Part shown: in pieces, positions 1 to 64,000 of the stretch
Layout: every line of letters begins with the position of its first letter
How positions within the stretch are numbered: the first letter of the stretch is position 1
Assembly: GCA_049290495.1 (NCBI GenBank)
Contig: JBATNV010000318.1
Coordinates: 4,709-68,708 of the forward strand
Direction: 5' to 3'
DNA length: 64,000 nucleotides
DNA from: Gammaproteobacteria bacterium
GTDB lineage: Bacteria; Pseudomonadota; Gammaproteobacteria; Steroidobacterales; GCA-2729495
Notes under the pieces: model-generated
Database searches by the model: none
Told to the model about the DNA's origin: nothing
The model's input: the letters and a program-made list of their open reading frames with translations, nothing else
Made by a program: the position numbers and the translations under genes

Positions 1-415
1 ATATATGCCCCTGGTAGCGCGCAAAGCGCACGCGCTCAAGGCCACGCGCCCAGGACTCGATATCTTGTCGGCTCTTGTCATCGAGGCCCAGATACGCGAT
101 CGGCCCGAACGGGATGGTGGCAAGGTCAGGAAACCTCGGATCCGAAGACCAGTCGAGCTCCGGACTATGGATAAGGATATCTACCGGAATCCGGTCGACG
201 ATCGCCTGGGCTCTGGCCGGATCGGGCGGCGTACCGATCGCTTTCAGAACCAGCTCGGCATGCAGCGAGATATGCGAGCCGACGATTTCACGCAGGTAAT
301 CGGTCTCACGCACCATGCGCACCGCATAAACGGAACCGAAGCCATAGACCAGTGAGGTAATAAAGAACACCCCGACCAGGCGAGCCGACAGCGACCGTGT
401 AATTTCCTTGATCAT
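1..415 (-). CDS. sensor histidine kinase, N-terminal part (gene runs off the window start)
   Basis: Minus-strand frame open from the ATG at 413-415 (MIKEITRSLSARLVGVFFITSLVYGFGSVYAV..., one TM helix) to position 1. ATGA start/stop overlap with the upstream OmpR-type regulator. Absent from the ORF track because no stop lies in the window. Kinase identity rests on operon context only. Confidence 0.5.
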   Translation of the reverse strand, partial: MIKEITRSLSARLVGVFFITSLVYGFGSVYAVRMVRETDYLREIVGSHISLHAELVLKAIGTPPDPARAQAIVDRIPVDILIHSPELDWSSDPRFPDLATIPFGPIAYLGLDDKSRQDIESWARGLERVRFARYQGHI

Positions 416-1110
416 CAGACCGCCGGATCGACGCCAACGAAAGCGTAGCCCGTTCCCCACACCGTCTTGATGAAGCGCGGCTGACGGCTGGTATCACCGA
501 GTTTCTGCCGCAGGCGGCTGACGAGGATGTCGACAGAGCGGGAAAACAGCTGTGCGTCGATACCGCGCAGCTCGTTGAGGATTTCATCGCGGTTGAACGT
601 GCGGCCAGGGTTTGAAGCAAACAGCACGAGGAGTTGATACTCCATCGTGGTCAGGTCCAGCACATTGCCGTCGAGCTCGGCGGTACGTCTTTCGGTATCC
701 ACGAGCAGTGTGCCGAAGCGCAATGTCGTGTCATTCTCCGCCTCCGCTGCCTTGCTCCGTCGCAGTACGCTCTGGATGCGCACCACCAGTTCGCGGGGTT
801 CGAAGGGCTTGGAGAGGTAGTCATCAGCACCGATCTCCAGACCCACGATCCGGTCGGTCACATCACCGCGCGCCGTGAGCATGACCACGGGTATCGAACT
901 GGTCTTGCGGATCGTACGGCAGACATCGAAACCGTCCTGCTCGGGAAGCATGCCATCAAGAATCACGAGATCGGGCTTGTCGCGCTGAATCTTCATCAGG
1001 CCCTCGGACGGGCGCACGGCGTTATCGAGCTGCATGTCGAAACGCTGAAAGTAGGCCTTCAGCAGTTCGCCCAGCTTTTCGTCGTCATCGATGAGCAGAA
1101 TTCGCGTCAT
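415..1110 (-). CDS. OmpR/PhoB-family response regulator
   Basis: 231 aa. Receiver domain (RILLIDDD..DLVILDGMLPEQDG..SKPF) plus winged-helix output (..RFIKTVWGTGYAF). Confidence 0.92.
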   Translation of the reverse strand: MTRILLIDDDEKLGELLKAYFQRFDMQLDNAVRPSEGLMKIQRDKPDLVILDGMLPEQDGFDVCRTIRKTSSIPVVMLTARGDVTDRIVGLEIGADDYLSKPFEPRELVVRIQSVLRRSKAAEAENDTTLRFGTLLVDTERRTAELDGNVLDLTTMEYQLLVLFASNPGRTFNRDEILNELRGIDAQLFSRSVDILVSRLRQKLGDTSRQPRFIKTVWGTGYAFVGVDPAV

Positions 1111-1217
1111 ACGTCACGTTTTTCACCGGCCTGATGCCGTCTAATGCCCGGCTGTCCGGAGCTGTGGGTCAACCTTCAGGACTGATCGTAACCCTTTGTT
1201 AAAAAAAGGGGTTGGGC

Positions 1218-1242
1218 GTTACAAATTGTTACAGCGTGTTAC
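1218..1242. promoter_or_regulatory. three phased GTTAC direct repeats, candidate response-regulator binding site
   Basis: GTTACaaattGTTACagcgtGTTAC with repeat starts at 1218, 1228 and 1238 (exact 10-bp phasing). Lies in the divergent region between the regulator gene and a small ORF. Confidence 0.4.
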
Positions 1243-1327
1243 CGCATTGAAAAGACCGCACAGCCAGCGGCACCTATTCTCTGCACCTCGAAACCGAAGT
1301 AACGATTCTGCACAAGGAGTGCTGACG

Positions 1328-1447
1328 ATGTTGAGGAATTTCATGAATCTGGGCGTAGACGAGTTCGAACTGCTGGGCGAGGTGTTGCTGGCAGCGGTGG
1401 CCGTGACCATCCCGCTCGTAACCCTGCTTCTCTTTCTGGCCAACTGA
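1328..1447 (+). CDS. small hydrophobic peptide (39 aa), hypothetical
   Basis: AAGGAG at 1314-1319, 8 nt before the ATG at 1328. MLRNFMNLGVDEFELLGEVLLAAVAVTIPLVTLLLFLAN has one C-terminal TM segment and is followed by a hairpin. Confidence 0.35.
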   Translation: MLRNFMNLGVDEFELLGEVLLAAVAVTIPLVTLLLFLAN

Positions 1448-1451
1448 TCAG

Positions 1452-1489
1452 GGCGAGTCGGACTGCCGTATATCCGGCTCCGACTCGCC
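1452..1489. terminator. hairpin between convergent genes
   Basis: 11-bp inverted repeat GGCGAGTCGGA (1452-1462) / TCCGACTCGCC (1479-1489). No clear U-tract. Confidence 0.35.
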
Positions 1490-1506
1490 TCTGGTAACCC
1501 TCCGGG

Positions 1507-2361
1507 TCAGCTCTTCCGCCAGCGGCCCCGCGACTCAGCCATCTGCTGCGTACCGATACGCATCTCCAGACGCCGATTAAACTCCTGCTCGCCGAGCACG
1601 CGCTGCGGCAGCACGTTCATCGGATCGGTACGGTAACCGAGTTCACGCACCTTGAAATCGTAGTCCTGCTGGGCAGCGCGCTCGTGCTCCGGCACAGTTT
1701 CCGCATCGTCCAGCCAGCGAAACCAGCGATCGACGAAGCCAACCAGATACTTTTCACAGGTACCGATGTTCTCGTCATTAAGTTCGGCATGCGAACTCGT
1801 GGCGACCGGTGACATCAGCGCACGCAGATAGGTACCGTGACTGACGAAGCGCGTCCAGGTCGGATCGCTGCGGAACTTCAGGAAGTCCTGATTGGCCGGC
1901 TCGTAATACTTGAGCAGATAGTCGTAGTTGGTGCGCAGATCCACCCGCGGCGTGTACTCGGCATAGAAGTAAAGCCTGGGGATGGTGCCGAAGATGATGC
2001 CCAGATGCGGTACTCGGGTCTGCTGACCGAGCATCGCCGTAGCATTCATGTCGAGTATGCTTGCCTTGCGGTTACCGAGCCAGGAGTGCACGAGCCAGTC
2101 CACATCCGGGCCGGTGTAGCCCTTGAAAGCGCCTTCGAGCTGCCCGTCCGGCGAACTCCAGTAGTCCTCCCCCTCGGTCTGTGCGTGACGCTGCACGTCA
2201 AAACGGGCCTGCACACGCTCGACGATCTTCGAGTGAATATTCCAGCAGCGCTCCCAGGCGCGCGAGACATCCACATTGGGATTCTCGGCGAGGAATTCCA
2301 TAATGGTCTTGGTTTCAGTACCTTTGCTCACGGCGGTCGCTACTCCTGTCCTATCGTGCAT
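1507..2361 (-). CDS. hypothetical protein, tentatively ferredoxin-dependent bilin reductase-like
   Basis: ORF 1507..2622 trimmed to the ATG at 2361 (ATG 2301 also possible) so it does not run into the divergent ferredoxin gene. ..RKASILDMNATAMLG..PHLGIIFG..AEYTP.. and C-terminal ..RTDPMNVLPQRVLGEQEF.. resemble the PcyA/PebA/RCCR layout by eye only. Confidence 0.6.
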   Translation of the reverse strand: MHDRTGVATAVSKGTETKTIMEFLAENPNVDVSRAWERCWNIHSKIVERVQARFDVQRHAQTEGEDYWSSPDGQLEGAFKGYTGPDVDWLVHSWLGNRKASILDMNATAMLGQQTRVPHLGIIFGTIPRLYFYAEYTPRVDLRTNYDYLLKYYEPANQDFLKFRSDPTWTRFVSHGTYLRALMSPVATSSHAELNDENIGTCEKYLVGFVDRWFRWLDDAETVPEHERAAQQDYDFKVRELGYRTDPMNVLPQRVLGEQEFNRRLEMRIGTQQMAESRGRWRKS

Positions 2362-2455
2362 AGTGATTTCGCATGGTGGCGCAGTGTAAGCGATACACCG
2401 GTGGCGCCCAACCACGGGGGTTGTGCAGGCGCCGGTCAACACCGACAGGCGAACA

Positions 2456-2842
2456 ATGACTGATACATCATCTCCAGAACGGCTGCTGCAGGCGCGACTT
2501 GAGAAGCTCGCCATCAGCAGTATCCATCGACACATCTTTCTGTGCTGCGACCAGGGCAAGCCGAATTGCTGCTCGCACGAGGAAGGCCTGGTCTCATGGG
2601 AATACCTGAAGAGGCGGCTCAAGGAACTGGGACTGAGCGGTTCGGGCGGCGTCTACCGCACCAAGGCCAACTGCCTGCAGGTCTGTATGCAGGGGCCAAT
2701 TGCGCTCGTCTATCCGGAAGGCATCTGGTATCGCCACTGCACAGCGGAGGTGCTTGAACGCATCATCCAGGAGCACCTGATCGGCGGAGTACCGGTTGCC
2801 GAATTCCAGATCGCCCGTCAGCCACTGTTGCCACCCGGCTGA
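2456..2842 (+). CDS. thioredoxin-like [2Fe-2S] ferredoxin domain protein
   Basis: Cys pattern [12 protein letters not shown] .. [11 protein letters not shown], typical of sucrase/ferredoxin-like 2Fe-2S proteins. ATG at 2456 preferred over the GTG at 2423. Confidence 0.7.
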
Positions 2843-2932
2843 TAGTCGGCAAAGCCGCCAGATATCGCGCTCGCCGGGCCGTGGGTGAGCGCTGCATCCT
2901 TCTTCAGTTTTCCAAACTGGAGGAGCGGCAAC

Positions 2933-3166
2933 ATGAATCGTTGTGGACTGAGCCTGGTACTGGCGGTGGTTCTGCTGTGCATCTGCCTGTCACCGGCAAT
3001 CGGTGCGGCACGCAACACTGAGGACAATGTCCGCTGTCTGAAGCTGGAAGCGCGCATCGACGAGATCCGTCTCCGGCAGCGCATGGGCTATACCGCCAAA
3101 CAGGGCCGTCTCTACAAGCAGAAGCTTTCGACGCTGGAAGCAGAGCACCGGGCGAGATGTCGCTGA
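2933..3166 (+). CDS. small secreted protein, hypothetical
   Basis: GGAGGAG at 2919-2925, 7 nt before the ATG at 2933. Signal peptide MNRCGLSLVLAVVLLCICLSPAIGA followed by a basic coiled-coil-like tail. Confidence 0.55.
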   Translation: MNRCGLSLVLAVVLLCICLSPAIGAARNTEDNVRCLKLEARIDEIRLRQRMGYTAKQGRLYKQKLSTLEAEHRARCR

Positions 3167-3634
3167 GTAGGGGCCCGACGATCCGAAGAAATCCAGTCAA
3201 ACCCCGACACGGGACTGGTGACCAGACTGCGACTCGGACCGCCGGGCCTGACCGGTGGTGTCAGCCCGGAGTGTGCGAAACCGGGCTAACAAGAATCTGG
3301 AAGGTGCTGCCTGGAGGCTGTTTTTTACCGTTTGCGACTTGTTGCTCTGGAGCAAAACAGGCGCTTCGTTCAGCAGACGACTCAGAGTATATACAACTGC
3401 CCCATGACTGCACCCCCGAATCACCCGGGCTTTAGACCTGGCGCACTTATGCCTGCCAGGCATGAGCTATCTATTTGTTTTTATTGACTTGTAGCCATGG
3501 ACAAGCCTGCTGCACTTCGGTCTGTTGCAACGCGTAACGAGGCACAAACCGCCTGAATTCCGGGCTTGACATTACCGGTTCGGGTGCAGGAAATCAGAAC
3601 CCGGCCTGGCCGGGCCAACCGCTATGCTGATCGC

Positions 3635-4342
3635 ATGTCCTACGCCCGGCACAAAGCCACGATATTGGTGATTTTCTGTCGCCGCCCCGCCATTGGTATT
3701 GGCAAACAACGGCTGGCCAGCCAGATCGGCGCAGTACCTGCGGCCGACATTGCCACGCTATTGCTCGCCACTACGCTGGAGGACGCTGTCAGCTGGCCAG
3801 GACCGGTGGTCCTTGCGCCGGCTGAGGCAGCAGACTCGGCCTGGGCCGCCACGCTGCTCAAGCGATCGCTGAGTGTCATTCCACAACCCGCCGGCAATCT
3901 CGGTGAACGTCTGCAGACCGTCGATCGCACCGTGCGCGCTGGGCAAGCAGAGGCCGTCATCTATATAGGCAGCGACGCACCGGTCCTGACTGAGAGCGAT
4001 TACAGTGCGGCACGCATGGCGCTGCTGCGCCACGATGTGGTGCTGGCCCCCGCACTGGATGGCGGCGTTACGTTGATGGGCGCGCGATGTCCCTGGCCAG
4101 AACTCGCCGATCTGCCCTGGAGCAGCGAGCGCCTGTATGCGTCACTCAATGAACGCTGCACGACGCACGGGCTCCGCGTCGCCAGCCTGACTGCGGGCTA
4201 CGACGTGGATGTTGCTGCCGACCTGCACCGGCTGTGCGCAGACCTCAAGACTGATCGGCGACCGGCACGACAGATGCTGTACCGGAGACTTTGCAGTCTG
4301 GGATACTCCGCAAATCGGGATTCAGCAGCACAGCGATCATGA
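3635..4342 (+). CDS. DUF2064-type transferase (rSAM/selenodomain-associated transferase 1-like)
   Basis: ILVIFCRRPAIGIGKQRL.. and ..IGSDAP..DGG..L resemble DUF2064/TIGR04282. ATGA overlap with the next gene. Confidence 0.7.
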   Translation: MSYARHKATILVIFCRRPAIGIGKQRLASQIGAVPAADIATLLLATTLEDAVSWPGPVVLAPAEAADSAWAATLLKRSLSVIPQPAGNLGERLQTVDRTVRAGQAEAVIYIGSDAPVLTESDYSAARMALLRHDVVLAPALDGGVTLMGARCPWPELADLPWSSERLYASLNERCTTHGLRVASLTAGYDVDVAADLHRLCADLKTDRRPARQMLYRRLCSLGYSANRDSAAQRS

Positions 4343-5136
4343 GCCTGGCGAACAATGTCTTTGAGATCACGCGGCCGTTGCGCTTGCGTCGCAGCGACGC
4401 CATTGGCCCGTCGGTCAGCGTGATCATTCCGGTGGTCGCTGACAACGAAGCCCTGACGCGTCTTCTCAACCGGCTGCACAGCCTGGAAGGTCCACCAGAC
4501 GAGATCGTGATCGTCGATGGCGGCGCCAGCAGCAGTTGTCGCAGCCTGGCGCGCCGCTTCAGCTGCATTTATGTCAGCGCGCGACGGGGCCGCGGACACC
4601 AGCTGCATGCCGGCGCATTGCGCGCCTCCGGCGATATCCTGTGGTTCGTGCACGCCGATGCCACACCGCCAGACAACGCCCTCGCGCTTATCCGTGCACA
4701 GCACACAGCTGGCTCCGCTGGCGGCTACTTCGGTTTTCGCTTCACCGGCGCCGATGCCTGGCACAAGTCTGCGCTGGCACAGCTCATCAATCTGCGTGCG
4801 CGTTTCGGTACACCGTATGGGGACCAGGGGCTGTTCACGACCAGAAGCGCCTACGATGCAGCTGGCGGTTTCGCCGATGTGCCGCTGTTCGAGGAAGTAT
4901 CGTTGGTACGCGCACTGCGCCGGCATGGCAGTTTCTCCTGCATGCCGGCCGCGATCGGTGTTTCGCCCCGACGCTGGGAACGCGATGGGTGGATCCGGCG
5001 TACGCTCGGCAACCGCCTGCTGGCACTCGGCTACGCCCTGGGAATTCCGCCACACCGCCTGGCCAGGCGCTATCAACCCCTCAGCGACGATAATGATGCA
5101 GTCAATCGCCCCGCTCCGCCGCGCGACGGTGATTGA
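4339..5136 (+). CDS. family-2 glycosyltransferase (rSAM/selenodomain-associated transferase 2-like)
   Basis: VSVIIPVVADNEAL..IVIVDGGSS..WFVHADA..GDQG match a GT2 fold. Translationally coupled on both sides. Confidence 0.8.
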   Translation: MSLANNVFEITRPLRLRRSDAIGPSVSVIIPVVADNEALTRLLNRLHSLEGPPDEIVIVDGGASSSCRSLARRFSCIYVSARRGRGHQLHAGALRASGDILWFVHADATPPDNALALIRAQHTAGSAGGYFGFRFTGADAWHKSALAQLINLRARFGTPYGDQGLFTTRSAYDAAGGFADVPLFEEVSLVRALRRHGSFSCMPAAIGVSPRRWERDGWIRRTLGNRLLALGYALGIPPHRLARRYQPLSDDNDAVNRPAPPRDGD

Positions 5137-5139
5137 GGC

Positions 5140-6057
5140 ATGCGGACGCGTACCGAAACGAGTTGGCTGCAGACCGAAGATGGCACACCGCGGGGCTGGA
5201 TTCAGCCTCATGCGCTCGATGAACTCTGGCTGCACACTGGCACAGCCTGCAATCTCAGCTGCCCGTTCTGCCTCGAAGGTTCGCGACCGGGTGACAATCG
5301 CCTGCAGCGCATCACGCTCAAGGACGCCCGGCCCTTCATCGAAGAGGCGCTGACGCTCGGTGTACGGCAGTTCTCCTTCACCGGCGGGGAGCCCTTCATC
5401 GTGCGCGACTTCGTGCGCATCCTGGACTACGCGAGCCAGTACCGGCCGTGCCTGGTGCTGAGCAACGGCAGCGATGCGCTGTTGAAACGACTGCACCAGG
5501 TCGCAAGACTTAAAAACGCTGCACAGCCGATATCATTTCGCATCAGCATCGACTATCCCGATGAAGCCAGGCACGACGCCGGTCGCGGTGCTGGCAGCTT
5601 CGCCGAGGCACTCGAGTCGCTGCGCGCATTGCAGGGCATGGGCTTTGGCATCTCGATCGCACGACAGATGCCGGCTGATGAAGACAGCGCCGCCGCAGAA
5701 GCAGCGTTTTGCAAGCTGCTGGCCGACAACCGTCTGCCAGCGACCACCCGCATCGTCGCCTTTCCGGATTTCGGCGTTCCTGGTGACGGGCGCAGCGTGC
5801 CGGCAATCACCAGCGACTGCATGACCCGCTACCAGACCGAAACAACGCGCCGGGCCTTCATGTGTGCCTTCAGCAAGATGGTGGTCAAGCAGGCCGGCGA
5901 GATGCGCGTGTATGCCTGCACGCTGGTCGACGACGACCCCGACTATGAGCTTGGCCGCACACTGGCCGCCGCCATGCCGGTCCGCGTCATGCTGCGTCAC
6001 CAGCGCTGCTACAGTTGCTTTCGCTACGGATCGAGCTGCAGCGAACTGGCTGGATAA
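5140..6057 (+). CDS. radical SAM protein with C-terminal Cys-rich domain
   Basis: CNLSCPFC (CX3CX2C) near the N-terminus. C-terminal ..CAFS..YACT..HQRCYSCFRYGSSCSE resembles the DUF3641/TIGR04167 Cys-rich tail. Starts 3 nt after the GT2 stop. Confidence 0.85.
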   Translation: MRTRTETSWLQTEDGTPRGWIQPHALDELWLHTGTACNLSCPFCLEGSRPGDNRLQRITLKDARPFIEEALTLGVRQFSFTGGEPFIVRDFVRILDYASQYRPCLVLSNGSDALLKRLHQVARLKNAAQPISFRISIDYPDEARHDAGRGAGSFAEALESLRALQGMGFGISIARQMPADEDSAAAEAAFCKLLADNRLPATTRIVAFPDFGVPGDGRSVPAITSDCMTRYQTETTRRAFMCAFSKMVVKQAGEMRVYACTLVDDDPDYELGRTLAAAMPVRVMLRHQRCYSCFRYGSSCSELAG

Positions 6058-6107
6058 CGGCCTCGCTGCCACTCACGCCTGTTAACCGGCAACAAGCGAG
6101 GCACCAC

Positions 6108-6581
6108 ATGATTGAAATTGATCCCGCCTGGGCAGGCAAGGTGCAGTTTTACGAACTGGTGTTCGGCATGTGGATGGCCTATGCCTTCCTGGTGCTGCTG
6201 TGGGAGAAGGTTCTCCGCGCGCCGCTGCCTGAATGGCGCTACATGCTGCTCAACTTCATGGGTGGCGGCGCGTTTTGGGTCAACCACTATTTCCAGAAAG
6301 CACCGTTCTGGAGCCTCATGCTCAATCTCTACACCGTGACTTTCCTGGCCGTCTGGTGCTGGCAGGGAATCGGCAGCCATGCGCGCTCATGGGGCTGGAA
6401 AATCGCAGCCTTCATCGGCGCATTCGCCTACACCGTCGTATTCATCGCCTTCGAGCAGATCGCCCGCTACGGCGTTGAGCAGCATGGCGTGAACGAATTC
6501 TGGTTCATGGCGGCAAGTTACCTCGGCTTCATCGCCGTCATCGTCTGGCGTGGCCGCGCCCGGACGGCAAGCCCGGCTTAA
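6108..6581 (+). CDS. integral membrane protein, hypothetical (about 5 TM)
   Basis: 157 aa from the ATG at 6108, Trp/Phe-rich hydrophobic segments, 50 nt downstream of the rSAM gene. Confidence 0.65.
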   Translation: MIEIDPAWAGKVQFYELVFGMWMAYAFLVLLWEKVLRAPLPEWRYMLLNFMGGGAFWVNHYFQKAPFWSLMLNLYTVTFLAVWCWQGIGSHARSWGWKIAAFIGAFAYTVVFIAFEQIARYGVEQHGVNEFWFMAASYLGFIAVIVWRGRARTASPA

Positions 6582-6634
6582 AACAGGCTGGACTGAGCAA
6601 GCCATGCCATGCGCACAGACCAGCCCGAGTGCAC

Positions 6635-7597
6635 TCAGGCCGGGAAGAAGTCGATGGGCTTGGTCGTTGTCACCGGCGGTACGTCCTTCTCGAGGAAGCG
6701 GAACATGCGGATGCGCTGCACGAGCTTGCGCTCCAGCTCCTGGTCCGCGAGTTCGCTCGAGATGATTTCAACCTGCGACACTTCACCTGAAGCTTCGATG
6801 GTGAGCTTCAGCACCAGCTTGCCCTGCAGCTCCGGGTTTTCGCGCAGCGCACGATTGTAGAGCGCATAGATCGCGCCCTTGTTCTGGTCAAACACGCGCT
6901 CGATTTCTTCACGGCTGCGCGAAGCGCGCTGGCCACCGGCCCCACCGTCCTCGCTTGCACCACCGGAACCACCGCCGCCCAGCGCCGCCAAGCCACTGCT
7001 GACCTGCGTAGTGGAGCGGCCGCCCAGGCCCGAACCGCCAGTGTTGCGACTCATGCCCGCGGTATTGATGCCGCCGCTACCGACACCGGCCTTCGAGGTG
7101 ATCAAGGCACGTTCCACCTGCGGTGAATCACCAACCGCGCCGGTATAACTCGTACCACCCGAGGTGATGCTGTTGAGCGCCTTGCTGTCGCGCAATTCGG
7201 CCAGCTGATCCACGAAGGGCAACAGGCCCGCCTTGCCGGCCTTCTCCCGCGCCGTGGTCTTGCGCTCAGCGGCCGGTCGGGTCTTGCTCTCGGTGGCACG
7301 CTCGGTCGGCGGCACCGGTTCCTGTCGTTGCTGCGGCTCTGGCTGCACCACTGGTGGCGGTGGCAGCGGGATTGGCGCGGGCTTTTCAATCAGGAGGCGC
7401 GCGAGACGCGGCGGCACCGACTGCTTCAGCTGTGGGTCACGCTCCGGTAGCGGGAGCAAGGACATGAGGATACACAGTACGAGTGCCGTAACACCGATCC
7501 GCTGGAGGATGGTACGGAAGCGCTGCTCCTGATCGCCCGCATCATCCCAGGGCAGCAGATAGCTGCGGTAGTAGAGGTTGATCTTTGCGGTGCTCAT
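6635..7597 (-). CDS. TonB-like energy transducer with AgmX/PglI-type C-terminal domain
   Basis: N-terminal TM (IGVTALVLCILMSLLPL), Pro-rich PIPLPPPPVVQPEPQQ, Gly/Ser-rich linker. C-terminus: IERVFDQNKGAIYALYNRALRENPELQGKLVLKLTIEASGEVSQVEII... ATGA overlap with the upstream ExbD gene. Confidence 0.85.
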   Translation of the reverse strand: MSTAKINLYYRSYLLPWDDAGDQEQRFRTILQRIGVTALVLCILMSLLPLPERDPQLKQSVPPRLARLLIEKPAPIPLPPPPVVQPEPQQRQEPVPPTERATESKTRPAAERKTTAREKAGKAGLLPFVDQLAELRDSKALNSITSGGTSYTGAVGDSPQVERALITSKAGVGSGGINTAGMSRNTGGSGLGGRSTTQVSSGLAALGGGGSGGASEDGGAGGQRASRSREEIERVFDQNKGAIYALYNRALRENPELQGKLVLKLTIEASGEVSQVEIISSELADQELERKLVQRIRMFRFLEKDVPPVTTTKPIDFFPA

Positions 7598-8124
7598 AAG
7601 GCCGCCACCTGCGGTGAGGCCGGCGCACCGTCCTTCTGCACGACCGCCAGCGAGATCTGGCCGAAATCAGCGGCAGTACAACTCGCCATCACGCGTTTCA
7701 GCAAACGATAAGGCAGTTCACGATCACCGAGGATCGTCACCTCGCGCAGCGCGATATCGGCCTTGGCCTGCTGGATCATCACGCGGTCGGTCTGCTGCCG
7801 AAGCGCAACTTCAAGTGCCGGAATCACTACGCCCTCGCCACTGAGTGCTTCAGCCACGCTCGCAACCGGGCGGCCCTGCACGAGGATGGTGTCGCCAGTC
7901 ACCATCACGACCACGGTCTCCCGTGCCCGTTCCAGTGCCGCAGACTCCGGCAGCTGGATATCCTTCGGATTCGGCAAGACCTCGGTCTCGCCGGAACTGA
8001 CCAGCAGGAAGAACACCAGGATGGTGAAGATATCCATCATGGACACGAGGTTTAGCCCCGTCCCGGAGCGCTTCATCCGCTTGTGGTGGCGCTCCATGCG
8101 GAGCGCCCGGCGTGACATCTGCAT
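7594..8124 (-). CDS. exbD: biopolymer transport protein ExbD/TolR family
   Basis: 176 aa; ..GLNLVSMMDIFTILVFFLLV.. single TM plus periplasmic domain. Confidence 0.9.
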   Translation of the reverse strand: MQMSRRALRMERHHKRMKRSGTGLNLVSMMDIFTILVFFLLVSSGETEVLPNPKDIQLPESAALERARETVVVMVTGDTILVQGRPVASVAEALSGEGVVIPALEVALRQQTDRVMIQQAKADIALREVTILGDRELPYRLLKRVMASCTAADFGQISLAVVQKDGAPASPQVAAL

Positions 8125-8127
8125 GAC

Positions 8128-8640
8128 TCAGCTTCCCTTTGACGCCGCAGCGCCCAGCAGCGGCGCATCGCCAATCGAAATATCCGGAAACAGCTCTGCC
8201 CGTACCAGCTGTCGGCCCTCACCCACCTCGTAGAAGCGCAGCACGTCCATCACCTGCACCAGCGTGTCGTAAGGCACATCCGGCTCCAGCAGGACCGTCA
8301 CGTTCGACATGTCCGGATAGTTCGACTTCACGCGCTGCAGGTAGGTGGCCAGTCCGTCGAGATCATAGTTCCCCTCCGTACGCGGCAGACGAGTCAGCAG
8401 ACCCTGGCTGCGTTCGCCCACCTCCAGGCCGTCTGCACGCACCGTCACCTCAAGCTGAAAAACCGGCTCCTCGACCGCAGCAGAAGACGCTGCGGGCAGG
8501 TCCAGCTCGATGATGGCCAACCGCGAGAACACCGCCGTGATGAGCAGGAACGGCACCAGCACCACCATCAGGTTCATGAAGGCGGTGATATCCATCTCTG
8601 GCGTTTCGGCCTGCCGTCGCTTTCGCCTGTTACTGCGCAT
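8128..8640 (-). CDS. exbD: biopolymer transport protein ExbD/TolR family
   Basis: 170 aa; ..EMDITAFMNLMVVLVPFLLI.. Confidence 0.9.
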   Translation of the reverse strand: MRSNRRKRRQAETPEMDITAFMNLMVVLVPFLLITAVFSRLAIIELDLPAASSAAVEEPVFQLEVTVRADGLEVGERSQGLLTRLPRTEGNYDLDGLATYLQRVKSNYPDMSNVTVLLEPDVPYDTLVQVMDVLRFYEVGEGRQLVRAELFPDISIGDAPLLGAAASKGS

Positions 8641-8659
8641 GGTGAATCCTCAGTGGTGC

Positions 8660-9310
8660 TCAGGCGGCCGTCTGCTGACGTCGGCGTTCATCGACTGCGT
8701 TGAGAAACTTCACCGAGACCATTTCCAGGCTGTCGATGATCCGCGTGGTCTTGCTCTGCAGGACGGTATGCACGAAGAGCAGCGGAATGGCGACGATCAG
8801 ACCGAAGGCCGTGGTGTTCATCGCCACCGAGATGCTGGCAGAGAGCAGATCGGCTTTCTCGGCCGGATTTGCATTGGCAACAGCGGTAAAGGCCTGGATC
8901 AGCCCGATGATCGTGCCGAGCAGACCGAGCAGCGTGGCGATATTGGCAAAGGTTGCCAGGTAGTGCGTGCGGCTTTCCAGACGCGGCATCACCTCCATCA
9001 GGCTTTCTTCCATCGCCTTCTCGATGTCATCGCGCCGCGTGGTGGTGCGGCTGCGATCCAGGCCGTAGGTGAGGATCGAACCGATCGCGGCATTCGACTT
9101 CGAGGTCAGGCTGGCAGCCTCAGAAAATTTTCCCGCCTGGATGAACGGCGTGATCTTCTTCCACAGCGCCTGATTGCTCACCGACGTCTTTGACAGATAC
9201 ACATAGCGCTCGATCGCTACGGCCAGACCCACCGCGAACACCAGTGCAATCGGGTACATAAAGAACCCGCCGCTCTGCATAAAGTGGACTATCGATGTAT
9301 ACGTTTCCAT
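8660..9310 (-). CDS. exbB: MotA/TolQ/ExbB proton-channel protein
   Basis: 216 aa, three TM segments; ..LATFANIATLLGLLGTIIGLI.. and ..AMNTTAFGLIVAIPLL.. are typical ExbB/TolQ. Confidence 0.92.
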   Translation of the reverse strand: METYTSIVHFMQSGGFFMYPIALVFAVGLAVAIERYVYLSKTSVSNQALWKKITPFIQAGKFSEAASLTSKSNAAIGSILTYGLDRSRTTTRRDDIEKAMEESLMEVMPRLESRTHYLATFANIATLLGLLGTIIGLIQAFTAVANANPAEKADLLSASISVAMNTTAFGLIVAIPLLFVHTVLQSKTTRIIDSLEMVSVKFLNAVDERRRQQTAA

Positions 9311-9373
9311 GGTCTCCGGATCTCCCTGTTAATTCAGTTCGCCAGGCTCACTGCCTGCAGTCATTTACCCGAC

Positions 9374-9709
9374 TCATCTGGCCGGGGGCGGCTCCGCGTC
9401 ATACAGTTGATGGAAATAGCGCGTCTGTCGTCGAAACACTTCACGGTCTACGGGGGCGAGGATTTCCTCGACCAGGCTGTTGACCGGCCGGCCGGCAAGC
9501 TCGGCCATGGCCGCGTCCTTCCAGGGCACGATGTACATGACCTTCGGCAGTTCCTGGTTGCCACGAATGGCCGTGGCGTCGAGGTTTAGCGCCGTAGCGG
9601 CTGGCGAAGCGACAGCAGCCGGTGCGGCTGAATCTTCGGCGCGGGCCATACCGCCGGTCAGCAGCGCACACAGCAGCAAGGCAGTTCTGCCTGGCGGTAT
9701 CGGCTTCAC
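9374..9709 (-). CDS. secreted protein, hypothetical
   Basis: 111 aa with signal peptide (..LLLCALLTGGMARA). ATGA overlap with the upstream TPR gene. Confidence 0.7.
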   Translation of the reverse strand: MKPIPPGRTALLLCALLTGGMARAEDSAAPAAVASPAATALNLDATAIRGNQELPKVMYIVPWKDAAMAELAGRPVNSLVEEILAPVDREVFRRQTRYFHQLYDAEPPPAR

Positions 9710-10338
9710 GTCGCGCCCTCTGCTCTTGCAGTGGTCGGCATCGCCGAGACGCGGCGCCGCAGGTCGGCGATCCAGCGCTCGACATCGGCATTGCTGTCGT
9801 CTGCCGCGAGGCTGAGGTATTGCTGATAGTTGACCAGCGCAAGCTCAGGTCGCTGGATGTAGAGGTCATAAAGGACGGCAAGGTTGTAGTAAGCGAGCGC
9901 ATAACCCGCATCGAGCTCGACGGCCTTCAGATAGGCCCGCTCGGATTCACTGAACTGCCCCTGCTGCCGGTACAGCACACCGAGACCGTTCCACACCGGC
10001 GCACAGCTAGTGCACACCGCGGAGGCCTTTTCGAAATAGTCGCGCGCCGCGGCCTCGTCGCCCTGCCGCATGCGCAGCAGCGCAAGGTTCAACAGCGGAC
10101 CGGCCAGCTCCGGATGCGCAACACTGAGAGCCTGCAGCGCACGCTCTGCAGCAGCGTCATCGCCGGCTTGTACGGCGGACAGCGCTGCCGAGTAGTCCGC
10201 CATCACCGCTGGCGACGGGCCTGTGTCTGCAACAGTCGGTGCGTTTTTCGCCGCACGCTCGCCGCCCGCCAGACTGCAGCTCACGCAGAACAGGGCGGCG
10301 AGAACTGCAGCAGCTCTAGTCAATCGTTGTAATGACAT
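9706..10338 (-). CDS. TPR-repeat lipoprotein
   Basis: Lipobox ..LFCVSC; TPR-like repeats (..AYLKAVELDAGYALAYYNLAVLY..). Confidence 0.8.
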   Translation of the reverse strand: MSLQRLTRAAAVLAALFCVSCSLAGGERAAKNAPTVADTGPSPAVMADYSAALSAVQAGDDAAAERALQALSVAHPELAGPLLNLALLRMRQGDEAAARDYFEKASAVCTSCAPVWNGLGVLYRQQGQFSESERAYLKAVELDAGYALAYYNLAVLYDLYIQRPELALVNYQQYLSLAADDSNADVERWIADLRRRVSAMPTTARAEGAT

Positions 10339-13141
10339 CTTCGCTCCTTTCAGTGCGCGACCAGCGCGCCGGAACCATCACGGCCAGACGCGCGTAGCTC
10401 GCGCGTACCCACTCGTCATAGACGCCATCGCCGGCGCGTTCAGCATTCACGCGATAGAGATCGATGGCCTTTTCTTCGAAGGGAAACGCCTGCTCTTCAA
10501 GCAGCACGTCGTATTGCTCGGACTCATCCGCATCCAGGTCCTTTGGCCGCTCCGAGGCGAGCAGGTCGCGACTCAGCTGGTAGTAGAGATCCGCTGTTTC
10601 AAAGGTTGCCGCGGTGGTGACCTGCGCGACGCCATAGTCAGCCGCCTGCCCATAGGCCTGCAGCGCCTGCTCCATGCGGGTTTTTTTCAGCTTGAGGCTC
10701 TTGTCCAGTGGCGCGGTGAGCACCACGGCGTTGAAGGCATCGCGCATGGGCCTGGCGAGTTCGATAGCGCTGCTGGCGGCCAGGAAGCGGCTGCGGTCGC
10801 TGCGCTCTGCCCCCATGTCACGATCCGTTTTCACGATGGCTTCAAGCCAGCCCTTGCGGGTTTGCCAGTCGTTGTCTGCACCGGCGAGATCAGCCAGCTT
10901 GAGTCGTGCCTCCAGCGCTTCGCTGGCCGGTACCGGAAAGCGCGTGACGAGCGCGGTGTAGACCCGCACCTCTCCATCGTGCTGGTCTGCAGCCACGTAC
11001 AACTCTGCGGCCTGCCACAGCGCCGAGCGCTGCACGTCCGCCGCTGCGTCAGCGCTGCCGGCAATGCGCTCGTACTCGGCCGCCGCCTCTGCGCCGCGTC
11101 CGCCTTCGCGCAGCGCCACAGCCAGCTTGGCCGTGACATCGCTATTGAACTGATGCTCGGGAAATTCGCGCCGGAAGCGCTGCAGGAGATCCACCGACTC
11201 GTTCCAGCGCTGGCTGGTCAGGAGCAGCGTAGCGGCATCGAAGAGCGCACTCGGCCGGATGTCAGCATCCGGGGCCGCCGCATCGATGCGCAGGAAATCA
11301 GCCACCGCCGCATCCACATCACCACCCGCCTGGGCGAGCTCCGCCTGTCTATAGATCGAGGCAGCGATGCGACCTTCCACTTCGCGTCCGGCGGCCGGAT
11401 CTGCTTCGAGGCCACGCAGACGGACATAGGCCGACTCTGCCTCGGCATAGTGCGCGAGATCAAACTGGGCGTGTCCCATGACAGTCCAGGCGACACGCTC
11501 GAGCTCTGGCGTCACTGGCGGCTGCATCGTGACAACGAGTCCGGCGACCTCAGCCGCCCGCTCAGGCTGCTGACTGGCGTAGAGCTGTTCGGCAACGTTG
11601 GTCAGTACCGCACCCGCCTGCGGGTGGGCGGGAAAATCCGCCGCAAAGCGCAGCGCCTGTTCGATGTGTCCGGTATGCCAGGCGAGTTGCGCTTCACCGG
11701 CAAGCCGCTTTTCGTGCTCGCCCGAAGCCAGCAGCGCGGCATAGCCGGCCTCGGCCGACTTTTCCTGCCGTCCATAGTTATAGGCGGCATTCAGATAGGC
11801 ATCGCGTGCCGTATCGAAATGCTGTGCCTCGAAGAGCAGATCGCCGAGCAGAAAGCTGCGCTCCGCCGATTGCGGATCATCGGGGAAGTACGCGAGCGAC
11901 AGCCGGTACCAGCCGGCAGCCCGTTCGTAGTCGGCCGGCAGCTTGCTGCGCTGGGCCAGCGCGTGGTCGTACTGCGCCAGATCGCCCAGATGCAATTTCA
12001 GCTGCGCGACAAGCTGCGGATAGTCATCGACGCTACGGTCTTGCCAGAACGGTGCATCGAGACCGTAGGTCGCAACGTATTTCTGCTTGGCCTCAAGCAC
12101 GAGGTCCGGGAACTTGCCTCGCGTATAGGCATCGATCGCAGCCTGCAACAGATTGGGGGCCTGCGCATTGACCGGATCCCGCGCCACGAATGCCGCATAA
12201 CTTTCAGCGGCGTCCTGAAAGCGCTCCTTGTCCAGATAGAGGTCACCGAGCGCCGTGTACACCAGATAGGTCCAGGCGGGATCACCATACGGCACCAGCG
12301 CAGGTGGAATGGAATCGGCACCATCAAGGTAGGAAAGACTGATGCTGACCACGCGCAGTGTGTCATCAAGCAATTCACGCTCGGGCCGGCTCATGGCCTG
12401 TATCTGCTGATCCGGCGCGCTGGCATCGCTGCTCAGGCGACGATCGATCAGACTGAGGAAGGCGCTAAGGCCCTCTTCGTAGCGGCTCTGCTTGAACAGC
12501 GCCCAGCCGTACTTGTAGAGCGACTGCTCGTAATAGGGCGAAGCGGGCCCGCTGGCGAGGACCGCTGCATAAGCTTGCTCGGCCCCGGCATAGTTCTGCC
12601 GTATCGACCAGGTTTCACCGCGACGGAACTGGGCTTCGTCGCCATGCACTGCAGAGGGCGATTCCGCAACCAGACGATCCAGCGTGGCCAGCGATTCATC
12701 GCCGCGACCAGCGCCTTCCAGCGCCCTGGCCAGCTGATAGATGACTTCACTTCGCGCTTCGCCCGTCAGCGCCGTGTCCGTATCAACCGATTCGAGAAGC
12801 TGGCCATACAGGCCGATGGCTTCCGCGTAATGACTGGCGCCGGCACCGGCTTGCTCCGCAGAGCTCTCAAGTTCAGTTGCCGCATCCAGGTTCAGGTCGG
12901 CAAGACGACGCATGGCCTCGGCACGCATGCTGGCCGGCCCGGTATCCAGCGCCAGAAAACGGCGGTACTCCTGCATGGCTTGCGCGCTGCTGTCGACAGA
13001 CGGCAGGCCGGTGTGAATTTCCAGCGGCTTCGCCTTCAGGCTGCCGATGGTCTGACGGTCCGCCTCCGGTGTTCTGGACGCAAACGGCCACAGGCCGCCC
13101 GCCAGCGTGACCCCGAGCATCAGTGCCGCGGTGGCGCTCAT
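10316..13141 (-). CDS. large periplasmic TPR-repeat protein (941 aa)
   Basis: Signal peptide followed by many TPR-like A/L/Y-rich repeats. Overlaps both neighbours, so it is operonic. Confidence 0.85.
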   Translation of the reverse strand: MSATAALMLGVTLAGGLWPFASRTPEADRQTIGSLKAKPLEIHTGLPSVDSSAQAMQEYRRFLALDTGPASMRAEAMRRLADLNLDAATELESSAEQAGAGASHYAEAIGLYGQLLESVDTDTALTGEARSEVIYQLARALEGAGRGDESLATLDRLVAESPSAVHGDEAQFRRGETWSIRQNYAGAEQAYAAVLASGPASPYYEQSLYKYGWALFKQSRYEEGLSAFLSLIDRRLSSDASAPDQQIQAMSRPERELLDDTLRVVSISLSYLDGADSIPPALVPYGDPAWTYLVYTALGDLYLDKERFQDAAESYAAFVARDPVNAQAPNLLQAAIDAYTRGKFPDLVLEAKQKYVATYGLDAPFWQDRSVDDYPQLVAQLKLHLGDLAQYDHALAQRSKLPADYERAAGWYRLSLAYFPDDPQSAERSFLLGDLLFEAQHFDTARDAYLNAAYNYGRQEKSAEAGYAALLASGEHEKRLAGEAQLAWHTGHIEQALRFAADFPAHPQAGAVLTNVAEQLYASQQPERAAEVAGLVVTMQPPVTPELERVAWTVMGHAQFDLAHYAEAESAYVRLRGLEADPAAGREVEGRIAASIYRQAELAQAGGDVDAAVADFLRIDAAAPDADIRPSALFDAATLLLTSQRWNESVDLLQRFRREFPEHQFNSDVTAKLAVALREGGRGAEAAAEYERIAGSADAAADVQRSALWQAAELYVAADQHDGEVRVYTALVTRFPVPASEALEARLKLADLAGADNDWQTRKGWLEAIVKTDRDMGAERSDRSRFLAASSAIELARPMRDAFNAVVLTAPLDKSLKLKKTRMEQALQAYGQAADYGVAQVTTAATFETADLYYQLSRDLLASERPKDLDADESEQYDVLLEEQAFPFEEKAIDLYRVNAERAGDGVYDEWVRASYARLAVMVPARWSRTERSEDVITTID

Positions 13142-15048
13142 GGTGCACTGCCTTTAGGCGCCACGGCGCGCACGGACGAGGCCGCACGGTCGTAAATCGT
13201 GGCCAGCGCAAAGCGGGCCTGCACGCGATAACTCAGCAGGCGATCGCGCTGCTCGCTGAGCGCATCGATGGCCATCGCCTGCAGGCGCTGCTCTTCAGTG
13301 CCGCGGTCACGCGCCAGGGCCGCCTGCATGTTATGGATGCGTGGCGTGAGTGCCGCGATATGTGCGGAGAATCGATCCAGCTCTGCTGGCGTATCGTGCC
13401 AGGCGGCCAGACCCGATGCATGCGCGGCCTGCGCCTTCATCAGCGCGGCATCGATCCGGGCGAGCTCACGCTGCTGCTGCCACAACCGGTATTGATAGTC
13501 GCGATCGAGATCCCAGCTCAGCACGCCCTTCAACAGGCGATAGCGCTCGCGGACATCGCTGGCCGCTGCGTCCGCCAACTGCGGACTGGCACCCAGTGCT
13601 TCGAGACGCTGCCAGCGATCGAGCTCTTCAGTAGTCGCAAGCCCGGCAATATCGCGTGACTCCGCAACCTGCTCCAGATGCGCCGCCAGCGCATCACGCC
13701 GCGCCTGCAGCGACTCGAGACTGGCCTCATCGAGACCGGCAGCAACGCGCTGCTCACGTTGCGCATAAGCCGTGCGACGCGTCTCCACCATCTGCTCAAA
13801 GGCGGAGAGCTTTGCCTGCCACTCATCGAGATTGACTGACAGCGCGGCAAGGTCACGCACATTGCGCAGGCCTTCCTGAAAGCCGTGCCGCGCAACCAGG
13901 TCGTACAGGTAACGCGTTTCAATGCTGTCAGGCACAGTATCGAGCTGCCAGTACCAGCGCCCGATCCGCGCATCATCGGCACTGAGCATCGCGGGGATCA
14001 ACTGGCCGGCGCGACTGCCGTCAATCGCAGCATCGAGTTTGCCGATCTCGGTATCGTAAGCATCCAGCGCAGCCTGGTAGCCGGCCGCCGCCTCGCTGTG
14101 TGCGTCGAGCCTGGCCCAGGCATAGGGAATCGCGAGCAGCGACTCCTGTACCGCACTGTCGAGCAGATCGCGGTCACGCAACTCCAGCCAGGGTGTCAGG
14201 GCAGCGCGGTAGTCCTGCGTCGCTGCATCCGCCCACCCGGCACCGAGCAGCGCCTTTGCGGAGAAGGGTCCGTTCAATCGCACCCGCGCAAGTACCGGAC
14301 GCGCTTCACCATCGCGGCCCTGCTGCAGATAGAGATAGCCGAGCGCGAGATTGGCCTTGTCACGCAGGTCGCGCAGTTCAGGCGTATCAGCCGTGCTTCG
14401 GCCCAGTTGATCGAGCTGGCGGATCGCATCCTCTGGCCGGTTGAGCCGCACCAGGGCAACGCCCAGGTTGTAGCGCGCGTAGGCCACCCAGCTTTCCGGG
14501 CCCTGCCAGCCATCGAGTACGGCAACCGCAGCGTCGAAACGACCGAGCGCGAGGTAAGCCTGTGCCTTGAGCATCGGCAGTTCAGCATCCAGGCTCTCGG
14601 GCAGCTTGCCGGAGACGCGGTCGAAGGCCTCCAGCGCCTCCGCATACAGGCTGCGCTGGTAGCGCACCTTGCCCAGGTAGAACCAGGCGCGGTTGCGCAC
14701 TTCAGGTTCAGATGAATCCTGCAACAGACGGCTGAAAATCTGCTCAGCGCGAATGTGCTGGCCATAATGCAGATACAGGCCACCGAGCAGCAGCTCGGAT
14801 TCAGCCTCGTGATTGGCGACACGACCCGCATCACGGTCAACCAGCAGATGTGTCAACGCATCAAAATGCTCGTCCTGGTAAAACTGGAACAGGACTTCGC
14901 CATAGTAAAGATCACGCACCACCGCGCCGCTCACCGGTTCAGCGGCAGCTGCTGAAGCGCTGCCAGCGAGGAACAGCAAGGCGATCAGGCCCCGCAGGCT
15001 GAATCGCCTGTGGCCTGGTGCCGGGATACTGTTGCGAGTCAGGAACAC
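13138..15048 (-). CDS. TPR plus coiled-coil protein (636 aa)
   Basis: Signal peptide (..LFLAGSASAAAA). N-terminal TPR half, C-terminal long Ala/Arg/Gln-rich helical half. Confidence 0.85.
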   Translation of the reverse strand: MFLTRNSIPAPGHRRFSLRGLIALLFLAGSASAAAAEPVSGAVVRDLYYGEVLFQFYQDEHFDALTHLLVDRDAGRVANHEAESELLLGGLYLHYGQHIRAEQIFSRLLQDSSEPEVRNRAWFYLGKVRYQRSLYAEALEAFDRVSGKLPESLDAELPMLKAQAYLALGRFDAAVAVLDGWQGPESWVAYARYNLGVALVRLNRPEDAIRQLDQLGRSTADTPELRDLRDKANLALGYLYLQQGRDGEARPVLARVRLNGPFSAKALLGAGWADAATQDYRAALTPWLELRDRDLLDSAVQESLLAIPYAWARLDAHSEAAAGYQAALDAYDTEIGKLDAAIDGSRAGQLIPAMLSADDARIGRWYWQLDTVPDSIETRYLYDLVARHGFQEGLRNVRDLAALSVNLDEWQAKLSAFEQMVETRRTAYAQREQRVAAGLDEASLESLQARRDALAAHLEQVAESRDIAGLATTEELDRWQRLEALGASPQLADAAASDVRERYRLLKGVLSWDLDRDYQYRLWQQQRELARIDAALMKAQAAHASGLAAWHDTPAELDRFSAHIAALTPRIHNMQAALARDRGTEEQRLQAMAIDALSEQRDRLLSYRVQARFALATIYDRAASSVRAVAPKGSAP

Positions 15049-15057
15049 AGCAGCTCC

Positions 15058-15621
15058 CTACTCCCACTCGCGCACAACGAACTCGGGTTGCTGGGCACTC
15101 TGCCGGTCGGAAATTCGCAACTCGACAAACTTGGCACCCACGCCCTTCTCGACTTTCAGCGTCGCGCCGCGCCGGTAGTCGCGCTCATGCGGCCCCTGAC
15201 CGGTAAACACTGCGGTCAGTTCATGCTCGCCCGTCTTGAGGTTACCGAGATACAGGCGATGGACACCACCGCGCAGCAGGGCCTTTAACTCACGCTCGGT
15301 ATACAGGTAGTTGCTGATCGGCTTGTCATCGATCTTCAGCTGCACGGAATCCAGTGCAAAAAATTCGCCGACATCCATCGACACAAAAACGGCGACCTGC
15401 GTGTTGGCAGGGAACAGCAGTTCCTCTTCCAGCATGAACAGCTCGCGATTGAGATCCAGCACATCGTCCTTCAGCGTCTGCATCTGCGTATCAACGCCGG
15501 AAGCGGCAACGACCGGCACAGCGACGGGCGCCACGGTCTCACTGCTGCTGGCCGCTCGGGTAGCCAGCGCGCCACCCAGCAGCAGTGCAGTCAGGCAGAT
15601 GTTCATGGTTAAACGGTTCAT
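15058..15621 (-). CDS. secreted protein, hypothetical
   Basis: ATG at 15621 preferred (GGAG 7 nt upstream). Signal peptide MNRLTMNICLTALLLGGALATRA. Confidence 0.75.
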   Translation of the reverse strand: MNRLTMNICLTALLLGGALATRAASSSETVAPVAVPVVAASGVDTQMQTLKDDVLDLNRELFMLEEELLFPANTQVAVFVSMDVGEFFALDSVQLKIDDKPISNYLYTERELKALLRGGVHRLYLGNLKTGEHELTAVFTGQGPHERDYRRGATLKVEKGVGAKFVELRISDRQSAQQPEFVVREWE

Positions 15622-15649
15622 CGCATTACTCCGCATCAGTCAGCAACGT

Positions 15650-16141
15650 TCATTCCGAAATCAGGGCAGACAGTTCATCGGTATAGGTCGTGGCGTCTTC
15701 AGCGCGGTATCCGGCATACACCTGGCGGACAGTGCCGTGCGGGTCGACGAGTACGGCAAAAGGAAGAACAGAAGGGTCGTACTCACGGACCACCGACTGA
15801 TCGGCGTCGTGCAGGATGGTGATACCCAGACGTTTTGCAGCATCCCGGGCAGGTTGATCATCTGTATCGATGTTCACGGCAAGGATGCGCAGATTCGCAT
15901 CGCCAAAACGGTGCTGCAGATCGCGGAGCATGGCCAACTGCTCACTGCAGCGGTTGCACCACTGCGCCCAGAAGCTGACAAGTACAACCTGGCCGCGATA
16001 CTCCGACAAACGCAAATTGGTGCCTGCGCTGCTCTTGAGTGCGAAATCGGGCGCCGGCTGACCGGCAAGCCCGGAGCTGGCCGGAACGGCGACGGGTAGG
16101 AGCAGCACAGCGAGTGCCAGGGAAATGCCACTCCGGCGCAT
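15650..16141 (-). CDS. TlpA/redoxin-family thiol:disulfide oxidoreductase
   Basis: ..VVLVSFWAQWCNRCSEQL.. thioredoxin motif after a signal/anchor (MRRSGISLALAVLLLPV). ORF-track start 16300 rejected because it lies inside the leader hairpin. Confidence 0.85.
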   Translation of the reverse strand: MRRSGISLALAVLLLPVAVPASSGLAGQPAPDFALKSSAGTNLRLSEYRGQVVLVSFWAQWCNRCSEQLAMLRDLQHRFGDANLRILAVNIDTDDQPARDAAKRLGITILHDADQSVVREYDPSVLPFAVLVDPHGTVRQVYAGYRAEDATTYTDELSALISE

Positions 16142-16287
16142 GAACGCGCGAAGCAGCACAGCGCCTGTACTGCGCCTCTGTCCGTGCTGCTGACCGATGA
16201 TCTTCAAAGCCTGTCTCCGCGGAACCAGCACAGCGCTGGTGCTCACACACAGACAAGGAAAACAGCTAGAAGATAGAGGGGACGCAT

Positions 16288-16311
16288 GACGCAGGCCCAC
16301 AGGCCTGCGTC
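16288..16311 (-). terminator. GC-rich hairpin directly after the riboswitch aptamer (possible expression platform)
   Basis: Perfect 10-bp stem GACGCAGGCC/GGCCTGCGTC with a 4-nt loop. Its 5' arm abuts the AAUCCUG segment that can pair back into the aptamer. The downstream tract is pyrimidine-rich but not a clean U-run. Confidence 0.4.
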
Positions 16312-16452
16312 AGGATTCGGCAGCTCCGCTGTCCTGGGTGCAGCTCGCAGCAAGCGAGGCGCCGTTAGACCGGTGGCTTTGCGTCCCCGCCTTTCAGCGG
16401 GTTTGCCTTTGTCGCCCGGAATGGTGACGATTTGACGGCAGGAATCCTGCGA
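16312..16452 (-). ncRNA. c-di-GMP-I (GEMM-I) riboswitch, candidate; boundaries approximate
   Basis: Reverse complement of 16362-16416 is GGCGACAAAGGCAAACCCGCUGAAAGGCGGGGACGCAAAGCCACCGGUCUAACGG. It matches the remembered GEMM-I core (GGCAAACC, GAAA-capped hairpin, GGGACGCAAAGCC, CCGGnCUAA) almost position for position. CAGGAUU (16443-16449) and AAUCCUG (16311-16317) can close the element. Confidence 0.7.
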
Positions 16453-16513
16453 CTTCGCTCACGTTAGACAGATTGCCGGTTAAAACCCGCGTGCTTATGT
16501 CAAAGCCGCGGTG

Positions 16514-17212
16514 TCAGGGTGTGCCGGCAAGGCGAAACATCCGGTAGTACTCGGTACTTTCAGTACCCCAGCGTACCGCACCGCTATCGTCGACGAACTG
16601 CCCCCAGAACTGGTATTCGTCAGGCCGGATAACCACGGCATCGCGCGCATAGAGCGTGGTTTTCAGCCCCTCGCTGTACAGCGTACAGGCCCGCTCCTGC
16701 ATGACGCCGGAAACCTCGGTGCCCTCGGCATTGGCGGTCAGCACAAAGTCACAGCCCGGCTTTACGTCGACGTCAGCCATCGTGAGCTGCTGCAACAGTT
16801 CCGGCTTCTGGTATGCATTCTTCCACCGCTCAGCGTCACGGAAATTAAGTTCGCGCTGCACCAGCTTGCCGGTCTGCGGGTCGATGAAATACTGCAGCAA
16901 TCCGATACGGATCAGCGACGGCGGACTGAAGCTGCCATCCACCGACGCGTGCTGATAAACCAGAAAGCCGTCGATACCAGGAATCCCCGCCGTCAGCGGC
17001 GCAAAGAACTGGTATAGCTGGCGGTGAATCTGTTCCGGCGGCAACTTCCGCGTCAGGTCGCTCTCAAACTGCGCCGTGTTGCTGTACCGGCCATGTACCC
17101 AGGCGCGCACCAGGCTGAGCGTCCCCGCAGCAGCATCCGGTTTGGGTGCCGCACTGAGAGGTGCGATGGCACCAAGCAACAAAGCCAGGCAAAGAATAGT
17201 GCAGTTGCGCAT
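16514..17212 (-). CDS. CpcT/CpeT-like (bilin-lyase fold) protein with signal peptide
   Basis: ..WVHGRYSNTAQF.., ..KPGCDFVL.., ..CTLYSEG..WG.. follow the CpcT/CpeT (DUF1001) pattern. N-terminal signal peptide MRNCTILCLALLLGAIAPLSA. Confidence 0.7.
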   Translation of the reverse strand: MRNCTILCLALLLGAIAPLSAAPKPDAAAGTLSLVRAWVHGRYSNTAQFESDLTRKLPPEQIHRQLYQFFAPLTAGIPGIDGFLVYQHASVDGSFSPPSLIRIGLLQYFIDPQTGKLVQRELNFRDAERWKNAYQKPELLQQLTMADVDVKPGCDFVLTANAEGTEVSGVMQERACTLYSEGLKTTLYARDAVVIRPDEYQFWGQFVDDSGAVRWGTESTEYYRMFRLAGTP

Positions 17213-17292
17213 GTTCGTACTCCCCCAATAGACTGATGTGCGAATCGATTATAGATAAGACACGGTACTAACCGGTATCAGGAAGAGCCGAC

Positions 17293-18036
17293 ATGCACAC
17301 AGGTCTCAGTCGAATTCTGAAAACACTCGCACTTCTGCTGCTGTCCGCCGCCAGCAGCCAGGCTGGCAACAGTCCGGCCGCCAGCGAGAGCAAGGTGCTG
17401 GTTTTCGGCGGCACCGGGCAGCTGGGTTCTGCGATCGTCCGCGAGCTGCTGACCGCCGGCTACCCGGTTGTAGTATTCGTACGTCCTTCCTCCGATCGCA
17501 GTCGCCTGGCCGGACTGAAAGTCAGCTATGTCACCGGCGACATCCTCAATGCCGGCCAGGTCATGGCCGCCTTTGACGGCAAGGACATTCGTACTGTGGT
17601 CGATGCGACAGCGCGCGGCAGCGCCGACGATGAGTTCTACCCGACTGCAATGACGCACATCATCGCCGGTGCAAAAGCTGGCGGCGTACAACAGATCATC
17701 CTGGAGGGCTCGGTCGGTGCCGGGGATAACGTCAACCAGTTTCCGCAGGCTAATTTTGGCCGGATGCGTTCGACGCTGGCTGCCAAGGGACGTGCGGAGC
17801 AGCTGCTGATCGACAGCGGCATCGGCTACACGATCATTCGTAACGGCATCCTGCTTTCGGCCGATCTGCCGCCAACGCGTGCCGCCCGTCTCAGTACGGA
17901 CCAGAGCCTGATGAGAAAGATCACGCGTACTGACCTGGGACTATTGACCGTACTGTGTATAGGCAACCCAGCCTATATGAATGGTGTCTGGCATGCTGTC
18001 GATGACAGCCAGGACGTGCCACCGCAATATCGCTAG
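17293..18036 (+). CDS. NAD(P)-binding (NmrA/atypical SDR-like) protein with N-terminal signal sequence
   Basis: VLVFGGTGQLGSAIVRELL Rossmann motif after ..LLLLSAASSQA. Confidence 0.8.
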   Translation: MHTGLSRILKTLALLLLSAASSQAGNSPAASESKVLVFGGTGQLGSAIVRELLTAGYPVVVFVRPSSDRSRLAGLKVSYVTGDILNAGQVMAAFDGKDIRTVVDATARGSADDEFYPTAMTHIIAGAKAGGVQQIILEGSVGAGDNVNQFPQANFGRMRSTLAAKGRAEQLLIDSGIGYTIIRNGILLSADLPPTRAARLSTDQSLMRKITRTDLGLLTVLCIGNPAYMNGVWHAVDDSQDVPPQYR

Positions 18037-18044
18037 ATAAAAGT

Positions 18045-18063
18045 GTTATGAATGTTTCATAAC
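18045..18063. terminator. AT-rich hairpin between convergent genes
   Basis: GTTATGAA-tgt-TTCATAAC inside a conspicuously AT-rich 50-bp gap (18037-18081). Confidence 0.35.
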
Positions 18064-18081
18064 TTACTGTTCAGTATTAAT

Positions 18082-19863
18082 TTAATTACTGACTGCCTGG
18101 CCGACATTTGCAACTGTCACATGCTCTGCGAGGCGCTCTGCGCAGTTCTCGACCAGCTTCCGTAGCGGCGCCGGGAACCCGGTCCCTGCACTGACCAGCG
18201 CCAGGCTGCAGCGGTCGAGTGGAAAGCCCTGCGCCTCGATCTCGGCCGGCGTTACGCCAATCAGCAGCGCATCACAGTTCGAATCCAGCAACAGGCCGCG
18301 CACCCGATCCGCGAGCACAGCGGATGGCGCAAAGCGCGCCTGCCCGGCGAGCAGGGTCTGTCGGCTGTCGGTCACGCCCAGGCATGCGCTGTTCGCTCGC
18401 AATGCATCGCCTGTCGCCCTGAGAAGATCTTCGTCTCCACCGATGAGCACGACCGTGCGGATGCGACCATCGCAGCCATCCGGAAACCTCGCTTCCAGGA
18501 TCTGCACCGCACGTTCATCGGAAGAAAATCCGGGCGTGGCGTTGATCTCTATGACTGCACAATCGGTTTCGCGCCAGGAACGGCCGATGTCGGGGGTCAT
18601 GAAATCGATACCGGCCGCATCCAGATGAAAACAGCGCGCCAGCGATTCAGCCATGTCACGGTTGTCCGGATGTACCGCGGCTGTGCAATCCACCAGCGTC
18701 CCGCCGCGGGAAACATTTGCAGTGCTGCGCAAGCTGATCACACGGCCGGCCGCGGGCCGGTCGTCAGGACCTGAACCCTGCTTCAACAGCAGCGCCAGCA
18801 TGTCAGCATCCAGTGTCAGCTGCACACTGGCGCCCTCGGGCACGCTTTGCCGGCGCCGCTGGTTCTCCACATCGATCAGCTCAGAAACCGAACGGTTGCC
18901 ATCACCGACGATCCGCGGTGGTGACAGGCACGAGGCCCATATCAGCTTCCCGCCGATCACCGTCAGACGATGATCGTCGCCCGACACATGCCGCTCGATC
19001 AGCAGACTGCCCGGTGCAACCCGGTTGGCGGTCTCGAAAGCAGTCACCAGCTCCTGATCAGTGGTGATGTGCGCGCTGACGCCCTCGCCTTGCCGGCCGG
19101 CGTTAGGCTTGATGACCACCGGAAAGCCGATTTCCTGTGTACGTATCCGCGCCTCCGCGAGGGTACTGATCGGCGCAGCGCCGGCATCCGGAAAACCCAG
19201 CTGCGCGATTAGCTGACTGGCCAGCAACTTGTTGCGCGCCAGATTGAGCCCGGTCAGCGAATCCTGATGACTGGCGGCTACGAAACCGTGGAGGCCGGCC
19301 CGCCCCTGGCCATAGAGCCAGATGCGCGACCCAGGCGATACCGGGTAGACCGGGATACCGCGCGCCCGTGCGACACGCATCAGTGCCTGGGTCGTCTGGT
19401 CCGGCTGGCGCAACAGCAACACTGAAGCGAGTGTCTGCATCCGCGCCTCGATCGGCTGCAGATCGACACGACGCCCACCCGCTTCGTTGAAAAATGCAGT
19501 CGCGAGTTCCAGCCCAATCTCAAGCGCCATGGTGGTCGCCTGGATATCGTAATAGCCGAGCAGGATCCGGCAGTCGCCGCCGTTCAGACGCTGGATCTGC
19601 AGATCAAGACCGAGTCGGCCGTGCAGGTTCTGCAGTGCGCTCGCCAGTGCCGCCGCGAGCTGCCCGAAACTCACCTTCCCTGGTGGCAGCACCACATGGC
19701 GCATCAGCGCCGGCGGAATAAAGCTGGCGAGCTTTGCGGCCAGCGGCGCGGCCGGCACCATAACTTCGGCAGGCTCCGGAAATTCAGCAGCTACGGCAGC
19801 GAATGGCGCGGCGAGGTTTGGACCATGAAATACCGTGTACTTGACCGGCAATACCTCTGTCAT
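18082..19863 (-). CDS. cyanophycin-synthetase-like ATP-grasp protein without a Mur-ligase domain
   Basis: 593 aa. CphA-like N-terminal region, ATP-grasp core (..GFPVVIKPNAGRQGEGV.., ..HRLTVIGGKL.., ..AVIEINATPG..), then about 120 aa of unknown C-terminus. ATGA overlap with the upstream gene. Confidence 0.8.
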   Translation of the reverse strand: MTEVLPVKYTVFHGPNLAAPFAAVAAEFPEPAEVMVPAAPLAAKLASFIPPALMRHVVLPPGKVSFGQLAAALASALQNLHGRLGLDLQIQRLNGGDCRILLGYYDIQATTMALEIGLELATAFFNEAGGRRVDLQPIEARMQTLASVLLLRQPDQTTQALMRVARARGIPVYPVSPGSRIWLYGQGRAGLHGFVAASHQDSLTGLNLARNKLLASQLIAQLGFPDAGAAPISTLAEARIRTQEIGFPVVIKPNAGRQGEGVSAHITTDQELVTAFETANRVAPGSLLIERHVSGDDHRLTVIGGKLIWASCLSPPRIVGDGNRSVSELIDVENQRRRQSVPEGASVQLTLDADMLALLLKQGSGPDDRPAAGRVISLRSTANVSRGGTLVDCTAAVHPDNRDMAESLARCFHLDAAGIDFMTPDIGRSWRETDCAVIEINATPGFSSDERAVQILEARFPDGCDGRIRTVVLIGGDEDLLRATGDALRANSACLGVTDSRQTLLAGQARFAPSAVLADRVRGLLLDSNCDALLIGVTPAEIEAQGFPLDRCSLALVSAGTGFPAPLRKLVENCAERLAEHVTVANVGQAVSN

Positions 19864-21233
19864 GCGGCCGCCCGCTGCAGGCGGAGACCCAGCATTGCGC
19901 GTACCTGTGCACAGGTCGCCAGCGGCCGTTCAAACTCCTGACTGATCCGCACCAGGCGCTGCACCAGTTCGACATTGGTGGCCAGGCGGCTGCGCCCGGC
20001 GTCATAGTGGATGTTGTCCTCGAGACCGACACGCACATTTCCGCCGGCAAGAATCGCCGCAACGTTCATCGGCAACTGGAAAGAACCGAGACCCGCAGCA
20101 GACCAGACTGAATCCTCAGGCAGTGCAGCGACCAGGTGCGATAGATCACCGATCGTCGCCGCCGCGGTATTGAGATTGCCGAGCAGCAGGTTGAAATACT
20201 TCGTGCCGCTGAGTATGCCGTGCCGCTCGAGATACTTGGCCAGATTGATCATGCCGGTATCGAAGATCTCAAGCTCAGGCTTGATGTCGTTTTCGCGCAT
20301 GCACATCGCCAGCCGCTCGATGGTGTGGATGGCATTGCTGCTCGGCCCGGTGAGGAAATTGAGCGAACCGAGCGTCAGGCTTGCCATGTCCGGCTGTGCC
20401 GCTCCCTTGAGCAGCAGGACTTCACTACGCCGCTCGAACTCAGGCCAGTTGCGACCGCTGGTGGTCACACAACAGATGAGTTCCGGGCGCTCGCGGCGGA
20501 TGCCGGTGAGGATACGCTCAAAGTACCGGGTGTCGGAGGTGGGCTGGCCGGTCGTCTCGTCACGCGCGTGCAGATGAACCATCTGCGCGCCGGCATCGGC
20601 AACTGCAATCGCATCGCGGATGATCTCGTCTACGCTCAGTGGCACATAGGGCGTGCTGGCGCGGGTCGGGATCATGCCGGTCGGACAGACATTGATGATC
20701 AGCGGCGGCCAGGGTGACAAGGGATGCGGCGAATAGCGCTGCAGGTAACTTTCGCGGCGCGCCTCCCAGCCGTCCCGCTCGCGCATGTAGCGCCGCAGAT
20801 CCATGCGGATCGTGGTCCAGTAATCCACATTCTCGAGACCGAAGGAATGGATCTTCTTCAGCCGGCCGATTTCCAGATACCCGAAGTGCTTCTTGTACCA
20901 GGCAATGGTGTCGGGAATGTCCGCGTTGGTCAGTACCGTCTGAGCACCCAGAGCGTACATCGCCTCGAGGCGGGCAACCTGCAGTGCCTTGCCAATACCG
21001 AGGCCTGAAAGCTCCGGATTGACGCCGAGCAGCGTCGTCTTGCCCTCGGTCGGCGACAGCATCGTGTAGCCACCCGCGCCGACAATCTTCCCGTCGAGTC
21101 TCGCGACAAAGAAATTATCGAGCTCCAGCGTCGGCATTTCTGCCGAAGGCACCTGGTGCATGTTGAAAAAACGCATGACTTCCAGGATGGCTGGAAGGTC
21201 AGCGGGACGGGCCTTTTCGATGGTGTACTGCAT
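19860..21233 (-). CDS. GNAT acetyltransferase fused to a BKACE (3-keto-5-aminohexanoate cleavage enzyme, DUF849) domain
   Basis: N-terminus ..GVNPELSGLGIGKAL.. (GNAT). From about residue 170: ..INVCPTGMIPT..PLSVDEII..AGAQMVHLHARDETTGQPTSD.. (BKACE TIM barrel). Confidence 0.8.
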   Translation of the reverse strand: MQYTIEKARPADLPAILEVMRFFNMHQVPSAEMPTLELDNFFVARLDGKIVGAGGYTMLSPTEGKTTLLGVNPELSGLGIGKALQVARLEAMYALGAQTVLTNADIPDTIAWYKKHFGYLEIGRLKKIHSFGLENVDYWTTIRMDLRRYMRERDGWEARRESYLQRYSPHPLSPWPPLIINVCPTGMIPTRASTPYVPLSVDEIIRDAIAVADAGAQMVHLHARDETTGQPTSDTRYFERILTGIRRERPELICCVTTSGRNWPEFERRSEVLLLKGAAQPDMASLTLGSLNFLTGPSSNAIHTIERLAMCMRENDIKPELEIFDTGMINLAKYLERHGILSGTKYFNLLLGNLNTAAATIGDLSHLVAALPEDSVWSAAGLGSFQLPMNVAAILAGGNVRVGLEDNIHYDAGRSRLATNVELVQRLVRISQEFERPLATCAQVRAMLGLRLQRAAA

Positions 21234-21297
21234 GCCGGGATTCTTGCAGACTCCACCGGTTAAACACCAGCCTGCCGCTTACCGGCCCGTCTGGAAC

Positions 21298-22311
21298 TCA
21301 GTCGGCAGCCAGCGCCTTGGAGAACCGCACTTTGCGACCGGCATCGATGATCACGGCCGCGTAACCAGGGGTCGCTTCGATCAGGGCCAGGCCGCGTTCA
21401 GGTCCGAGCACGAACACACTCGTTGAAAGGCCGTCGGTGAGTGTCGCGTCAGGACCGATGATGGTCACACTGCGGACGCCCGCCACCGGCTTGCCACTCT
21501 TTGGATCGAGGATATGGTGATAGCGCACGCCGTCTTCGTCAAAGAAGCGCTCGTAGTCGCCGGAGGTTGAGATCGCCTCGTCATCGAGTGCCAGGCGCGT
21601 CACCCACTTTGACTCGTCATCCGGATCACGAATGCCAACTACCCAGGGCTTGCCGCGCCGGTCACCCAGGAGACGCGTATCGCCGCCCGCATTGACTAGC
21701 GCATTGGTGACGCCGGCCTTGCGCAGTAACGCCACCACCTGCTCGCAGGACCAGCCCTTGGCGATGCCACCCAGGTTGATCCGCGTACCCGGCCGCGTGA
21801 AGCGTATGGTCGACTTGCCGGCATCGAGCAGGACGTGACGGTAGTTGATGGCATCGAGATTGTTCGCAATTTTCGCTTCGCTAGGCCGCTCATGAGCACG
21901 GAAGTCATAGAGGTAGCCCACGCTGTCGTAGGTGATGTCGAAGGCCCCACCGGTCTGCACAGACAGTGCCAGCGAACGGCGCACCAGCGCGAAGAGTTCG
22001 GCCGACACAACCACCGGCACAGTAGCGGCATCCCGGTTAACCACGGAGATCTCGGAACTCGCACGGTAGGTGCTCATCTCGACTTCGATGCGATCGAACT
22101 CGGCCATGCCGGCGGCGATCAGCTGCCTGGCCTGCGACTCATCATCCATCCAGAGCTGGATTTCGACGCGCGTACCCATCTTGTCCTGCTGCTCTCCGAA
22201 CCAGGCAGCACTGGCGGACAGCGGGAGAAAGACAGCAAGCAGGCTGGCGACCCAGCGAATGCGGAGCGCGTCAGAACCAGAGTGAAACGAAGAACTGCAG
22301 CACGTTGGCAT
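21298..22311 (-). CDS. apbE: FAD:protein FMN transferase ApbE
   Basis: ..MGTRVEIQLW.., ..GGAFDIT.., ..NLGGIAKGW.., ..AISTSGDYERFF..HILDPKSG.. Start uncertain; the ATG at 22311 gives a signal peptide and overlaps the upstream gene. Confidence 0.88.
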   Translation of the reverse strand: MPTCCSSSFHSGSDALRIRWVASLLAVFLPLSASAAWFGEQQDKMGTRVEIQLWMDDESQARQLIAAGMAEFDRIEVEMSTYRASSEISVVNRDAATVPVVVSAELFALVRRSLALSVQTGGAFDITYDSVGYLYDFRAHERPSEAKIANNLDAINYRHVLLDAGKSTIRFTRPGTRINLGGIAKGWSCEQVVALLRKAGVTNALVNAGGDTRLLGDRRGKPWVVGIRDPDDESKWVTRLALDDEAISTSGDYERFFDEDGVRYHHILDPKSGKPVAGVRSVTIIGPDATLTDGLSTSVFVLGPERGLALIEATPGYAAVIIDAGRKVRFSKALAAD

Positions 22312-23395
22312 CGAATTCATAAAGGGGCTCCGCACCAACGGCGCCACCGCCGTTAACATCGCGGAAATCATCATAGCTGTAGGTGTAGTGATCGAGAACC
22401 AGATTCACCGTACTGCGCAGGGGGCGGTCACCTGCCCTGTCGAGCCAGGTATAGCTCACCGCGACATGCGGGCCGTAGCTCTGGAACTTGCTCAGCTCCT
22501 TGTCACGGCCCATGTAGTTCTGCGCGTCGGCATAAGGGAACAGGTCGGAATAGAAGTCCGCAGCGTTCTGACTGTAGTAGCGATAGCGAACATCCACCAT
22601 CCACCGGTCACGCCAGGGCTGCACATAACCGATGTCAAACGTCTGCGCGTCTACACCCCAGTCATCAGTGAAGAAGCGGTATCCGCCCGAAACTGCTGCC
22701 CGATATGGCAAGTGATAGCGGATGCTGATTGCAGCGGCATTGCTGGCGCGGGTATCTGGATAAACCTCGCCCTGCCAGCCATATCCGGCGGCCTGGCCTG
22801 CATCCACATACCGCACCTGGCGATAGGGATTGTTCAGATAGCCCTCATCGGCGATCGCCTCATAGTTGAAGCTTGCCAACAGGTTCCTGGTCAGAATCTG
22901 CGTGATGCCCAGGCGGTAGGCATGCCGCTTGATCTGGCCAGAGAATGCTGAATCGCCGCGCTTGCTGACATCATCGGAGCCACTGCCATAACCGAGGGTA
23001 ATGGTGGTCAGGCCGTTGAAGATGTCCTGGCTGATGCCGAAATTCACGGTCTCTGCGTTGTAGTCGTTCTCATCGCTGCTACTGAAGCCAAAGCTCAGCG
23101 TGGTGTCCTCATGCAGGTAATCGGCGCCGACACCCCACTGTTTGCGCTCTTCAGAGTATTTGCTGGCCGTGGTGATGACGTCAATCGACGCACTGCTGAT
23201 GCTGTCCACGTAATAGCTGGCGGAGAGTGAAACTTTCTCGTTGACCGACTTGCGTACCAGCAATGACGGCCCGTCAATCTGCACGCCGCCGCCATCGTAA
23301 TAATGATAGAGGGCATCGGCACGCTCCTCGGGCAGCACACCGGCAATCGCCGCACTCACAGACAGGATCAGCAGTGTGCCGGTGCGCCACATCAT
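22271..23395 (-). CDS. DUF3570-like outer-membrane beta-barrel protein
   Basis: 374 aa, signal peptide, alternating Tyr/Gly-rich beta-strand pattern, C-terminal ..FFVSLWF. Confidence 0.8.
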   Translation of the reverse strand: MMWRTGTLLILSVSAAIAGVLPEERADALYHYYDGGGVQIDGPSLLVRKSVNEKVSLSASYYVDSISSASIDVITTASKYSEERKQWGVGADYLHEDTTLSFGFSSSDENDYNAETVNFGISQDIFNGLTTITLGYGSGSDDVSKRGDSAFSGQIKRHAYRLGITQILTRNLLASFNYEAIADEGYLNNPYRQVRYVDAGQAAGYGWQGEVYPDTRASNAAAISIRYHLPYRAAVSGGYRFFTDDWGVDAQTFDIGYVQPWRDRWMVDVRYRYYSQNAADFYSDLFPYADAQNYMGRDKELSKFQSYGPHVAVSYTWLDRAGDRPLRSTVNLVLDHYTYSYDDFRDVNGGGAVGAEPLYEFDANVLQFFVSLWF

Positions 23396-23620
23396 CTAGT
23401 TACACCCGCAGCCGCCGCCGGCACTGCCGGTGGCGCCACGCGATGCCTCGCGCGCTTCATGGACGTGATCGAGATAGGTACTGGAGACAGGATTGCGGTC
23501 AAAACTCATGATCGGGTCGGCCAGCCGGTCGCGCTCATAGGGCTTTACCCACGGCTCGACATTGCTGCACCCGGCCAGCAGCATGACGGCACCGAGGAAT
23601 ACAGCCAGCGCCGCTTTCAT
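23396..23620 (-). CDS. DUF4266-like small lipoprotein
   Basis: 74 aa; lipobox LLAGC; C-terminus ..EAREASRGATGSAGGGCGCN. Directly abuts the DUF3570 gene. Confidence 0.8.
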   Translation of the reverse strand: MKAALAVFLGAVMLLAGCSNVEPWVKPYERDRLADPIMSFDRNPVSSTYLDHVHEAREASRGATGSAGGGCGCN

Positions 23621-24132
23621 GTGCGCTCCCGTATCAGCTGGCGGATGACGTCCTGGTAAACGCTTTCGTCACCCGCCTGGTAACCCTGGTGGATGAAGCG
23701 GATATTGCCCTTGCGATCGACGATCACCGTACTCGGCATCGCGGCCACATCGTAGAGCTTGCTGACCCGGTTGGCCGGATCCAGGAGCACCGGGAAGGTC
23801 ACCGGCACATCGCCAAGAAAGGCTTCCATCTGCGTGGTGTCCTCTTCGACATTGACACCGAGCATGGTGAAGCCGAGCGGTGCATACTTTTTCTGGATCT
23901 GCTCGAGCAATGGCATTTCCTTGCGGCACGGACCGCACCAGGTCGCCCAGAAATTGATCAGCACAACCTGCCCACGCAACGAAGTGAGGGATACGGCCTG
24001 GCCGTTGCGGGATGGCAGACTGAAGTCAGCTGCTGGACCTGTTGCCTCACCCGCCGCGACCGGCAAGGACATCAGCAGACCCGACAGGCACGCAACCCGC
24101 ACAAACCGGAGCAGTTTTCTGCGCATATTCAC
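23617..24132 (-). CDS. TlpA-family thiol:disulfide oxidoreductase
   Basis: ..VVLINFWATWCGPCRKEMP.. after a signal peptide. Confidence 0.9.
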   Translation of the reverse strand: MNMRRKLLRFVRVACLSGLLMSLPVAAGEATGPAADFSLPSRNGQAVSLTSLRGQVVLINFWATWCGPCRKEMPLLEQIQKKYAPLGFTMLGVNVEEDTTQMEAFLGDVPVTFPVLLDPANRVSKLYDVAAMPSTVIVDRKGNIRFIHQGYQAGDESVYQDVIRQLIRERT

Positions 24133-24133
24133 C

Positions 24134-24811
24134 TCAGAAGAACCAGCTCAGGCCGAGCGTGAACTCGATGTTGTTGGTGGTCTTGTCTTCACCACTGATG
24201 TCGTCATCGAACAGGTGGTCGCGCACATCGAAGTGCAGGCCGATGGCATCTGTGAGCAGCAGCCGGTAGCCGCCGCCAAAGCTCAGGGTGAACATGTCTT
24301 CGTCGTGGAAGGTGGTGTTGCCGGCGCCGGCCACCACATAGAACGCCGAATTGAAGGCGTGGTTCTTGCCGATGAACACTTCGCCGGGCAGCAGGTTGTA
24401 GCCCAGCGAGAGGTCGTAATACTTGTATTTTCGGTCACTGCCGAAGGACAGGTCATAGTTACCGAGGATCTCGGCACTCGACTTGTCGACCTCGCCGGTC
24501 TGCGCATAAGTCGCTTCGGCGAACAGGCCTTCCGTTACATGGTAGGCAAGACGCGCGCCGACCACTGAGTTGGTACCGAAGTCCTCAACGCTCATCATGC
24601 CGTAGTAGCCGGTGACCTCGAAGTCCTCGCTGTCGATCTTCGGCGGCGCCACGTCGCGACGTTCGATGCGCGGATCGATGACCGGCGAGGATGCGTTTGC
24701 ATCTTCCGCAGGCTCGCGCGACCGGCCCAGCAGTGAGCAGCCAGCCGTAGCAGCCAGCAGCAGGGCCATGGCCGCTGCCCTCAGAAGAAGAAAGTGAATC
24801 CGGCTTTCCAT
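24134..24811 (-). CDS. outer-membrane beta-barrel lipoprotein (OMP_myx_plus-like)
   Basis: Lipobox ..LAATAGC; C-terminal ..IEFTLGLSWFF. Begins 1 nt upstream of the next gene. Confidence 0.8.
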   Translation of the reverse strand: MESRIHFLLLRAAAMALLLAATAGCSLLGRSREPAEDANASSPVIDPRIERRDVAPPKIDSEDFEVTGYYGMMSVEDFGTNSVVGARLAYHVTEGLFAEATYAQTGEVDKSSAEILGNYDLSFGSDRKYKYYDLSLGYNLLPGEVFIGKNHAFNSAFYVVAGAGNTTFHDEDMFTLSFGGGYRLLLTDAIGLHFDVRDHLFDDDISGEDKTTNNIEFTLGLSWFF

Positions 24812-25521
24812 TCGTCCAGTTCCTCGTTGTCGTCATTACTGGTGAAGACCAGGTAGCTTGAATACTCGGCACGGAACATGAAGCGCTTCGTCACGTAGAT
24901 ACGCGCACCGAGCCCTACGTGTCCCACCTGGTCGCTCCGGTCTTCGGTACTCACCAGGGTTGCTTTTGGATTGATCTGGATAATCCCCGTGCCCAGCAGG
25001 GCGAAGGGTGAAATGCGCCAGGCCGGAAACGGCTGATGCACGATATCCACGGTCGCCAGCAAGCCATCGGAATAGTCCCCGCTCACATCACCCACCCTGG
25101 CCTCCACCGACAGGTTGCGGGTCAGGTGGTAGCCCGCGTACACGGATATCACGCTCGCACCATCCAGATCGCCGAGTCCGACGCCGGCTTCCCAGCGGCG
25201 GGCCTTGTAGTCATCGACATCCGGGTCCTTGATCTTCGTTGCGGAGCCACTGACGTCGAGCGTGGCGCTCATCTCCTCGAGCTTCACCCAGCCCTTGGTA
25301 CCGCGGTCGGTCCGCACCTGGAACCAGTCCGTACGTCGCTTCAGGACTTCAATGTGCTGACCACGATCTACGACATGAAACACCGGAAAGCCCCGCCCTG
25401 GACCGGTGTGGAGCTCGAGAAAGGGCTCGGCAACCACCGCTTCATAGTGGGCGGTTTTTGCATAAGCGGGTGTGACGAGGGCCAAGGAAACCAGCATCAG
25501 CATGACGACGACTGTACGCAT
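24781..25521 (-). CDS. SH3-domain plus outer-membrane beta-barrel protein
   Basis: ATG at 25521 with AGGA upstream; signal peptide MRTVVVMLMLVSLALVTPAYA. SH3-like ..GQHIEVLKRRTDWFQVRTDRGTKGWV..; C-terminal ..WKAGFTFFF. Confidence 0.8.
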   Translation of the reverse strand: MRTVVVMLMLVSLALVTPAYAKTAHYEAVVAEPFLELHTGPGRGFPVFHVVDRGQHIEVLKRRTDWFQVRTDRGTKGWVKLEEMSATLDVSGSATKIKDPDVDDYKARRWEAGVGLGDLDGASVISVYAGYHLTRNLSVEARVGDVSGDYSDGLLATVDIVHQPFPAWRISPFALLGTGIIQINPKATLVSTEDRSDQVGHVGLGARIYVTKRFMFRAEYSSYLVFTSNDDNEELDEWKAGFTFFF

Positions 25522-25538
25522 CGGTGTTTCCTGCAGAC

Positions 25539-28178
25539 CTAGTTCAGGGGCGCCTGAAACGGATCGTTGTAGTACTGCGCACCGATATCCACCCACTCGG
25601 AAATCAGGCGCAGTTCTGCCGGCGACAGGCGGCCTGCGTGCGTACCCCCGGCTGCAAAGCGGCTGAAAAAGCGCGTCGAGTTACGCGCTCCGGCAGTCGA
25701 CAGCGACGCACTGACCGATACAGGACTGAAGACCGGATCGCCGGTTACCGGATCGACGCCGGTCTGCACCAGGCGGTCGGCAAGCGCGCCTTCGACGAGT
25801 TCCTGCTCATTATCCGTGGAGAGCAACTCGCGGTAGGCCTTGAAATGATCGCCGTTGATATCAGAGGCACCGTCTGACAGATCGAGCTGGCCGGCCGGCA
25901 GCTGCACGGTACCCAGCACGCTGACAGGCGCATGGCAGCTCGTACAGGTGTCATCGCTGAGTACCGTAACGCCGTCACCGGCCAGCGTCTGGCGGGGTTT
26001 GCTCCACAGCGGGTGTATGTGTGCCTCGTAGTTGATCGTGATCCGGCAGTGCGGCGCCCAGCTGTCGAGGCAGTCAGCGCTGGTCGGTATCGGCGTGCTG
26101 AGATCTGTATAACGCCAGGCAAAGCTCGAATCTGCAGGCCGGCCAGCCGCAACGGGATCGGTCCAGATATCGTCGTAGACGACATCCTCGTCCAGAGCGA
26201 TCAGCTGACAGTCGGTTGCGCAGCTGATGCGCTTCTTGACCTGCGCCATGGTCTCGCCGAAATCCGCAAAGAACGCAGTGTTGGTGTTCGGGAACGGCTG
26301 ACCGTCAGCCGTAGCACCGCTCCATGCGCTCGTGAAAGCAGCCTGCCGCCCGTGCGACACCTGGTTCTGTGTCGAGTGGCAGCCGTTGCAGGCCAGCACC
26401 TCACCGGGACGCAGCTGCAGCCAGTTCTGATGGCGCGCAGTGATGCGTCGCCCGTCTGCATCCAGTACCGACAGCGCGATCGGCACGTTGGCAGGCACCC
26501 GCACCACGACCGAACCATCCGGCTCGACTGGCGCATAACCGAGAATCTCGCGCATGCCCTGCCCCGCGCTGACACCAAACGCGCTGTTGTCGAAGTCACG
26601 CACATCCCGGTCTGGCAAGGCCACAGCTTTTTCGATGCGCAGAAAGCGCGCCTGACGCTGGGCGGCTGTGGTCTGCGCCGGATCGGCCACTGCGCTGATG
26701 TTTAGCGAAGCCCTGCCATCAAAGTCATAGACACTGCGGATATCGATCAGGCCCTGCTCATTCATCACGAGTTCCGGATCGAGCTGACCGGTCGAGGCCT
26801 GGTCAAAGATTACCGGCGGCAGCGTTCGCGGCTGTGCCGCCACGAGGTCGCTGACCAGTACATTCTCGGTAGGCGAGAACACCGGCAACTGCGTTCCGGC
26901 CACCGGATCGAAGATCCACACGCCATAGAGCGGAAAAGCCGGCCGCGCGTCGGGCGCTGCCAGTGCTGCCGCCGTGCAAGGCACGATCTTGTCATCGACG
27001 TCCAGCAAGCGGCAGGGGCTCCAGACCGTGAACATCCGGCCGGTACCATCCCAGAGCGGGAACGCAGCGCCGAATGTGCCACCGGGTGAGATGCCATCAT
27101 CGGTGCGCACATCATTGACCACAGTGCGAACCTGCGCCGGTCCGACCAGACCGGCATTGGCGGCGGTCGGCTGCAGGTTTTCTACAAAGTGCTCGGCATC
27201 GATGCTGACCAGGTCGCCACCACCGTCATCCACCTCAAAGGGCCGGATCACGCTAAGGATGCGTCCGTCCGGCAGCTCGCGTGGTTGCGAGAACTGGATG
27301 GTTGCACCATCGGTACCGGTATCGTGACTGCGCGAGCCGTAGTAGAGCTCAAGACCCGTTCCATCCGGGTTCATCCGGTAAAGGTTCATCTCGCTGTTGC
27401 CGGCCGCGTTGTCCCAGCGACTGAACAGAATCTGTCCGTTGGCCAGCACCGAGGCATCAAGGTCGTGGCTCTGGTTGAAAGAAATCTGGTGTATGTCGCT
27501 GCCATCGGCATTCATGACATGCAGCACAAATGCCGGCTCATTGCGGTCCTCATCCTGCGCATCGAACTGTTGCTTGCCTTCGTCGATCAGCACGGCCTTT
27601 GATTGCCGCTGCCGGGTCGAAGAAAAGACGATGCGGCCATCCGGCAGATACGCCGGCGCGATGTCCTGCCCGGTTTCGGCATTCAGATCGGAGCTGATCA
27701 CCCGGCGCAAGGTGTCACCCGCGAAGTTGTACTCCCAGATGTTCCAGGTGGGCTGGTCTTCTTCGTCGGCACCGGCCACGAATGGACCGCGCATCGCGAA
27801 AATGAGCGTGGCACCGTCCCAGGACACTTCCGGATCGCGGATATCGTAGAGACCGCTGGCCTGCGTTATGCGTTCAGTAATGTTGCGCTCAACGGCGGTA
27901 ACTGCCGCGCGCTCGCGCACATAGAGATCGGCGCCGATATCGAAGCGGCGCAGTTCGCGCAGATCAGAAGCCTGCAATGCGCCCTGCGCATCAACCGGCA
28001 GCGGCCGCTTGACGTACGCGATCGGCACATCGACCACGACCGGATCCGGGTTCTGCTCGCCACCGACGCCACCGCCGCCGCAGGCAGAGAGCCCGAAGGC
28101 GACTGCAGTCCACAGCAATAGACTGCAGACGGAAATTCTCCGCCCGCGTAATTGAATATTTCGCGTCACTAAAACCAT
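25539..28178 (-). CDS. beta-propeller (TolB/PD40-like) dihaem c-type cytochrome lipoprotein, hydrazine-synthase-alpha-like architecture
   Basis: Lipobox ..AFGLSAC. PD40-like repeats (..DGRIVFSS.., ..NGQILFSRW.., ..MNPDGTG..). Two CXXCH motifs in the C-terminal third (LACNGCHS, CTSCHAP). Start 28178 or 28184. Confidence 0.8.
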   Translation of the reverse strand: MVLVTRNIQLRGRRISVCSLLLWTAVAFGLSACGGGGVGGEQNPDPVVVDVPIAYVKRPLPVDAQGALQASDLRELRRFDIGADLYVRERAAVTAVERNITERITQASGLYDIRDPEVSWDGATLIFAMRGPFVAGADEEDQPTWNIWEYNFAGDTLRRVISSDLNAETGQDIAPAYLPDGRIVFSSTRQRQSKAVLIDEGKQQFDAQDEDRNEPAFVLHVMNADGSDIHQISFNQSHDLDASVLANGQILFSRWDNAAGNSEMNLYRMNPDGTGLELYYGSRSHDTGTDGATIQFSQPRELPDGRILSVIRPFEVDDGGGDLVSIDAEHFVENLQPTAANAGLVGPAQVRTVVNDVRTDDGISPGGTFGAAFPLWDGTGRMFTVWSPCRLLDVDDKIVPCTAAALAAPDARPAFPLYGVWIFDPVAGTQLPVFSPTENVLVSDLVAAQPRTLPPVIFDQASTGQLDPELVMNEQGLIDIRSVYDFDGRASLNISAVADPAQTTAAQRQARFLRIEKAVALPDRDVRDFDNSAFGVSAGQGMREILGYAPVEPDGSVVVRVPANVPIALSVLDADGRRITARHQNWLQLRPGEVLACNGCHSTQNQVSHGRQAAFTSAWSGATADGQPFPNTNTAFFADFGETMAQVKKRISCATDCQLIALDEDVVYDDIWTDPVAAGRPADSSFAWRYTDLSTPIPTSADCLDSWAPHCRITINYEAHIHPLWSKPRQTLAGDGVTVLSDDTCTSCHAPVSVLGTVQLPAGQLDLSDGASDINGDHFKAYRELLSTDNEQELVEGALADRLVQTGVDPVTGDPVFSPVSVSASLSTAGARNSTRFFSRFAAGGTHAGRLSPAELRLISEWVDIGAQYYNDPFQAPLN

Positions 28179-28370
28179 CACCATCCCTGTCACAGCCTGC
28201 CCAAGACTGTGTGTGCATCTGACCTGATGCGCGGCGCCCAATCGCCTGCCAGCTAACCTAATGCATAGCGATTTGAACGAACTGTTAAGGCGGTCACAGA
28301 ACCCCGGGCCGCTGATAACGATAAATGCTCAACGGCGTGCAATGCGCCGCGTTACCGGGATGGGCACAAG

Positions 28371-29573
28371 GTGATTGTTACGCAACGAGGACGGCACAGA
28401 GCCGTCACTTCGAAGCTTGGGTCTGTGCGGCTGTTAAGGCAGTTGACTGCAATTGCGGCACTGACACTACTCAGCCAGACGGGCATCGCGGGGCCACGCG
28501 AGCAGGCCTGGCGCATGCACGAAAGACTCACGGGCATACCGCCTGATTCCATCGTACTTGAAAACATGCGCGCTGATATCGCCGGTGGCAATGCGGTCGC
28601 GGCCGCACAGATCGCCATGGAAAACAGTGCCTTTTACAACGTAACGCTGAAGAACTTTGTTGCGCCGTGGACCAATGAGGAGCAGAGCGTTTTCGTACCG
28701 CTGAACGACTACACCGCCACCGTGATCGGCATGGTGCGCGACGATGTGCCCTTCAACACGCTGCTCTCGGCAAATCTCGTTTACATCGGCTCAGGGTCGG
28801 GCATTCCTGCCTATTCGCCATCGAATAATGACCATTACCAGGCACTTGAAGACCAGAACGTTGATCTGAAACAGCGCCTGGTCGCCAGTACGCAGACGGC
28901 CGTGAGCGGCATGCCATCAAGCGCCACTGCCGGCGTCCTGACCACGCGCGCCGCTGCCGCCGCCTTCTTTGAAGCCGGCACCAACCGCGCCATGTTCCGC
29001 TTCACGATGATCAATCACATGTGCCGCGACATGGAGCAGGTACTCGACACCAGCGGCATCCCCGACCGGATCCGCCAGGACGTGTCACGCAGCCCCGGCG
29101 GCGACAGCCGGATCTTTCTTAACAACTGCATCGGCTGCCACATTGGCATGGATCCGATGACCCAGGCCTTCGCTTACTACAACTTCGACGCAGCACAGGG
29201 CCGGCTGGTCTATACGGACGGACAGGTGCAGGCGAAGTACTTCAACAACGACACGACCTTCCAGTACGGCTACCGGACGCCGAACGACAATTGGACGAAC
29301 TACTGGCGCCATGGCCAGAACCGGATACTCGGCTGGGACCCCAGCCGCAGCGGCAGCGGTGCAGGCGCGAAGACCATGGGCGAGGAACTCGCCAACAGCA
29401 CCGCCTTTGCGCAGTGTCAGGTGGAGAAGGTCTTCCGCAACGTCTGCCTCCGATCGCCGGTGGATGGTGCTGACCGCGCACAGATCGATTCGATGGTCGG
29501 CGATTTCCGCACGGGTGGCTATCACCTGAAGCAGGTGTTCGCCGAATCCGCCAGCTACTGCATGGGCAATTGA
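28371..29573 (+). CDS. CXXCH protein, DUF1588/PSCyt-like
   Basis: ..NNCIGCHIGMDPMTQAFAYYNFD.. resembles the C..CH..DP..F motif of planctomycete-type DUF1588 proteins. Signal-like N-terminus. Start uncertain (GTG 28371 or GTG 28425). Confidence 0.75.
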   Translation: MIVTQRGRHRAVTSKLGSVRLLRQLTAIAALTLLSQTGIAGPREQAWRMHERLTGIPPDSIVLENMRADIAGGNAVAAAQIAMENSAFYNVTLKNFVAPWTNEEQSVFVPLNDYTATVIGMVRDDVPFNTLLSANLVYIGSGSGIPAYSPSNNDHYQALEDQNVDLKQRLVASTQTAVSGMPSSATAGVLTTRAAAAAFFEAGTNRAMFRFTMINHMCRDMEQVLDTSGIPDRIRQDVSRSPGGDSRIFLNNCIGCHIGMDPMTQAFAYYNFDAAQGRLVYTDGQVQAKYFNNDTTFQYGYRTPNDNWTNYWRHGQNRILGWDPSRSGSGAGAKTMGEELANSTAFAQCQVEKVFRNVCLRSPVDGADRAQIDSMVGDFRTGGYHLKQVFAESASYCMGN

Positions 29574-29593
29574 GCGGGGATAACCGGGTGAAC

Positions 29594-32047
29594 ATGAAAC
29601 TGATTCTCGCTGCCCTCCTCGCTGCACTGCTGGCCGGTTGCGGCGGCGGTTCGAGCACAACGGCGAAGGCACCGAGTAGCCTGCCGCCACCGGCCACCTA
29701 CTCCGGGCCGCCAGCACAGAACGAGGAAATCCTGCATTTCCAGAACTCGCTGTGGGTAAACGTCCGCAATGGCGGCGTGGCCCGCTGCGCCGGCTGCCAC
29801 GGCGCCACGCAAGACCCGACCTTTGCCCGCGATGACGACGTCAATCTCGCCTGGCAAGCCGCTGATCCGCTCATCAACCGCAACGATCCGGCCAACTCGC
29901 CGATCGTGCAGAAGATGGCCGGCGGCCATAACTGCTGGCTGGGAACCAATCAGGCTGCGGTGCAGGCCTGCGCCACGACCATGCAGGCCTGGGTAGAAGC
30001 CTGGCTGGATGGCAGCGGCACCGGTGGCACGCGACAGATACAACTGGTCGCGCCGCCCGATCATGAGGTCGGCCAGAGCCGCAATTTTCCGGTCGACTCG
30101 GCTGGCTACGCCGCCAATGTCTGGCCACTGGTGCGCCAGTACTGCGCTGGCTGCCATAACTCTTCGGCAGCCACCCGCCAGTCACCCTACTTCGCTGATG
30201 ACGACGTGCAGAGCGCCTATCTCGCCGTAAAGACCAAGATCGATCTCGATGATCCGGACCAGTCGCGGCTGGTACTGCGTCTGCGCGACGAGTTTCACAA
30301 CTGCTGGAGCGACTGTGCCGCGAATGCAACGACCATGGAGAACGCGATCCGCGCCTGGGCGCAGCAGATTCCGCTAACCGCAGTTGATCCGCAACTGGTG
30401 ATCAGCAAGGCGCTGACCATGTACCAGGGGACCGTCGCCAGCGGCGGCAGCCGCAATGAAGCCAGCCAGATCGCGCTGTGGGAATTCAAGGAAGCCAGCG
30501 GCAGTACGGCATACGACACCAGTGGCGTACAGCCGGCGATCAATCTCAGTTTGTCCGGCGACATCCAGTGGGTCGGCGGCTGGGGCATCGATATCCGCAG
30601 CGGCAAGGCACAGGGTTCGACGACCGCCAGCCGCAAGCTCCGCGACATGATCACCGCGACCGGGCAATACAGCGTTGAAGCCTGGGTAGCACCTGCCAAC
30701 GTCAACCAGGAAGACACGCGGATCATCAGCTACTCCGCAGGTCCGACGCTGCGCAACTTCACGCTCGGGCAGACGCTCTACAGTTACGACTTCTACCATC
30801 GCAGCAGCAGCACCGATGCAAACGGTGGACCGGCACTGAATACCGCAGCTGCGGATGAAGATGCGCAGGCGACCCTGCAGCACGTGGTACTGACCTTCGA
30901 TCCGGTCAACGGGCGACACGTGTATGTGAACGGCGTGGATACGCAGGACGCAGACCCGGTTGCCGGCGGCACGCTCGGCGACTGGGACAACACCTTCGCC
31001 CTGGTACTCGGTAATGAGCCTTCGGGTGACAGGCAGTGGCGCGGCGTGCTGCGTCTCGCAGCGATTCACAACCGTGCGCTCACCGCCACGCAAGTGCAGG
31101 AGAACTTCGATGCCGGCGTGGGCGAGCGTTTTTACCTGCTCTTCAATGTCAGCGCACAGGTCGGCGCGCCCGACAGCTACATCATGTTCGAAGTCAGCCA
31201 GTTCGACAGCTACAGCTACCTTTTCTACCGGCCCACCTTTATCAACCTCAATCCGGACTGGCAGCCATCCGGCAACATTCCCGTTCGCGGTCTGCTCATC
31301 GGCGCCAACGGTACCGAAGTGCCAGTCAGCCAGGCGTGGGGAAACCTGAACGAGGTCGTCAGCACCGACAAGGGCTACTCACCTGAAACCGGCCAGGTCC
31401 TGTCCAGCCTCGGTACGGTAGTGCCGCTGGAGAAAGGGCCGGATGCGGATGAGTTCTTCCTGAGCTTTGCCGTACTCGGCGGCAGCACCAATGTGCGTGT
31501 CGAACCGGCCCCGCTCACGCCACCACCACCGGCAGATGGTGAGCCGCAACCCGACATCGGCGTAAAAACCTTTGACGAGATCAACGCCACCATGGCGACG
31601 ATCACCGGCGTCGCAGCGACCACGCCGGCCGTCAAGGCGACCTTTGCGCTCGTTCGCCAGCAATTGCCGTCGATCGACGACGTGTCGGCAGTGCTCGCCT
31701 CGCACCAGGTGGGCATCGCCCAGCTGGCTATCGAGTACTGCAACGCGCTGGTCAATGACACAGGTCTGCGCAGCTCGGTATTCCCCGGCTTCAACTTCAG
31801 TGCGCCGGCCAACCAGGCTTTCGACACATCCGGCGAACGCGATCTGATCTTCGGCCCGCTGTTGCGCCGCTCGATGGGCACCGGGCTACTCAGCCAGCCG
31901 GACGAAGCGAACGTGCGCCTGGAACTCGACAACCTGGCCACCACACTCACCAGTTGCGGCGGCAGCTGCGCTGCCGACCGTACCGCTACCGTGGTCAAGT
32001 CAGCCTGTGCTGCAACCATCGGCAGTGCCGCAACCCTGGTGCAGTAG
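29594..32047 (+). CDS. lipoprotein with two CAGCH modules and a LamG-like domain
   Basis: MKLILAALLAALLAGC lipobox. CAGCH codons begin at 29786 and 30143, each followed by an HNCW motif. Central LamG/concanavalin-like region (..QYSVEAWV..TLQHVVLTFD..RWRGVLRLAAIHNRALT..). Confidence 0.85.
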   Translation: MKLILAALLAALLAGCGGGSSTTAKAPSSLPPPATYSGPPAQNEEILHFQNSLWVNVRNGGVARCAGCHGATQDPTFARDDDVNLAWQAADPLINRNDPANSPIVQKMAGGHNCWLGTNQAAVQACATTMQAWVEAWLDGSGTGGTRQIQLVAPPDHEVGQSRNFPVDSAGYAANVWPLVRQYCAGCHNSSAATRQSPYFADDDVQSAYLAVKTKIDLDDPDQSRLVLRLRDEFHNCWSDCAANATTMENAIRAWAQQIPLTAVDPQLVISKALTMYQGTVASGGSRNEASQIALWEFKEASGSTAYDTSGVQPAINLSLSGDIQWVGGWGIDIRSGKAQGSTTASRKLRDMITATGQYSVEAWVAPANVNQEDTRIISYSAGPTLRNFTLGQTLYSYDFYHRSSSTDANGGPALNTAAADEDAQATLQHVVLTFDPVNGRHVYVNGVDTQDADPVAGGTLGDWDNTFALVLGNEPSGDRQWRGVLRLAAIHNRALTATQVQENFDAGVGERFYLLFNVSAQVGAPDSYIMFEVSQFDSYSYLFYRPTFINLNPDWQPSGNIPVRGLLIGANGTEVPVSQAWGNLNEVVSTDKGYSPETGQVLSSLGTVVPLEKGPDADEFFLSFAVLGGSTNVRVEPAPLTPPPPADGEPQPDIGVKTFDEINATMATITGVAATTPAVKATFALVRQQLPSIDDVSAVLASHQVGIAQLAIEYCNALVNDTGLRSSVFPGFNFSAPANQAFDTSGERDLIFGPLLRRSMGTGLLSQPDEANVRLELDNLATTLTSCGGSCAADRTATVVKSACAATIGSAATLVQ

Positions 32048-32082
32048 TCGCACCGAAGCAGAGCCGACCGAGGCAAAGAAAT

Positions 32083-33699
32083 ATGTCACGCAGAAGCAGG
32101 AATTACTTCGAACCCCAGCGCCATCCGGAGCACCCGCGGCCCATCACGCGGCGCCAGCTGATATCGCAGGGCTTCATGGCGGGCACGGCGACGGTACTTG
32201 GCGGCGGCATACTGAGCCTGTTTGCCAATCCACGCGCTGCCTATGCAGCCCTGGCACCGGACCTGGAAGCACTCAAGGCCTCCTGCGGTATAGCAGTGCA
32301 GGGTGCCGGAAAGATTCCTTTCATCTGCTTCGACCTGGCCGGCGGCGCTAGTATGGCTGGCTCGAATGTGCTGGTCGGTGGTGCGGGCGGACAGCTCGAC
32401 TTTCTCTCCAGCGCCGGCTACAGCAAGCTCGGCCTGCCCGGCGACATGATTCCGCCGGTGATCAGCGCAGTCACGCAGCAGGACCATGTTGACGACAGCA
32501 TGGGCCTCGCCTTCCACAGCGACAGTGCCTTTCTGCGTGGCATGCAGGGCAGCATGAGCGCCGGCACTGCGGCAAACATCAACGGTGCAGTGATTCCCGC
32601 GCGTTCTGAAAACGACACCGGCAACAATCCACATAACCCGCTGTACGGCATCGCGCGCGCCGGTGCGGACGGTTCGCTGCTGAAGCTGGTCGGTTCACGC
32701 AACAGTGATTCCGGCGGCAACTCGGTATCGCCCATGGCCATGGTCAACGCCGCCGATCGCCCGACCAAGATCGACCGGCCCAGCGACGTCACCGGTCTCG
32801 TCGATACCGGACAGCTCGTCGGTCTGCTCGGCCAGGCCGATGCGGTAGCGGTACTCGAGTCGATCCAGCGCATCAGTGCGATGAAACTGCAGCGGGTCAG
32901 TACCGGACTCAGCATGCCTGATCCACTTAACCCGGCAGTCACGCGCGATGAAGTCATCAAGGACCTGGTGAGTTGCGGCTATGTGAAATCAGCCGATATC
33001 GCCGACCGCTTCGGTAATCCTGCCAGCCTCAATCCCTCCATCGATCCCTTTATCGTCGGCGGCAGCGGCATCTTCACGCAGAGCGAATACGACAGCGACG
33101 ATGAATTCAGAAAGACGGCCGCGGTGATGAAGCTGGTGGTCAATGGCTTTGCCGGTGCCGGCTGCGTCACGATGGGCGGCTATGACTATCACGGCGGCCG
33201 CCGTGCCGAAGGCGAAGTGAAGGACTTTCGCGCCGGTCGCTGCATGGGTGCCTGCCTGGAATACGCAGCACGCATCGGTATGCCACTGATGCTCTACGTG
33301 TACAGCGATGGTTCACTCTCAAGCAACGGCAGCATCGACAATACAGTGAATGGCCGCGGCAAGGGCGAGTGGACCAGCGACAACCAGACTACGGCCGCAT
33401 CATTCTTCCTGGTCTACAACCCCGGTGGCCGCGCGACGCTACTCGGCAGCACGCCGGAGCAGCAGGCGAGACACCAGCAAATCGGCTACTTCCGCAGCGA
33501 CGCTTCGGTGGAAACCGCAGCGACGCCGGCCGCGAACAACGTCAATCTGCTGGTCGAAACCGTGCTGCTCAATTACATGGCGCTGCACGGACAGCAGGGT
33601 AACTTCGCAGGCCTGTTTCCCGGTCACGGTCTCGGCAACAGCAGTCTGCGCGATTCGCTGACCGCCTTTGCGCCAATCGTGAACGGTTCAATCCTTTAA
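32083..33699 (+). CDS. Tat-exported DUF1501/DUF1552-like protein
   Basis: GAGG 9 nt before the ATG at 32083. Twin-arginine signal ..ITRRQLISQGFMAGTATVLGGG..AYA; ..MGGYDYHGG.. sulfatase-fold-like motif. Confidence 0.8.
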   Translation: MSRRSRNYFEPQRHPEHPRPITRRQLISQGFMAGTATVLGGGILSLFANPRAAYAALAPDLEALKASCGIAVQGAGKIPFICFDLAGGASMAGSNVLVGGAGGQLDFLSSAGYSKLGLPGDMIPPVISAVTQQDHVDDSMGLAFHSDSAFLRGMQGSMSAGTAANINGAVIPARSENDTGNNPHNPLYGIARAGADGSLLKLVGSRNSDSGGNSVSPMAMVNAADRPTKIDRPSDVTGLVDTGQLVGLLGQADAVAVLESIQRISAMKLQRVSTGLSMPDPLNPAVTRDEVIKDLVSCGYVKSADIADRFGNPASLNPSIDPFIVGGSGIFTQSEYDSDDEFRKTAAVMKLVVNGFAGAGCVTMGGYDYHGGRRAEGEVKDFRAGRCMGACLEYAARIGMPLMLYVYSDGSLSSNGSIDNTVNGRGKGEWTSDNQTTAASFFLVYNPGGRATLLGSTPEQQARHQQIGYFRSDASVETAATPAANNVNLLVETVLLNYMALHGQQGNFAGLFPGHGLGNSSLRDSLTAFAPIVNGSIL

Positions 33700-33726
33700 G
33701 GGCGTTTCCGATGCCATAATCGCTGC

Positions 33727-35100
33727 ATGTCAGCTCCCGCACTCGCAGCTCATCTCGCCTGTCCCCGCTGCGAGCAGTCACTCCGGCAATACCCGGACCG
33801 CAGCTGGGGCTGCGGTGCCTGTGGCCTCAACTTTCCCTCGCTGCTCGATGTGCCCTGCCTGTTTGCCGAGCCTGCGGCCACCTTGGCCGAATGGCGCGGG
33901 CGACTGCAGTTCACCCTCGAAAAGCTGGGCCATGAGGCCGTTGAGCTGCAGACCGAACTGCAAAACCCTCGACTGCGTCCACTGACCCGTGATCGCTTGA
34001 GCCTGCTCAACCGCGCAACTCTCGATCAGCTGAAACGGCTGCGCGAGCTGCTTTCACCGCTGGCGATCCACCAGGCACAGGCGGCACTCGCGACACATCT
34101 CGCCTTGCAGACGCGGCTGCCAGGCGACCAGGGGCTGACCACCTACTACCCGAATATTCATCGCGACTGGGCCTGGGGCGAGGCCGAGAACGAGGCGACG
34201 CTTCGGCTGGTTGGCGGCGCACTGCCGGGCCGGGAAACCATCGACAGCCTGCTGGTGCTGGGTTCTGGTGCGGGACGTCTCGCCTACGACCTGCATCAGG
34301 AATACGCGATCGGTGTCACGCTGGCGCTCGATTTTAATCCACTGCTCACACTGCTGGCACGGCGCGCCACCGCTGGTGAAGCCACCGAACTCTGGGAATT
34401 TCCGCTGGCGCCACGCACGCTGGCAGAACACGCCATCCTGCGCGAGCTGGTTGCACCGGAACCGGTACGTGCAGGTTTTCAGCTGCTGCTTGGCGATGCG
34501 CTGCGACCGCCGCTGACTGCCGCGAGCTTCGACGTGATCGTCACGCCATGGGTGGTCGACATCCTGCCGGAAGACTTCCGTGTGCTCGCCGCGCGAATCA
34601 ACAGCCTGCTGAAAACCGGCGGTCGCTGGATCTGTTTTGGCTCACTCAGCTTTGGCCAACCGCTGGCCAGCCAGCGCTACAGCCTCGAAGAAGCACTCGC
34701 CATCGTGATGGACAGCGGCTTTGCCGAACCGGATGTGCGCGAGGACGACATTCCTTATATGTGCTCTCCGGCCAGCCGGCATGGTCGACTGGAGACTGTC
34801 GTGACCATCGTCGCCGACAAGGAACGCAGCGTGGCGCTGCCACCCCGTCACCGCGCCCTGCCCGACTGGCTGGTCAACGGCACGCAACCGGTACCACTGC
34901 TGCCCGCTTTCGAACTGCAGGCCATGACCACCCGCATCTACTCATTCATCATGGGCATGATCGACGGCCGCCGTTCGATCCGTGACATGGCAAAGCTGCT
35001 CGTCGATCAGCGCCTGATGAGCCGCGAAGAAGCCGAGCCCGCGGTACGCAACTTCCTGATCAAGATGCACGAGGATAGCCAGCGCCCGCCCGGGCTTTGA
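33727..35100 (+). CDS. zinc-ribbon / SAM-dependent methyltransferase / PqqD-like (RRE) fusion protein
   Basis: N-terminus CPRC..CGAC (Trm112-like ribbon). LLVLGSGAGRLAYDL (SAM motif I). C-terminus ..IYSFIMGMIDGRRSIRDMAKLLVDQRLMSREEAEPAVRNFLIKMHE (PqqD pattern). Confidence 0.8.
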   Translation: MSAPALAAHLACPRCEQSLRQYPDRSWGCGACGLNFPSLLDVPCLFAEPAATLAEWRGRLQFTLEKLGHEAVELQTELQNPRLRPLTRDRLSLLNRATLDQLKRLRELLSPLAIHQAQAALATHLALQTRLPGDQGLTTYYPNIHRDWAWGEAENEATLRLVGGALPGRETIDSLLVLGSGAGRLAYDLHQEYAIGVTLALDFNPLLTLLARRATAGEATELWEFPLAPRTLAEHAILRELVAPEPVRAGFQLLLGDALRPPLTAASFDVIVTPWVVDILPEDFRVLAARINSLLKTGGRWICFGSLSFGQPLASQRYSLEEALAIVMDSGFAEPDVREDDIPYMCSPASRHGRLETVVTIVADKERSVALPPRHRALPDWLVNGTQPVPLLPAFELQAMTTRIYSFIMGMIDGRRSIRDMAKLLVDQRLMSREEAEPAVRNFLIKMHEDSQRPPGL

Positions 35101-35112
35101 CTTCACCCGACG

Positions 35113-36486
35113 TTAATCCGCTGCGCTGGCCATCAACGGCAAACGCAGTTGCACTTCGGCACCGCCGAGTCCCGAGCGCCTGATCTCGACGCTGCCGTGA
35201 TAGAGGCCGACGATTTCGCGTACCACGGCGAGGCCGATGCCCTGGCCGGGGACATCGCCACGCTGATCAGCGCGGATACCGCGGCCGAGAACCGAGCTGG
35301 CCTGATCATCGGGAATGCCCGGCCCGTCGTCGGCCACGGTGATCAGCAATGCGTCGCTTCCACCCATGCCAACCGTCACCACGACGCGGCCGGCACACCA
35401 CTTCCAGGCGTTGTCGAGCAGGTTACCGAAGATCTCGTAGAGATCGCCCGACTCAGCGGGATAGCTCACCCCATCCGGAAGCTGCAGTTCGCAATCAACG
35501 GTTTTGTCACGATGGATCTTGCGCAGACTGCTGACGATCTCGTCGAGCAGCGGCGCGAGTAGCACGGCGCGGGCGGCGAGGCTGCGTGGGCCGGACGCGG
35601 CAGCGCGCCGCAGCTGGTAATCGACCACGCCCTGCATGCGATCGATCTGTGCACGCAGTGTGTTGGCATCGGGCTGGCGGCCGGCGAGTTCCGTACGCAC
35701 GACGGCCAGCGGCGTTTTCAGGCTGTGAGCCAGGTCGTCCATGGTGGTGCGATAGCGATCCATGCGCTGTCGTTCGGAACCGAGCAGCGTGTTGAGCCGG
35801 CGCGTCACGCCTTCCAGCTCCCGTGGATAGTCGGCGCCGAAGGCTTCCTGCCGACCCGCTTCGATTGCGGATATTTCCTCCGACATGCGCCGCAGCGGCC
35901 GAAGTGCAAAGCGGATGGTCAGCCACAGCGCTGCGAGCAATACAAACATGACGCCGGAGAACCAGGCGAGCAGCTGTTGCCTGAAACGATCGAGCTGCGC
36001 TTCGTAGCCAGCCAGATCGGCAGCCGCAAACACCTGGAACGCCGGTGTCGCATCGGGTCCGAGTTCCCAGTTGATGCCGAGCCCGAACAGCAGCACCTCA
36101 CTGCCATCCGGCAACTGGCGTCGCTTGACTGCACGCTGGCCGGCTTTCAGCGTCGCGCCCGGCGCAAGCTCCAGGCCAACGGCTGATGGCGAACGCCACA
36201 GCGGCAGACCGGAGGCGTCGAGAATCTCGGCATAGAGCCCGGAACCCGGATTGCGCAGCCGCGGCTCGAGCAGACGCCTCGGCACAGTCAAGTCGCCAGT
36301 ATCGTCAGCTTCGGCCGCACCGATCAGTGCCAGCACCTGTAGCTCAAGCTGTTCAGTCAGCGCGGCTTCGGCGCTGCGTCTGAAGACTACGTCGAGCACG
36401 ACAATGGTGATAGCGAATGCTGCGATGAGCATCACCGCGGTAATCAACAGCAGCTTGCGACTCAGCGAAGCACGGCGGCGCGACAC
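35113..36486 (-). CDS. sensor histidine kinase (two TM, HAMP, HisKA, HATPase)
   Basis: ..DDLAHSLKTPLAVV.. H-box; ..GNLLDNAWKW.., ..DDGPGIP.., ..GQGIGLAVV.. Confidence 0.92.
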   Translation of the reverse strand: MSRRRASLSRKLLLITAVMLIAAFAITIVVLDVVFRRSAEAALTEQLELQVLALIGAAEADDTGDLTVPRRLLEPRLRNPGSGLYAEILDASGLPLWRSPSAVGLELAPGATLKAGQRAVKRRQLPDGSEVLLFGLGINWELGPDATPAFQVFAAADLAGYEAQLDRFRQQLLAWFSGVMFVLLAALWLTIRFALRPLRRMSEEISAIEAGRQEAFGADYPRELEGVTRRLNTLLGSERQRMDRYRTTMDDLAHSLKTPLAVVRTELAGRQPDANTLRAQIDRMQGVVDYQLRRAAASGPRSLAARAVLLAPLLDEIVSSLRKIHRDKTVDCELQLPDGVSYPAESGDLYEIFGNLLDNAWKWCAGRVVVTVGMGGSDALLITVADDGPGIPDDQASSVLGRGIRADQRGDVPGQGIGLAVVREIVGLYHGSVEIRRSGLGGAEVQLRLPLMASAAD

Positions 36487-36498
36487 GCGTGACCTGCC

Positions 36499-37182
36499 TC
36501 AGCCCGCTTCCGGCGCGCGCGGCATCCGGTAGCCCTGCCCGCGGATGGTTTCGATCAGGCCAAGCTTGCGCTCCGGATCGAGCTTGTTGCGCAGGCGGGT
36601 CAGCAGCACTTCGACCACATTGCTGTCGCGCCCCTCATCGTGGTCATAGAGTTGATCAGCCAGCTGCGCCTTGCTTACCACCTGGCCGGCACGCATGACC
36701 ATGATTTCAAGCAGCCGGTATTCGAAAGCCGTGAGCGTTACCACCTGCTCATCGACGCGCACTTCGCGGGCCTGCGTGTTCATGGCAATCGGACCGGCGC
36801 GCAGCACCGGTTGCGCGTGACCGGCGGCCCGGCGCAGCAAGGCATTGATGCGCGCCTTGAGCTCATCGATGTTGAAGGGCTTGACGACGTAATCGTCAGC
36901 ACCGGCATTCAGGCCATTGACCTTGTCCTGCCAGTGCTCGCGTGCGGTAAGGATCACAACCGGAAAGGAATGCTGCGCGGCACGCAGGCGCTTGATCAGT
37001 TCCACGCCGGAACGATCCGGCAAACCCAGATCGATGATGGCAAGCTGGACGGCAAATTCAGCCGCGAAGTACTCGGCTTCGCTCGCCGTTCCGGCCTCAT
37101 CAACAGTGAAATCAGCCGCGCGCAGCATCGCTGCCAGTGACTGGCGCAGCGCCGCATCATCTTCAACGATCAGCAGGCGCAT
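36499..37182 (-). CDS. OmpR/PhoP-family response regulator
   Basis: MRLLIVEDD..IIDLGLPDRSG..VKPF..; winged helix ..IETIRGQGYRM. Confidence 0.92.
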   Translation of the reverse strand: MRLLIVEDDAALRQSLAAMLRAADFTVDEAGTASEAEYFAAEFAVQLAIIDLGLPDRSGVELIKRLRAAQHSFPVVILTAREHWQDKVNGLNAGADDYVVKPFNIDELKARINALLRRAAGHAQPVLRAGPIAMNTQAREVRVDEQVVTLTAFEYRLLEIMVMRAGQVVSKAQLADQLYDHDEGRDSNVVEVLLTRLRNKLDPERKLGLIETIRGQGYRMPRAPEAG

Positions 37183-37192
37183 CTTTAAGCCC

Positions 37193-37516
37193 TCAGTACA
37201 TTTCACCGGTTATCGCATCAACCCGGTATTCGCGTACCCGGCCGTCGGCAGTCACTACGCGGATCCGGTACGTTACTTGTCCGTCCTTTTCACGACGGTC
37301 AGCGCGCACCACCTTGCCGCCAGTTCGTTCCCTGACCATCGCCACGGCAGCGTCCTTGCTGATCGCTACCTGCGGTGCAGCCGGCGCCTTTTCAGCGACC
37401 GCATGACCAGCGTCGGAAGACTTCGGCTTCCCGGCCACGGCCGGGCTGGCAGCCAGCAAGCCAGTCACCAGGATGACCAGCAGATTTTTCCGGACCAGAA
37501 ATAGCATATCGGGCAT
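37193..37516 (-). CDS. PepSY-domain secreted protein
   Basis: Signal peptide, then ..ISKDAAVAMVRERTGGKVVRADRREKDGQVTYRIRVVTADGRVREYRVDAITGEMY. ORF-track N-terminal extension rejected. Confidence 0.8.
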   Translation of the reverse strand: MPDMLFLVRKNLLVILVTGLLAASPAVAGKPKSSDAGHAVAEKAPAAPQVAISKDAAVAMVRERTGGKVVRADRREKDGQVTYRIRVVTADGRVREYRVDAITGEMY

Positions 37517-37538
37517 TGTCGAGGCTGATCCGGATACT

Positions 37539-37580
37539 GGCAATGGCAATGGCAATGGCAATGGCAATGGCAATGGCAAC
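37539..37580. repeat. hexanucleotide microsatellite (GGCAAT)6 plus GGCAAC
   Basis: Six perfect GGCAAT units (37539-37574) and one GGCAAC unit, in the divergent intergenic region between the PepSY operon and can. Confidence 0.95.
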
Positions 37581-37682
37581 AGAATGGACTGTTGCGCTGA
37601 ACCCGCACTGAACTTCCGCAGGCTGGCAATGGATCGATCGATCAGGCAACCTTGCCACGGGATCTCAATCTGCAGACCAGCC

Positions 37683-38318
37683 ATGCGCACTCTCGACAAG
37701 CTGTTTAAACAGAACCGCGACTGGGTCGCGGCAGTCCGCCGGGAAGATCCGCAGTTTTTTGCCCAGCTGGCCGAACAGCAGAACCCCGAATACCTGTGGA
37801 TCGGCTGTTCAGACAGCCGCGTCCCTGCCAACCAGGTCACCGGCCTGATGCCCGGCGAGGTCTTCGTCCACCGCAACGTTGCCAATGTGGTCGCACATGC
37901 CGACCTCAACTGCCTGTCGGTGATCCAGTTTGCCGTGGAAATACTCAAGATCAGGCACATCATCGTCTGCGGGCACTATGGCTGTGGTGGCATACGCGCC
38001 GCTTACGACGATCAGCGTCTCGGCCTCATCGACAACTGGCTGCGGCACGTGCAGGACGTGGCCATCAAGCATCGTGCTGCGCTTGACGAGTTCAGCGATG
38101 ATGAAGCGCGCCTCGACCGCCTGAGCGAACTCAACGTCATCGAGCAGGTCGCCAATGTGTGCCGCACCAATGTGCTGCGCGACGCCTGGGCCAGCGGCCA
38201 GCAAGTCACCGTACACGGCTGGATCTACAACATCACCGACGGACTGCTCATCGATCTCGACCTGTCGGCGTCCAGCAGCAAGGAAGTCCAGGAGATGCAG
38301 CGCCGCGCCACCGGCTGA
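37683..38318 (+). CDS. can: beta-class carbonic anhydrase
   Basis: Strong resemblance to E. coli Can: ..YLWIGCSDSRVPAN..GEVFVHRNVANVV..LNCLSVIQFAV..IIVCGHYGCGG.. Confidence 0.93.
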   Translation: MRTLDKLFKQNRDWVAAVRREDPQFFAQLAEQQNPEYLWIGCSDSRVPANQVTGLMPGEVFVHRNVANVVAHADLNCLSVIQFAVEILKIRHIIVCGHYGCGGIRAAYDDQRLGLIDNWLRHVQDVAIKHRAALDEFSDDEARLDRLSELNVIEQVANVCRTNVLRDAWASGQQVTVHGWIYNITDGLLIDLDLSASSSKEVQEMQRRATG

Positions 38319-38326
38319 AGAGCGCC

Positions 38327-39598
38327 ATGAGGAAGCAATCGCCGGTACGTTACGGCCCGCTCGGCGCGGTCAGTTTTGTACATCTCCTCAACGACATGAT
38401 GCAGTCGATAATCGTGGCTATCTATCCACTGCTCAAGGGCGAGTTTGATCTGAGCTTTTTCCAGATCGGCATAATCACCCTGACCTTCCAGCTGACCGCC
38501 TCGCTGTTGCAACCGGTGGTCGGGATGGTCACGGACAAGCATCCGCTACCGTACTCCCTGCCGATCGGCATGTGCTTCACGCTGATGGGCGTGCTGCTGT
38601 TGTCGGTGGCTGCGACCTATTCAGGCCTGTTGCTGGCTGTCGCGCTGATCGGTTGTGGCTCCTCGGTGTTTCATCCGGAATCCTCGCGTGTCGCGCGGAT
38701 GGCTTCGGGCGGAAGATACGGGCTGGCGCAGTCCGTGTTCCAGATCGGTGGCAACCTCGGCCAGGCCATGGGCCCGCTGCTTGCCGCCGGAATCGTGCTG
38801 AGCTTCGGGCGTGCGCATGTCGGCTGGTTCAGCCTGGCAGCACTGCTGGGAATCGTCATCCTGCTGCAGGTCAGCCGCTGGTACCGTCAGCACCTCAACG
38901 AACGCATCCGGAAAAACCTGCCAGCAGAGCGGCCGCAATATCCGGCACCCGTGGTGCGTCGCACGGTCGGCGTATTGATGGTATTGATGTTCTCGAAGTT
39001 TTTTTATCTGGCCAGCATCAGCAGTTACTACGAGTTCTACCTGATACATCATTTCGGCGTGTCGATGACGACCGCCACGCATTTGCTGGCTGTATTCCTG
39101 CTCGCCGTCGCCGTCGGCACCCTGATCGGCGGTCCAATCGGTGATCGTATCGGCCGCAAGCGGGTGATCTGGCTGTCAATTCTCGGCATCGCACCATTCA
39201 CCCTGCTGCTGCCACATGTCGATCTTGCGTGGACCGTTGGCCTAAGCGTGGTAATCGGCGTGGTGCTGGCATCGGCATTTCCGGCGATCATCGTTTATGC
39301 GCAAGACATGATGCCGCATCGTATCGGCATGGTGTCGGGCATGTTCTACGGTGTTTCGTTTGGTCTCGCCGGTTTGGGCGCGGCGGTACTCGGCGTCGTG
39401 GCAGATCACTTCGGTATCGTGTTTGTATACCAGTTGTGCGCCTTTCTGCCGCTGCTCGGCCTGCTTGCAGTATTGCTACCCGATATACGTCCGCCCGCGT
39501 CTGCCATCAGTCACCCGACAGGCAGTTCCGCAAGCGCTGCGACAGCTCAATCTCCGGCAGGCCCGCAGACTCCCAGGTACCACGAGCGCGCGCCATAA
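38327..39598 (+). CDS. fsr: MFS transporter, fosmidomycin-resistance (Fsr) family
   Basis: Near-colinear with remembered E. coli Fsr (..HLLNDMMQSIIVAIYPLL.., ..GSSVFHPESSRVARMASGGR.., ..FSKFFYLASISSYY..). Has a low-complexity tail of about 37 aa beyond the Fsr end. Confidence 0.88.
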   Translation: MRKQSPVRYGPLGAVSFVHLLNDMMQSIIVAIYPLLKGEFDLSFFQIGIITLTFQLTASLLQPVVGMVTDKHPLPYSLPIGMCFTLMGVLLLSVAATYSGLLLAVALIGCGSSVFHPESSRVARMASGGRYGLAQSVFQIGGNLGQAMGPLLAAGIVLSFGRAHVGWFSLAALLGIVILLQVSRWYRQHLNERIRKNLPAERPQYPAPVVRRTVGVLMVLMFSKFFYLASISSYYEFYLIHHFGVSMTTATHLLAVFLLAVAVGTLIGGPIGDRIGRKRVIWLSILGIAPFTLLLPHVDLAWTVGLSVVIGVVLASAFPAIIVYAQDMMPHRIGMVSGMFYGVSFGLAGLGAAVLGVVADHFGIVFVYQLCAFLPLLGLLAVLLPDIRPPASAISHPTGSSASAATAQSPAGPQTPRYHERAP

Positions 39599-40946
39599 GC
39601 GCGGCTGAAGGCAGTGAGATCGGCCCGGTGGCCAGGCTCCGCGTCGCATCGATGACCAGCTTGCTGCCGAGCTTGCGGCCCTGTGCATCGGGCGTGACGG
39701 CATGGTCCATCGCGGCAGGGAAGCCACCGAGAATCTGCACATCGCGCGCCGGGTCGACATGCGAGCTCATCACCCAGTCCAGCTCGGTCTGGTTACGGAT
39801 ATCGATGTCTTCATCAACGATAGTGATGCGCTTGAGCGACGTCGTCTGCGCCAGTAGCCGGCCAACGTCCTGCGCGTGGCCCGACCGGATTGGCCGCATG
39901 GCTACCACCAGATGTGCTGCCCCACCCCCGAACATCAGGTCTATCCAGCAGTCGCGCACCGTGCTCTCGCCGTGATCATGGCGTAGTGTCTTGAGGATAA
40001 GTCCGGCATTGGACAGGCTCTGCAGGGTGGTGCTTTCCGACGGAGGCATTTGACTGGCCAGACCATAGAATATGGCGTCGCGCCGATGGGTTATCGCCGT
40101 GATCCGCGCGACAGGCTTCGGCGCCACGTCGCTCATGTAGCCCGCTGATTCTCCAAACGGGCCCTCATCGGCCATTTCGCCCGGAAGCACCTCGCCCTCG
40201 ATGATGATCTCGGCATTGGCCGGCACCAGCAGGTCCGAGGTGCGGGCCCGCACGAGTTCCACGGGCGCGCCCTTGAGGCCGCCCGCCACCGAGACTTCGT
40301 CGACGCCCGGTGCCAGATTAGCGACAGCGGCGAAGTACACCGCCGGCTCTGCACCGATCACCCAGGCGATCGGTGCCGGGCGCCCCACATCCAGATCCGT
40401 ACTTGCCAGCATGTGACCCTGCCGGCCAGGGCTGAGATTTACCACGACGCTGTGAGGATCACGCACCATGGTTCGGTAGACGCCCATGTTCTGCACCCCG
40501 GTAACCGCGTGCCGGTTCACCACGCAGGTAGTGATATAGGGCGCGCGGTCACGGCCTGGCGTCCATACCGGTATCGGCAATATATCGAGCGCTGCACGTG
40601 CGTCAGTCAGGATCACTTCCTGGCAGCGAGCAGTCGCCACCCGGACGGGTGCGCGCGGCGCCAGCAGGGCGCGGACCCAGTGCTCGTTGATGTCTTCGGG
40701 TGCAACGCCGAGGGCGAGCGCGTAGCTGTCCACCGAGGCTCCGAGTGCTGCGGTGACCAGCGGAAAGTCTGATCCGCTGACCTGATCGAAGCGCAAGCCA
40801 AAGCGCTCTGCCATCGGCAGACCGTGATACATCCACTTCACCATGCAGCCGGGCTCCCAGCTGCAATCCACCGATCGCGCCACGCGCTTCAACAGGCCAC
40901 GCGCTTCAGCCAGCGCGAGGAATTCCCGCAAGTCATGTGCTGCCAT
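39507..40946 (-). CDS. UbiD-family (prFMN-dependent) decarboxylase/carboxylase
   Basis: 479 aa from the ATG at 40946; ..VWTPGRDRAPYIT.., ..NMGVYR.., ..EGEV..EGPFGE..GY.. Confidence 0.88.
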   Translation of the reverse strand: MAAHDLREFLALAEARGLLKRVARSVDCSWEPGCMVKWMYHGLPMAERFGLRFDQVSGSDFPLVTAALGASVDSYALALGVAPEDINEHWVRALLAPRAPVRVATARCQEVILTDARAALDILPIPVWTPGRDRAPYITTCVVNRHAVTGVQNMGVYRTMVRDPHSVVVNLSPGRQGHMLASTDLDVGRPAPIAWVIGAEPAVYFAAVANLAPGVDEVSVAGGLKGAPVELVRARTSDLLVPANAEIIIEGEVLPGEMADEGPFGESAGYMSDVAPKPVARITAITHRRDAIFYGLASQMPPSESTTLQSLSNAGLILKTLRHDHGESTVRDCWIDLMFGGGAAHLVVAMRPIRSGHAQDVGRLLAQTTSLKRITIVDEDIDIRNQTELDWVMSSHVDPARDVQILGGFPAAMDHAVTPDAQGRKLGSKLVIDATRSLATGPISLPSAALMARARGTWESAGLPEIELSQRLRNCLSGD

Positions 40947-40983
40947 CGATCGCCCTTTATGCTTGCAGTGCCGCCTTCGCGAC

Positions 40984-43239
40984 TCAGGCTTTCGCTTTCG
41001 TCCGTCGACCAAGTATCTGCAGGATCTTCCAAGGCGTGATCGGCATTTCGTTGACCGGTTCTCCGAGCGCATTGGCCACCGCATTGGCCACCGCCGGCAG
41101 GGTGCAGACGATCGGGCCCTCGCCCACCTCCTTCGCCCCAAACGGACCGAAGGGATCGATGCTCTCCACAATGATGTGCTCGACCTTGGGCATCTCGTAT
41201 GAGCGTGGCAGGCGGTAGTCGAGCCGCGAGGGGTTCATGACCTGCCCGTTTTCCAGCAGGGTTTCCTCATACAACACCTGCGACATGCCACTGAAGATCT
41301 GGCCGTCGATCTGGCCTTCGACGATGCGCGGATTGATCGCCCGGCCCACGTCGTGCGAGGCGACGATTCGATCCACGGTGACAAAACCGGTATCCGGGTC
41401 GATGGTCACCTCGGCGATCTGCGCACCGAATGAATAGGCCATCGTGCCGCTTTCTTTTGGCGAGTTGTAAAAGCCACGGCCCATCACGGCGCGGCCTTCG
41501 CGACTATGCAGGGTGTCGTAGACAATCTTCTTCAGCGGAATCGCTTTCTCCGGCTCGCCCTTCGGATAGACCTGCCGGTCACGGAACACCAGTTGCGAGG
41601 CCTTCACGCCCAGGCGCGCGGCGGCCAGCACTTCGAGCTGCTTGCGCGCATCGAGCGCGGCAGCTTTCACCGCATTACCGGTATTGAAAGTTCCGCGCTG
41701 TATGAAGGCACCCACATCCAGCGGCACGATATCGGTGTCGCCGGAAATCACGGTGATGTCGGTGGTCTGCGCGCCGAGCACTTCGGCCGCAATCATCGCC
41801 ATCGCAGTGTGCGAACTCTGGCCCATGTCCGGCAGACCAACGAACAGCGACATCGTGCCATCGTCGACGATCTTGATGAAGGCCGCCGAGGTGTCGTGCT
41901 TGAACACGCCCTTGGCGCCGGAAGCCATCGCGCCGACGCCGATACCGATGCCTTTCAGCGGTGGCAGCTTGCCGTACTTGCGCTTCCAGCCAGCCTGCTT
42001 CGCGGTCTTCGTGATGCACTCAGCGAGACCACAGCTGCCGAAGAAGGTGCCGGTCATGCTGGTGTGACCCTTGGTCACGCCATTCAGCAGATGGAAATCG
42101 ATCGGATCCATGCCCAGCTCGCGTGCCAGCGCATCCATGTGCTGGCCGAGACCAAAGGCCATCTGTGCCAGACCACCACCATGATGGAAGTAGTAAGGGA
42201 TATTGTTGGTATGCACCAGTCGACCGCTGTAGCGGGACGCTTCGATCTTGTACAACGAGTGCATGTATGAACTGGTCAGCGTCAGCACGATCATCTGCGA
42301 TTCGACGTAGGCGCCGGTATCGAAACTGATATCGACTTCAAAGGCCTTGATCTGCCCGGTCTCTGCTACGCCCGTGCGAAAGGTGTATTTCACTTCGCCG
42401 CCGGCACGACAGGCGATGAACTCCTCGTCAGCCGTGGCGCGCACCTTCACCGGCCTGCCAGTCTTTCGCGACAGCACCGCAGCGACATAGTGATGCGGGC
42501 GCACCGAGGTACGGCCGGTAAAGCCGCCGCCAGTGTTGAGACTCATGATGCGCACCTGGCCATCGCTCAGGCGCAGTGCACCGGCCAGGCTCTTCTGGAA
42601 CAGGATCGCGGTCTGGGTCGGCGTGTACATCGACAGCTTGTCGGGCAGCGACCAGTCGGCGATCGCCACATGGAACTCGGCATAGCAGTTGTGCGAAGCG
42701 TGGGTCGTGTAATGGTCGGTGCGCACATGCGCAGATTTTGCAAAGCCCTGTTCGACATCGCCGAGATCCTGCGCCTGCTGCCAGGCGATATTGCCCTGCG
42801 CCTTCGCGTGGATCAGGAAGGCCTCGGGTTTGAGTGCAGCCTGGATCGTGAACAGCGCCGGCAGCGGTTCATATTCCACCTTGATGAGCGCAGCGGCCTC
42901 GGCGGCTGTCGCTTCATCCAGGGCGGCGACCGCCGCCACTTCGTCACCGATATAGTTGACGATCTCCTGGCGAAACAGCGGCTGCTCGATACCCACATAG
43001 AGTTTCGGCGCGTCGGCGTGGGTGATCACCGCCTTGACGCCCGGCAGTGCCAGGGCCGCGGAGGTATCGATGCTCAGGATCCGCGCCCGGGGGAATGGGC
43101 TGCGCACGATCTTTCCGTGCAGCATCCCCGGCAGCACCACGTCATCGGTAAACAGCGAGCGGCCGGTGAGCTTGTGCGCGCCATCCAGCCGGGGCTGATC
43201 GTGCCCGACGACAGCAAAGTTCGCTTTTTTAGAGGCCAT
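40984..43239 (-). CDS. xanthine-dehydrogenase-family molybdopterin subunit (4-hydroxybenzoyl-CoA reductase alpha-like)
   Basis: 751 aa; ..GHDQPRLDGAHKLTG.., ..GGGFTGR.., ..GMGQS.. typical aldehyde oxidase/XDH large subunit. Confidence 0.9.
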   Translation of the reverse strand: MASKKANFAVVGHDQPRLDGAHKLTGRSLFTDDVVLPGMLHGKIVRSPFPRARILSIDTSAALALPGVKAVITHADAPKLYVGIEQPLFRQEIVNYIGDEVAAVAALDEATAAEAAALIKVEYEPLPALFTIQAALKPEAFLIHAKAQGNIAWQQAQDLGDVEQGFAKSAHVRTDHYTTHASHNCYAEFHVAIADWSLPDKLSMYTPTQTAILFQKSLAGALRLSDGQVRIMSLNTGGGFTGRTSVRPHHYVAAVLSRKTGRPVKVRATADEEFIACRAGGEVKYTFRTGVAETGQIKAFEVDISFDTGAYVESQMIVLTLTSSYMHSLYKIEASRYSGRLVHTNNIPYYFHHGGGLAQMAFGLGQHMDALARELGMDPIDFHLLNGVTKGHTSMTGTFFGSCGLAECITKTAKQAGWKRKYGKLPPLKGIGIGVGAMASGAKGVFKHDTSAAFIKIVDDGTMSLFVGLPDMGQSSHTAMAMIAAEVLGAQTTDITVISGDTDIVPLDVGAFIQRGTFNTGNAVKAAALDARKQLEVLAAARLGVKASQLVFRDRQVYPKGEPEKAIPLKKIVYDTLHSREGRAVMGRGFYNSPKESGTMAYSFGAQIAEVTIDPDTGFVTVDRIVASHDVGRAINPRIVEGQIDGQIFSGMSQVLYEETLLENGQVMNPSRLDYRLPRSYEMPKVEHIIVESIDPFGPFGAKEVGEGPIVCTLPAVANAVANALGEPVNEMPITPWKILQILGRRTKAKA

Positions 43240-43735
43240 GACCGCCCTCCGCTGCCGCATCGGCCGCCATGGCCTTGATGGCCTCACGCACTGCGATCTT
43301 CACCTTGATGTGTCCGGTACAGCGGCAAATCGCACCAGCGAGCGCCTCGTTGATCGCCTCCTCGTCCGGAGCAGGATTCTCGTCAAGCAGTGCCTTCGCC
43401 GTCATGATCAGGCCCGGCGTGCAGGCACCGCACTGCACGGCGCCGTATTCCAGGAACGCCTTCTGCACCGGATGCAACTCATCACCACCGGCGACGCCCT
43501 CGATGGTCGTCACCGGTCGGTTATCCCACTCGATGGCCAGTGCGAGACAGGACAGCACGGCCCGGCCATCGTCGCCCTGCACGGTGCAGACACCGCAGGC
43601 ACCGCTGGTGCAGCCACGCTTGGTGCCAGTCAGTGCAACCCGGTCGCGAATCACATCGAGCAGCGTTTCGTGTGGCGCCACGAAAATGTCGTAACGGTCG
43701 CCATTGACGACGAGGGTGATCAGTTGTCTGCTCAT
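43229..43735 (-). CDS. [2Fe-2S]-binding small subunit of the XDH-family enzyme
   Basis: ..GCTSGACGVCTV.. and ..QCGACTPG..CRCTGH.. Confidence 0.92.
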   Translation of the reverse strand: MSRQLITLVVNGDRYDIFVAPHETLLDVIRDRVALTGTKRGCTSGACGVCTVQGDDGRAVLSCLALAIEWDNRPVTTIEGVAGGDELHPVQKAFLEYGAVQCGACTPGLIMTAKALLDENPAPDEEAINEALAGAICRCTGHIKVKIAVREAIKAMAADAAAEGGHGL

Positions 43736-43740
43736 CGGCT

Positions 43741-44736
43741 TTAGCCCTCAACCGGCAGCTTCTGCCGGCGCAGTTCATTAAGTACACGCCGCACCAGCCC
43801 GCGCACCAGGCGCTTCTTGTAGCCCGGCGGCGTATAGAGGTTGGTGACTTCACCCAGATCGTCGCGGGCCGCATCTGCCGCCGCCTCGATGCTCGCTTCG
43901 GTGAGTCCTTCAGCCAGGATGATCGCCACTGATTTACGCAGCACCAGCGGCACGGTGCCAACCGAACCGGCTACCAGCAGCAGCGACTTCGGCGCCCGGT
44001 TACTGCCGCCGAGCGTACCGGCCAGCGTCGCGTAGCCATAGTCCAGCCCGGTACGCGCCGCTGCCTTGACGAACACAGAACGCAGATCGGCCGGCGGTAC
44101 GAGCACGGCGGTAATCAGCTCACCGGCAGCCAGAGCGTTGTTGTCGATGCCGTCGTCGCGATAGAAATCAGCGAGCGGCAGTTCGCGCTCACCCTGGGTA
44201 CTGCGCAGCAATACGCGAGCACTGAGCGCGATCAGCGCCGGCACCGAGTCAGCGCTGTGTATCGCACGACAGTTCGGCGCGGTCTTGATCACATGGCAGA
44301 CGGCGCCGTCGGTCTTCCAGCAGGGCTGCTGTGAACCGCGCCAGTTTTCACTCTGGTTGGTGTACCAGCAGCGCGTCGGCAGGCACAGGTTGCCGCCGAG
44401 CGTGGCCATATTGCGCACATGCTGCGAACCTACGGCGCGGATCGCCTGTGCGAGGCCCGGATAGCGCGCGACAATCAGCGAATTTGTGGCGAGATCTGTC
44501 AGCCGCTCACCGGCGCCGATGCGCAGCGTGCCGGAACTATCCACGCTCACACCCGCGAGCTCCGGCAGATCGCGCACACTGACGAGGGCAGCCGGCGTTT
44601 CCAGGCGCAGCTTCAGGTTGATGAGCAGATCAGTGCCGCCGCCCAGCACCGCCGCACTCTCACCGGCATTACTCAGTGTAAGCAGCGCCTCATCGAGGCT
44701 GTTTGGCCGGTGATATTCAAATGGTGGTAACTGCAC
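43741..44736 (-). CDS. FAD-binding medium subunit with Cys-rich insertion (HcrB-like)
   Basis: ..AAVLGGGTDLL.. FAD_binding_5. A 40-aa insertion with 5 Cys sits between ..ATLGGNL and SADSVPALIAL. Confidence 0.88.
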   Translation of the reverse strand: MQLPPFEYHRPNSLDEALLTLSNAGESAAVLGGGTDLLINLKLRLETPAALVSVRDLPELAGVSVDSSGTLRIGAGERLTDLATNSLIVARYPGLAQAIRAVGSQHVRNMATLGGNLCLPTRCWYTNQSENWRGSQQPCWKTDGAVCHVIKTAPNCRAIHSADSVPALIALSARVLLRSTQGERELPLADFYRDDGIDNNALAAGELITAVLVPPADLRSVFVKAAARTGLDYGYATLAGTLGGSNRAPKSLLLVAGSVGTVPLVLRKSVAIILAEGLTEASIEAAADAARDDLGEVTNLYTPPGYKKRLVRGLVRRVLNELRRQKLPVEG

Positions 44737-44840
44737 CCGGACACTCCTTCACGCCAATCGTTCGGCCTGCGTTCAGCAAAAGAGTGTACTTGATGCAGCT
44801 ATCGGCGTTAGATTAGCCATAACCACCTGCAGGACGAACC

Positions 44841-45653
44841 ATGATCAAGTCAGCCAGAATTATCGCCACCTTATTGCTCAGCACACTCGTTGCCGGTACG
44901 GCGCTCGCCGATATCGCTGATATCGATCACCGTGTGCAAGCTGCCACCGATATCCTGACCGACCTGCAGCGCATTCCCGAACAGGCGATTCCACCAAATC
45001 TGCTCAATAGCGCCTACGCCGTTGCGGTGATTCCCAACCTCGTCAAGGGCGCGTTCTTTATCAGCGGCAGTTACGGCCGCGGCGTGCTGATGGTCAGGCA
45101 CGAGGACGGCAGCTGGAGCAATCCGGCGCTGATCAAAATGGGCGATATCGGCATCGGCTTTCAGTGGGGGGCACAGGGCGCCGACCTGGTACTGGTTTTC
45201 AAAAACCGCCGCGGTGTGGATAACATCGCGAGCGGCAAGTTCACGCTCGGCGGCAGCAGTTCGGCCTCGGCCGGCCCGGTCGGGCGCACGGCAAGTGCCA
45301 TGACCGACGGCGAGTTCAAGGCAGAAATTTACAGTTACGCCCGCAGTCGCGGCCTGTTCCTCGGTGTCGCGATCGACGGCGGCGCGATCACCATCGACCG
45401 GAAAGACAATGCCGAGTGGTACGGCAGCGAAGCCAACGGTGCCAGCAGCCGGATTTTCAGCGATACCAGCCTGCCCACTCCCGAAGCCGCGAAGCCGCTG
45501 CTGGCCATACTGACGACCATGGCACCACAGCTGAAGTGGCGCGACGCGTCGGATGACGCATCTGCAGCGCCAGCCGCCGAACCTGCAGCGGATCCGGCGA
45601 CTGGCAGCAAGACTTTTCCGGTCGAAGACGCCGCACCTGAAACGAAGTTCTGA
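44841..45653 (+). CDS. SYLF (Ysc84/DUF500) lipid-binding domain protein, secreted
   Basis: Signal peptide; ..AYAVAVIPNLVKGAFFISGSYGRGVL..GIGFQWGAQ..FTLGG.. Confidence 0.8.
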   Translation: MIKSARIIATLLLSTLVAGTALADIADIDHRVQAATDILTDLQRIPEQAIPPNLLNSAYAVAVIPNLVKGAFFISGSYGRGVLMVRHEDGSWSNPALIKMGDIGIGFQWGAQGADLVLVFKNRRGVDNIASGKFTLGGSSSASAGPVGRTASAMTDGEFKAEIYSYARSRGLFLGVAIDGGAITIDRKDNAEWYGSEANGASSRIFSDTSLPTPEAAKPLLAILTTMAPQLKWRDASDDASAAPAAEPAADPATGSKTFPVEDAAPETKF

Positions 45654-45695
45654 TTACGACTTCTGCCCAGGAGCGCCCCTGCGACACAAGGCTTC

Positions 45696-46100
45696 CTAGT
45701 CGCGATCTGCCTTCGCGACGGTGATGGTTGTGCTGTATTTCTTTGCGTCGCTGCGATTGCCAGTGAAGTGGCCGATCATCGTCATGCCCAGGGGCATGTT
45801 GCCGACCGCTGCCATCTTGATCTTGCTGGTTTCGATCAACTGGCATTCGCCCGGCTCCACGATGGTCTCCCCTTCGCTGTGGCTCACCCGGAGCGGCACC
45901 GAGCCAGGCTTGTCCTCAACACAGACCCGGTAGGCCTTGGTCTTCTGGCTGCGGATCACGGTCTGCACGTCATTGTTTTCAAGCTGGAACATACGGTAGT
46001 TTGCAAGCAGTCCGTCGTTGCTGTCTGCCTGGGCCGCCGGTAAACCCGTAAGCAGTCCGGCGCCAATCACGGCAATGAGCTTGATGCTGTTCTTGTGCAT
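45696..46100 (-). CDS. secreted protein, hypothetical
   Basis: 134 aa, signal peptide ..LLTGLPAAQA, two Cys. Confidence 0.6.
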   Translation of the reverse strand: MHKNSIKLIAVIGAGLLTGLPAAQADSNDGLLANYRMFQLENNDVQTVIRSQKTKAYRVCVEDKPGSVPLRVSHSEGETIVEPGECQLIETSKIKMAAVGNMPLGMTMIGHFTGNRSDAKKYSTTITVAKADRD

Positions 46101-46309
46101 GGCTTTAACTCCCTGAGGTTTTCTGAGCGTCTGTCACCGCCGGCCCTCCACCCCGACTTGAGCGCAGAGGTTGCGCCAGCATCACAAGGCTGTGTGTCGC
46201 GACGTGGACAAAACAGCCAAAGAGAGTCGGCGAGAGCCCATGCACAGGATCTTTTTCACGCCGAACGTCAGCGCGCCGACACACGCAGGGAGGCCGCTTG
46301 TCAGAATTA

Positions 46310-46325
46310 TGTCAAGCGGGTGACA
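46310..46325. promoter_or_regulatory. Crp/Fnr-type palindrome TGTCA-N6-TGACA
   Basis: TGTCAAGCGGGTGACA, perfect 5-6-5 inverted repeat, 75-90 nt upstream of the Crp-family gene. An extra TGTCA half-site lies at 46299-46303. Confidence 0.4.
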
Positions 46326-46399
46326 GACCAGGTGACTGGCCCGAACAACACTGCTGTACGGGCGGACGTGGGGATTCACACGACGCGAGGGCAAGGCCA

Positions 46400-47101
46400 A
46401 TGAACACGGCACGGGCAATTTTTCAGAACAACGAACTGCTGCGATATCTGGACAGCAGCGGCCTGGAGCGGGTAGCACAGGTGGCTACACGACGGAGCTA
46501 TTGCGGGAACACAACGATCTACGCACACGGCGATCCGCCCGATGCGATCTACGGCGTTATCGCCGGCCAGGTGCAGATCAGCTCAAGAACCTCGGGCCTC
46601 GATGAAGTCTTTCTGGGCAACTACAGCTCTGGCCGGATTTTTGGCCTGGTTTCTGTCATCGACGGCCTGCCTCGATGCGTAACCGCACGAGCTGCACCCA
46701 AAGCCGAAGTATTTACCATCTGTCGCGACAAGTTCCTGCGCCTGCTGGCGAGCGATTCCCTGCTGGCCCTGAGCCTGCTCAATGTGTTCTGCCGGCATGA
46801 ACGGATCGCCACCCGGATGATCACCGATGAATACGCCCTGAGAAGTGTGCCAGCGCGCCTCGCGCACCGCGTTCTGGAACTGGCCGGGCCGTACAACAGC
46901 GATCAGGGTTCTGCCGACCACGCCGTAGAGATCACCCAGGCCGGCCTCGCCAAGTACGTCTTCGTCTCACGCCAGGTCGTCAACCAGTATCTCGGCGAAT
47001 GGCAAAGCCGGGGCTGGGTATCCACCTCGCGCTGCCGCGTGATCGTGACGAATCGCAAGGCGCTGGCAACCGTCGCGACCAACGGCGGCGGGCATGCATG
47101 A
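46400..47101 (+). CDS. Crp/Fnr-family transcriptional regulator
   Basis: GAGG upstream of the ATG at 46400. cNMP-binding beta-roll (..GDPPDAIYGVIAGQVQIS..GRIFGLVSVIDG..) and C-terminal HTH (..ITQAGLAKYVFVSRQVVNQYLGEW..). Confidence 0.88.
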   Translation: MNTARAIFQNNELLRYLDSSGLERVAQVATRRSYCGNTTIYAHGDPPDAIYGVIAGQVQISSRTSGLDEVFLGNYSSGRIFGLVSVIDGLPRCVTARAAPKAEVFTICRDKFLRLLASDSLLALSLLNVFCRHERIATRMITDEYALRSVPARLAHRVLELAGPYNSDQGSADHAVEITQAGLAKYVFVSRQVVNQYLGEWQSRGWVSTSRCRVIVTNRKALATVATNGGGHA

Positions 47102-47109
47102 GCATGCCC
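47090..47109. terminator. perfect 8-bp hairpin shared by convergent genes
   Basis: GGGCATGC-atga-GCATGCCC. The loop contains the Crp stop codon, and the convergent metzincin gene stops 4 nt beyond the stem. Confidence 0.4.
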
Positions 47110-47112
47110 GAA

Positions 47113-48417
47113 TTACTGATCTCGCATCCAGCAGCTAAAACTTGCGACTCTTGCAGCCGTCTCATTCAGAGTGCGCGCATTATCTGCCCGATCTTGCCTC
47201 CCCATCGGCCGACCACAGACCCGAAGCTCCTTCGCGGTATTTGACCAGTAAAGCAGCCGTGCGTAGGCAGAACTCAGCGCATCACCGTCCATGATGGTTG
47301 TCCATGGCCCACACGGGCCTTCTGGCTCTGATTGCCGGTATGCCACGCTGTAGCCTGAGGTCTGAGGATCATCTGTGTGCCCAGCGCCCATGAGATGACC
47401 AAGTTCGTGTACAAAAGCGTAGGAACTTGTCAGCGACTGTATGGGGACAACGGCAAATGCGATCTCGGCGAAGGGCCTTATGTTTTCCAGGTTGGCACTG
47501 TTGAGCGCTTCCGCATGACCGCCACGTTCGACATTCGACGTGACAAGGATCACCAGGTCCACATCAACTTCTTTCCGCCATCGACGAATGTCTTGCGCCC
47601 ACTTCGCCTCCCCCAGCCTCAATCTGGCGAGATCCTTTTCATTATTCCCGCTTTCCTCATATGAAACCTGGCGGGCAGGGGCCACGCGAATCCGCTGCTG
47701 CACGCCACTCCCGGCAAATGATTGATTAGCAAGACGCTGTGCAACCGTCATCCATGCCGCGATCTGCGCCTCACCTTGCGCCCATTCCTTCGCCTTACCG
47801 GTATATACGGGCAGCACGTCAATCTCGACTGGCTGCGGAACGGCACAGCCGGCTTTCAGCGACATCGGGGTAGCCGAGGCTACAAACTGATTTTCATGCG
47901 TGTCGTCAACAAACTCCGCTCTGCTCACCAGCTCCACTATCGTTTTGCCTGCCAAAATCTGCCGAATGCGATAGACAGGTCCGGCCGAAGTGCTGATCAG
48001 ACCGACAACCCCGGTCGGAGTTGGCGCCAGGGTCACATTGCTGAAGCTGTCACCGTCCACTTTGCCAATCCAGACAGCCTCATCATTCGTTGAGGCTGTC
48101 TGGCGCAAATACAGGGTACGCAGGACTGGCAGGGTTCTGGTCGCGACGCGATCTCGAAGCGGAAGCGGTACCGCAAGTCTGTCCAGACCGCCTGACCGAA
48201 GGACGTCTCCATTCACCTGCAGCAGCCGACACGCATCCGTCTCCGGGGACATAGCGTCGGCAGGACAACTCACATCCAGAGCAGTCCACAGCGTTGGCGG
48301 GCCTGCCCAGCACCGAAGAACAAACAAGGCAAGCGCCGCCGTGGCCAAAACACGCACAATTTCTGACTCAGGGGATGCATTGAACGCAGGACGTTGAGCT
48401 TCTGCTGCACCCGCCAT
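47113..48417 (-). CDS. secreted zinc metalloprotease (metzincin, HExxHxxGxxH)
   Basis: ..YAFVHELGHLMGAGHTDD.. Start uncertain (ORF start 48417 overlaps the upstream gene; GTG 48357 gives signal peptide VRVLATAALALFVL). Confidence 0.8.
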   Translation of the reverse strand: MAGAAEAQRPAFNASPESEIVRVLATAALALFVLRCWAGPPTLWTALDVSCPADAMSPETDACRLLQVNGDVLRSGGLDRLAVPLPLRDRVATRTLPVLRTLYLRQTASTNDEAVWIGKVDGDSFSNVTLAPTPTGVVGLISTSAGPVYRIRQILAGKTIVELVSRAEFVDDTHENQFVASATPMSLKAGCAVPQPVEIDVLPVYTGKAKEWAQGEAQIAAWMTVAQRLANQSFAGSGVQQRIRVAPARQVSYEESGNNEKDLARLRLGEAKWAQDIRRWRKEVDVDLVILVTSNVERGGHAEALNSANLENIRPFAEIAFAVVPIQSLTSSYAFVHELGHLMGAGHTDDPQTSGYSVAYRQSEPEGPCGPWTTIMDGDALSSAYARLLYWSNTAKELRVCGRPMGRQDRADNARTLNETAARVASFSCWMRDQ

Positions 48418-48922
48418 ACATGGTGCAGACCGGTCGTCTTACGCAGGGTGGTTGATAGTCACTGCACAGTGGTGCCGATGCTTTAGCGCCCATAACCGTC
48501 ATCCGGAATGAAGTGGACTGCAAGTCCTTGTCGCTTTGGACGGCGTTGTAGGCTTCTGCAAAAACAGGCGCAATCCTGTCCCGATCCTTACCAAAGAATA
48601 CATAGGTCACCGTACCTGGTGGATTTCCGGGCGCAAGCAATACATCCTGCCCTTGCTTCTGTGCCTTGACCGGTTCGAAATCGCCGCAAAGTACACAACC
48701 GACATCCGCGAGCTGCAGATCTGCACCCTCTGGCACACCCAACAACTCCCGCAGCCGGGTCTGGAAGGCCAGCAGTCGCTGCCAACCCTCTACCCCAGCT
48801 GTCTTTTCACCACCCGCGACCTCAAAGTTGTAAAGGAGCTCGTCGGCATGAACGGCGGACGCACTAACGGCCAACATCAGTGCAAGCAGAACGGCGGAAC
48901 GCGACTTCAATATCAATGACAT
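48368..48922 (-). CDS. secreted Cys-rich protein, hypothetical
   Basis: GAGGG 8 nt upstream of the ATG at 48922. Signal peptide MSLILKSRSAVLLALMLAVSASAVHA. C-terminal ..LCSDYQPPCVRRPVCTMYGGCSRSSTSCVQC. Confidence 0.7.
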   Translation of the reverse strand: MSLILKSRSAVLLALMLAVSASAVHADELLYNFEVAGGEKTAGVEGWQRLLAFQTRLRELLGVPEGADLQLADVGCVLCGDFEPVKAQKQGQDVLLAPGNPPGTVTYVFFGKDRDRIAPVFAEAYNAVQSDKDLQSTSFRMTVMGAKASAPLCSDYQPPCVRRPVCTMYGGCSRSSTSCVQCIP

Positions 48923-48972
48923 CACCATACCCTCACGTTTGTGAACCACATGCTGGACGATCAATCAGACGG

Positions 48973-51900
48973 CTAGAACTCGATACTTATGCTCCCGGAA
49001 ACCAGACGCCGCGTCGCCACGCGGGGACTGAGCGGGTCGATCTCGATGACATCAACCTCTTCGTCAAATACATTCCGCGCACCGAAGCTGATGGAGCCAA
49101 ACCGCCTGGGCAGCCGATATTCCAGCAGCACATCCGTAATCCAGCCGTCGTCTGTCTTCGGTACAACGGGAAAAACCGAGTCGATTGCGAAGTCGCCTTC
49201 CTGCCTTACGTAACTCGTCACCAGGCGCAGCGAGAGTCCGCGCGATCCAAACAGGGACACACCAAACGGCACCCGGATCGTTTCGAGCATATTGATTCCT
49301 TCAGGCCCGTTGTGCACCTGAGGCCGGTTCAGGTGTTCGTATTCGCCAGCCACAGAGAGCGCTGTATTCAGGCCAGCGCCAAAGCCGCTGCTGCGCCCGG
49401 ACACGAAGGTCTTGTACAAATAGATCCGGGCCGACTTTTCCCGCCAGGTGGTATCCGCATCGAGAATTGCCGATGGGACCTCAAGCTTCCGCAAGGCAGC
49501 TTCGAGACCGGCAAAAGCAGACGGGGACAGGGTCTGGTCGATTGCCATCCCCACCCGCCTGGAAACCGTACCTTCAGGATCGCCATAGAACTGTTCAAGA
49601 CCGGTAAAAAACTGATTGAAGCTCGCCACTTGCGTGGGCTCCAGGGTCTGTCCACCGATGAACGGGCGCCGCAGGGATGTGAAAGCCGCAGCACGCACTG
49701 TGGTGCCATCAGTCGGCGACCAGACCATGCCAAGCTTTGGACTGAGTTGCTTTCGATCGATAGCCGGCAAGCCAAAGCTGTACCTCAGCTTGAACAGATC
49801 CAGGGCCAGACCACCGGTCAAGCTCAGATCCAGATCCGCTACCTGCCACTGGCCATAGACGTAGGCATTCGCATCGTAGGTCTCGATAGTGCCCTGTTCG
49901 AGCGGAAAGTCTTCATTGACCTTGATATAGGCCACGCCAGAGACCAGCTGGGTATTGGCAACGTGGTCGAATCGTTGCAGCTCACCGGCATAGGTATCCG
50001 CATCAGTCCGGGTAACCAGTGAACCGTCCACCGGATAGATGACATCCCTTCGACGATCCTCATAAGCGAAGGTCCATATCCAGTCCCCACCCGGACTCGT
50101 CGCATGCCGTCCGTTGAACCTGAAAGCATCAGCTTTCTCATCGATCGTGACCGGAAAAGAATTCAATTCATCGAAAGCAAAGAAAGTGTAGCCAAGCTCA
50201 AACTCGGAGTGATTGACATCAAGCTGCAGTGAGGTTGCGGGAGATACCTCAAACTGCAGGAACCCGTCATAGACATCTTTTTTCGCCGCATTGTTGTCGT
50301 TGAAGCCATCCGTTTCATAGTGCAACTGACTGACTGCAAATCCGACATTCTTCTCCAATCCACTGACGATGAATTGATCTCCGGCTGTTCCACGTGATCC
50401 AGTCATCCCATCGGCCCGGATACGCAGCTGGTTCCGGTTAAACAGGGAATTGAACTCGTTGAGACCGATCCGGCTCGGCCCCGCTCCCTGGAGGACGCCG
50501 AGATTGTCAGTACTCGTCAGCAAATTGAGCGGGGGTGTCGAGAGAGGCTGTCTGACCTGCGCCTGAAACGCTTCGCTGACGCGGGAGATATCGTACCTCG
50601 GCAACGCGGCGTATGCGTTGGCGAGGAGTCGGTGCGCCGAGGAATTGCCGAAATTCTCAGCCAGGGCCTCGGTACCCTCGCGGACTGCCAAACCCTCGAA
50701 GCCCAGCTCGTTGTAGACAGCGGAGACTCCCGCGTTTCGTGCAGCGGCATCGTCATCGAGCAGGAGCTGTGAACGGTAGACCGCGCGGTTGTCGTTCAGC
50801 GCGACAGACTCGCGCAGTTCATTCAGCGCCTCGACTGGTTGGTTGGCCACCTGCTTACTGAACGCTTCATAGAACCACGGCGTTGGATCATTGGGATCAA
50901 GCCCTTTCGCCATCTCGAACTGCGAAGCCGCAAGCTTGTCGCGCTTCTCGTCGAAGTAAGCCTTGCCCATGTAGCTCCTGACCAGCGAGTTGTTCGGATC
51001 GAGAATCACGGCAATTTCAATGTCCTTCCGCCCTGCCTCCATCTCGCCTTCACGAATTTTCGCAAGTCCCAGTCCAAGACGCGGCAGCGGTGCATTGGGC
51101 TCCAGGCGAATTGCCTCGACAAACGAGTCCTTTGCGGCACTCAGCTGGATGCGACTTAGTTCTACAAAGCCAAGCACCGAATGGGCCAGCGAGAGCTGCG
51201 GATCAGCCGCCAGTGCCGCCTTCGCTTCCGCTTCGCTGCGCCCGAATTCACCGGAGGCCAGCCAGAGCTCGGCGAGTCGTGCGCGCAGCAGCGCGTTATC
51301 GGGTTGCGCCGCTGCCCCTGCCTCGAGGTCGCTGATGGCGCCCGGCAGGTCGAAGCGCGCTTGCCGCGCATAGGACCGCGCGAGTCGGGCAGCGGCGGAA
51401 TCCGGCGCAGCGGTTACGGCCTGATCGGCAGTTTTCAGGGCGGTTTCGGTGTCATCGCGCGTGAGCGCAATCACCGACTGCCTGGCCAGCACCTCGGCAC
51501 TGCCGGGAGCGAGACTCAGCCCACGGGCGAGATCAGTCTCGGCTTCAGACACCTGGCCAACGCGGAGGCGCTGCTCAGCGCGGCCGAGGAAAAGCGCCGC
51601 CGTCTGTTGCGCAGCCGTCACTTCGGCATCGGCGGCCGGCAACGGACCCGCAGTGATCGGCGGGTAATACAGCGTCCACACCACGGCATCGCGGGGCCGC
51701 ACAATCTGCTGCAGTACCGGCGCGCTGCCGGCGCGAGCCAGTACGCTCTCGCCGGAAGCGGCCGTTGCCGCACCTGCGCTGTTCTCGACCTTCACGCTGC
51801 CCTCGTAAACGATCACGGTGGTGGCATCGCTGCTCACGCCGACGAAGAACTCCGTGCCTTCGATACCGGCATTGGCGAAAGGCGTGATGACGCGCAGCGC

Positions 51901-52284
51901 ACGCGGGTCGCGGCTGATGACGTGGATCGCGCCCTTCAGGATATCGAGCCAGGTGCGCTTGTCGTCAGTGGGTGCGGCAAAAGTGATGACGGTGCCCTGA
52001 TCGATGCGGACCACGGTCTGATCCGGCAGCTCGAGAGCTACGCGACTGAAGGCGCCAACTTCAAGCACGTCGCCTACGCAGAAGTTCTGTTGCAGACCCG
52101 GCTGTGACACGCGCGCAATACCCGCGCGGCGCAGACTGACAGTGCCCTGACTGGAGAGCAGCCGGGCGACCCAGGCCTCACATTGCTGCGTGCCGGACGG
52201 CGCAATTTGTGCGTAGAGCGGGGTGCAGAGAACGATTGCACTCACAACGAGTACAACCAGGAGCGACGAGCGGATACGTACCAT
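48973..52284 (-). CDS. FecR-domain / TPR / TonB-dependent-receptor-like beta-barrel protein (about 1100 aa)
   Basis: Signal peptide. FecR-like ..VALELPDQTVVRIDQGTVITF..GIEGTEFFV... About 8 TPRs in the middle. C-terminal half is beta-strand-rich and ends ..LVSGSISIEF. Confidence 0.85.
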   Translation of the reverse strand: MVRIRSSLLVVLVVSAIVLCTPLYAQIAPSGTQQCEAWVARLLSSQGTVSLRRAGIARVSQPGLQQNFCVGDVLEVGAFSRVALELPDQTVVRIDQGTVITFAAPTDDKRTWLDILKGAIHVISRDPRALRVITPFANAGIEGTEFFVGVSSDATTVIVYEGSVKVENSAGAATAASGESVLARAGSAPVLQQIVRPRDAVVWTLYYPPITAGPLPAADAEVTAAQQTAALFLGRAEQRLRVGQVSEAETDLARGLSLAPGSAEVLARQSVIALTRDDTETALKTADQAVTAAPDSAAARLARSYARQARFDLPGAISDLEAGAAAQPDNALLRARLAELWLASGEFGRSEAEAKAALAADPQLSLAHSVLGFVELSRIQLSAAKDSFVEAIRLEPNAPLPRLGLGLAKIREGEMEAGRKDIEIAVILDPNNSLVRSYMGKAYFDEKRDKLAASQFEMAKGLDPNDPTPWFYEAFSKQVANQPVEALNELRESVALNDNRAVYRSQLLLDDDAAARNAGVSAVYNELGFEGLAVREGTEALAENFGNSSAHRLLANAYAALPRYDISRVSEAFQAQVRQPLSTPPLNLLTSTDNLGVLQGAGPSRIGLNEFNSLFNRNQLRIRADGMTGSRGTAGDQFIVSGLEKNVGFAVSQLHYETDGFNDNNAAKKDVYDGFLQFEVSPATSLQLDVNHSEFELGYTFFAFDELNSFPVTIDEKADAFRFNGRHATSPGGDWIWTFAYEDRRRDVIYPVDGSLVTRTDADTYAGELQRFDHVANTQLVSGVAYIKVNEDFPLEQGTIETYDANAYVYGQWQVADLDLSLTGGLALDLFKLRYSFGLPAIDRKQLSPKLGMVWSPTDGTTVRAAAFTSLRRPFIGGQTLEPTQVASFNQFFTGLEQFYGDPEGTVSRRVGMAIDQTLSPSAFAGLEAALRKLEVPSAILDADTTWREKSARIYLYKTFVSGRSSGFGAGLNTALSVAGEYEHLNRPQVHNGPEGINMLETIRVPFGVSLFGSRGLSLRLVTSYVRQEGDFAIDSVFPVVPKTDDGWITDVLLEYRLPRRFGSISFGARNVFDEEVDVIEIDPLSPRVATRRLVSGSISIEF

Positions 52285-52458
52285 CACAAAGCCCCCCCCA
52301 CGGCAGGCATGAGCAAAACTGGTACGGCGCAGGCCCCACGAACGACGCCGATTTTTATTGTTTAACACCGGACCCTGTCGGGTTCCGGCGTCGTTCAGTC
52401 TATGGACTTCTGCGGCAGCGCGCAACGGAAGCAGCGATGCTTTCTTAAGCCGGTCGCC

Positions 52459-54672
52459 TCACTTTCCGGACATACGGATGGCACCGTTCTCAAAGCTGTC
52501 GGGCCCGCTCGCGAGGTAACGGGCGCAGAGTTCCACGTAGAAACACACCGGCCCGTCATCGGCTTGCTCGCGGTGCAGACTGCCGAAAACATCCGCCGCC
52601 GTCTGCCAGCGCATCGCCCTGAACGCCGCTAACGCCGCTGCAAAACGCGCGTGCCGTTCGCCGACGATTGCATCGCGATCCGCATCCAGCAGTTCGTGGA
52701 TCACCAGCGGCCTCGACTTGCCGGCCAGCAGGAAGGTGCCAACGTCACGACTCGACAGGCCCCCGGTTTCTGCGAGCGTTTCGCCCGAGACAAGAATCCG
52801 CGTGCCGAGCTGCTTGTTGAGGCCTTCGATGCGCGAGGCGGTGTTGACGATGTCGCCGACCGCGCGAAATTCCATGTGACCGGCGCCGCCGATATTGCCC
52901 AGACGGATGGGCCCGGTATGCAGCCCGATGCGCGTGGGCAGTTGCGGCCGGCCCGGCAAGGCATTGAAGCGATCCACCGCTGCAGCCACGGCCAGTGCGC
53001 CGGCGCAGGCACACTCGCGGATCCTGTGGTCGGGTTTCGACACCGCCCATATGGCCATCATGGAATCGCCGACGACGTCGGTAACGACCCCCTCGCACGC
53101 TTCGACCTCGGCGAACATCACCGCGTAGTAGGCGTTCATCAGTGCCGCCAGTTCTTCCAGCGCCAGGGTCTCGGCGAGATGCGTGTACTGCTCGGCATCA
53201 GTCGCCATGCAGGTGCCGTGCAGAAGTTCGGCATTGGGCTGCAGATCGCCGAGATTCTGCATCAACTGGTCGAGCGCCCGTTTCGGCAGATAGGTGCCCA
53301 GCGCCTGCATGACGCGCTCGCGCTGCTTGCGCGTCTGCAAGTACTGCGCGAGCAGGCCGAGCAGCAGCGCGACCGGCAGCTGCACGAACAGCGGCACGAA
53401 CAGCGGCAGCCAGATGTTCATGGCATCGAAAACCCACCAGGCCCAGGCGCCATACAGCGGCACTGCGAACAGGCTGAAGGCGATCGTTGCCGGTGGCGTC
53501 AGCACGCGGCAAAAGCCACCCACGAGCAGCCCCCAGAAACCGATCACGAACAGTTCGGCCGGAAAGGACAAGGGCTTTATCGCGGTGCCGTCCAGCATGT
53601 TGGCAATTGCAGTCGCCGCGACTTCCACGCCGCTGATGTCGAGACCGGTGTGGTCCGAGAACACGGAGTAGAAGCCGTCCTTCTGCTCAGGTTGGAACTC
53701 GTCCGAAAACCCGACCAGCACGATCTTGCCGGCCAGTTCATCGCTGTCTCCGCGCAAGGCCTGCACATAAGGTAGCGTCCGCACGGTGCGCGCCGGCCCG
53801 TAATAGTTGAGGTAGCGGGTATCGGCGCCCGCGTAGAGTTCGAGCAGCGAGCGCAGTGCAGCTGGCTGCTGCTGCAACTGTTGCCACTCGGCATCCAGGG
53901 TAGCCAGCGCTGCCCCGTCAGTCGTCAGGCAGCTGCGCGCCTGTTGCAAAAGGCTGTCGATCTGACGTGCGGCGACCACCTCGGCGGTCGTGGCATGCAG
54001 CAATTGCGCCAACTCCGGACAGACCCGGCGCAGATCGGCAAACCACTCACCAGGCTGACGCAGCATCCAAGCCTGGAAGACAGTGGTCGGAAATGTCGCG
54101 AGGTTGCCGGCACTGGCCTTGAAGGTCCAGAACTGACTGACTCGTACCGGTACGACCGGCAAGGTGAATGGCGCGACCGCCAACGCACCGGCAGCGATCG
54201 ACGGCACCGGCGGAATGAGCTTCTCGGCGGTGAGCACGATCTGTCGATCCTGGCTCGCACCCACAGCGGTCTTTTTCAGGAAGACAGCCAGCACCACGTT
54301 GCCCGCTTGGTTCAGCGCTGCGCCCAGGCGCTCATCGCCGGAAGGCTCAGCTGGATCATCAAACAACACATCGAAGCCGACTACTGCCGCGCCTTCTGCA
54401 GCCAGGTGTTCGACGAGTTCTGCATGCAGGGTACGCGGCCATTTAGCGGGTATATTCGGCAGGCCGAAAGCATCGCTCGAGAATTTGTCGAGACCGATCA
54501 CCACCACTTCGGCGGGCGCCTCGCGCGGGCCGCGCAGGAGGAACAGGGTGCCGAGGCCGAAGTCTTCTTCGACTCGCAGCACTGCGGGTACGGCACCGGC
54601 GAGCATCCCAAACAGCGTTGCCAGCAGGCCAAACAGGGCAAACTGCGGCGCCCTGAGGATCATCGCGTCCAC
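52459..54672 (-). CDS. CHASE2-sensor class III adenylate/guanylate cyclase
   Basis: N-terminal CHASE2 (..VVVIGLDKFS..WPR..), TM cluster, cyclase domain (..CMATDAEQYTHLAE..VGDSMMAIW..RIGLHTG..VGDIVNTASRIEG..). Confidence 0.9.
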   Translation of the reverse strand: MDAMILRAPQFALFGLLATLFGMLAGAVPAVLRVEEDFGLGTLFLLRGPREAPAEVVVIGLDKFSSDAFGLPNIPAKWPRTLHAELVEHLAAEGAAVVGFDVLFDDPAEPSGDERLGAALNQAGNVVLAVFLKKTAVGASQDRQIVLTAEKLIPPVPSIAAGALAVAPFTLPVVPVRVSQFWTFKASAGNLATFPTTVFQAWMLRQPGEWFADLRRVCPELAQLLHATTAEVVAARQIDSLLQQARSCLTTDGAALATLDAEWQQLQQQPAALRSLLELYAGADTRYLNYYGPARTVRTLPYVQALRGDSDELAGKIVLVGFSDEFQPEQKDGFYSVFSDHTGLDISGVEVAATAIANMLDGTAIKPLSFPAELFVIGFWGLLVGGFCRVLTPPATIAFSLFAVPLYGAWAWWVFDAMNIWLPLFVPLFVQLPVALLLGLLAQYLQTRKQRERVMQALGTYLPKRALDQLMQNLGDLQPNAELLHGTCMATDAEQYTHLAETLALEELAALMNAYYAVMFAEVEACEGVVTDVVGDSMMAIWAVSKPDHRIRECACAGALAVAAAVDRFNALPGRPQLPTRIGLHTGPIRLGNIGGAGHMEFRAVGDIVNTASRIEGLNKQLGTRILVSGETLAETGGLSSRDVGTFLLAGKSRPLVIHELLDADRDAIVGERHARFAAALAAFRAMRWQTAADVFGSLHREQADDGPVCFYVELCARYLASGPDSFENGAIRMSGK

Positions 54673-54681
54673 CGCCTGGCT

Positions 54682-55371
54682 TCAGTCGCGCTCATCGCGG
54701 ACGCGACGCAGGCTGTCTGGATCGCGGATCACCACCCGGCCGCGGGCCAGGTCGATCCATCCCCGCTTGCGCCACTGTTGCAAGTGCTGATTGACGATCT
54801 GGCGCGAGACACTCATGAAGCCGGCCAAGTCCGCCTGCGAGATCTGCAGCACCATGAGGCCATCGACCGTGCTGCCGTGTTCCTCTGCCAGCTTCATCAG
54901 CCGTCGCGCCAGCCGCGCCGGAACAGACAGGAACGCTGCCTCCTCGATCAGATCGCTGGTCCAGCGCAGGCGCTTGCACAGTAGTTGCAGGAGGTGCGTG
55001 GCGAGGCAGGGCTCTTTCTCGATCAGGGCCAGAAAGTCAGCGCGGCGAATGACGAAAAGTTCCGTGTCGCTCAGTGCATCGGCCGTGGCGGTGCGCGGAT
55101 GGCCGTCGAGTGCAGCGATCTCGCCAAAGCTGTCGCCGGACTCGAGGATATTGAGGAACACCTCCTGTCCGCCGGGTGTGCTGGCGCTGATCCGCACCTG
55201 CCCGGAGATCAGGCCCAGCAGCGCATCACCGGGCTCACCCTGGGCAAAGATGCGGCTGCCGCGGCCGTATGAACGGCGGATCGCGAGCGCGGCCAGCTTG
55301 TCGATGGCCGACTCCGGCAGACTGCCGAGGAGCAGATTGGCTTTCAACACGCTGCGAGCGGTCAGGGTCAT
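54682..55371 (-). CDS. Crp/Fnr-family cNMP-binding transcriptional regulator
   Basis: ..GEPGDALLGLISGQVRIS..GDSFGEIAALDG.. and HTH ..ISQADLAGFMSVSRQIVNQHLQQW.. Lies 9 nt upstream of the cyclase gene. Confidence 0.9.
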   Translation of the reverse strand: MTLTARSVLKANLLLGSLPESAIDKLAALAIRRSYGRGSRIFAQGEPGDALLGLISGQVRISASTPGGQEVFLNILESGDSFGEIAALDGHPRTATADALSDTELFVIRRADFLALIEKEPCLATHLLQLLCKRLRWTSDLIEEAAFLSVPARLARRLMKLAEEHGSTVDGLMVLQISQADLAGFMSVSRQIVNQHLQQWRKRGWIDLARGRVVIRDPDSLRRVRDERD

Positions 55372-55401
55372 GACACCCTTTTCCGACTATTTGCGGCGAT
55401 G

Positions 55402-55417
55402 TGTCAAGTGCCGGACA
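55402..55417. promoter_or_regulatory. Crp/Fnr-type near-palindrome TGTCA-N6-GGACA
   Basis: TGTCAAGTGCCGGACA, 31-46 nt upstream of the Crp gene start at 55371. Shares TGTCAAG with the site at 46310. Confidence 0.35.
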
Positions 55418-55656
55418 GACCAAAAGCGCCCGCCGGGGCATCGTTAGACCGCAGCCAGGAAATTATGCAAGCCTGATCGGGCTGGATTTTGGAATGTGCC
55501 CCACGCATTTCAGCGCTCCGCCAGAGCAGACCATGTATTTCCAGAATTGCCTGGCCGGTCGGGGTGCGCTGCCGCCCGAACCCGTCCTCCAGCGGGGGAC
55601 AAGCGACCGGCCGGGTGTCTCTGCCCGATCGCCAGATAAAAGGACCCGGAGTGCAT

Positions 55657-55815
55657 ATGACTCTCAAACAGCAACGCCTCGTGACCGCCGGTCTGCGCGG
55701 ATTCTGTTGCGCGGGCCTCGCAACGCTGATCACCGCCTGCTTCTCGTGGACCTTTGTCACTTCGGTTGCCACACCGCAAATCGGCACCGTTTCTGGACAA
55801 AGCAACACGCTTTAG
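55657..55815 (+). CDS. small membrane peptide (52 aa), hypothetical
   Basis: GGAG 5 nt before the ATG at 55657. MTLKQQRLVTAGLRGFCCAGLATLITACFSWTFV.. has one TM-like segment. Confidence 0.3.
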   Translation: MTLKQQRLVTAGLRGFCCAGLATLITACFSWTFVTSVATPQIGTVSGQSNTL

Positions 55816-55905
55816 CGACCATGCGCCCGGCACCCGGACCGGACCCCCAGCATGGACATCAGCAATCAGCACAATCTGCTCGTACCCCTCCTGCCGGAGA
55901 GCGCA

Positions 55906-56100
55906 ATGAAGTTCGGCGTCCGCGTCGGTCTGCCCGCTGCTGACCCCTTGAGCGACGTGCTCGGTGCAGACTGGCAGCGCGAGCACTGGTTTGCGACCGC
56001 TGCTGCGCGCGATGCAGCCTTGCGCGAAATGGCACGGCGTCATCCTTTCAGCCGGATTGGCGACACGCCGAGCATCCGCCTGGAAGCTATCCAGCGTTAA
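55906..56100 (+). CDS. small protein (64 aa), hypothetical
   Basis: GC3-rich codons. Ends 12 nt before the TonB-dependent receptor start. Confidence 0.3.
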   Translation: MKFGVRVGLPAADPLSDVLGADWQREHWFATAAARDAALREMARRHPFSRIGDTPSIRLEAIQR

Positions 56101-56112
56101 CCCGACGCGACG

Positions 56113-58167
56113 GTGATTCGTCTGCGACAAGGACTGGCCAGCGGCCTCGCAGCGTTTTTCATCGCTGCTACGGCAACTGCCGCTGACCGCACCCTACCCG
56201 AAGAAATCGTCGTCACCGCCACCCGCTATCCGGTGGCAGCACTCGATCTGGCCGGTAACACCGCCCGCCTTGATACAGAGCGCATTGAACTGCTGAATGC
56301 CAGTCATATCCATGAAATCACGGCAGAGATTCCCGGCACCTGGATCACGCGCGGCAGCGGCCAGGAAAGCATCACTGCAATCCGCTCACCGGCCCTAACG
56401 GGACCAGGTTCCTGCGGCAGCTTCCTGTTTCTGGAAGACGGCGTCGCCATCCGGCCGACCGGCTTCTGCAATGTGAACGAAACCTTCGAGATGGTGTCGG
56501 AACTCGCCAGCGCCATCGAGGTGATCCGCGGGCCGGCTTCAGCGCTGTATGGCTCGAATGCCCTGCACGGCACGCTGAACGTACTGTTGCCCGAGCCGGG
56601 GCCGGACACGCTTTATGTCAGCGGCGAGGCTGGACCGGACAGTTTCATGCGCGGCAAGCTGATCTGGGGCAACGGTACCGGGAGCGGCGATGGCCTGATC
56701 GGCGGCCTGGTCTACGATCACAGCGATGACTTTCGCGACTCGGCCGGTTACAGCCAGGCCAAGGGTTTTCTGAAGTACGGGACTGATCTGCGCGGCGGTC
56801 AGCTCGAACTTGCTTTCAGCGGCACCCTGCTTGATCAGGACACGGCCGGATTCATATACGGCGAGAACGCCTACCGGGACGAATCGCGACGCCACACCAA
56901 CAGCAACCCGGATGCCTATCGCCGGGCAAACAGCCAGCGTTTCAACGCCAGCTGGCAGCCGGATGGCAACCGGGCCGATGACGGCTGGAAACTGATCGGC
57001 TTCCTGCGCCGTTCCGAAATGGATTTCCTGCAACATTTTCTGCCCGGCCAACCGGTGGAAAAAAACGGACAGTGGAGCGGCGGCGCCACCCTGCTGCGCT
57101 ATACGACACTCGGTCCGGCACGGATCACTGCCGGCTTCGATACCGAAATCGCCGACGGCTACCTGAAAGAAACCCAGGAAAGCGCGGACACCGGCAACCG
57201 GCCGCAGGGCCGGCACTACGATTACGATGTCTGGCAGTATCTCGCCTCGCCTTATGCACAGGCTGAGCTGCCGCTGAATGCACGGTGGGCGCTGACCGGC
57301 GGCCTGCGCTTTGAATGGCTGCGCTATGACTACGACAACCGGATGCTGGATGGAAATACGCGCGAGGATGGCACTGCATGTACACCGCCCTGCCTTTACA
57401 GCCGCCCGGCTGACAGCAGCGAGAACTATACAAATCTGGCACCGAATCTTGGCCTGCTGTTCCGGCTGGATGCGGAAAATTCGGCCTACCTCACGCTGAC
57501 GCGCGGTTTTCGCGCACCGCAGGCAGCGGAACTCTATCGCCTGCAGGCCGGACAGAATGTCGCTGACCTCCATTCCGAAACCATCGACAGCCTCGAACTT
57601 GGCTGGCATCACCAGTCAGCGCATCTGGATCTGTCCGTTGCAACATTTGCCATGCACAAGGACCACTACATCCTGCAGGACTCCAACCGCTATAACGTCA
57701 GTGATGGCGAAAGCCGGCATGTCGGCGCTGAACTCGACGCCGAAGCGCGGCGCGACAACGGACTCTATGCCGGAATTGCCGCGACCTGGATAAAACAGAC
57801 CTACGCCTTCAGTCAGCAGATCGCCGGCGGTGAAACCATCACCTCGGGCAATGACATCGATACAGCACCGCGCACGCTGGGCAGCCTGCATATCGGCTGG
57901 TCAGTCAACCCGTGGCTGGCGGAAATCGAATGGATACACCAGGGCAGCTATTACCTGACCGCGCAGGAAAACCAGCGCTACGGCGGTCACGATCTCTTCA
58001 ACCTGCGCGCCGCCTGGTCGGTCAACCGGGAATGGCGCGTCACGGCGCGCATCAACAATCTCAACGACACCCTCTACGCCGATCGCGCCGACTACGCCTT
58101 CGGCGAATATCGCTACTTCCCCGGCCACGACCGGGAGCTGTTTCTTGAACTCAGCTACCAGCGCTGA
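56113..58167 (+). CDS. TonB-dependent receptor
   Basis: Signal peptide; TonB box-like ..EEIVVTATR..; plug (..IEVIRGPASALYGSNALHGTLNV..); long barrel. Confidence 0.9.
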   Translation: MIRLRQGLASGLAAFFIAATATAADRTLPEEIVVTATRYPVAALDLAGNTARLDTERIELLNASHIHEITAEIPGTWITRGSGQESITAIRSPALTGPGSCGSFLFLEDGVAIRPTGFCNVNETFEMVSELASAIEVIRGPASALYGSNALHGTLNVLLPEPGPDTLYVSGEAGPDSFMRGKLIWGNGTGSGDGLIGGLVYDHSDDFRDSAGYSQAKGFLKYGTDLRGGQLELAFSGTLLDQDTAGFIYGENAYRDESRRHTNSNPDAYRRANSQRFNASWQPDGNRADDGWKLIGFLRRSEMDFLQHFLPGQPVEKNGQWSGGATLLRYTTLGPARITAGFDTEIADGYLKETQESADTGNRPQGRHYDYDVWQYLASPYAQAELPLNARWALTGGLRFEWLRYDYDNRMLDGNTREDGTACTPPCLYSRPADSSENYTNLAPNLGLLFRLDAENSAYLTLTRGFRAPQAAELYRLQAGQNVADLHSETIDSLELGWHHQSAHLDLSVATFAMHKDHYILQDSNRYNVSDGESRHVGAELDAEARRDNGLYAGIAATWIKQTYAFSQQIAGGETITSGNDIDTAPRTLGSLHIGWSVNPWLAEIEWIHQGSYYLTAQENQRYGGHDLFNLRAAWSVNREWRVTARINNLNDTLYADRADYAFGEYRYFPGHDRELFLELSYQR

Positions 58168-58228
58168 AGGTACTCAAGGATCTGAATCTGCACGCAGCTT
58201 GTACTCGCACTGCGTATAAAGCCGGCGT

Positions 58229-60319
58229 TCAGGCCCAGCCTGACCAGTCACCGCGGTTCTCAACGACGTGAAACAGCGCCGCGATGACGCGGCGGTCGAA
58301 CTGCGTACCGGCACCGCGCAAGAGTTCTGCCAGCGCATCGTCCATCGACATGCCCTGCCGGTACGCACGCGCACTGACCAGCGCAACGAAGGCGTTGGCG
58401 ACTGAAAGTATCCGCCCGGACAGGCTCATCTGTTCTTCAGTCAGGCCGCGCGGATAGCCGCTGCCGTCCAGACGTTCCTGCTTCTGCGCAATCACATCCA
58501 GCACCGGGCCATCAAAATCCAGGCCCTTGAGAAGCTCCAGGCTGTAGGCGACATGCTTTTGCAGCAGCTCGCGGTCGGCTGATGTGAGCGGCTCTGTCTT
58601 CAACAGCAAATCGCCGGGCAGCATGATCTTGCCGATGTTGGCCAAGGTCGCCGCCAGGCCCAGCGTCGCCTGCTCGTCCGCCGGCAGCTCAAGTTCGCGC
58701 GCCACAGCCTGCGCCACCTCGGCCATGCGGTTTGCGTGATGCGCCGAGTATGGATCGTGGAGGTCTACGGCATCTGAAAGCGCGCCGACCAGGCTGCGCA
58801 GCATGTCGGCGTGATGCTGCTCGGCCAGACGCAGGTCGGTGACATCGTTCAACACCAAGAGGACCAGTTGTCTTCGCTCGCCGATCCGCTCGACAGGTAT
58901 GAAGCTGGCCTGGTAACTGCCCAGCGTGGAATCGATCTGCAACTGCATCACGCGCTGTACCGGGACACGCTGCCGGCGCGCTTCGTCGCTGAGCGCAGCG
59001 ATCTCGGCCGCCATATTTGTGCCGAATATCGCGCTGATCCGGCTGCCGACCATGCCGGCTATCGTGTTCTTTACCGCGTTCGCCGTGGCCTGGTTGGTAA
59101 ACACCACTTCCTGATCGCGGTTCATGAGCACGGTCAGCACATCGATATTGTCGGTAATCGTATGCAGGAGATCGGTCTGTTTCTGCAGCTTGGCTGCCTT
59201 GCTGCGCAGTTCTTCCGCCTGATGCCGCGCGCGCACGCTGCTGCCGTGGCGCCACGCCGCTACTGCAAGCGTCGCGATACTGAACAGCAGCAGGGACAGC
59301 GTCGCGAGCAGGAAGCGCCGGCGCTCATCGGCTGTGCTCAAGGCATCCTTCGCGTTGACGCCCTGTATCAGCACCCACGGCTCGCCGGCGGATACCAGAC
59401 CACGGATCCGCCGGCTGACCTGCAACATCGGTACACCGCGATAGTTGTCGAGGCTCACGAATTCGCCCGGCGACAGCACAGCGGCAACTTCAGCAAGATC
59501 GGAGCGCTCGATCGGCAGGCTGCGGCGCAAAGGCGCACCGCCGTCCGGTGTCGGCGAGAGAAAGACGATGGTGTCGTCGTGGCGCGCCACCAGCAGGGTT
59601 TCACTGTCTTCGGCAAAGGCCGGCCCGCGACTGAGCAGCGGATAGAGCTCCTGCTCGGCACTGCGCACACCGATCAGCACGCCATTGGGTGGGCCGCCAC
59701 CGGTCAGGGAGCCGGACACCGCAGCCACCGATACCGCGATCACCACGACGGCGCGGTCCTGGGGATCGAGCCGCAGATCGACCAGCGTCGTGCCCGGACT
59801 CGCGAGTGCGTGGCGCATCACGTCACCATAGCTGTCTGCAAGCTCGCCGAGACCCGGCGTGACCACCACCGGCCGAAGTTCGGCATCGAGCAGCGCCAGA
59901 CCGTAGCTGAGCGAACGCGGCAGGTTGGCCGGCACACGGGTTGCGGGATCGGGCATATAGCCGCCGCGCTCAGCCGCTGCGAGCATCAGGTTGCGCAGAT
60001 AGGCCTGCTGTGCCGACTCGACCTGTACGCCATCCGGCGTCTGCTGCTGGCGCGCACGCACCAGCTGCCACAGGTAGAGCTGCAGCGATGCATTGTTGGC
60101 CAGTTCGCGGAGATCGCGCTGATCGGCAGCCAGCGACCGGGCCAGCGCATCGGCCTTGCTGTCGGCCACCAGGCCGAGGCGTGTCTCCCATTGCAGGAGA
60201 TCGCGCTGTCGTTCGTTCTCTATATATATGTTGATCAGCAGTCCGCCGATACCGATCAGCACCACCAGGGCGAGAATAGCGGCCATCACAGACCGCCGGA
60301 TATTCAGCTGCTCGGTCAT
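58229..60319 (-). CDS. membrane sensor with periplasmic domain, PAS and degenerate HD-GYP domain
   Basis: Two TM segments flank a periplasmic region of about 310 aa. PAS-like segment. HD-GYP-like ..HDPYSAHHANRM..LANIGK..KQERLDGSGYPRGL..ANAFVAL.. ATGA overlap with the upstream BTLCP gene. Confidence 0.85.
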   Translation of the reverse strand: MTEQLNIRRSVMAAILALVVLIGIGGLLINIYIENERQRDLLQWETRLGLVADSKADALARSLAADQRDLRELANNASLQLYLWQLVRARQQQTPDGVQVESAQQAYLRNLMLAAAERGGYMPDPATRVPANLPRSLSYGLALLDAELRPVVVTPGLGELADSYGDVMRHALASPGTTLVDLRLDPQDRAVVVIAVSVAAVSGSLTGGGPPNGVLIGVRSAEQELYPLLSRGPAFAEDSETLLVARHDDTIVFLSPTPDGGAPLRRSLPIERSDLAEVAAVLSPGEFVSLDNYRGVPMLQVSRRIRGLVSAGEPWVLIQGVNAKDALSTADERRRFLLATLSLLLFSIATLAVAAWRHGSSVRARHQAEELRSKAAKLQKQTDLLHTITDNIDVLTVLMNRDQEVVFTNQATANAVKNTIAGMVGSRISAIFGTNMAAEIAALSDEARRQRVPVQRVMQLQIDSTLGSYQASFIPVERIGERRQLVLLVLNDVTDLRLAEQHHADMLRSLVGALSDAVDLHDPYSAHHANRMAEVAQAVARELELPADEQATLGLAATLANIGKIMLPGDLLLKTEPLTSADRELLQKHVAYSLELLKGLDFDGPVLDVIAQKQERLDGSGYPRGLTEEQMSLSGRILSVANAFVALVSARAYRQGMSMDDALAELLRGAGTQFDRRVIAALFHVVENRGDWSGWA

Positions 60320-60966
60320 GGCGCGCGCGGAACGTGAATCCACCAATGGGCTTCATTGATGGAAAATACCGGTGCGTAGTGGACGACATCACGCTGCGAC
60401 AGTACCGCCTGTACCTGGTTGTCGAGAATAAAAACGTCCATGCCGCGCGCGACTGCCAGCACCGCATGCGGGACGCGCAGATTGGTGTCCTGCACGATCA
60501 CCAGGCGCAGGTCGTCGTCCGCAAGGCCAAGCCAGCGCAGCGAGAAAAACTTGGTGATGGCGTAGTCCTCACAGTCGCCGCCGTTGCTCAAAAACTCTCT
60601 GGGAATGGCCCAGTAATCCTCAACGCCGTAGTTCTGCAGATCGAGCACGTAATTGCGGCTGTTGGCGTAGAGGTTTACGGCCTTCAATTGCTCGCGTACC
60701 GGCAGCGTGCGGGTCTGGTCGATAAAGCGCCGCCACTCCGCCATATGACAACGATTGATCATCCGCGCGCTGCAGTCACCGTCCTGCAGATTATCGGTCA
60801 GCTGTCTTTCGAGGACCCGCAGCCATTGGGGAAAGTCGGCCAGCCGCTGCTGCGGCTCCTCGGCATAGCCGAACAGGTCCGCAGGAAAGGCCTGGGCTAC
60901 ATTCTGGCCAGCACCGTACAGACCGATCGCAAGCGTCAGTAGAGTTGCTTTAACAGAAGCCGACAT
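60316..60966 (-). CDS. transglutaminase-like cysteine peptidase (BTLCP / peptidase C93, LapG-like)
   Basis: Signal peptide; ..NGGDCEDYAITKFFSLRWLG.. (Cys), ..PHAVLAV.. (His), ..FILDN.. (Asp). Confidence 0.85.
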   Translation of the reverse strand: MSASVKATLLTLAIGLYGAGQNVAQAFPADLFGYAEEPQQRLADFPQWLRVLERQLTDNLQDGDCSARMINRCHMAEWRRFIDQTRTLPVREQLKAVNLYANSRNYVLDLQNYGVEDYWAIPREFLSNGGDCEDYAITKFFSLRWLGLADDDLRLVIVQDTNLRVPHAVLAVARGMDVFILDNQVQAVLSQRDVVHYAPVFSINEAHWWIHVPRAP

Positions 60967-61035
60967 GCTTGATTTGAGCTATGGATCGTCATCAAGTAAG
61001 GTGCACAAGTGTTTGCGACTAGAACAAAAAGGATT

Positions 61036-62316
61036 ATGGAAAGCAAGCTCTTACGCCGATTATCACCGGCCCCCTTCCTGGCCCTGCTGCTCGTTTGCAC
61101 GCCGCTGCTCGCAGATCAGCTGCAGGACGACTTTGACCAGGCCATGCAGGCTGTCGACCAGAACAAGCTGCGCACTGCGAGGGAACGTTTGACCAGCCTG
61201 CTGGCTACAAACCCGAGCCTGAGCCGGGCGCGGCTCGAACTTGCCCGGGTGTACTACCTTGCCGAGGACTATCCCAAGGCGCGCGAGGAAGCACAGCGTG
61301 TCGCCGATGACCCGAACACACCGCCATCGGTACGCGCCACCGTGCTCGCATTTCTCGCGCAGATAGATGCCGACCAGAAGAATGGCACGGGGCGACATCA
61401 CTGGACACCTTCAATCTATGCCGGACTGATGTATGACTCCAACGTCAACGTCGGCCCGTCACGCGACATCATCGACATCAACGGCACCCCCGCCACCGTA
61501 CTTCCCGAATCGCAGGAGAAGGACGACTGGGCGATGGTGATCAGCCCCGGTATCGCGCACACCTGGAATCCTGGCAAGCGCTTCGACGCCGGCGAACAGC
61601 AGGGATATTTCCTGTGGCAGAGCCAGGCCAACGCCTACTACCGCGCCTATGCCGATGAAACCGATTACAACCTCGGTATCCTGACCTTGCGCACCGGTCC
61701 CGCCTGGATCGTGCCGGGACACTGGCGCGCCGGCATCGGCCTGCAGGGCGACCAGATTTTTCTTGGCGGCGACAACCTGGCCTGGTTCACGACGCTGAAC
61801 CCGAACATCACCTGGGAACTCGGCAACAATACCGAACTGTCGCTGGATGGCATCGCCACCGATCGCCGCTATCACGACAACGATGAGGACGGGCGGGAAG
61901 GCGTGTACCTGAGCGCGAACGCAATCCTTAGCCATTACTACAGGAACCGGACTATCGGCATACAGGCCGGTATCGGCTATGCCAACTTCAATGCGGACGA
62001 TGATCGTTTTGGGTATGACGCACCCGATCTGATGCTTGGCGTGATCGTCGAGGCCTGGCAGGGCGGCTCGGTCTACGCGCGGGTCAACTATCGGCATTAC
62101 GAGTTCGACGGGCCCGAGCCTGCACCCTTTGCGCCGGCAGTGCGCGACGAGGACGAAATCCGTATCGCCGTCGGCTTTCAGCATCAGTTCCGCAGCGATG
62201 CGTTGCAGAACTGGGTGCTGCTCGGCAGCTGGGTGCACACCAACAACAACTCGAACGTCGCAATCTATGAGTATGACCGCGACGTCGTAAATCTCGGTAT
62301 GGCGCGCAATTTCTGA
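61036..62316 (+). CDS. Slam-like (DUF560) outer-membrane protein: N-terminal TPR plus beta-barrel
   Basis: Signal peptide MESKLLRRLSPAPFLALLLVCTPLLA. TPR region (..RARLELARVYYLAEDYPKAREE..). Barrel ends ..YEYDRDVVNLGMARNF. Confidence 0.8.
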   Translation: MESKLLRRLSPAPFLALLLVCTPLLADQLQDDFDQAMQAVDQNKLRTARERLTSLLATNPSLSRARLELARVYYLAEDYPKAREEAQRVADDPNTPPSVRATVLAFLAQIDADQKNGTGRHHWTPSIYAGLMYDSNVNVGPSRDIIDINGTPATVLPESQEKDDWAMVISPGIAHTWNPGKRFDAGEQQGYFLWQSQANAYYRAYADETDYNLGILTLRTGPAWIVPGHWRAGIGLQGDQIFLGGDNLAWFTTLNPNITWELGNNTELSLDGIATDRRYHDNDEDGREGVYLSANAILSHYYRNRTIGIQAGIGYANFNADDDRFGYDAPDLMLGVIVEAWQGGSVYARVNYRHYEFDGPEPAPFAPAVRDEDEIRIAVGFQHQFRSDALQNWVLLGSWVHTNNNSNVAIYEYDRDVVNLGMARNF

Positions 62317-62348
62317 GACGAAAAACCGAAGCAACAGCTTATGGAAAA

Positions 62349-62364
62349 TGTGACGCAGATCACA
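62349..62364. promoter_or_regulatory. consensus CRP-binding site TGTGA-N6-TCACA
   Basis: aaaTGTGAcgcagaTCACAtga, both half-sites perfect. Lies 33 nt after the Slam stop and 129 nt before the next start codon. Confidence 0.55.
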
Positions 62365-62419
62365 TGAATGACAACCGATCGGTGACCTGCGACACAATCT
62401 GGTGTAGAAAGAATATCAA

Positions 62420-62437
62420 CCGTCCATGGATGGACGG
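62420..62437. promoter_or_regulatory. perfect palindrome/hairpin in the leader of the cargo gene
   Basis: CCGTCCAT-gg-ATGGACGG inside an AT-rich patch. Confidence 0.3.
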
Positions 62438-62492
62438 ACGATAAATATAAACAGGGCAAGCCGCGCTACAGCGGCGCCCGGGGAAGATCAGC

Positions 62493-63641
62493 ATGAAAAC
62501 TCTCAGCCTGTTAGCCGTTCTGTTTTTGTTCGCATCTCCGCTGGCAGCGACTGCTGCCGGCGCACCGCAATCTGATGCCGACTGCGCCGCCCTGATCGAG
62601 CGCTGGGCGACCGATCCCAAGGCTGCACCGAAACAGGTTATCAACGACTGCAAGGACCAGCTGGCTCGCGCTTCGGCGCTGCCAGTCGCGGCAGCATCCG
62701 TGCAGATGGCTGCCGTCGATCCCTGCGCGGGACCCGGTGCGGCAGACTCGGTGCTCTGCTGGGGACCGTGGGCCAGCGTTGCGCCAGCAGCCGCCGGTTT
62801 CACCCCCGACATCTCACAGGCATCCGTACCGGATCGCGATATCTGCAATGCACGTACCGAGCAATGCCAGCCTCTGGTCGCCGAAGCGCCACCCGAGCTG
62901 CCACTCGGGAGCTGCACACCTGGGACGCCGTGTGGATTTGCTACGGTCGTCAGCGGCACCGCTTTCACGGATGACGCAGAGGACACGGCGTTCGGACGCT
63001 TTGACATGGCGCCCGACAGCAGCCGCTTCAGCATCGCACCGGAAAGCGGCGGCGAAAACATCGAGTCGGTAGGGATGACCACCTATCCCGACGGTCCGGG
63101 TTATATCCGCGCCAACGGCAGCGAGGGAGATCTCCTTTCCTATCTGAATGCCAGCATAGAACAGGATGGCGAGGGACAGGCACTGATCGCCTCTGATCTG
63201 TGGGCCCACGGCACGCTCGAAAATGCCCGGTCAGGTCGTTTTGCATGGGGCATTGCCACCAGCCAGCCCGGGCTCGACACGCTCAACGCGGGCAATGTCA
63301 GCCTGAACTTTGCAGGGGCGATGGGGGTGGATCCCACCACGGTCGGCTCCATGACCATCGCCTTCGGCACCAACCCGACTTGGACCGGTACCTGGACCAA
63401 CCCCGCTTACAGCTTCGGTGCCGGTGGCACGGTGAGTGGTGCAGATCTGATTTCACAACCAGGGCAGTTCACGAGTAATGTCAACGCGGCCCAGAGCTTC
63501 GTGCAGGGCGCACTGGTTGGCGAACAGGGTGCCCCACGCGGCATAACTCACATCATTGACGTCACACTCGAAGGACAGGGCCGCATCAAGGATATAGGCC
63601 TGCTCCGCGAAGTGATCGCCACACCTGTCATCAGCCCATAA
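62493..63641 (+). CDS. secreted protein with Cys-rich N-terminal half and TbpB-like C-terminal beta-barrel (candidate Slam cargo)
   Basis: Signal peptide MKTLSLLAVLFLFASPLAATAAG with no lipobox Cys. C-terminus ..VSLNFAGAMG..SMTIAFG..WTGTW..YSFGAGGTVSGADL..VQGALVGEQGAPRGITHIIDV.. resembles the 8-strand barrel of Slam-dependent surface proteins. Confidence 0.7.
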   Translation: MKTLSLLAVLFLFASPLAATAAGAPQSDADCAALIERWATDPKAAPKQVINDCKDQLARASALPVAAASVQMAAVDPCAGPGAADSVLCWGPWASVAPAAAGFTPDISQASVPDRDICNARTEQCQPLVAEAPPELPLGSCTPGTPCGFATVVSGTAFTDDAEDTAFGRFDMAPDSSRFSIAPESGGENIESVGMTTYPDGPGYIRANGSEGDLLSYLNASIEQDGEGQALIASDLWAHGTLENARSGRFAWGIATSQPGLDTLNAGNVSLNFAGAMGVDPTTVGSMTIAFGTNPTWTGTWTNPAYSFGAGGTVSGADLISQPGQFTSNVNAAQSFVQGALVGEQGAPRGITHIIDVTLEGQGRIKDIGLLREVIATPVISP

Positions 63642-63666
63642 CCGGCTTGTTTACGCGAGAAACGCC

Positions 63667-64000
63667 ATGCAAAAAATCCAACGCCTGACTGCCACGCTGC
63701 TGCTGATCGTTACCGGTACTGCCGCGCAGGCTGCCAGTCTCGCTCTCATGCCCTCTGCCGATACGGTGCAGCAGTTCGGCGCCTTTACCGTGAACCTGGT
63801 GCTCAATGCTGCGGGCGCGGAAGTAAAAGGCACGCACCCGGGACAGCACGGTGGCGAAATCAAGGTGAGCTTCGACCAGACCTTGTTGCGCTACGATGGC
63901 TTCAGCCTGGCGAGTGGTCTCGGCTTTATCTACTCACCGGCGGTCACCACGAGTGGCAATACCCAGACAGTACGGCTCGGTTTCAACAAGGCTGCTGATA
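63667..64000 (+). CDS. secreted protein, possibly cohesin-domain-like (partial, runs off the window end)
   Basis: ATG at 63667; signal peptide ..LLLIVTGTAAQA; ..FTVNLVLNAAG..IKVSFDQTLLRYDGF.. No stop before 64000. Confidence 0.5.
   Translation, partial: MQKIQRLTATLLLIVTGTAAQAASLALMPSADTVQQFGAFTVNLVLNAAGAEVKGTHPGQHGGEIKVSFDQTLLRYDGFSLASGLGFIYSPAVTTSGNTQTVRLGFNKAAD

Follow-up and report, generated by a model that had tools for sequence, protein, structure and literature searches.

INTRODUCTION

The Agl/Glt 'core complex', the ancestral core of the Myxococcus gliding apparatus, has been recognized since 2011 as a single gene cluster in several gammaproteobacteria, where its function is unassigned (Luciano et al. 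2011, PLoS Genet 7:e1002268). Examples given in that report include Marinobacter aquaeolei Maqu_1595-1601, Saccharophagus degradans (from Sde_2954) and Thioalkalivibrio (from Tgr7_0536). Its Table S3 lists Maqu_1595-1601 as GltG (321 aa), AglS (162 aa), AglQ (176 aa), AglR (221 aa), an unlisted gene (1599), GltE (162 aa) and GltD (939 aa), and gives sizes of 952 aa for GltD and 648 aa for GltC from a second Marinobacter cluster. AglR and GltG interact in a two-hybrid assay (PMC3169522), and in a published structural model the TonB-like domain of GltG binds GltD, GltE sits on GltD, and GltF bridges GltC and GltG (PMC11761067). The role of the core complex outside gliding bacteria has been an open question since 2011, and its answer is key to understanding how the gliding and spore-coat machines of Myxococcus evolved.

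Here we describe a ten-gene operon from the window, a 64,000-nt stretch of gammaproteobacterial DNA. The operon is of this already known kind. Beyond the literature that we searched are the fixed presence of a redoxin and a 187-aa protein, a c-di-GMP-I riboswitch in nearly half of the loci, and an apparent fusion between the 187-aa domain and a GltC-like protein. We put at roughly 70% the probability that the operon encodes a stand-alone Agl/Glt core complex, meaning a trans-envelope machine that is driven by the proton-motive force, gated by c-di-GMP and likely to handle polymers or adhesins at the cell surface.

RESULTS AND DISCUSSION

A ten-gene operon with the composition of the Agl/Glt core

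Ten tightly coupled ORFs occupy positions 6635-16141 of the minus strand, precisely where a preliminary description of this DNA had placed them. Listed in the direction of transcription, the features of the operon and its leader are as follows.

16315..16416, minus strand: c-di-GMP-I-class riboswitch aptamer, GGC variant, in the 5' leader (Rfam RF03167)
16278..16312, minus strand: candidate expression platform (MFE fold of the leader and hairpin scan)
15650..16141, minus strand: gene 1, secreted thioredoxin-fold protein, TlpA/ResA-like, with WCNRC (Pfam AhpC-TSA and Redoxin)
15058..15621, minus strand: gene 2, secreted protein of 187 aa, family-less (signal peptide, long helix, beta-sandwich)
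13138..15048, minus strand: gene 3, secreted TPR and helical protein of 636 aa in the GltC position (TPR_19/TPR_16)
10316..13141, minus strand: gene 4, TPR protein of 941 aa, scaffold in the GltD position (TPR_6/TPR_16)
9706..10338, minus strand: gene 5, TPR protein of 210 aa, probable lipoprotein, in the GltE position (TPR_12/TPR_1)
9374..9709, minus strand: gene 6, secreted protein of 111 aa in the position of the 'extra' core-complex gene (order in the cluster)
8660..9310, minus strand: gene 7, proton-channel subunit of the TolQ/ExbB/AglR family (Pfam MotA_ExbB)
8128..8640, minus strand: gene 8, TolR/ExbD subunit in the AglQ position (Pfam ExbD)
7594..8124, minus strand: gene 9, TolR/ExbD subunit in the AglS position (Pfam ExbD)
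6635..7597, minus strand: gene 10, GltG-like bitopic force transducer of 320 aa (NF033768)

The preliminary description had reported three ATGA overlaps. Direct reading of the junctions bears this out at 7594-7597 and 13138-13141, whereas the overlap at 9706-9709 is GTGA and provides a GTG start. The 23-nt overlap between genes 4 and 5 (10316-10338) and the intergenic gaps of at most 63 nt stand as described. The proposed composition of the operon is likewise upheld by Pfam and NCBIfam HMM searches, which recover AhpC-TSA/Redoxin, three TPR proteins, MotA_ExbB, two ExbD proteins and NF033768.

The earlier comparison with the Agl-Glt core can be extended to gene order and size. Read in the order of the M. 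aquaeolei cluster, the window proteins measure 320/176/170/216/[111]/210/941/636 aa, such that eight genes share the order and near-equal sizes of GltC, GltD, GltE, a small extra gene, AglR, AglQ, AglS and GltG in the 2011 clusters. Both are also single clusters with no linked outer-membrane barrel. However, only one additional gene was mentioned for the 2011 core, whereas the operon in the window and those at all 80 related loci that we examined start with two further genes. About half of the present operons carry a c-di-GMP-I-class aptamer. The carriers found here, which are Woeseiaceae, Steroidobacteraceae and Chromatiales-like genomes, lie outside the 2011 genome set.

Among these 80 genome loci, every one whose contig spans all of the genes has the identical ten-gene order, a recurrence far beyond chance. 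On this basis, the redoxin and the 187-aa protein belong to the operon as constant members. Outside this invariant block, no flanking gene family is common to more than about 30 of 56 loci.

A c-di-GMP-I-class riboswitch in the leader

The suggestion that the operon is riboswitch-controlled is substantiated by an aptamer in its leader that matches RF03167 (c-di-GMP-I-GGC) with 71.3 bits, above the Rfam gathering score of 59 (E 6.6e-15). It has the same architecture as other c-di-GMP-I (GEMM-I) aptamers, and, as is typical for GEMM, the operon whose 5' leader contains it is envelope-related. The main text of the 2007 description (PMC1950547) names gene classes associated with GEMM, and operons of the present type are not among them. 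A covariance model built in this analysis (R1) recovers the same aptamer ahead of the redoxin gene at 32 related loci. Of 67 loci, 32 have a c-di-GMP-I-class aptamer at a distance of 130-280 nt upstream from the first gene. In the alignment of 33 aptamer sequences, 93% of cells are paired and 12 pairs carry compensatory changes, a result reached by none of 500 shuffles.

The form of the aptamer follows lineage, with the GGC variant present in the closest relatives of the window and the canonical form in Steroidobacteraceae. Orthologous operons carry either form at one and the same upstream site, which suggests that the GGC variant would probably still recognize c-di-GMP or a ligand very close to it, and the operon is a natural setting in which to study what this variant binds. 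No riboswitch was found upstream of the Woeseiaceae-labelled operons, and therefore c-di-GMP control would be lineage-specific.

The candidate expression platform comprises an 11-bp hairpin (16287-16312, -21.6 kcal/mol) with no U-tract, and the leader contains no clear terminator. After the hairpin comes UGCGUCCCC (16278-16286), a stretch complementary to GGGGACGCA (16380-16388) in the aptamer core.

Large TPR proteins and a small extra gene

Gene 3 agrees in size and position with the GltC homologues of gammaproteobacterial clusters (640-648 aa), and gene 4 agrees in size with the 939-964 aa GltD homologues (Table S3, Luciano et al. 2011). Full-length homologues of gene 4 (930-960 aa) are abundant. 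The protein has zero cysteines and thus is not a lipoprotein, whereas the N-terminus of gene 5 carries the motif LFCVSC/S, as read from the sequence. Gene 5 gives a weak, non-specific match to the GltE model NF033758 (34 bits, cutoff 225), with PilW and PrsT models scoring equally or higher, and no NCBIfam model named GltD or GltC is found among matches at E<=0.01. Genes 3-5 are assigned as putative orthologues of GltC, GltD and GltE by synteny and size. Orthology to a Tol-Pal accessory protein or to BamD/YfgM, which had been considered as a competing assignment, is not indicated, since the TPR proteins fall below the curated cutoffs for CpoB/YbgF (65.9 versus 90.1 bits) and BamD (31.4 versus 81.4 bits).

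Gene 6 has no family match in Pfam or NCBIfam. The gene is flanked by the GltE-like and TolQ-like genes, at the place that the published M. aquaeolei cluster gives to locus tag Maqu_1599, which Table S3 omits. The extra gene of the core complex lacks a homologue in Myxococcus. The C-terminal half of the gene 6 product (ELPKVMYIVPW...) is conserved in related loci.

Motor and force transducer

Gene 7 matches Pfam MotA_ExbB with 106 bits, and because its best solved relative is TolQ (35.7 bits), 'ExbB/ExbD' serves only as a family label for the window genes. Genes 8 and 9 match Pfam ExbD with 61.8 and 50.2 bits, respectively. The transmembrane Asp31 of gene 9 is invariant (65/65 loci). In gene 8, Asn takes the place of the transmembrane Asp here: at position 23, 37 loci have D, whereas the window shares N with 29 loci.

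The gene 10 protein consists of an N-terminal transmembrane helix, a Pro-rich linker, a Gly/Ser-rich linker and an AgmX/PglI-type C-terminal domain. The earlier view that this last domain departs from canonical TonB is confirmed by its score of 69.5 bits against NF033768 (cutoff 40), whereas Pfam TonB_C (17.4 versus 24.6 bits) and TIGR01352 (tonB_Cterm; 23.6 versus 27.1 bits) both remain under threshold. The Myxococcus models GltJ and GltG score 44.9 and 41.2 bits and every TonB model scores 23.6 bits or less, and the NCBI name is 'AgmX/PglI C-terminal domain-containing protein'. The AF2 model of the domain has a pLDDT of about 90, and its top 17 fold matches in the PDB are all TonB-family C-terminal domains, with E values of 8e-4 to 6e-2 for TonB structures and 0.09 or worse for TolA structures. 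Residues 1-60 contain no His, and therefore the His-containing motor-contact motif of TonB and TolA (PMC12204202) is absent. The N-terminal motif that is conserved in this protein reads YR.Y.LPW.

The Agl-Glt and Agl-Nfs systems of M. xanthus share with the operon a TolQR-type motor, bitopic transducers with a TonB-fold AgmX/PglI domain, and large periplasmic TPR proteins. However, the operon lacks the GltA/B/H barrels, the GltK/CglB adhesin and the cytoplasmic GltI/AglZ/MglA platform of Agl-Glt. Its GltG-like protein lacks an FHA domain and extends into the cytoplasm by only about 30 residues, an unrelated small protein takes the place of GltF, and a c-di-GMP riboswitch is found where M. xanthus uses MglA/Frz polarity control. 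TonB-ExbB-ExbD and TolQRA-Pal in turn share with the operon the TolQ/ExbB plus TolR/ExbD stator, the Pro-rich bitopic transducer and the alpha/beta C-terminal domain of TonB fold. Unlike the window operon, they have one TolR-like subunit rather than two different ones, of which one lacks the transmembrane Asp in this organism. The operon also lacks their His-containing transmembrane motif, receptor, TolB and Pal, and misses all of the curated equivalog cutoffs.

Control of TonB systems is usually of the iron/Fur type. An unlikely alternative to the core-complex reading is that the operon encodes a specialized TonB-ExbB-ExbD energizer resembling the accessory TonB systems of vibrios, with receptors encoded elsewhere and the TPR proteins as accessories. 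The true TonB-type fold and weak TonB model matches of gene 10 fit this proposal, as do the adjacent ExbB/ExbD-family genes and the presence of TonB-dependent receptors in the genome, including one at 56113-58167 in the window. However, the profile scores of gene 10 favour AgmX/PglI over TonB, its first 60 residues lack the motor-contact motif, seven extra periplasmic proteins are strictly co-inherited, and the c-di-GMP riboswitch differs from iron/Fur-type control. Moreover, as the preliminary description had stated, no outer-membrane receptor is linked to the operon. Plug and TonB_dep_Rec domains are absent both from it and from the Pfam annotation of the same contig within 10 kb on each side, and none of the most widely shared flanking families in 56 related loci is receptor-like, to judge by appearance. 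An ordinary TonB protein with a linked receptor, which would have spoken against that description, is therefore not what gene 10 represents.

Slightly less probable again is a second Tol-Pal-like system for outer-membrane integrity or constriction, in which the 941-aa protein would be an oversized CpoB/YbgF. In its favour, TolQ is the nearest neighbour of the channel protein, whether by solved structures or by curated models, and four stretches of the 941-aa protein align with the YbgF model (65.9 bits), its homologues being labelled 'TolA-binding protein' in JGI annotations. Against this, no TolB or Pal domains (Pfam) occur in the operon or its flanks, the matches are far below equivalog cutoffs (TolQ 66 versus 221, TolR 28 versus 127, YbgF 65.9 versus 90.1 bits), and the C-terminal domain of gene 10 matches TonB structures ahead of TolA structures. 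Control by a riboswitch also speaks against a housekeeping division function.

Two further periplasmic proteins

Gene 1 matches Pfam AhpC-TSA (86.7 bits) and Redoxin (74.4 bits) and misses equivalog cutoffs, including that of the ResA subfamily model (81 bits, cutoff 170). It shares the secreted thioredoxin fold of the TlpA/ResA thiol-disulfide oxidoreductases and, in the window, an intact catalytic CxxC motif (WCNRC). The gene is found in every related locus that reaches that far. However, CxxC is kept in only 48/68 orthologous operons and is replaced by AxxS or DxxS in the other 20/68. The preliminary description of the operon as carrying a thiol-redox gene thus holds for the window, whereas the redox motif is not a conserved property. 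This variation also makes it improbable that the operon serves periplasmic thiol-redox chemistry or cytochrome maturation, with the redoxin as key enzyme and the other proteins as substrates or helpers. Although the secreted redoxin of the window with its intact WCNRC would suit such a role, the 20 operons lacking the cysteines retain all other genes, conserved cysteine pairs are absent from the other operon proteins, and the block is devoid of Ccm/Res or cytochrome genes. A Zorya-type anti-phage system, which likewise has a MotAB/ExbBD-like stator, is very improbable, since the match of gene 7 to ZorA is very weak (16.5 bits, E 7.6e-4), the other nine proteins match no PADLOC model, there are no ZorC/D-type nuclease or helicase genes, and the block is vertically conserved across families rather than part of a variable island.

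Gene 2, for which an alternative upstream ATG at 15636 would yield 192 aa, has no family match in Pfam or NCBIfam. Its AF2 model (pLDDT 64) contains a helix (38-69) and strands (76-186) and finds no significant match among PDB structures. Nevertheless, the protein is the most highly conserved in the operon apart from the motor proteins, and its family comprises 932 50%-identity clusters at E<=1e-10. One family member is fused to a GltC-like protein with 40% identity to gene 3 over 376 residues (E 6e-63), although this single case could be a gene-calling artefact.

Proposed mechanism and implications

How a stand-alone Agl/Glt core complex might work can be outlined by taking TolQR/ExbBD and the AlphaFold model of the Myxococcus Agl-Glt machine as analogues. 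The inner-membrane stator would consist of the TolQ-like gene 7 protein and a heterodimer of the TolR-like gene 8 and gene 9 proteins, of which only the latter would supply a protonatable Asp in this organism. The N-terminal helix of the GltG-like gene 10 protein is expected to dock in this motor, its Pro-rich and Gly/Ser-rich linkers would span the periplasm, and its TonB-fold domain may grip a partner via strand addition. This partner is predicted to be a periplasmic scaffold formed by the 941-aa GltD-like protein, the 636-aa GltC-like protein and the GltE-like protein, a probable outer-membrane lipoprotein, with the 111-aa protein perhaps in an adaptor role like that of GltF. The thioredoxin-fold and 187-aa beta-sandwich proteins would, in this lineage, be two more fixed periplasmic subunits, the latter probably seated on the GltC-like protein.

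The leader riboswitch would permit c-di-GMP to gate transcription or translation of the whole unit, and consequently the machine could be made or shut off by the motile/sessile decision. Most likely, the machine would use energy to handle a polymer or an adhesin of the cell surface at the outer membrane, much as the derived machines for gliding (Glt) and the spore coat (Nfs) do, and nutrient import appears less likely. This output is a guess, because the operon has neither an outer-membrane barrel gene nor a cargo gene linked to it. The strict co-inheritance of two periplasmic proteins, together with the riboswitch, nonetheless provides a first regulatory clue, which favours a surface or biofilm programme over nutrient uptake. 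The operon also defines a ten-protein parts list for structural modelling, and at least one cultured carrier, Peristeroidobacter agariperforans KA5-B, is available for genetics.

We tentatively propose, as a possibility that we rate well below the core-complex reading itself, that the ancestral Glt core in a large gammaproteobacterial block comprises ten subunits rather than eight, including two fixed ones that had gone unrecognized, and is itself a direct output of c-di-GMP signalling via the leader riboswitch. If true, this would assign the long-orphan core complex to a sessile or surface programme of polymer or adhesin handling at the outer membrane. Such a ten-subunit machine would include a thioredoxin-fold subunit that often lacks the catalytic cysteines, and a family-less beta-sandwich subunit that would dock on the GltC-like protein.

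A minus-strand operon of the Agl/Glt core-complex type

The ten successive minus-strand open reading frames (ORFs) proposed for positions 6635-16141 were all found there, and are numbered here from the 5ʹ-most (gene 1, a redoxin) to the last (gene 10, a GltG-like protein). When the junctions were read directly, the ATGA overlaps at 7594-7597 and 13138-13141 and the 23-nt overlap at 10316-10338 were as described, and the remaining spacers are all 63 nt or shorter. The overlap at 9706-9709, given in the preliminary description as ATGA, instead reads GTGA because the 111-aa ORF (gene 6) uses a GTG start. Searches with Pfam and NCBIfam bore out the domain assignments, which comprise a secreted AhpC-TSA/Redoxin protein with a WCNRC motif, TPR repeats in the 636-, 941- and 210-aa proteins (genes 3, 4 and 5), one MotA_ExbB protein (gene 7) and two ExbD proteins (genes 8 and 9). 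The secreted 187-aa and 111-aa proteins (genes 2 and 6) match no family in either collection. A 990-aa ORF (10223-13195, plus strand) lies antisense to the 941-aa TPR gene and is not among the genes called on the source contig; high G+C content is its most likely cause.

Several gammaproteobacteria, one betaproteobacterium and Geobacter carry the closest homologues of seven Myxococcus gliding genes together at a single locus, which also includes one further small gene that is missing from Myxococcales (Luciano et al. 2011, PMC3169522). These authors named the locus the ‘core complex’ and stated its function as unknown. Their Table S3 lists the Marinobacter cluster Maqu_1595-1601 as GltG (321 aa), AglS (162), AglQ (176), AglR (221), the unlisted tag 1599, GltE (162) and GltD (939), with GltC homologues of 640-648 aa. 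In the same order, the operon of the window encodes proteins of 320, 176, 170, 216, [111], 210, 941 and 636 aa. Because the order is the same and the sizes are alike, genes 3-10 make up a further cluster of this published type, as had been proposed from the sequence. The three TPR proteins are placed at the GltC, GltD and GltE positions by synteny and size, and are thus predicted members; the comparison with the Myxococcus system was made through Table S3 and the NCBIfam Glt models. In the protein searches, the 120 closest matches listed were gammaproteobacterial throughout. Orthology of the TPR proteins to an unrelated system was not found, as their scores stay under the model cutoffs of YbgF/CpoB (65.9 versus 90.1 bits) and BamD (31.4 versus 81.4 bits). 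Systems of this kind have been known since 2011, and the operon adds one from uncultured gammaproteobacteria. In the open-access literature beyond the papers of the Mignot laboratory, we found no characterized function for the gammaproteobacterial core complex.

The conserved unit comprises exactly ten genes

With a profile of the 941-aa protein, relatives were recovered from no fewer than 574 species-level genomes. The best 80 loci belong to Woeseiaceae, Steroidobacteraceae and metagenome-assembled genomes (MAGs) labelled Chromatiales or Chromatiaceae, and include one from a cultured organism, Peristeroidobacter agariperforans KA5-B (locus L050). When the ten window proteins were used as tblastn queries, all ten genes were found in unchanged order in each of these 80 loci with a long enough contig. 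In this clade, the block therefore includes genes 1 and 2 (the redoxin and the 187-aa protein) as fixed members; Luciano et al. name only one extra gene for the core complex. ORF clustering over 6.5 kb on each side revealed no conserved gene for an outer-membrane protein, and any further flanking family is common to about 30 of 56 loci at most. The conserved unit is thus the ten genes exactly.

Three related loci, L005, L006 and L007, encode GltD-like proteins that all share about 67-68% identity with that of the window. Their motor proteins are 90/79/81% identical to those of the window in L005, but only 61/44/49% identical in L006 and L007. This mosaic suggests that the motor module has been swapped between operon lineages.

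The terminal, GltG-like protein has a TonB fold and lacks a linked receptor

The C-terminal domain of gene 10 had been read as the AgmX/PglI type rather than canonical TonB, and model scores agree. The 320-aa protein exceeds the curated cutoff of NF033768 (AgmX/PglI C-terminal domain; 69.5 versus 40 bits) and falls below those of Pfam TonB_C (17.4 versus 24.6) and TIGR01352 (23.6 versus 27.1), and its scores for Myxococcus GltJ (44.9 bits) and GltG (41.2 bits) are above that of any TonB model. In an AlphaFold model made from 45 homologues, the last 90 residues have a pLDDT of about 90, and the top 17 fold matches in the PDB are TonB-family C-terminal domains throughout (HasB, Helicobacter pylori TonB, FusB and Escherichia coli TonB), with TolA domains ranking below them. 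TonB and TolA are known to carry a His-containing motor-contact motif (PMC12204202). The first 60 residues of the GltG-like protein contain no His, and it therefore lacks this motif; a conserved YR.Y.LPW motif lies N-terminal to its transmembrane helix.

Plug and TonB-dependent-receptor domains are absent from the operon, as proposed, and also from the 10-kb flanks on either side, as annotated on the source contig (MAG GCA_964269565.1, labelled Gammaproteobacteria bacterium). Within the window, the closest ordinary TonB-dependent receptor is 40 kb away (56113-58167, plus strand).

The TonB fold of gene 10 makes it possible that the operon encodes a dedicated TonB energizer serving unlinked receptors. 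This reading is disfavoured by the missed TonB model thresholds, the missing His-containing motif, the lack of a linked receptor and the strict co-inheritance of seven periplasmic partners. A paralogue of the Tol-Pal system is likewise disfavoured, given that neither TolB nor Pal is present and that TolA domains follow the TonB domains in the fold ranking.

The redoxin and the 187-aa protein

The preliminary description noted a thiol-redox gene. The window redoxin does carry WCNRC, but the CxxC motif is conserved in 48 of 68 orthologous operons; in the other 20, mostly from a Steroidobacteraceae subgroup, it is changed to AxxS or DxxS while the gene itself is kept.

Window 15947-15958, minus strand: WCNRC codons of gene 1
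Loci with a redoxin lacking CxxC: L045, L052, L055-L061, L063, L064, L066, L068-L070, L073, L074, L077, L079, L082

No conserved cysteine pair was found in the other operon proteins. Because of this, and because of the CxxC losses, the conserved role of the redoxin is more likely structural than catalytic. Action of the redoxin on a cysteine pair of another operon protein was considered and rejected, since the sole other CxxC, in the GltE-like protein, occurs in 12 of 75 loci and the redoxin motif is itself often lost. The loss of CxxC from part of the orthologous operons also disfavours the reading of the whole as a redox operon. An anti-phage defence reading, in which the operon would be a Zorya-type system, was tried and rejected, and is excluded for practical purposes.

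The 187-aa protein ranks among the best-conserved proteins of the operon. At least 8000 clusters formed at 90% identity were scored for its family, and 932 clusters at the 50%-identity level have E ≤ 1e-10. Its structural model (pLDDT 64) comprises a signal peptide, a long helix and a beta-sandwich, for which a fold search returned no significant PDB match, only generic Ig-like sandwiches (best E 3e-3), and thus no pointer to a function. One homologue of 695 aa (P0499) is a fusion, with this domain at residues 61-227 and a GltC-like TPR protein at residues 237-686; the latter part is 40% identical to the 636-aa protein over 376 residues (E 6e-63). By Rosetta-stone logic, this single fusion hints that the 187-aa and GltC-like proteins work together.

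A c-di-GMP-I-class riboswitch aptamer resides in the operon leader

A riboswitch had been suspected ahead of the operon, and Rfam identifies a c-di-GMP-I-GGC aptamer (RF03167) there, 174 nt before the start codon of gene 1. This variant class was reportedly defined by Weinberg et al. in PNAS in 2017. Either RF03167 or the canonical c-di-GMP-I class (RF01051) occurs at the same place in 12 of 17 related loci scanned. A covariance model built from those hits detected the aptamer in 32 of the 67 related loci with upstream sequence, always on the operon strand and at 130-280 nt ahead of the redoxin gene. The alignment, of 33 sequences, is paired to 93% and shows compensatory changes at 12 pairs; none of 500 shuffles matched it. 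The GGC variant is found in the closest relatives of the window, and the canonical form in Steroidobacteraceae.

Window 16315-16416, minus (operon) strand: c-di-GMP-I-GGC aptamer (RF03167)
Related loci with the GGC variant (RF03167): L003-L007, L062
Related loci with the canonical aptamer (RF01051): L010-L012, L027, L043, L046, L049, L050, L053 and others

The occurrence of both forms at the same position of orthologous operons suggests that c-di-GMP or a close relative remains the ligand of the GGC variant. Loci labelled Woeseiaceae or Woeseia (L017-L044, L072) have the ten genes and no GEMM aptamer, and with filters off the best score in L033 was 8.5 bits. The commonest upstream neighbour of these operons is an ApbE-like gene.

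On the 3ʹ side of the window aptamer, an 11-bp hairpin precedes UGCGUCCCC, a sequence complementary to the core of the aptamer, GGGGACGCA; together, the hairpin and UGCGUCCCC look like a candidate expression platform. No U-tract follows this hairpin, nor the aptamer-downstream hairpins of most related loci, and these hairpins vary between lineages. When the leader and operon were scanned for terminators and promoters, the counts were those expected from shuffled sequence. In the open-access literature beyond the Mignot-laboratory papers, we found nothing relevant that links c-di-GMP riboswitches to TolQ/ExbD/TPR/redoxin operons, and the ten-gene form with its c-di-GMP riboswitch is a variant for which we found no description in the open-access literature searched.

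A proposed envelope machine

Alongside the parts list, TonB fold, operon coupling, co-inheritance and riboswitch established in this analysis, a mechanism can be proposed by analogy. In it, the TolQ-like product of gene 7 would join a heterodimer of the TolR-like products of genes 8 and 9 in a proton-driven stator, as in TolQR/ExbBD mechanics and the structural model of Agl-Glt (PMC11761067). Gene 9 keeps an invariant Asp31 (65 of 65 loci). The equivalent codon 23 of gene 8 (8572-8574) specifies Asp in 37 loci, and Asn in 29 others and in the window. This transmembrane Asp is essential in TolR and ExbD. With Asn in gene 8 while gene 9 always retains Asp, the stator may be asymmetric, with one protonatable residue. 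Through the GltG-like protein, force would cross the periplasm and reach a scaffold made up of the GltD-, GltC- and GltE-like proteins, the last of which is probably an outer-membrane lipoprotein, and the 111-aa protein may bridge as GltF does in Myxococcus.

Control by c-di-GMP, as predicted from the aptamer, points to a role for the operon in a programme for sessile or surface life. From the example of Glt and Nfs, we infer that the output would most likely be energized handling of an adhesin or surface polymer. Given the c-di-GMP link, two additional fixed subunits and a carrier in culture, the function of the core complex can be tested more directly.

Other genes of the window

A 705-aa HD_5 (HD-GYP-type) protein (58229-60346, minus strand) adjoins the ordinary TonB-dependent receptor (56113-58167, plus strand), and is possibly a c-di-GMP phosphodiesterase, encoded in the same part of the genome as the operon with the riboswitch leader. 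A 1150-aa protein (48973-54672, minus strand) combines FecR, TPR and a TonB-dependent-receptor-like beta-barrel, with a CHASE2-adenylate/guanylate cyclase gene directly upstream. Finally, a 900-aa protein (25539-28241, minus strand) carries a hydrazine-synthase alpha middle domain (PF18582, 61.9 bits).

Follow-up and report, generated by a model that had tools for sequence, protein, structure and literature searches.

The described systems closest to the locus discussed here are of two kinds, riboswitch RNAs and a protein machine. The RNA to name first is the c-di-GMP-I (GEMM-I) riboswitch, a textbook class whose copy in our window, by which we mean the whole 64-kb stretch of DNA that was analysed, is annotated automatically by a standard Rfam scan. 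In the crystal structures of the Vibrio cholerae representative, Vc2, residue A47 intercalates between the two guanine bases of c-di-GMP. Rfam keeps a variant class, c-di-GMP-I-GGC (RF03167), next to the parent family RF01051; the “GGC” in its name presumably stands for the bases at positions 20, 47 and 92, as in the variant survey of 2017. The bases G20 and C92 read the two guanines of the ligand, and the relatives of the class that sense cGAMP are recognized by an A at position 20 (PMC6140456).

The protein machine is the Agl-Glt “core complex”, made up of aglRQS, gltD/E/C, gltG and one extra gene, which occurs in Gammaproteobacteria, Geobacter and Fibrobacter with a function that is unknown (Luciano et al. 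2011, PMC3169522); no riboswitch control of the complex is described in that work. The motors for gliding and for the spore coat in myxobacteria are presumed to descend from this core complex. In the literature searched, we found no c-di-GMP riboswitch linked to ExbB, TolQ or TonB-type motors or to Steroidobacter, and the association of this riboswitch with core-complex genes therefore appears to be unreported.

The aptamer and its family assignment

When the whole window was scanned with cmscan against Rfam 15, the c-di-GMP-I clan gave a match at 16416-16315 on the minus strand with 71.3 bits and an E value of 6.6e-15. This match is real and far beyond chance. The single family returned at its gathering threshold was RF03167 (gathering score 59), and the match was reproduced when the scan was limited to 16100-16600. 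The output of cmscan holds only the best family per clan; one further family of clan CL00126 also reached its own gathering score, and RF01051 probably passes its threshold in the window. The original prediction had proposed such a scan with RF01051 as its check: the clan match above gathering score is there, and the best model is RF03167 instead of RF01051. The 55-nt string that it had quoted for the aptamer core is found letter for letter at 16416->16362 on the minus strand. The elements of the predicted aptamer are as follows.

16315..16416, minus strand: c-di-GMP-I aptamer (RF03167 match, our own covariance model R1, and covariation over 30 sequences)
16416/16414-16413 with 16315/16318-16319, minus strand: P1 helix (base identities from alignments)
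16401-16386, minus strand: P1a helix, with its GAAA loop at 16395-16392 (alignments)
16378-16368 with 16333-16322, minus strand: P1b helix (alignments)
G16407, A16380 and C16320, minus strand: ligand-contact positions G20, A47 and C92 (alignment to the Rfam consensus structures)

The element resembles RF01051 and Vc2 in its three-helix architecture of P1, GAAA-capped P1a and P1b, in the cores GGCAAACC and GGGACGCAAAGCC, in the bases G20, A47 and C92, and in its location in the 5' leader of envelope or motility-type genes. It departs from the RF01051 consensus in P1b, where the tetraloop-receptor region is degenerate and an extra internal hairpin is inserted. The receptor-like region reads CUAAC...CAGGA in the window against CUAAG...UAUG in the consensus, with the GAAA loop of P1a in place; in the orthologs it reads CUACGG...UAUGA or UAGGA.

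The label returned by the scan raises the question of whether the aptamer belongs to the variant class, in which G takes the place of the intercalating A47 and the ligand specificity is perhaps altered. RF03167 is the top-scoring model for the window and for six of the nine orthologs tested, and its P1a and core sequence are nearly identical to those of the window; its member sequences were probably drawn from bacteria related to the window's. The diagnostic base, however, is the wrong one. The RF03167 consensus GGGACGC-G-AAgCc, with its conserved G, aligns with GGGACGC-A-AAGCC in the window (GACGCAAAGCC), and the mismatch in the cmscan alignment falls exactly at position 47. The RF01051 consensus GACGCAAAgCc, as seen on the ortholog L029, carries the A and equals the window sequence around this position. 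In the 30 aligned sequences (the window and 29 orthologs), A47 is invariant and the diagnostic G of RF03167 occurs in none. We thus hold membership in the variant class to be highly improbable, and the simplest account of the higher score of RF03167 is that the sequence resembles this model at other positions.

The behavior of the orthologs points the same way. RF01051 is the best family for three of the nine compared, L029, L027 and L067, with 77.3, 59.3 and 57.9 bits (gathering score 35), and RF03167 for the other six. Because the orthologs are split between the two models in this manner, yet all nine carry A47, we judge the RF03167 label to be an artefact of model competition and the aptamer, by its predicted contact bases, to be canonical c-di-GMP-I. 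A word of caution follows for annotation: RF03167 outscores its parent on sequences with a canonical A47, so an annotation pipeline that labelled this clade a specificity variant would be in error. The other contact bases fit the canonical class equally. G20 is invariant in the 30 sequences, and C92 is present in 29 of them, with U in L009. The Geobacter c-AMP-GMP (GEMM-Ib) riboswitches share the fold and the clan; unlike these, which have an A at position 20 (PMC6140456), the window has G16407, and the column is G in 30/30.

Conservation across orthologous operons

The comparison set consisted of 80 loci from species-representative genomes, fetched through alignment of a 192-aa protein encoded in the downstream operon; all 80 come from uncultured Gammaproteobacteria, many of them labelled Steroidobacteraceae. 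A search by strict regular expression picked up the aptamer in 9/80 loci, and from these nine and the window we built a covariance model with the Rfam architecture. Searched with our own model, 29 of the 80 loci and the window carry the aptamer at 41.6-98.6 bits, the next-best score being 17.8 bits; the window itself scores 91.6 bits with model R1. An RNAalifold fold of the first 10 sequences wrongly placed G20 and C92 in a helix, and the Rfam architecture was used in its place.

In the alignment of 30 sequences, the helices P1, P1a and P1b, comprising 21 base pairs, have 94.9% of their cells paired, with P1 the weakest of the three at 75.6%. Nine of the 21 pairs show compensatory changes in which both sides are altered. 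None of 500 column shuffles reached any of the observed pairing or covariation values, and sliding the 3' partners by 1-3 columns brought the pairing down to 31-56%. The position of the element is conserved as well: in 27 syntenic loci, the aptamer precedes the aligned part of the redoxin gene, the first of the operon, by about 20-350 nt. The remaining two loci, L014 and L050, have the operon in an extended version; there the aptamer stands about 5 kb farther upstream, still in head position.

Taken together, the Rfam score, the canonical contact bases, the 29 orthologous copies with covariation and the syntenic position bear out the central claim of the original prediction, that a c-di-GMP-I (GEMM-I) riboswitch lies in the leader of a TPR/ExbBD/TonB-like operon. 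The segment 16416-16315 on the minus strand is very probably a canonical aptamer of this class, with c-di-GMP as its predicted ligand. About 50 of the orthologous operons in the set are without the aptamer according to our model, which indicates that the riboswitch is dispensable for the operon; in 11 of these loci scanned for another riboswitch, no Rfam family reached threshold.

The operon behind the riboswitch

The aptamer sits in the 5' leader of an operon of nine to ten genes whose order is common to essentially all 80 loci as seen by tblastn. The genes are tightly spaced: apart from one gap of about 395 nt, neighboring genes overlap or are no more than 23 nt apart.

15650..16207, minus strand: redoxin, the first gene of the operon; secreted, TlpA/ResA-like, with AhpC-TSA/Redoxin fold (PF00578 1.6e-24, PF08534 1.1e-20; NCBIfam)
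15058..15636, minus strand: exported protein of 192 aa, extremely conserved and without known domain (no Pfam or NCBIfam match)
13138-15048, minus strand: TPR protein, 636 aa (Pfam TPR families)
10316-13141, minus strand: TPR protein, 941 aa (Pfam TPR families)
9706-10338, minus strand: TPR protein, 210 aa (Pfam TPR families)
8660-9310, minus strand: ExbB/TolQ-like motor protein (PF01618 1.2e-30)
8128-8640 and 7594-8124, minus strand: two ExbD/TolR-like proteins (PF02472 8.8e-17 and 3.4e-13)
6635-7597, minus strand: TonB-like transducer with AgmX/PglI C-terminal domain (NF033768, 69.5 bits, cutoff 40)

The original description of this operon as a redoxin, three TPR proteins, an ExbB, two ExbD and a TonB-like protein of the AgmX/PglI type is essentially correct by Pfam and NCBIfam. 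The 192-aa protein has at least 7999 homologs, and 92 of its columns are invariant across 17 sequences. The TPR proteins give weak NCBIfam matches to YbgF, PorW and GltE.

In gene content the operon agrees with the Agl-Glt core complex: one TolQ-like protein, two TolR-like proteins, one TonB-like protein of the GltG type, three TPR proteins and one extra gene, all in a single operon, as in the described complex with its one conserved gene that has no homolog in Myxococcus. Judged solely by gene content and domain matches, the window operon matches the core complex. The NCBIfam equivalog matches to GltG, GltJ and GltE are far below their cutoffs, as would be expected for distant relatives. One difference from the complex as described is that a redoxin gene leads the window operon, and the operon itself, with its ExbBD-type motor, TPR proteins and AgmX-like transducer, does not figure among the RF01051 targets found in the literature searched.

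The extended operon of L014 and L050 adds a beta-propeller protein similar to HZS-alpha, two outer-membrane barrel proteins and a DUF3570 protein; in the window, this set (HZS-alpha-like, barrel and DUF3570) is encoded separately, at 21298-28241. It is worth adding that the wider surroundings offer little sign of the local c-di-GMP theme that had been suggested. An HD_5 (HD-GYP-type) protein is indeed encoded in the window, at 58229-60346, but at a distance of 42 kb from the riboswitch, and the LapG-like protease named along with it was not found among the 36 ORFs scanned, which included few of those shorter than 220 aa.

Start codon and 5' leader

The original prediction had placed the start of the redoxin gene at ATG 16141, and the alignments with L001, the closest relative, and L003 make the upstream TTG 16207 more likely.

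16205..16218, minus strand: probable ribosome-binding site and start codon (GGAG 16218-16215; AGACAGG 16216-16210; TTG 16207-16205)

The string GGAGACAGG at 16218-16210 is followed by TTG 16207 at proper spacing, and L001 has the same GGAGACAGG followed by ATG in the aligned column. In the column of ATG 16141, L001 has GTG and L003 has GCA, with its frame open upstream. On the strength of this spacing and these columns, we prefer TTG 16207 as the probable, though by no means certain, start codon. No sigma-70 consensus promoter was detected in the leader region; on manual inspection, a TTGACA at 16502-16497 together with TAACGT has a spacing that is unacceptable for a promoter.

Upstream of the aptamer, a further element is conserved.

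16438..16468, minus strand: conserved 5' leader or promoter-proximal motif UCUAACGUGAGCGAAGUCGCAGGAUUCCUGC, which includes a local hairpin at 16450-16438

The motif UCUAACGUGAGCGAAGUCGCAGGAUUCCUGC is identical in L001 while the flanking bases vary, and most of it is retained in L007, a more distant ortholog. Part of it, CAGGAUU at 16449-16443, was proposed in the original prediction to toggle between the local hairpin GCAGGAUUCCUGC and a distal partner, AAUCCUG at 16317-16311, which abuts a perfect 10-bp hairpin at 16311-16288. All of these features are at the positions given. Both segments of the supposed switch are present, up to 8 bp could form between them (CAGGAUUC with GAAUCCUG), and both are identical in L001; this relative, however, is too close to be informative. 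The more distant L007 keeps the 5' motif (GUCGCAGGAUUCC) and has no AAUCCUG after its aptamer, the long-range helix is found neither in the free nor in the aptamer-enforced minimum free energy (MFE) fold, the terminator-like hairpin has no U tract behind it, and the folding makes use of a different segment, UGCGUCCCC, and the tract that follows it. A toggle of this kind is therefore improbable. Since the motif is kept in L007 without the distal AAUCCUG, it looks like an element conserved for its sequence and not for its pairing, perhaps a binding site, or else the promoter or start region.

The proposed expression platform

Between the aptamer and the ribosome-binding site lie two features that could take part in switching.

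16288..16311, minus strand: perfect 10-bp GC-rich hairpin GACGCAGGCC-UGUG-GGCCUGCGUC, directly after the 3' strand of P1
16252..16286, minus strand: putative anti-aptamer (switching) tract, complementary to the 5' half of the aptamer (folding)

The hairpin is followed by AUGCGUCCCCUCUAUC; lacking a U tract, it does not qualify as an intrinsic terminator, and none was detected on the minus strand in 16000-16700. Hairpins of different sequence stand at the same place in L001, L029, L047 and L007. The tract behind it begins with UGCGUCCCC (16286-16278), which is complementary to GGGGACGCA of the aptamer (16388-16380), and its remainder is complementary, with bulges, to aptamer 16413-16389; within this remainder, GUUUUCCUUGUC (16263-16252) is complementary to aptamer GACAAAGGCAAAC (16413-16401) with one bulge and one mismatch. 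The 3' end of the tract, CCUUGUCU (16258-16251), is an anti-Shine-Dalgarno sequence, complementary to the ribosome-binding site AGACAGG at 16216-16210. The same tract is thus able to pair with either partner, and the two duplexes of the anti-SD tract are nearly equal in energy, -12.1 kcal/mol with the 5' segment of the aptamer and -10.4 kcal/mol with the SD arm.

Folding of 16470-16180 gave a free MFE of -118.1 kcal/mol, in which GGGGACGCA pairs with UGCGUCCCC and further 5' bases of the aptamer pair with the tract after it; with the aptamer enforced, the energy was -105.5 kcal/mol. The fully extended pairing of aptamer and tract lies only 3.2 kcal/mol above the MFE. The GCGUCCC of the tract recurs in L001, L067, L027 and L007, with near-matches in L047 (GCGUCUCC) and L029 (ACGUCCCC), and the layout of aptamer, hairpin and GCGUCCC recurs in the clade of the window despite the differing hairpin sequences. 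The start codons of L027 and L067 have a GGGACG “aptamer mimic” beside them. Compared with dinucleotide shuffles, the duplex between the aptamer half and the leader has a z of -2.9 in L001, -3.9 in L029, -2.6 in L007, -1.75 in L047 and -1.96 in the window, where it is modest (p ~0.04); against the same kind of shuffles, it is not significant in the clade members L027, L067, L006 and L022, nor in the other platform types.

Folding at equilibrium says less about the output. The SD is about 90% paired with or without the enforced aptamer, its accessibility being 0.11 versus 0.10 in the window and 0.12 versus 0.12 in L001, and across 22 sequences (the window and 21 orthologs) no consistent change in SD accessibility between free and aptamer-enforced states was found. 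Enforcing the aptamer lowers SD accessibility in L007, L005 and L067 and raises it in L036, L021 and L018; for the latter three, the accessibility of the SD or start codon goes from 0.14 to 0.25, from 0.20 to 0.30 and from 0.23 to 0.34, respectively. With the SD so largely paired in both states, the thermodynamic model alone predicts no switch.

Proposed direction of the switch

The three parts described above, an aptamer segment, a shared anti-sequence and the SD arm, suggest an OFF switch. Without c-di-GMP, the tract would pair with the nascent aptamer, through GGGGACGCA:UGCGUCCCC and beyond, leaving the anti-SD occupied and the ribosome-binding site free. Once c-di-GMP is bound, the aptamer would close and release the tract, whose 3' end could then pair with the ribosome-binding site, so that translation of the first gene would drop. 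As equilibrium folding predicts no switch, this model needs kinetic control, and the switch would probably operate co-transcriptionally. The exposed C/U-rich tract might additionally let Rho act. For the OFF direction at the level of translation, we consider the chances to be about even.

The same canonical aptamer could also work as an ON switch, by which c-di-GMP would raise the expression of the operon. It is known that c-di-GMP commonly induces surface and adhesion functions, and an envelope machine with TPR proteins could serve such functions; the rise in accessibility in L036, L021 and L018 would agree with this direction. In the clade of the window, however, the anti-SD and the anti-aptamer tract form one continuous stretch, and closing the aptamer should free the anti-SD for the SD. 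The fall in accessibility on binding in L007, L005 and L067 also speaks for OFF; none of these points is decisive. On balance, we regard the ON direction as the less likely of the two.

Control might also be exerted on transcription, either with the released C/U-rich tract 16287-16240 serving as a Rho loading site for premature termination, or with the hairpin 16311-16288 acting as a pause site or terminator. The tract is rich in pyrimidines (in 62 nt, C 18, U 23, G 15 and A 6), it is single-stranded in the folds only when the aptamer is formed, and the constitutive pairing of the SD at equilibrium leaves room for an output other than translation. As noted above, the hairpin lacks a U tract behind it and the terminator search was negative; the G content of the tract is not especially low, and its C/U richness is not shared by L029, L027 and L067. 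Transcriptional control of either form seems to us rather unlikely. The explanation as a whole, which places a canonical aptamer in the leader of an operon with the gene content of the core complex, is likely to be the right one, with the chances for the proposed repression of translation about even.

What the association may mean

Core complexes of the Agl-Glt type are widespread in Gammaproteobacteria. The presence of a c-di-GMP riboswitch at the head of the operon in 29/80 loci offers a testable clue that the machine is part of the motile-sessile decision. We would tentatively propose, at somewhat less than even confidence, that in this clade of uncultured Gammaproteobacteria and Steroidobacteraceae the riboswitch puts an orphan, proton-driven Agl-Glt core-complex machine under direct c-di-GMP control.

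If this is true, the riboswitch of L014 and L050 would also link the HZS-alpha-like beta-propeller, the outer-membrane barrels and DUF3570 to the machine. The machine would then serve a function of the surface lifestyle, for example adhesion, the handling of surface polymers or motility, and the riboswitch would provide the first regulatory handle on the role of the core complex outside Myxococcus.

The aptamer and its leader

The RF03167 model, which describes the c-di-GMP-I-GGC variant, scored higher than the parent c-di-GMP-I model RF01051 on seven sequences, namely the aptamer of the window and six of the nine orthologs tested. All seven nevertheless have the canonical A at position 47, one of the ligand-contact positions, so that competition within the Rfam clan would mislabel the clade of the window as a specificity variant. 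The lowest aptamer score, 41.6 bits, belongs to the related locus L009 (335-421), where the counterpart of C92 is a U; this aptamer may be decaying, or its specificity may have changed.

Two further elements lie 5' of the aptamer:

16438-16468, minus strand: 31-nt leader motif, UCUAACGUGAGCGAAGUCGCAGGAUUCCUGC, conserved in relatives
16482-16511, minus strand: terminator-like hairpin, CCGCG...CGCGG followed by UUUU, directly 3' of the stop codon that ends the upstream gene (CpeT/DUF1001)

The leader motif is identical in L001, the closest relative of the window, and is mostly kept in the more distant L007, while its surroundings are less conserved. Related strings of the form (G/A)UC(G/A)CAGGAA are found 5' of the aptamer in three other loci (L006, L029 and L027), and no consensus promoter was recognised. 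The hairpin shows a compensatory change in L001, and its long loop holds a conserved TTGACA.

Genes of the operon and elsewhere in the window

As judged from the sequence comparison, the redoxin reading frame probably starts at TTG 16207 and not at ATG 16141 (16139-16207, minus strand), since L001 has an ATG at the position of the TTG and L003, another relative, has no start codon at the position of the downstream ATG. A probable Shine-Dalgarno sequence for the TTG, GGAG, lies at 16218-16215.

The operon also encodes a protein of extraordinarily high conservation:

15058-15636, minus strand: 192-aa exported protein

It has at least 7999 homologs, its identity is 66-94% among diverse Gammaproteobacteria, and 92 columns are invariant in an alignment of 17 sequences. 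Searches against Pfam and NCBIfam matched no family. Luciano et al. 2011 (PMC3169522) noted an "additional gene" in the Agl-Glt core complex, and this protein is probably its product.

Across the 80 related loci, ExbB identity to the window is about 55-60% in most aptamer-bearing loci and about 65-70% in many aptamer-less ones; in the closest clade, TPR636 identity runs the other way. These opposed identity trends hint that the motor and TPR genes have had discordant histories.

The window also has a nucleotide-signalling gene cluster far from the riboswitch, comprising a CHASE2-adenylate/guanylate cyclase, two Crp-like cNMP-binding regulators and an HD_5 (HD-GYP-type) protein:

46298-47101, plus strand: cluster segment
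52459-55371, minus strand: cluster segment
58229-60346, minus strand: cluster segment

An extended operon in two relatives

In two relatives, L014 (2806-10438) and L050 (2629-10531), the riboswitch heads a longer operon. It encodes an HZS_alpha-like protein of about 1000 aa, an unknown 172-aa protein, an SH3 plus OMP barrel protein, an OMP barrel, redoxin and DUF3570. After these come the 192-aa gene and the TPR/ExbBD genes. In the window, the extra genes together with ApbE form a separate cluster 5-12 kb away:

21298-28241, minus strand: extra genes of the longer operon, with ApbE

The place of the extra genes in the riboswitch operon of these relatives, together with their clustering in the window, suggests a functional link.

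Follow-up and report, generated by a model that had tools for sequence, protein, structure and literature searches.

A GNAT-BKACE fusion gene overlapping the gene for a CphA2-like ATP-grasp ligase: a candidate module for an N-acylated amino acid or short peptide

In the NAGGN osmolyte pathway, the N-acetylglutaminylglutamine synthetase Ngg (TIGR03103) consists of a GNAT domain fused to an ATP-grasp domain. Among the cyanophycin-type ligases with an ATP-grasp domain, CphA2 (PDB 7TA5, 8FXH/8FXI) is defined by an N domain, an active G domain and an M domain that is truncated and inactive (PMC10273328), while CphA1 (PDB 7LGM, 7LGN, 7WAE) attaches Arg. Kce and other BKACE (DUF849) proteins (PDB 2Y7D-G, 3FA5, 3NO5, 3CHV) are TIM barrels. 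The Tyr of Kce-type enzymes is thought to contact the CoA sulfur, and BsfD of flavophos biosynthesis, which has Phe instead, releases no acyl-CoA (bioRxiv 10.64898/2026.01.15.699783). In Obc1/ObcA of oxalate biosynthesis, a BKACE-like barrel is fused to a second catalytic domain, which processes its CoA adduct.

The window (the entire 64,000-nt stretch of DNA that was analyzed) contains a gene for a GNAT-BKACE fusion protein and, overlapping it, a gene for a CphA2-type ligase (Table 1). Each of the three enzyme folds is familiar, yet their combination is without assigned function, and full-text literature searches that combined BKACE with GNAT or DUF849 with ATP-grasp yielded no publication. 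Judged from the residues aligned below, the GNAT, BKACE and ligase G domains all have intact catalytic residues. We tentatively propose that the two coupled genes form a module for the synthesis of an amino acid or short peptide carrying an N-acyl group.

Table 1. Coordinates of the genes, domains and intergenic features of the locus in the window
Feature	Position	Strand	Basis
GNAT-BKACE bifunctional protein gene, 457 aa	19860..21233	-	ORF, translation, Pfam and NCBIfam matches, orthologues, structure model
GNAT domain, ~aa 1-150	20784..21233	-	Pfam, invariant residues, solved-structure matches
Linker joining the two domains, in part a long helix (model aa 146-167)	20706..20783	-	Model secondary structure; frame changes in other lineages
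BKACE (DUF849) TIM-barrel domain, aa 177-450	19884..20705	-	PF05853, residue mapping, Foldseek
ATGA stop/start overlap	19860..19863	-	TGA of the fusion gene overlaps ATG of the 593-aa ORF
CphA2-type ATP-grasp ligase gene, 593 aa, N + G + dead M stub	18082..19863	-	Profiles, structures, hhalign
CphA-type N domain, ~aa 1-155	19399..19863	-	hhalign vs CphA1 from residue 1; Foldseek
ATP-grasp G domain, ~aa 156-450	18514..19398	-	Invariant columns; CphA1 and CphA2 alignments
Mur-ligase-type M domain remnant, ~aa 451-593	18085..18513	-	hhalign; P-loop lost
Spacer of 64 bp from the upstream ApbE gene to the fusion gene	21234..21297	-	Sequence scan
Weak AU-rich hairpin followed by CUUUUAU, directly past the ligase stop, between convergent genes	18045..18063	-	Sequence, fold energy

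The 593-aa protein matched solved CphA1 and CphA2 structures, with CphA1 giving the best sequence matches (E 5e-55). Its scores against the CphA1 models TIGR02068 and PRK14016 (239-253 bits) fell far below the cutoffs (850-877), which places it outside CphA1; with PRK14016 (253 bits, cutoff 877), aa 92-557 aligned to positions 101-571 of 871. The profile alignment spans the N and G domains and the beginning of the M domain: profile-profile comparison by hhalign put residues 1-558 onto CphA1 positions 1-576 of 912 (probability 100%). Since the alignment extends to position 576, the M-domain core still comprises about 100-140 residues. Thus, the original prediction was right about the N-terminal and ATP-grasp parts of cyanophycin synthetase, but not about the absence of a Mur-ligase domain, of which a dead stub is retained. 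Compared with CphA1, roughly 300 M-domain residues and the P-loop are lost (GGDEDL in place of GTNGKT), and therefore the ligase cannot attach Arg in the CphA1 manner.

By sequence, the protein has the CphA2 layout of N domain, active G domain and truncated, inactive M domain, at 593 aa compared with about 630 aa. Foldseek aligned it over about 600-650 columns with CphA1 and CphA2 (for CphA2, about 600 columns and an E-value of 4e-39). Residues K252, E290, D297-H298-R299 and E439/N441 of the G domain are conserved in the family alignment, and R299 corresponds to R308, the conserved ATP-grasp Arg of StCphA2. It differs from CphA2, which polymerizes beta-Asp-Arg and co-occurs with cyanophycin-metabolism genes, in that identity is only about 24-26%, the host is not a cyanobacterium, no genes of cyanophycin metabolism were seen nearby, and the ligase gene is coupled to the GNAT-BKACE gene. 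Moreover, two of the residues which accommodate the Arg side chains in CphA2 are replaced: D212 of StCphA2, which contacts the Arg of cyanophycin, corresponds to N207, and T202 to A197. StCphA2 T163 has its counterpart in T157, which is not conserved in the ligase family. Truncated CphA-like ligases of about 600-700 aa form two large, uncharacterized clades outside the cyanobacteria.

These features bear on another explanation, according to which the ligase is a true CphA2-like polymerase whose product is a poly-amino acid, cyanophycin-like or other, for storage or the envelope, while the GNAT-BKACE protein makes the monomer or primer or caps the N terminus. The N-G-dead-M architecture and the extent of the fold match with CphA2 are in line with it, as are observations at related loci, where partner ligases come from RimK-like and TupA-like families, whose names refer to poly-amino-acid functions, a PGA_cap/CapA capsule protein also occurs as neighbor, and one cluster (L145) has three paralogous ligases. 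We nevertheless regard a polymerase as unlikely, because identity to CphA1 and CphA2 is just 21-26%, the acidic Arg-binding position occupied by N207 is often K or R across the family, and neither a cyanophycinase nor an isoaspartyl dipeptidase was found in the annotated parts of the window. In addition, ATP-grasp enzymes with this type of G domain, such as Ngg and GshAB, also make simple dipeptides.

Ngg is a model for the proposed synthesis of such an N-acylated product. As in Ngg, the GNAT would work with a CphA/RimK-type ATP-grasp ligase, and homologues of the GNAT from the window are fused to ATP-grasp ligases. The G domain matched the Ngg model over aa 196-450, but only its ATP-grasp part, and with a score (136.9 bits) far below the equivalog cutoff of 569. 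Unlike in Ngg, the GNAT in the window is fused to a BKACE domain and not to the ligase, the ligase contains an N domain of CphA type and an M stub, and no AsnO-type amidotransferase was found among the annotated neighbors.

The coordinates and reading frames originally given for the GNAT-BKACE fusion and the ligase proved exact, and both domains of the fusion scored above the Pfam cutoffs: Acetyltransf_1 (PF00583) at aa 37-119 with 30.1 bits (cutoff 20.7), and BKACE (PF05853) at aa 177-450 with 279.1 bits (cutoff 24.8; E 5e-83). The motifs INVCPTGMIPT and MVHLHARDETTGQPTSD are both present in the translation, and the structure model had a mean pLDDT of 83.5. In the GNAT domain, the acyl-CoA pyrophosphate loop is S76-G77-L78-G79-I80-G81, in agreement with the Q/R-x-x-G-x-G/A motif of the family. 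In the orthologue alignment, G77, G79, G81 and N103 are invariant and Y113 is nearly so. The nearest solved structures are amino-acid or N-alpha acetyltransferases of the YpeA, ArgA and Ard1 types; the fold agrees with those of Ard1, ArgA and PAT and is nearest to alpha-amino acetyltransferases. This GNAT subfamily is small and distinct, with 186 clusters among 1.84 billion representatives.

Mapping of the BKACE domain onto Kce (2Y7D) identified the Zn ligands H220, H222 and E405 and the catalytic residues E322, R401 and D406, all invariant in 20/20 orthologues, and Foldseek gave a TM-score of 0.92 and an rmsd of 2.1 Å. The domain is distinct from Kce, however: the score against the Kce model NF052387 (244.5 bits) was below the equivalog cutoff of 382, the amine-binding E14 is replaced by I188, the canonical Tyr145 by an invariant Phe (F324), and a GNAT domain is added at the N terminus. 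Phe in place of the Tyr at the CoA sulfur is shared with BsfD, and Obc1 was among the fold matches. BsfD and Obc1/ObcA are distant in sequence (ObcA, E 3e-4) and have other partners and substrates, and the phosphonate or oxalate context is absent in the window. Databases name the fusion only "GNAT family N-acetyltransferase" or "3-keto-5-aminohexanoate cleavage enzyme".

In the classical beta-lysine route of Pseudomonas, N6-acetyl-beta-lysine is converted to 3-keto-6-acetamidohexanoate, which yields 4-acetamidobutyryl-CoA and acetoacetate. Similarly, the fusion protein could be catabolic, acetylating an amino group and later cleaving the derived beta-keto acid with acetyl-CoA, with a separate or salvage role for the ligase. 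Consistent with this, among NCBIfam models, the BKACE domain best matches that of the lysine-fermentation enzyme Kce (244 bits), the hydrophobic I188 in place of the amine-binding Glu14 would suit an N-acetylated, uncharged side chain, and in many lineages the fusion has no conserved partner. Yet in none of the loci examined does an aminotransferase, aminomutase or deacetylase gene adjoin the fusion gene, and the enrichment of ligase genes, the gene overlaps and the ligase fusions described below would be unexplained. A catabolic role is thus decidedly improbable.

Over 100 protein clusters, drawn from several phyla, contain the fusion and align from end to end, and it is about 60% identical between Chlorobiota, Campylobacterota, Gammaproteobacteria, Bacteroidota and Planctomycetota. 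Twenty orthologues from different phyla (61-93% identity) are unbroken across the GNAT/BKACE junction, which excludes an assembly or frameshift artifact, a concern raised in the original prediction. The two parts also occur as split adjacent genes in at least two lineages, the division falling in the linker, and the reading frame shifts at about aa 150-160 in L121, L131, L134, L162, L164 and L155. Fusions in the reversed order, BKACE-GNAT, are present on several independent contigs (P0386, P0424). The GNAT-BKACE fusion is common in sulfidic and sediment metagenomes, and together with its high conservation this suggests one defined, probably important small-molecule reaction. The genome from which the window derives is sulfur-bacterium-like.

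The 4-nt overlap of fusion and ligase genes, noticed at the outset, was seen in the sequence, and from it the two genes are predicted to be translationally coupled. The overlap is retained with the pair in relatives down to 67% ligase identity (L086, L087, L174). The exact pair, consisting of the fusion and the ligase family of the window, is confined to the Chromatiales clade to which the window belongs; the expected conservation of the pair held for this clade, but generality of the specific pair was not supported. Most members of the ~600-aa ligase family are not adjacent to GNAT-BKACE, and at 49% identity or less they lie beside methyltransferase or other genes. Upstream of the fusion gene, the spacer to the ApbE gene harbors no consensus promoter or terminator, and the ApbE gene may be cotranscribed with it. 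The hairpin downstream of the ligase gene (-6.5 to -7.1 kcal/mol; z-score -2.0) is a possible terminator, although a scan for consensus terminators made no call there.

A gene for an ATP-dependent carboxylate-amine ligase was located at most two genes from GNAT-BKACE, often with a 4-nt overlap, in 16 of the 28 well-flanked lineages (at least 1.5 kb on both flanks), and in the other 12 there was no neighboring ligase; one lineage had housekeeping neighbors only. Within the same loci, which were not dereplicated, ligase-family genes accounted for 42/238 genes within two positions of the core compared with 3/339 farther away (odds ratio 24; Fisher p = 3e-14). The neighboring ligases belong to at least five unrelated families, including two CphA-like clades, RimK-like, TupA-like and CapK-like proteins, and are encoded upstream, downstream or convergently. 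The 4-nt overlap was also found between GNAT-BKACE and RimK-like ligase genes in 8 further loci. In green sulfur bacteria, among other lineages, genes of the second, separate CphA-like clade adjoin GNAT-BKACE in three gene orders, and this adjacency arose independently. The L145 cluster combines its three CphA-like paralogues with a GNAT-only paralogue and the fusion. Furthermore, close homologues of the GNAT are fused to TupA-like, RimK-like and CapK-like ligases, each such fusion protein being found on a single contig. The predicted logic of a GNAT acting with a CphA/RimK-type ligase, as in Ngg, is therefore supported by these adjacencies and fusions, while the survey of co-occurrence also showed that a ligase neighbor is not universal and that the ligase families differ.

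Some of these neighborhoods could also mean that a cell-surface polymer, glycan or capsule, receives an acyl-aminoacyl group from the module, with a reduced form of such a system in the window. Glycosyltransferase genes surround the genes in L159 and L017, sugar epimerases are encoded in L116 and a polysaccharide pyruvyl transferase in L152; PGA_cap proteins are neighbors in L148 and L151, a TupA-like ATP-grasp protein in L133, and a CapK_C protein with a sulfotransferase in L088. However, no glycosyltransferase, flippase or exporter gene was found near the genes in the window or its relatives, where the neighbors encode ApbE, DUF3570, redoxins, an NAD(P)-binding protein and a CpeT-like protein, and surface decoration is less probable still than a catabolic role. 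That the adjacency is meaningless in this genome, with the two proteins in unrelated processes, is the least probable explanation: each of the two families also occurs unpaired and the flanking genes are unrelated to either protein, but the ATGA overlap is conserved throughout the clade, the association with the second CphA-like clade has a separate origin and three gene orders, and ligase genes are enriched beside the core relative to distant genes.

In the proposed two-gene pathway for an N-acylated product, the GNAT and BKACE domains, both CoA-dependent, would share one thioester; as our best guess, the CoA thioester on which the GNAT domain acts is either formed or consumed by the BKACE domain. 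The BKACE domain could convert acetyl-CoA and a beta-keto acid to acetoacetate and a shortened acyl-CoA, or perform a noncanonical variant of this reaction. The GNAT domain would transfer the shortened acyl group, or plain acetyl, to the amino group of an amino-acid-like acceptor. Finally, the ligase would phosphorylate the free carboxylate of the N-blocked product and add at least one amino acid, a step for which Ngg making N-acetyl-Gln-Gln and the CphA G domains extending a C terminus are models. Since no exporter or glycan genes are adjacent here, the product is most likely cytoplasmic, either a small molecule or an oligomer. The original suggestions of an N-acetylated product, as distinct from one with another N-acyl group, and of a compatible solute or a beta-amino-acid dipeptide are hypothetical.

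The idea of an acyl donor is based on the alternative pairing or fusion of the GNAT with enzymes that produce acyl-adenylates or CoA esters, namely CapK/PaaK-type and AMP-binding ones. N-capping is suggested by the GNAT fold, nearest to alpha-amino acetyltransferases, and by truncated CphA-like ligase genes without GNAT-BKACE, which overlap a SAM methyltransferase gene (L091, L175, L176). GNAT-only genes without a BKACE part adjoin a ligase gene in L115, which is syntenic with L100, and in L138, so the BKACE domain may be accessory. If the BKACE domain behaves like BsfD, with which it shares the replacement of Tyr by Phe (F324 in the fusion protein), the step of acyl-CoA supply would be weakened.

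A more specific and doubtful version is a self-feeding N-acyltransferase, in which the BKACE domain would make an unusual acyl-CoA from acetyl-CoA and a beta-keto acid without ATP, the GNAT domain would transfer the acyl group to an amino acid, and the CphA2-like ligase would extend or polymerize it. The product would be a new N-capped oligo- or poly-amino acid of sulfur-oxidizing and green sulfur bacteria, serving as reserve polymer or stress solute. If the BKACE domain indeed feeds its own GNAT domain, this would be a new way from beta-keto acids to amides, and BKACE chemistry would gain a biosynthetic role. The products of the truncated CphA-like ligases, once known, would extend cyanophycin-type enzymology. 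Prosthecochloris sp. SCSIO W1103, which carries the pair, is cultured and fully sequenced, and thus the function of the pair is directly testable.

ORF calling placed both genes exactly where the original prediction had put them, and the two motifs quoted there were found in the 457-aa translation of the upstream ORF. The proposed joining of a GNAT acetyltransferase to a BKACE domain was borne out by Pfam, which matched Acetyltransf_1 at aa 37 to 119 (30.1 bits; cutoff, 20.7) and full-length PF05853 at aa 177 to 450 (279 bits). At positions 19860-19863, the ATGA is the TGA stop of this fusion gene over the ATG of the ORF for the 593-aa ATP-grasp ligase, as had been noted.

The possibility that the fusion is a frameshift or assembly artefact, raised in the original prediction, was ruled out by end-to-end alignment of orthologues and by the existence of split and reversed versions. 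More than 100 clusters of 449 to 472 aa with both domains (60 to 99% identity) were present in a large protein collection, with source names including Chromatiales, Gammaproteobacteria, Sulfurovum, Hydrogenimonas, Chlorobium, Sumerlaeota, and Spirochaetota. In an alignment of 20 diverse members, the domain junction was unbroken and approximately 140 invariant columns were spread over both domains. The nearest public relative, from the Chromatiales MAG GCA_024234935.1, showed 94% identity and shared the gene order. GNAT and BKACE were neighboring separate genes in loci L121, L131, L134, L162, and L164, which are five independent contigs of one lineage, and in L155; in the split loci, the frame change lands in the interdomain linker. 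Furthermore, the fusion proteins P0386 and P0424 (448 to 458 aa; several independent contigs) have the BKACE domain N-terminal and the GNAT domain C-terminal. Therefore, GNAT and BKACE were joined at least twice. A scan of a plasmid collection returned stand-alone BKACE genes only and no GNAT-BKACE fusion. The GNAT subfamily of the window is small, with 186 clusters at an E value of ≤0.001 among 1.84 billion representatives.

The ligase was analyzed by profile-profile comparison, which aligned its residues 1 to 558 with CphA1 positions 1 to 576 of 912 (probability, 100%). It therefore consists of the N and G domains plus an initial M-domain segment of approximately 100 residues. Thus, the predicted N-terminal and ATP-grasp parts are present, while the predicted lack of a Mur-ligase domain has to be qualified by this remnant of about 100 residues. 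The Mur-ligase P-loop is lost (GGDEDL in place of GTNGKT in CphA1), and the ATP-grasp signature is kept (K252, E290, D297-H298-R299, and E439/N441; alignment with 31 homologues). The structural model (pLDDT 84.6) matched CphA1 (E = 2e-40) and CphA2 (E = 4e-39) over approximately 600 to 650 columns. The same layout has been described for CphA2 (PMC10273328), where the N domain is followed by an active G domain and by an M domain that is truncated and inactive. However, the acidic residue D212 of StCphA2, which binds the arginine of cyanophycin, corresponds to N207 in the ligase and often to Lys or Arg in its family; the ligase was not assigned as a CphA2. The match to the cyanophycin synthetase model PRK14016 (aa 92 to 557 on model positions 101 to 571 of 871) reached 253 bits, far below the cutoff of 877, and the Ngg model matched the ATP-grasp part with 137 bits (cutoff, 569). 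Since its scores miss the family cutoffs, the M domain is missing beyond the remnant, and the cyanophycin-binding residue differs, the ligase was rejected as a genuine CphA1, CphA2, or Ngg.

Features of the window and of the compared loci, with their positions
Sequence	Feature	Positions	Strand	Remark
Window	GNAT-BKACE fusion	19860-21233	-	457 aa
Window	CphA-like ligase	18082-19863	-	593 aa
Window	ApbE (FAD:protein FMN transferase)	21298-22374	-	directly upstream of fusion
Window	DUF3570 protein	22271-23395	-	upstream of ApbE
Window	ResA-like redoxin	23617-24132	-	upstream
Window	Redoxin-DUF3570-ApbE block	21298-24132	-	
Window	900-aa protein	25539-28241	-	hydrazine-synthase-alpha middle domain (PF18582, E = 9e-17), PD40 beta-propeller repeat
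Window	NAD(P)-binding protein	17293-18036		convergent; downstream of ligase
Window	CpeT/CpcT-family protein	16514-17212	-	downstream; family holds phycobilin lyases
Window	c-di-GMP-I-GGC riboswitch variant	16315-16416	-	RF03167, 71.3 bits (gathering, 59), E = 7e-15
Window	AhpC/TSA-type redoxin	15650-16300	-	
Window	Large TPR protein	13138-15048		
Window	Large TPR protein	10316-13141		
Window	Protein with red-chlorophyll-catabolite-reductase-like region	1507-2622	-	
L001	Stretch upstream of RimK-like ligase and fusion	1643-7997		Sulfurovum
L086	Counterpart of redoxin-DUF3570-ApbE block	4757-8811		adds DUF4266 gene
L091	CphA-like ligase overlapping Methyltransf_11	8001-10558		no GNAT-BKACE neighbor
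L175	CphA-like ligase overlapping Methyltransf_11	3567-8576 (with adjoining genes)		no GNAT-BKACE neighbor
L176	CphA-like ligase overlapping Methyltransf_11	6250-8857		no GNAT-BKACE neighbor; Porphyrobacter
L100	Fusion locus compared with L115	8001-11508		
L115	GNAT-only locus	3395-5620		GNAT of 162 aa
L156	Stand-alone GNAT homologue	454-2329 (with adjoining genes)		soil metagenome
L158	Stand-alone GNAT homologue	629-2239 (with adjoining genes)		soil metagenome
L159	Divergent version	466-15358		all genes separate

Conservation of the two genes as neighbors, which the original prediction required, was found in the window's own clade. In L086, L087, and L174, the order ApbE, fusion, ligase, NAD(P)-binding protein, CpeT-like protein and the 4-nt overlap are kept, and the pair with its overlap persists down to 67% ligase identity. 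Outside this clade the exact pair is not kept: where identity drops to ≤49%, members of the ligase family (approximately 600 aa) adjoin a Methyltransf_11 gene (L091 and L175) or other genes (L092 and L093). The window neighbors (ApbE, DUF3570, redoxins, outer-membrane barrel proteins and the 900-aa protein, both also located upstream, NAD(P)-binding, and CpeT-like proteins) were rejected as pathway partners, being unrelated to the pair. With 64 bp between ApbE and the fusion, ApbE may be cotranscribed with the pair. Promoter and terminator scans revealed nothing beyond shuffle expectation; a weak hairpin lies 3' of the ligase gene. Among ten more distant window genes checked, there was no aminotransferase, aminomutase, cyanophycinase, or amidotransferase.

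For a wider neighbor survey, a genome collection was scanned with an alignment of the full-length fusion. This gave mostly plain BKACE genes, since its search patterns came from the BKACE part, and fusions at only 6 of 80 loci. The scan was redone on metagenomes with a GNAT-only alignment and gave 80 loci, so that 91 loci were collected in total; their ORFs were called, and the neighboring proteins were clustered without prior labels. The three largest neighbor clusters of the fusion were all ATP-dependent carboxylate-activating enzymes: RimK-like ATP-grasps (approximately 330 aa; directly upstream of the fusion, usually with a 4-nt overlap), CphA-like ATP-grasps (600 to 710 aa), and CapK/PaaK-like adenylating enzymes (approximately 450 aa). 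Additional neighbors were a TupA-like ATP-grasp, an AMP-binding enzyme, a GCS2/YbdK ligase, and a PGA_cap protein. When the loci were dereplicated at 85% identity, 28 lineages had at least 1.5 kb on each flank; in 16 of these, a carboxylate-activating ligase was located no more than two genes from the fusion. Together with fusions of this GNAT to ligases, this agrees with the predicted logic of a GNAT acting with a CphA/RimK-type ligase. In the same loci, ligase-family genes numbered 42 of 238 within two positions of the core versus 3 of 339 farther off (odds ratio, 24; Fisher p = 3e-14, which is optimistic, as this test used the loci without dereplication).

In a neighbor-joining tree of G domains, the CphA-like neighbors of the fusion fell into two clades, which mark two independent recruitments of a CphA-like ligase beside GNAT-BKACE. 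Clade B is the window's ligase family; clade A members have approximately 650 to 710 aa and are nearer CphA1. The clade A ligase is upstream of the fusion in L098 and L099, downstream in L100, L101, L106, and L177 (cultured Prosthecochloris sp. SCSIO W1103; CP110622.1), and convergent to it in L004 (Chlorobium). L145 harbors three clade A paralogues, a frameshifted fusion, and a GNAT-only paralogue with a 4-nt overlap with one of the ligases. In L176, a clade A ligase overlaps a Methyltransf_11 gene, which mirrors clade B; thus, truncated CphA-like ligases partner alternatively with GNAT-BKACE or with a SAM methyltransferase. A bactofilin gene follows in L091 and L175; L175 also has an MscS-type mechanosensitive channel gene, placed 10 nt upstream.

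GNAT homologues with 40 to 53% identity to the window's GNAT domain were also fused to other enzymes: a TupA-like ATP-grasp (P0364), RimK-like ATP-grasps (P0397, P0401, and P0493), a CapK-like enzyme (P0371), an unannotated protein that stands before the fusion in L090 (P0406), and a ketopantoate-reductase-like domain (P0421; 495 aa, six assemblies). The reductase-GNAT and the reversed BKACE-GNAT fusions were each found on several contigs, while the GNAT-ligase fusions come from one contig apiece and are weak evidence individually. GNAT-only genes adjoin CphA-like ligases in L115 and L138 and a CapK-like gene in L120. L115 matches L100 in the genes upstream and in the CphA-like ligase downstream; it carries the GNAT part only, approximately 230 bp from the ligase gene, and the BKACE part is missing. 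In L159, three glycosyltransferase genes come first, then separate genes for the GNAT, a CapK-like fragment, a BKACE protein (44% identity), and a CapK-like protein; NMT1-like, pterin-binding, and B12-binding radical-SAM proteins are encoded after these. The GNATs of L156 and L158 (approximately 60% identity to that of the window) adjoin a ketopantoate-reductase-like gene and an Orn/DAP/Arg-type PLP decarboxylase gene.

The AlphaFold model of the fusion (mean pLDDT, 83.5) showed two compact domains with a long helix between them, and its barrel superimposed on Kce, a 3-keto-5-aminohexanoate cleavage enzyme, with a TM-score of 0.92. When the BKACE residues were mapped onto Kce (PDB 2Y7D), the Zn ligands H220, H222, and E405 and the catalytic residues E322, R401, and D406 were present, and all were invariant in the 20 members. 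The positions of Kce Ser82 and Thr106 are occupied by T257 and S285. However, two positions differ: I188 replaces Kce Glu14, the residue that binds the amino group of the substrate, and F324, invariant across the family, replaces Tyr145. The chemistry of the BKACE domain may therefore be noncanonical by analogy to BsfD, which has the same Tyr-to-Phe difference and lacks the canonical retro-Claisen acyl-CoA release (2026 preprint, 10.64898/2026.01.15.699783). The GNAT domain retains the pyrophosphate-binding loop S76-G-L-G79-I-G81, along with N103 and Y113. Its closest solved structures are YpeA, ArgA, Ard1, and phosphinothricin acetyltransferase, all of which transfer acetyl to the alpha-amino group of an amino acid or peptide.

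The GNAT seems to act as the hub, with BKACE on one side and a carboxylate-amine ligase of an interchangeable family on the other. In the simplest reading, the GNAT would N-acylate an amino-acid-like acceptor, and the ligase would then activate the carboxylate left free on this N-blocked product, adding one or more residues to it. Ngg works in the same order, and CphA G domains extend the C terminus in the same manner. The BKACE domain would supply the acyl donor, converting a beta-keto acid and acetyl-CoA to an acyl-CoA and acetoacetate; we infer this because BKACE handles CoA thioesters and because CoA- or adenylate-forming enzymes elsewhere take the equivalent place beside the GNAT. Donor supply is the least secure step, given F324 and the loci without a BKACE part. 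We put forward the overall explanation, N-acylation with BKACE as the donor source and extension by the ligase, tentatively, as possible rather than probable.

That the ligase, with its CphA-type layout and its N207, is a true polymerase is unlikely. A catabolic acetylate-then-cleave route, which would be analogous to the classical Pseudomonas beta-lysine pathway, accounts for the GNAT and BKACE domains and leaves the recurrent ligases aside; we regard it as improbable. Decoration of a surface polymer by the module, to which glycan and capsule contexts in other lineages point, is slightly more improbable. Chance adjacency of the two genes, set against the conserved overlap in the window's clade, is the least probable explanation. 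Two hints of an osmolyte, the trehalose genes inserted upstream in L086 and the channel gene near the related ligase of L175, are circumstantial and were not counted as evidence. Similarly, a polyamine link for the module was considered and found too sparse, with an agmatine deiminase and an N-carbamoylputrescine amidase-like gene near the Sulfurovum locus, an amine oxidase downstream in three loci, and the Orn/DAP decarboxylase by GNAT-only genes. Upstream of its RimK-like ligase and fusion, that Sulfurovum locus (L001) encodes a GCS2/YbdK carboxylate-amine ligase, a member of the alanine racemase family, one of the agmatine deiminase family (PAD_porph), and a CN_hydrolase, which hints at a tie to polyamine or D-amino-acid metabolism in this lineage.

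Our literature searches found no paper linking BKACE with GNAT or DUF849 with ATP-grasp and no characterized example or description of the GNAT-BKACE plus ligase architecture. While the folds are known, the combination and its conserved coupling to interchangeable ligases are uncharacterized, as are the large noncyanobacterial clades of truncated CphA-like ligases.

Several observations concern the surroundings of the pair. The 900-aa hydrazine-synthase-alpha-like protein is also conserved in L086. Between DUF3570 and ApbE, L086 and L087 carry two inserted genes that the window lacks, a trehalose-6-phosphate synthase/phosphatase fusion and a glucoamylase-like gene. The CpeT/CpcT-family protein and the window protein with a red-chlorophyll-catabolite-reductase-like region belong to a genome that appears to be of the Chromatiales type. 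Finally, the riboswitch match immediately precedes the AhpC/TSA-type redoxin ORF; a 192-aa ORF and the two large TPR proteins come after that redoxin.
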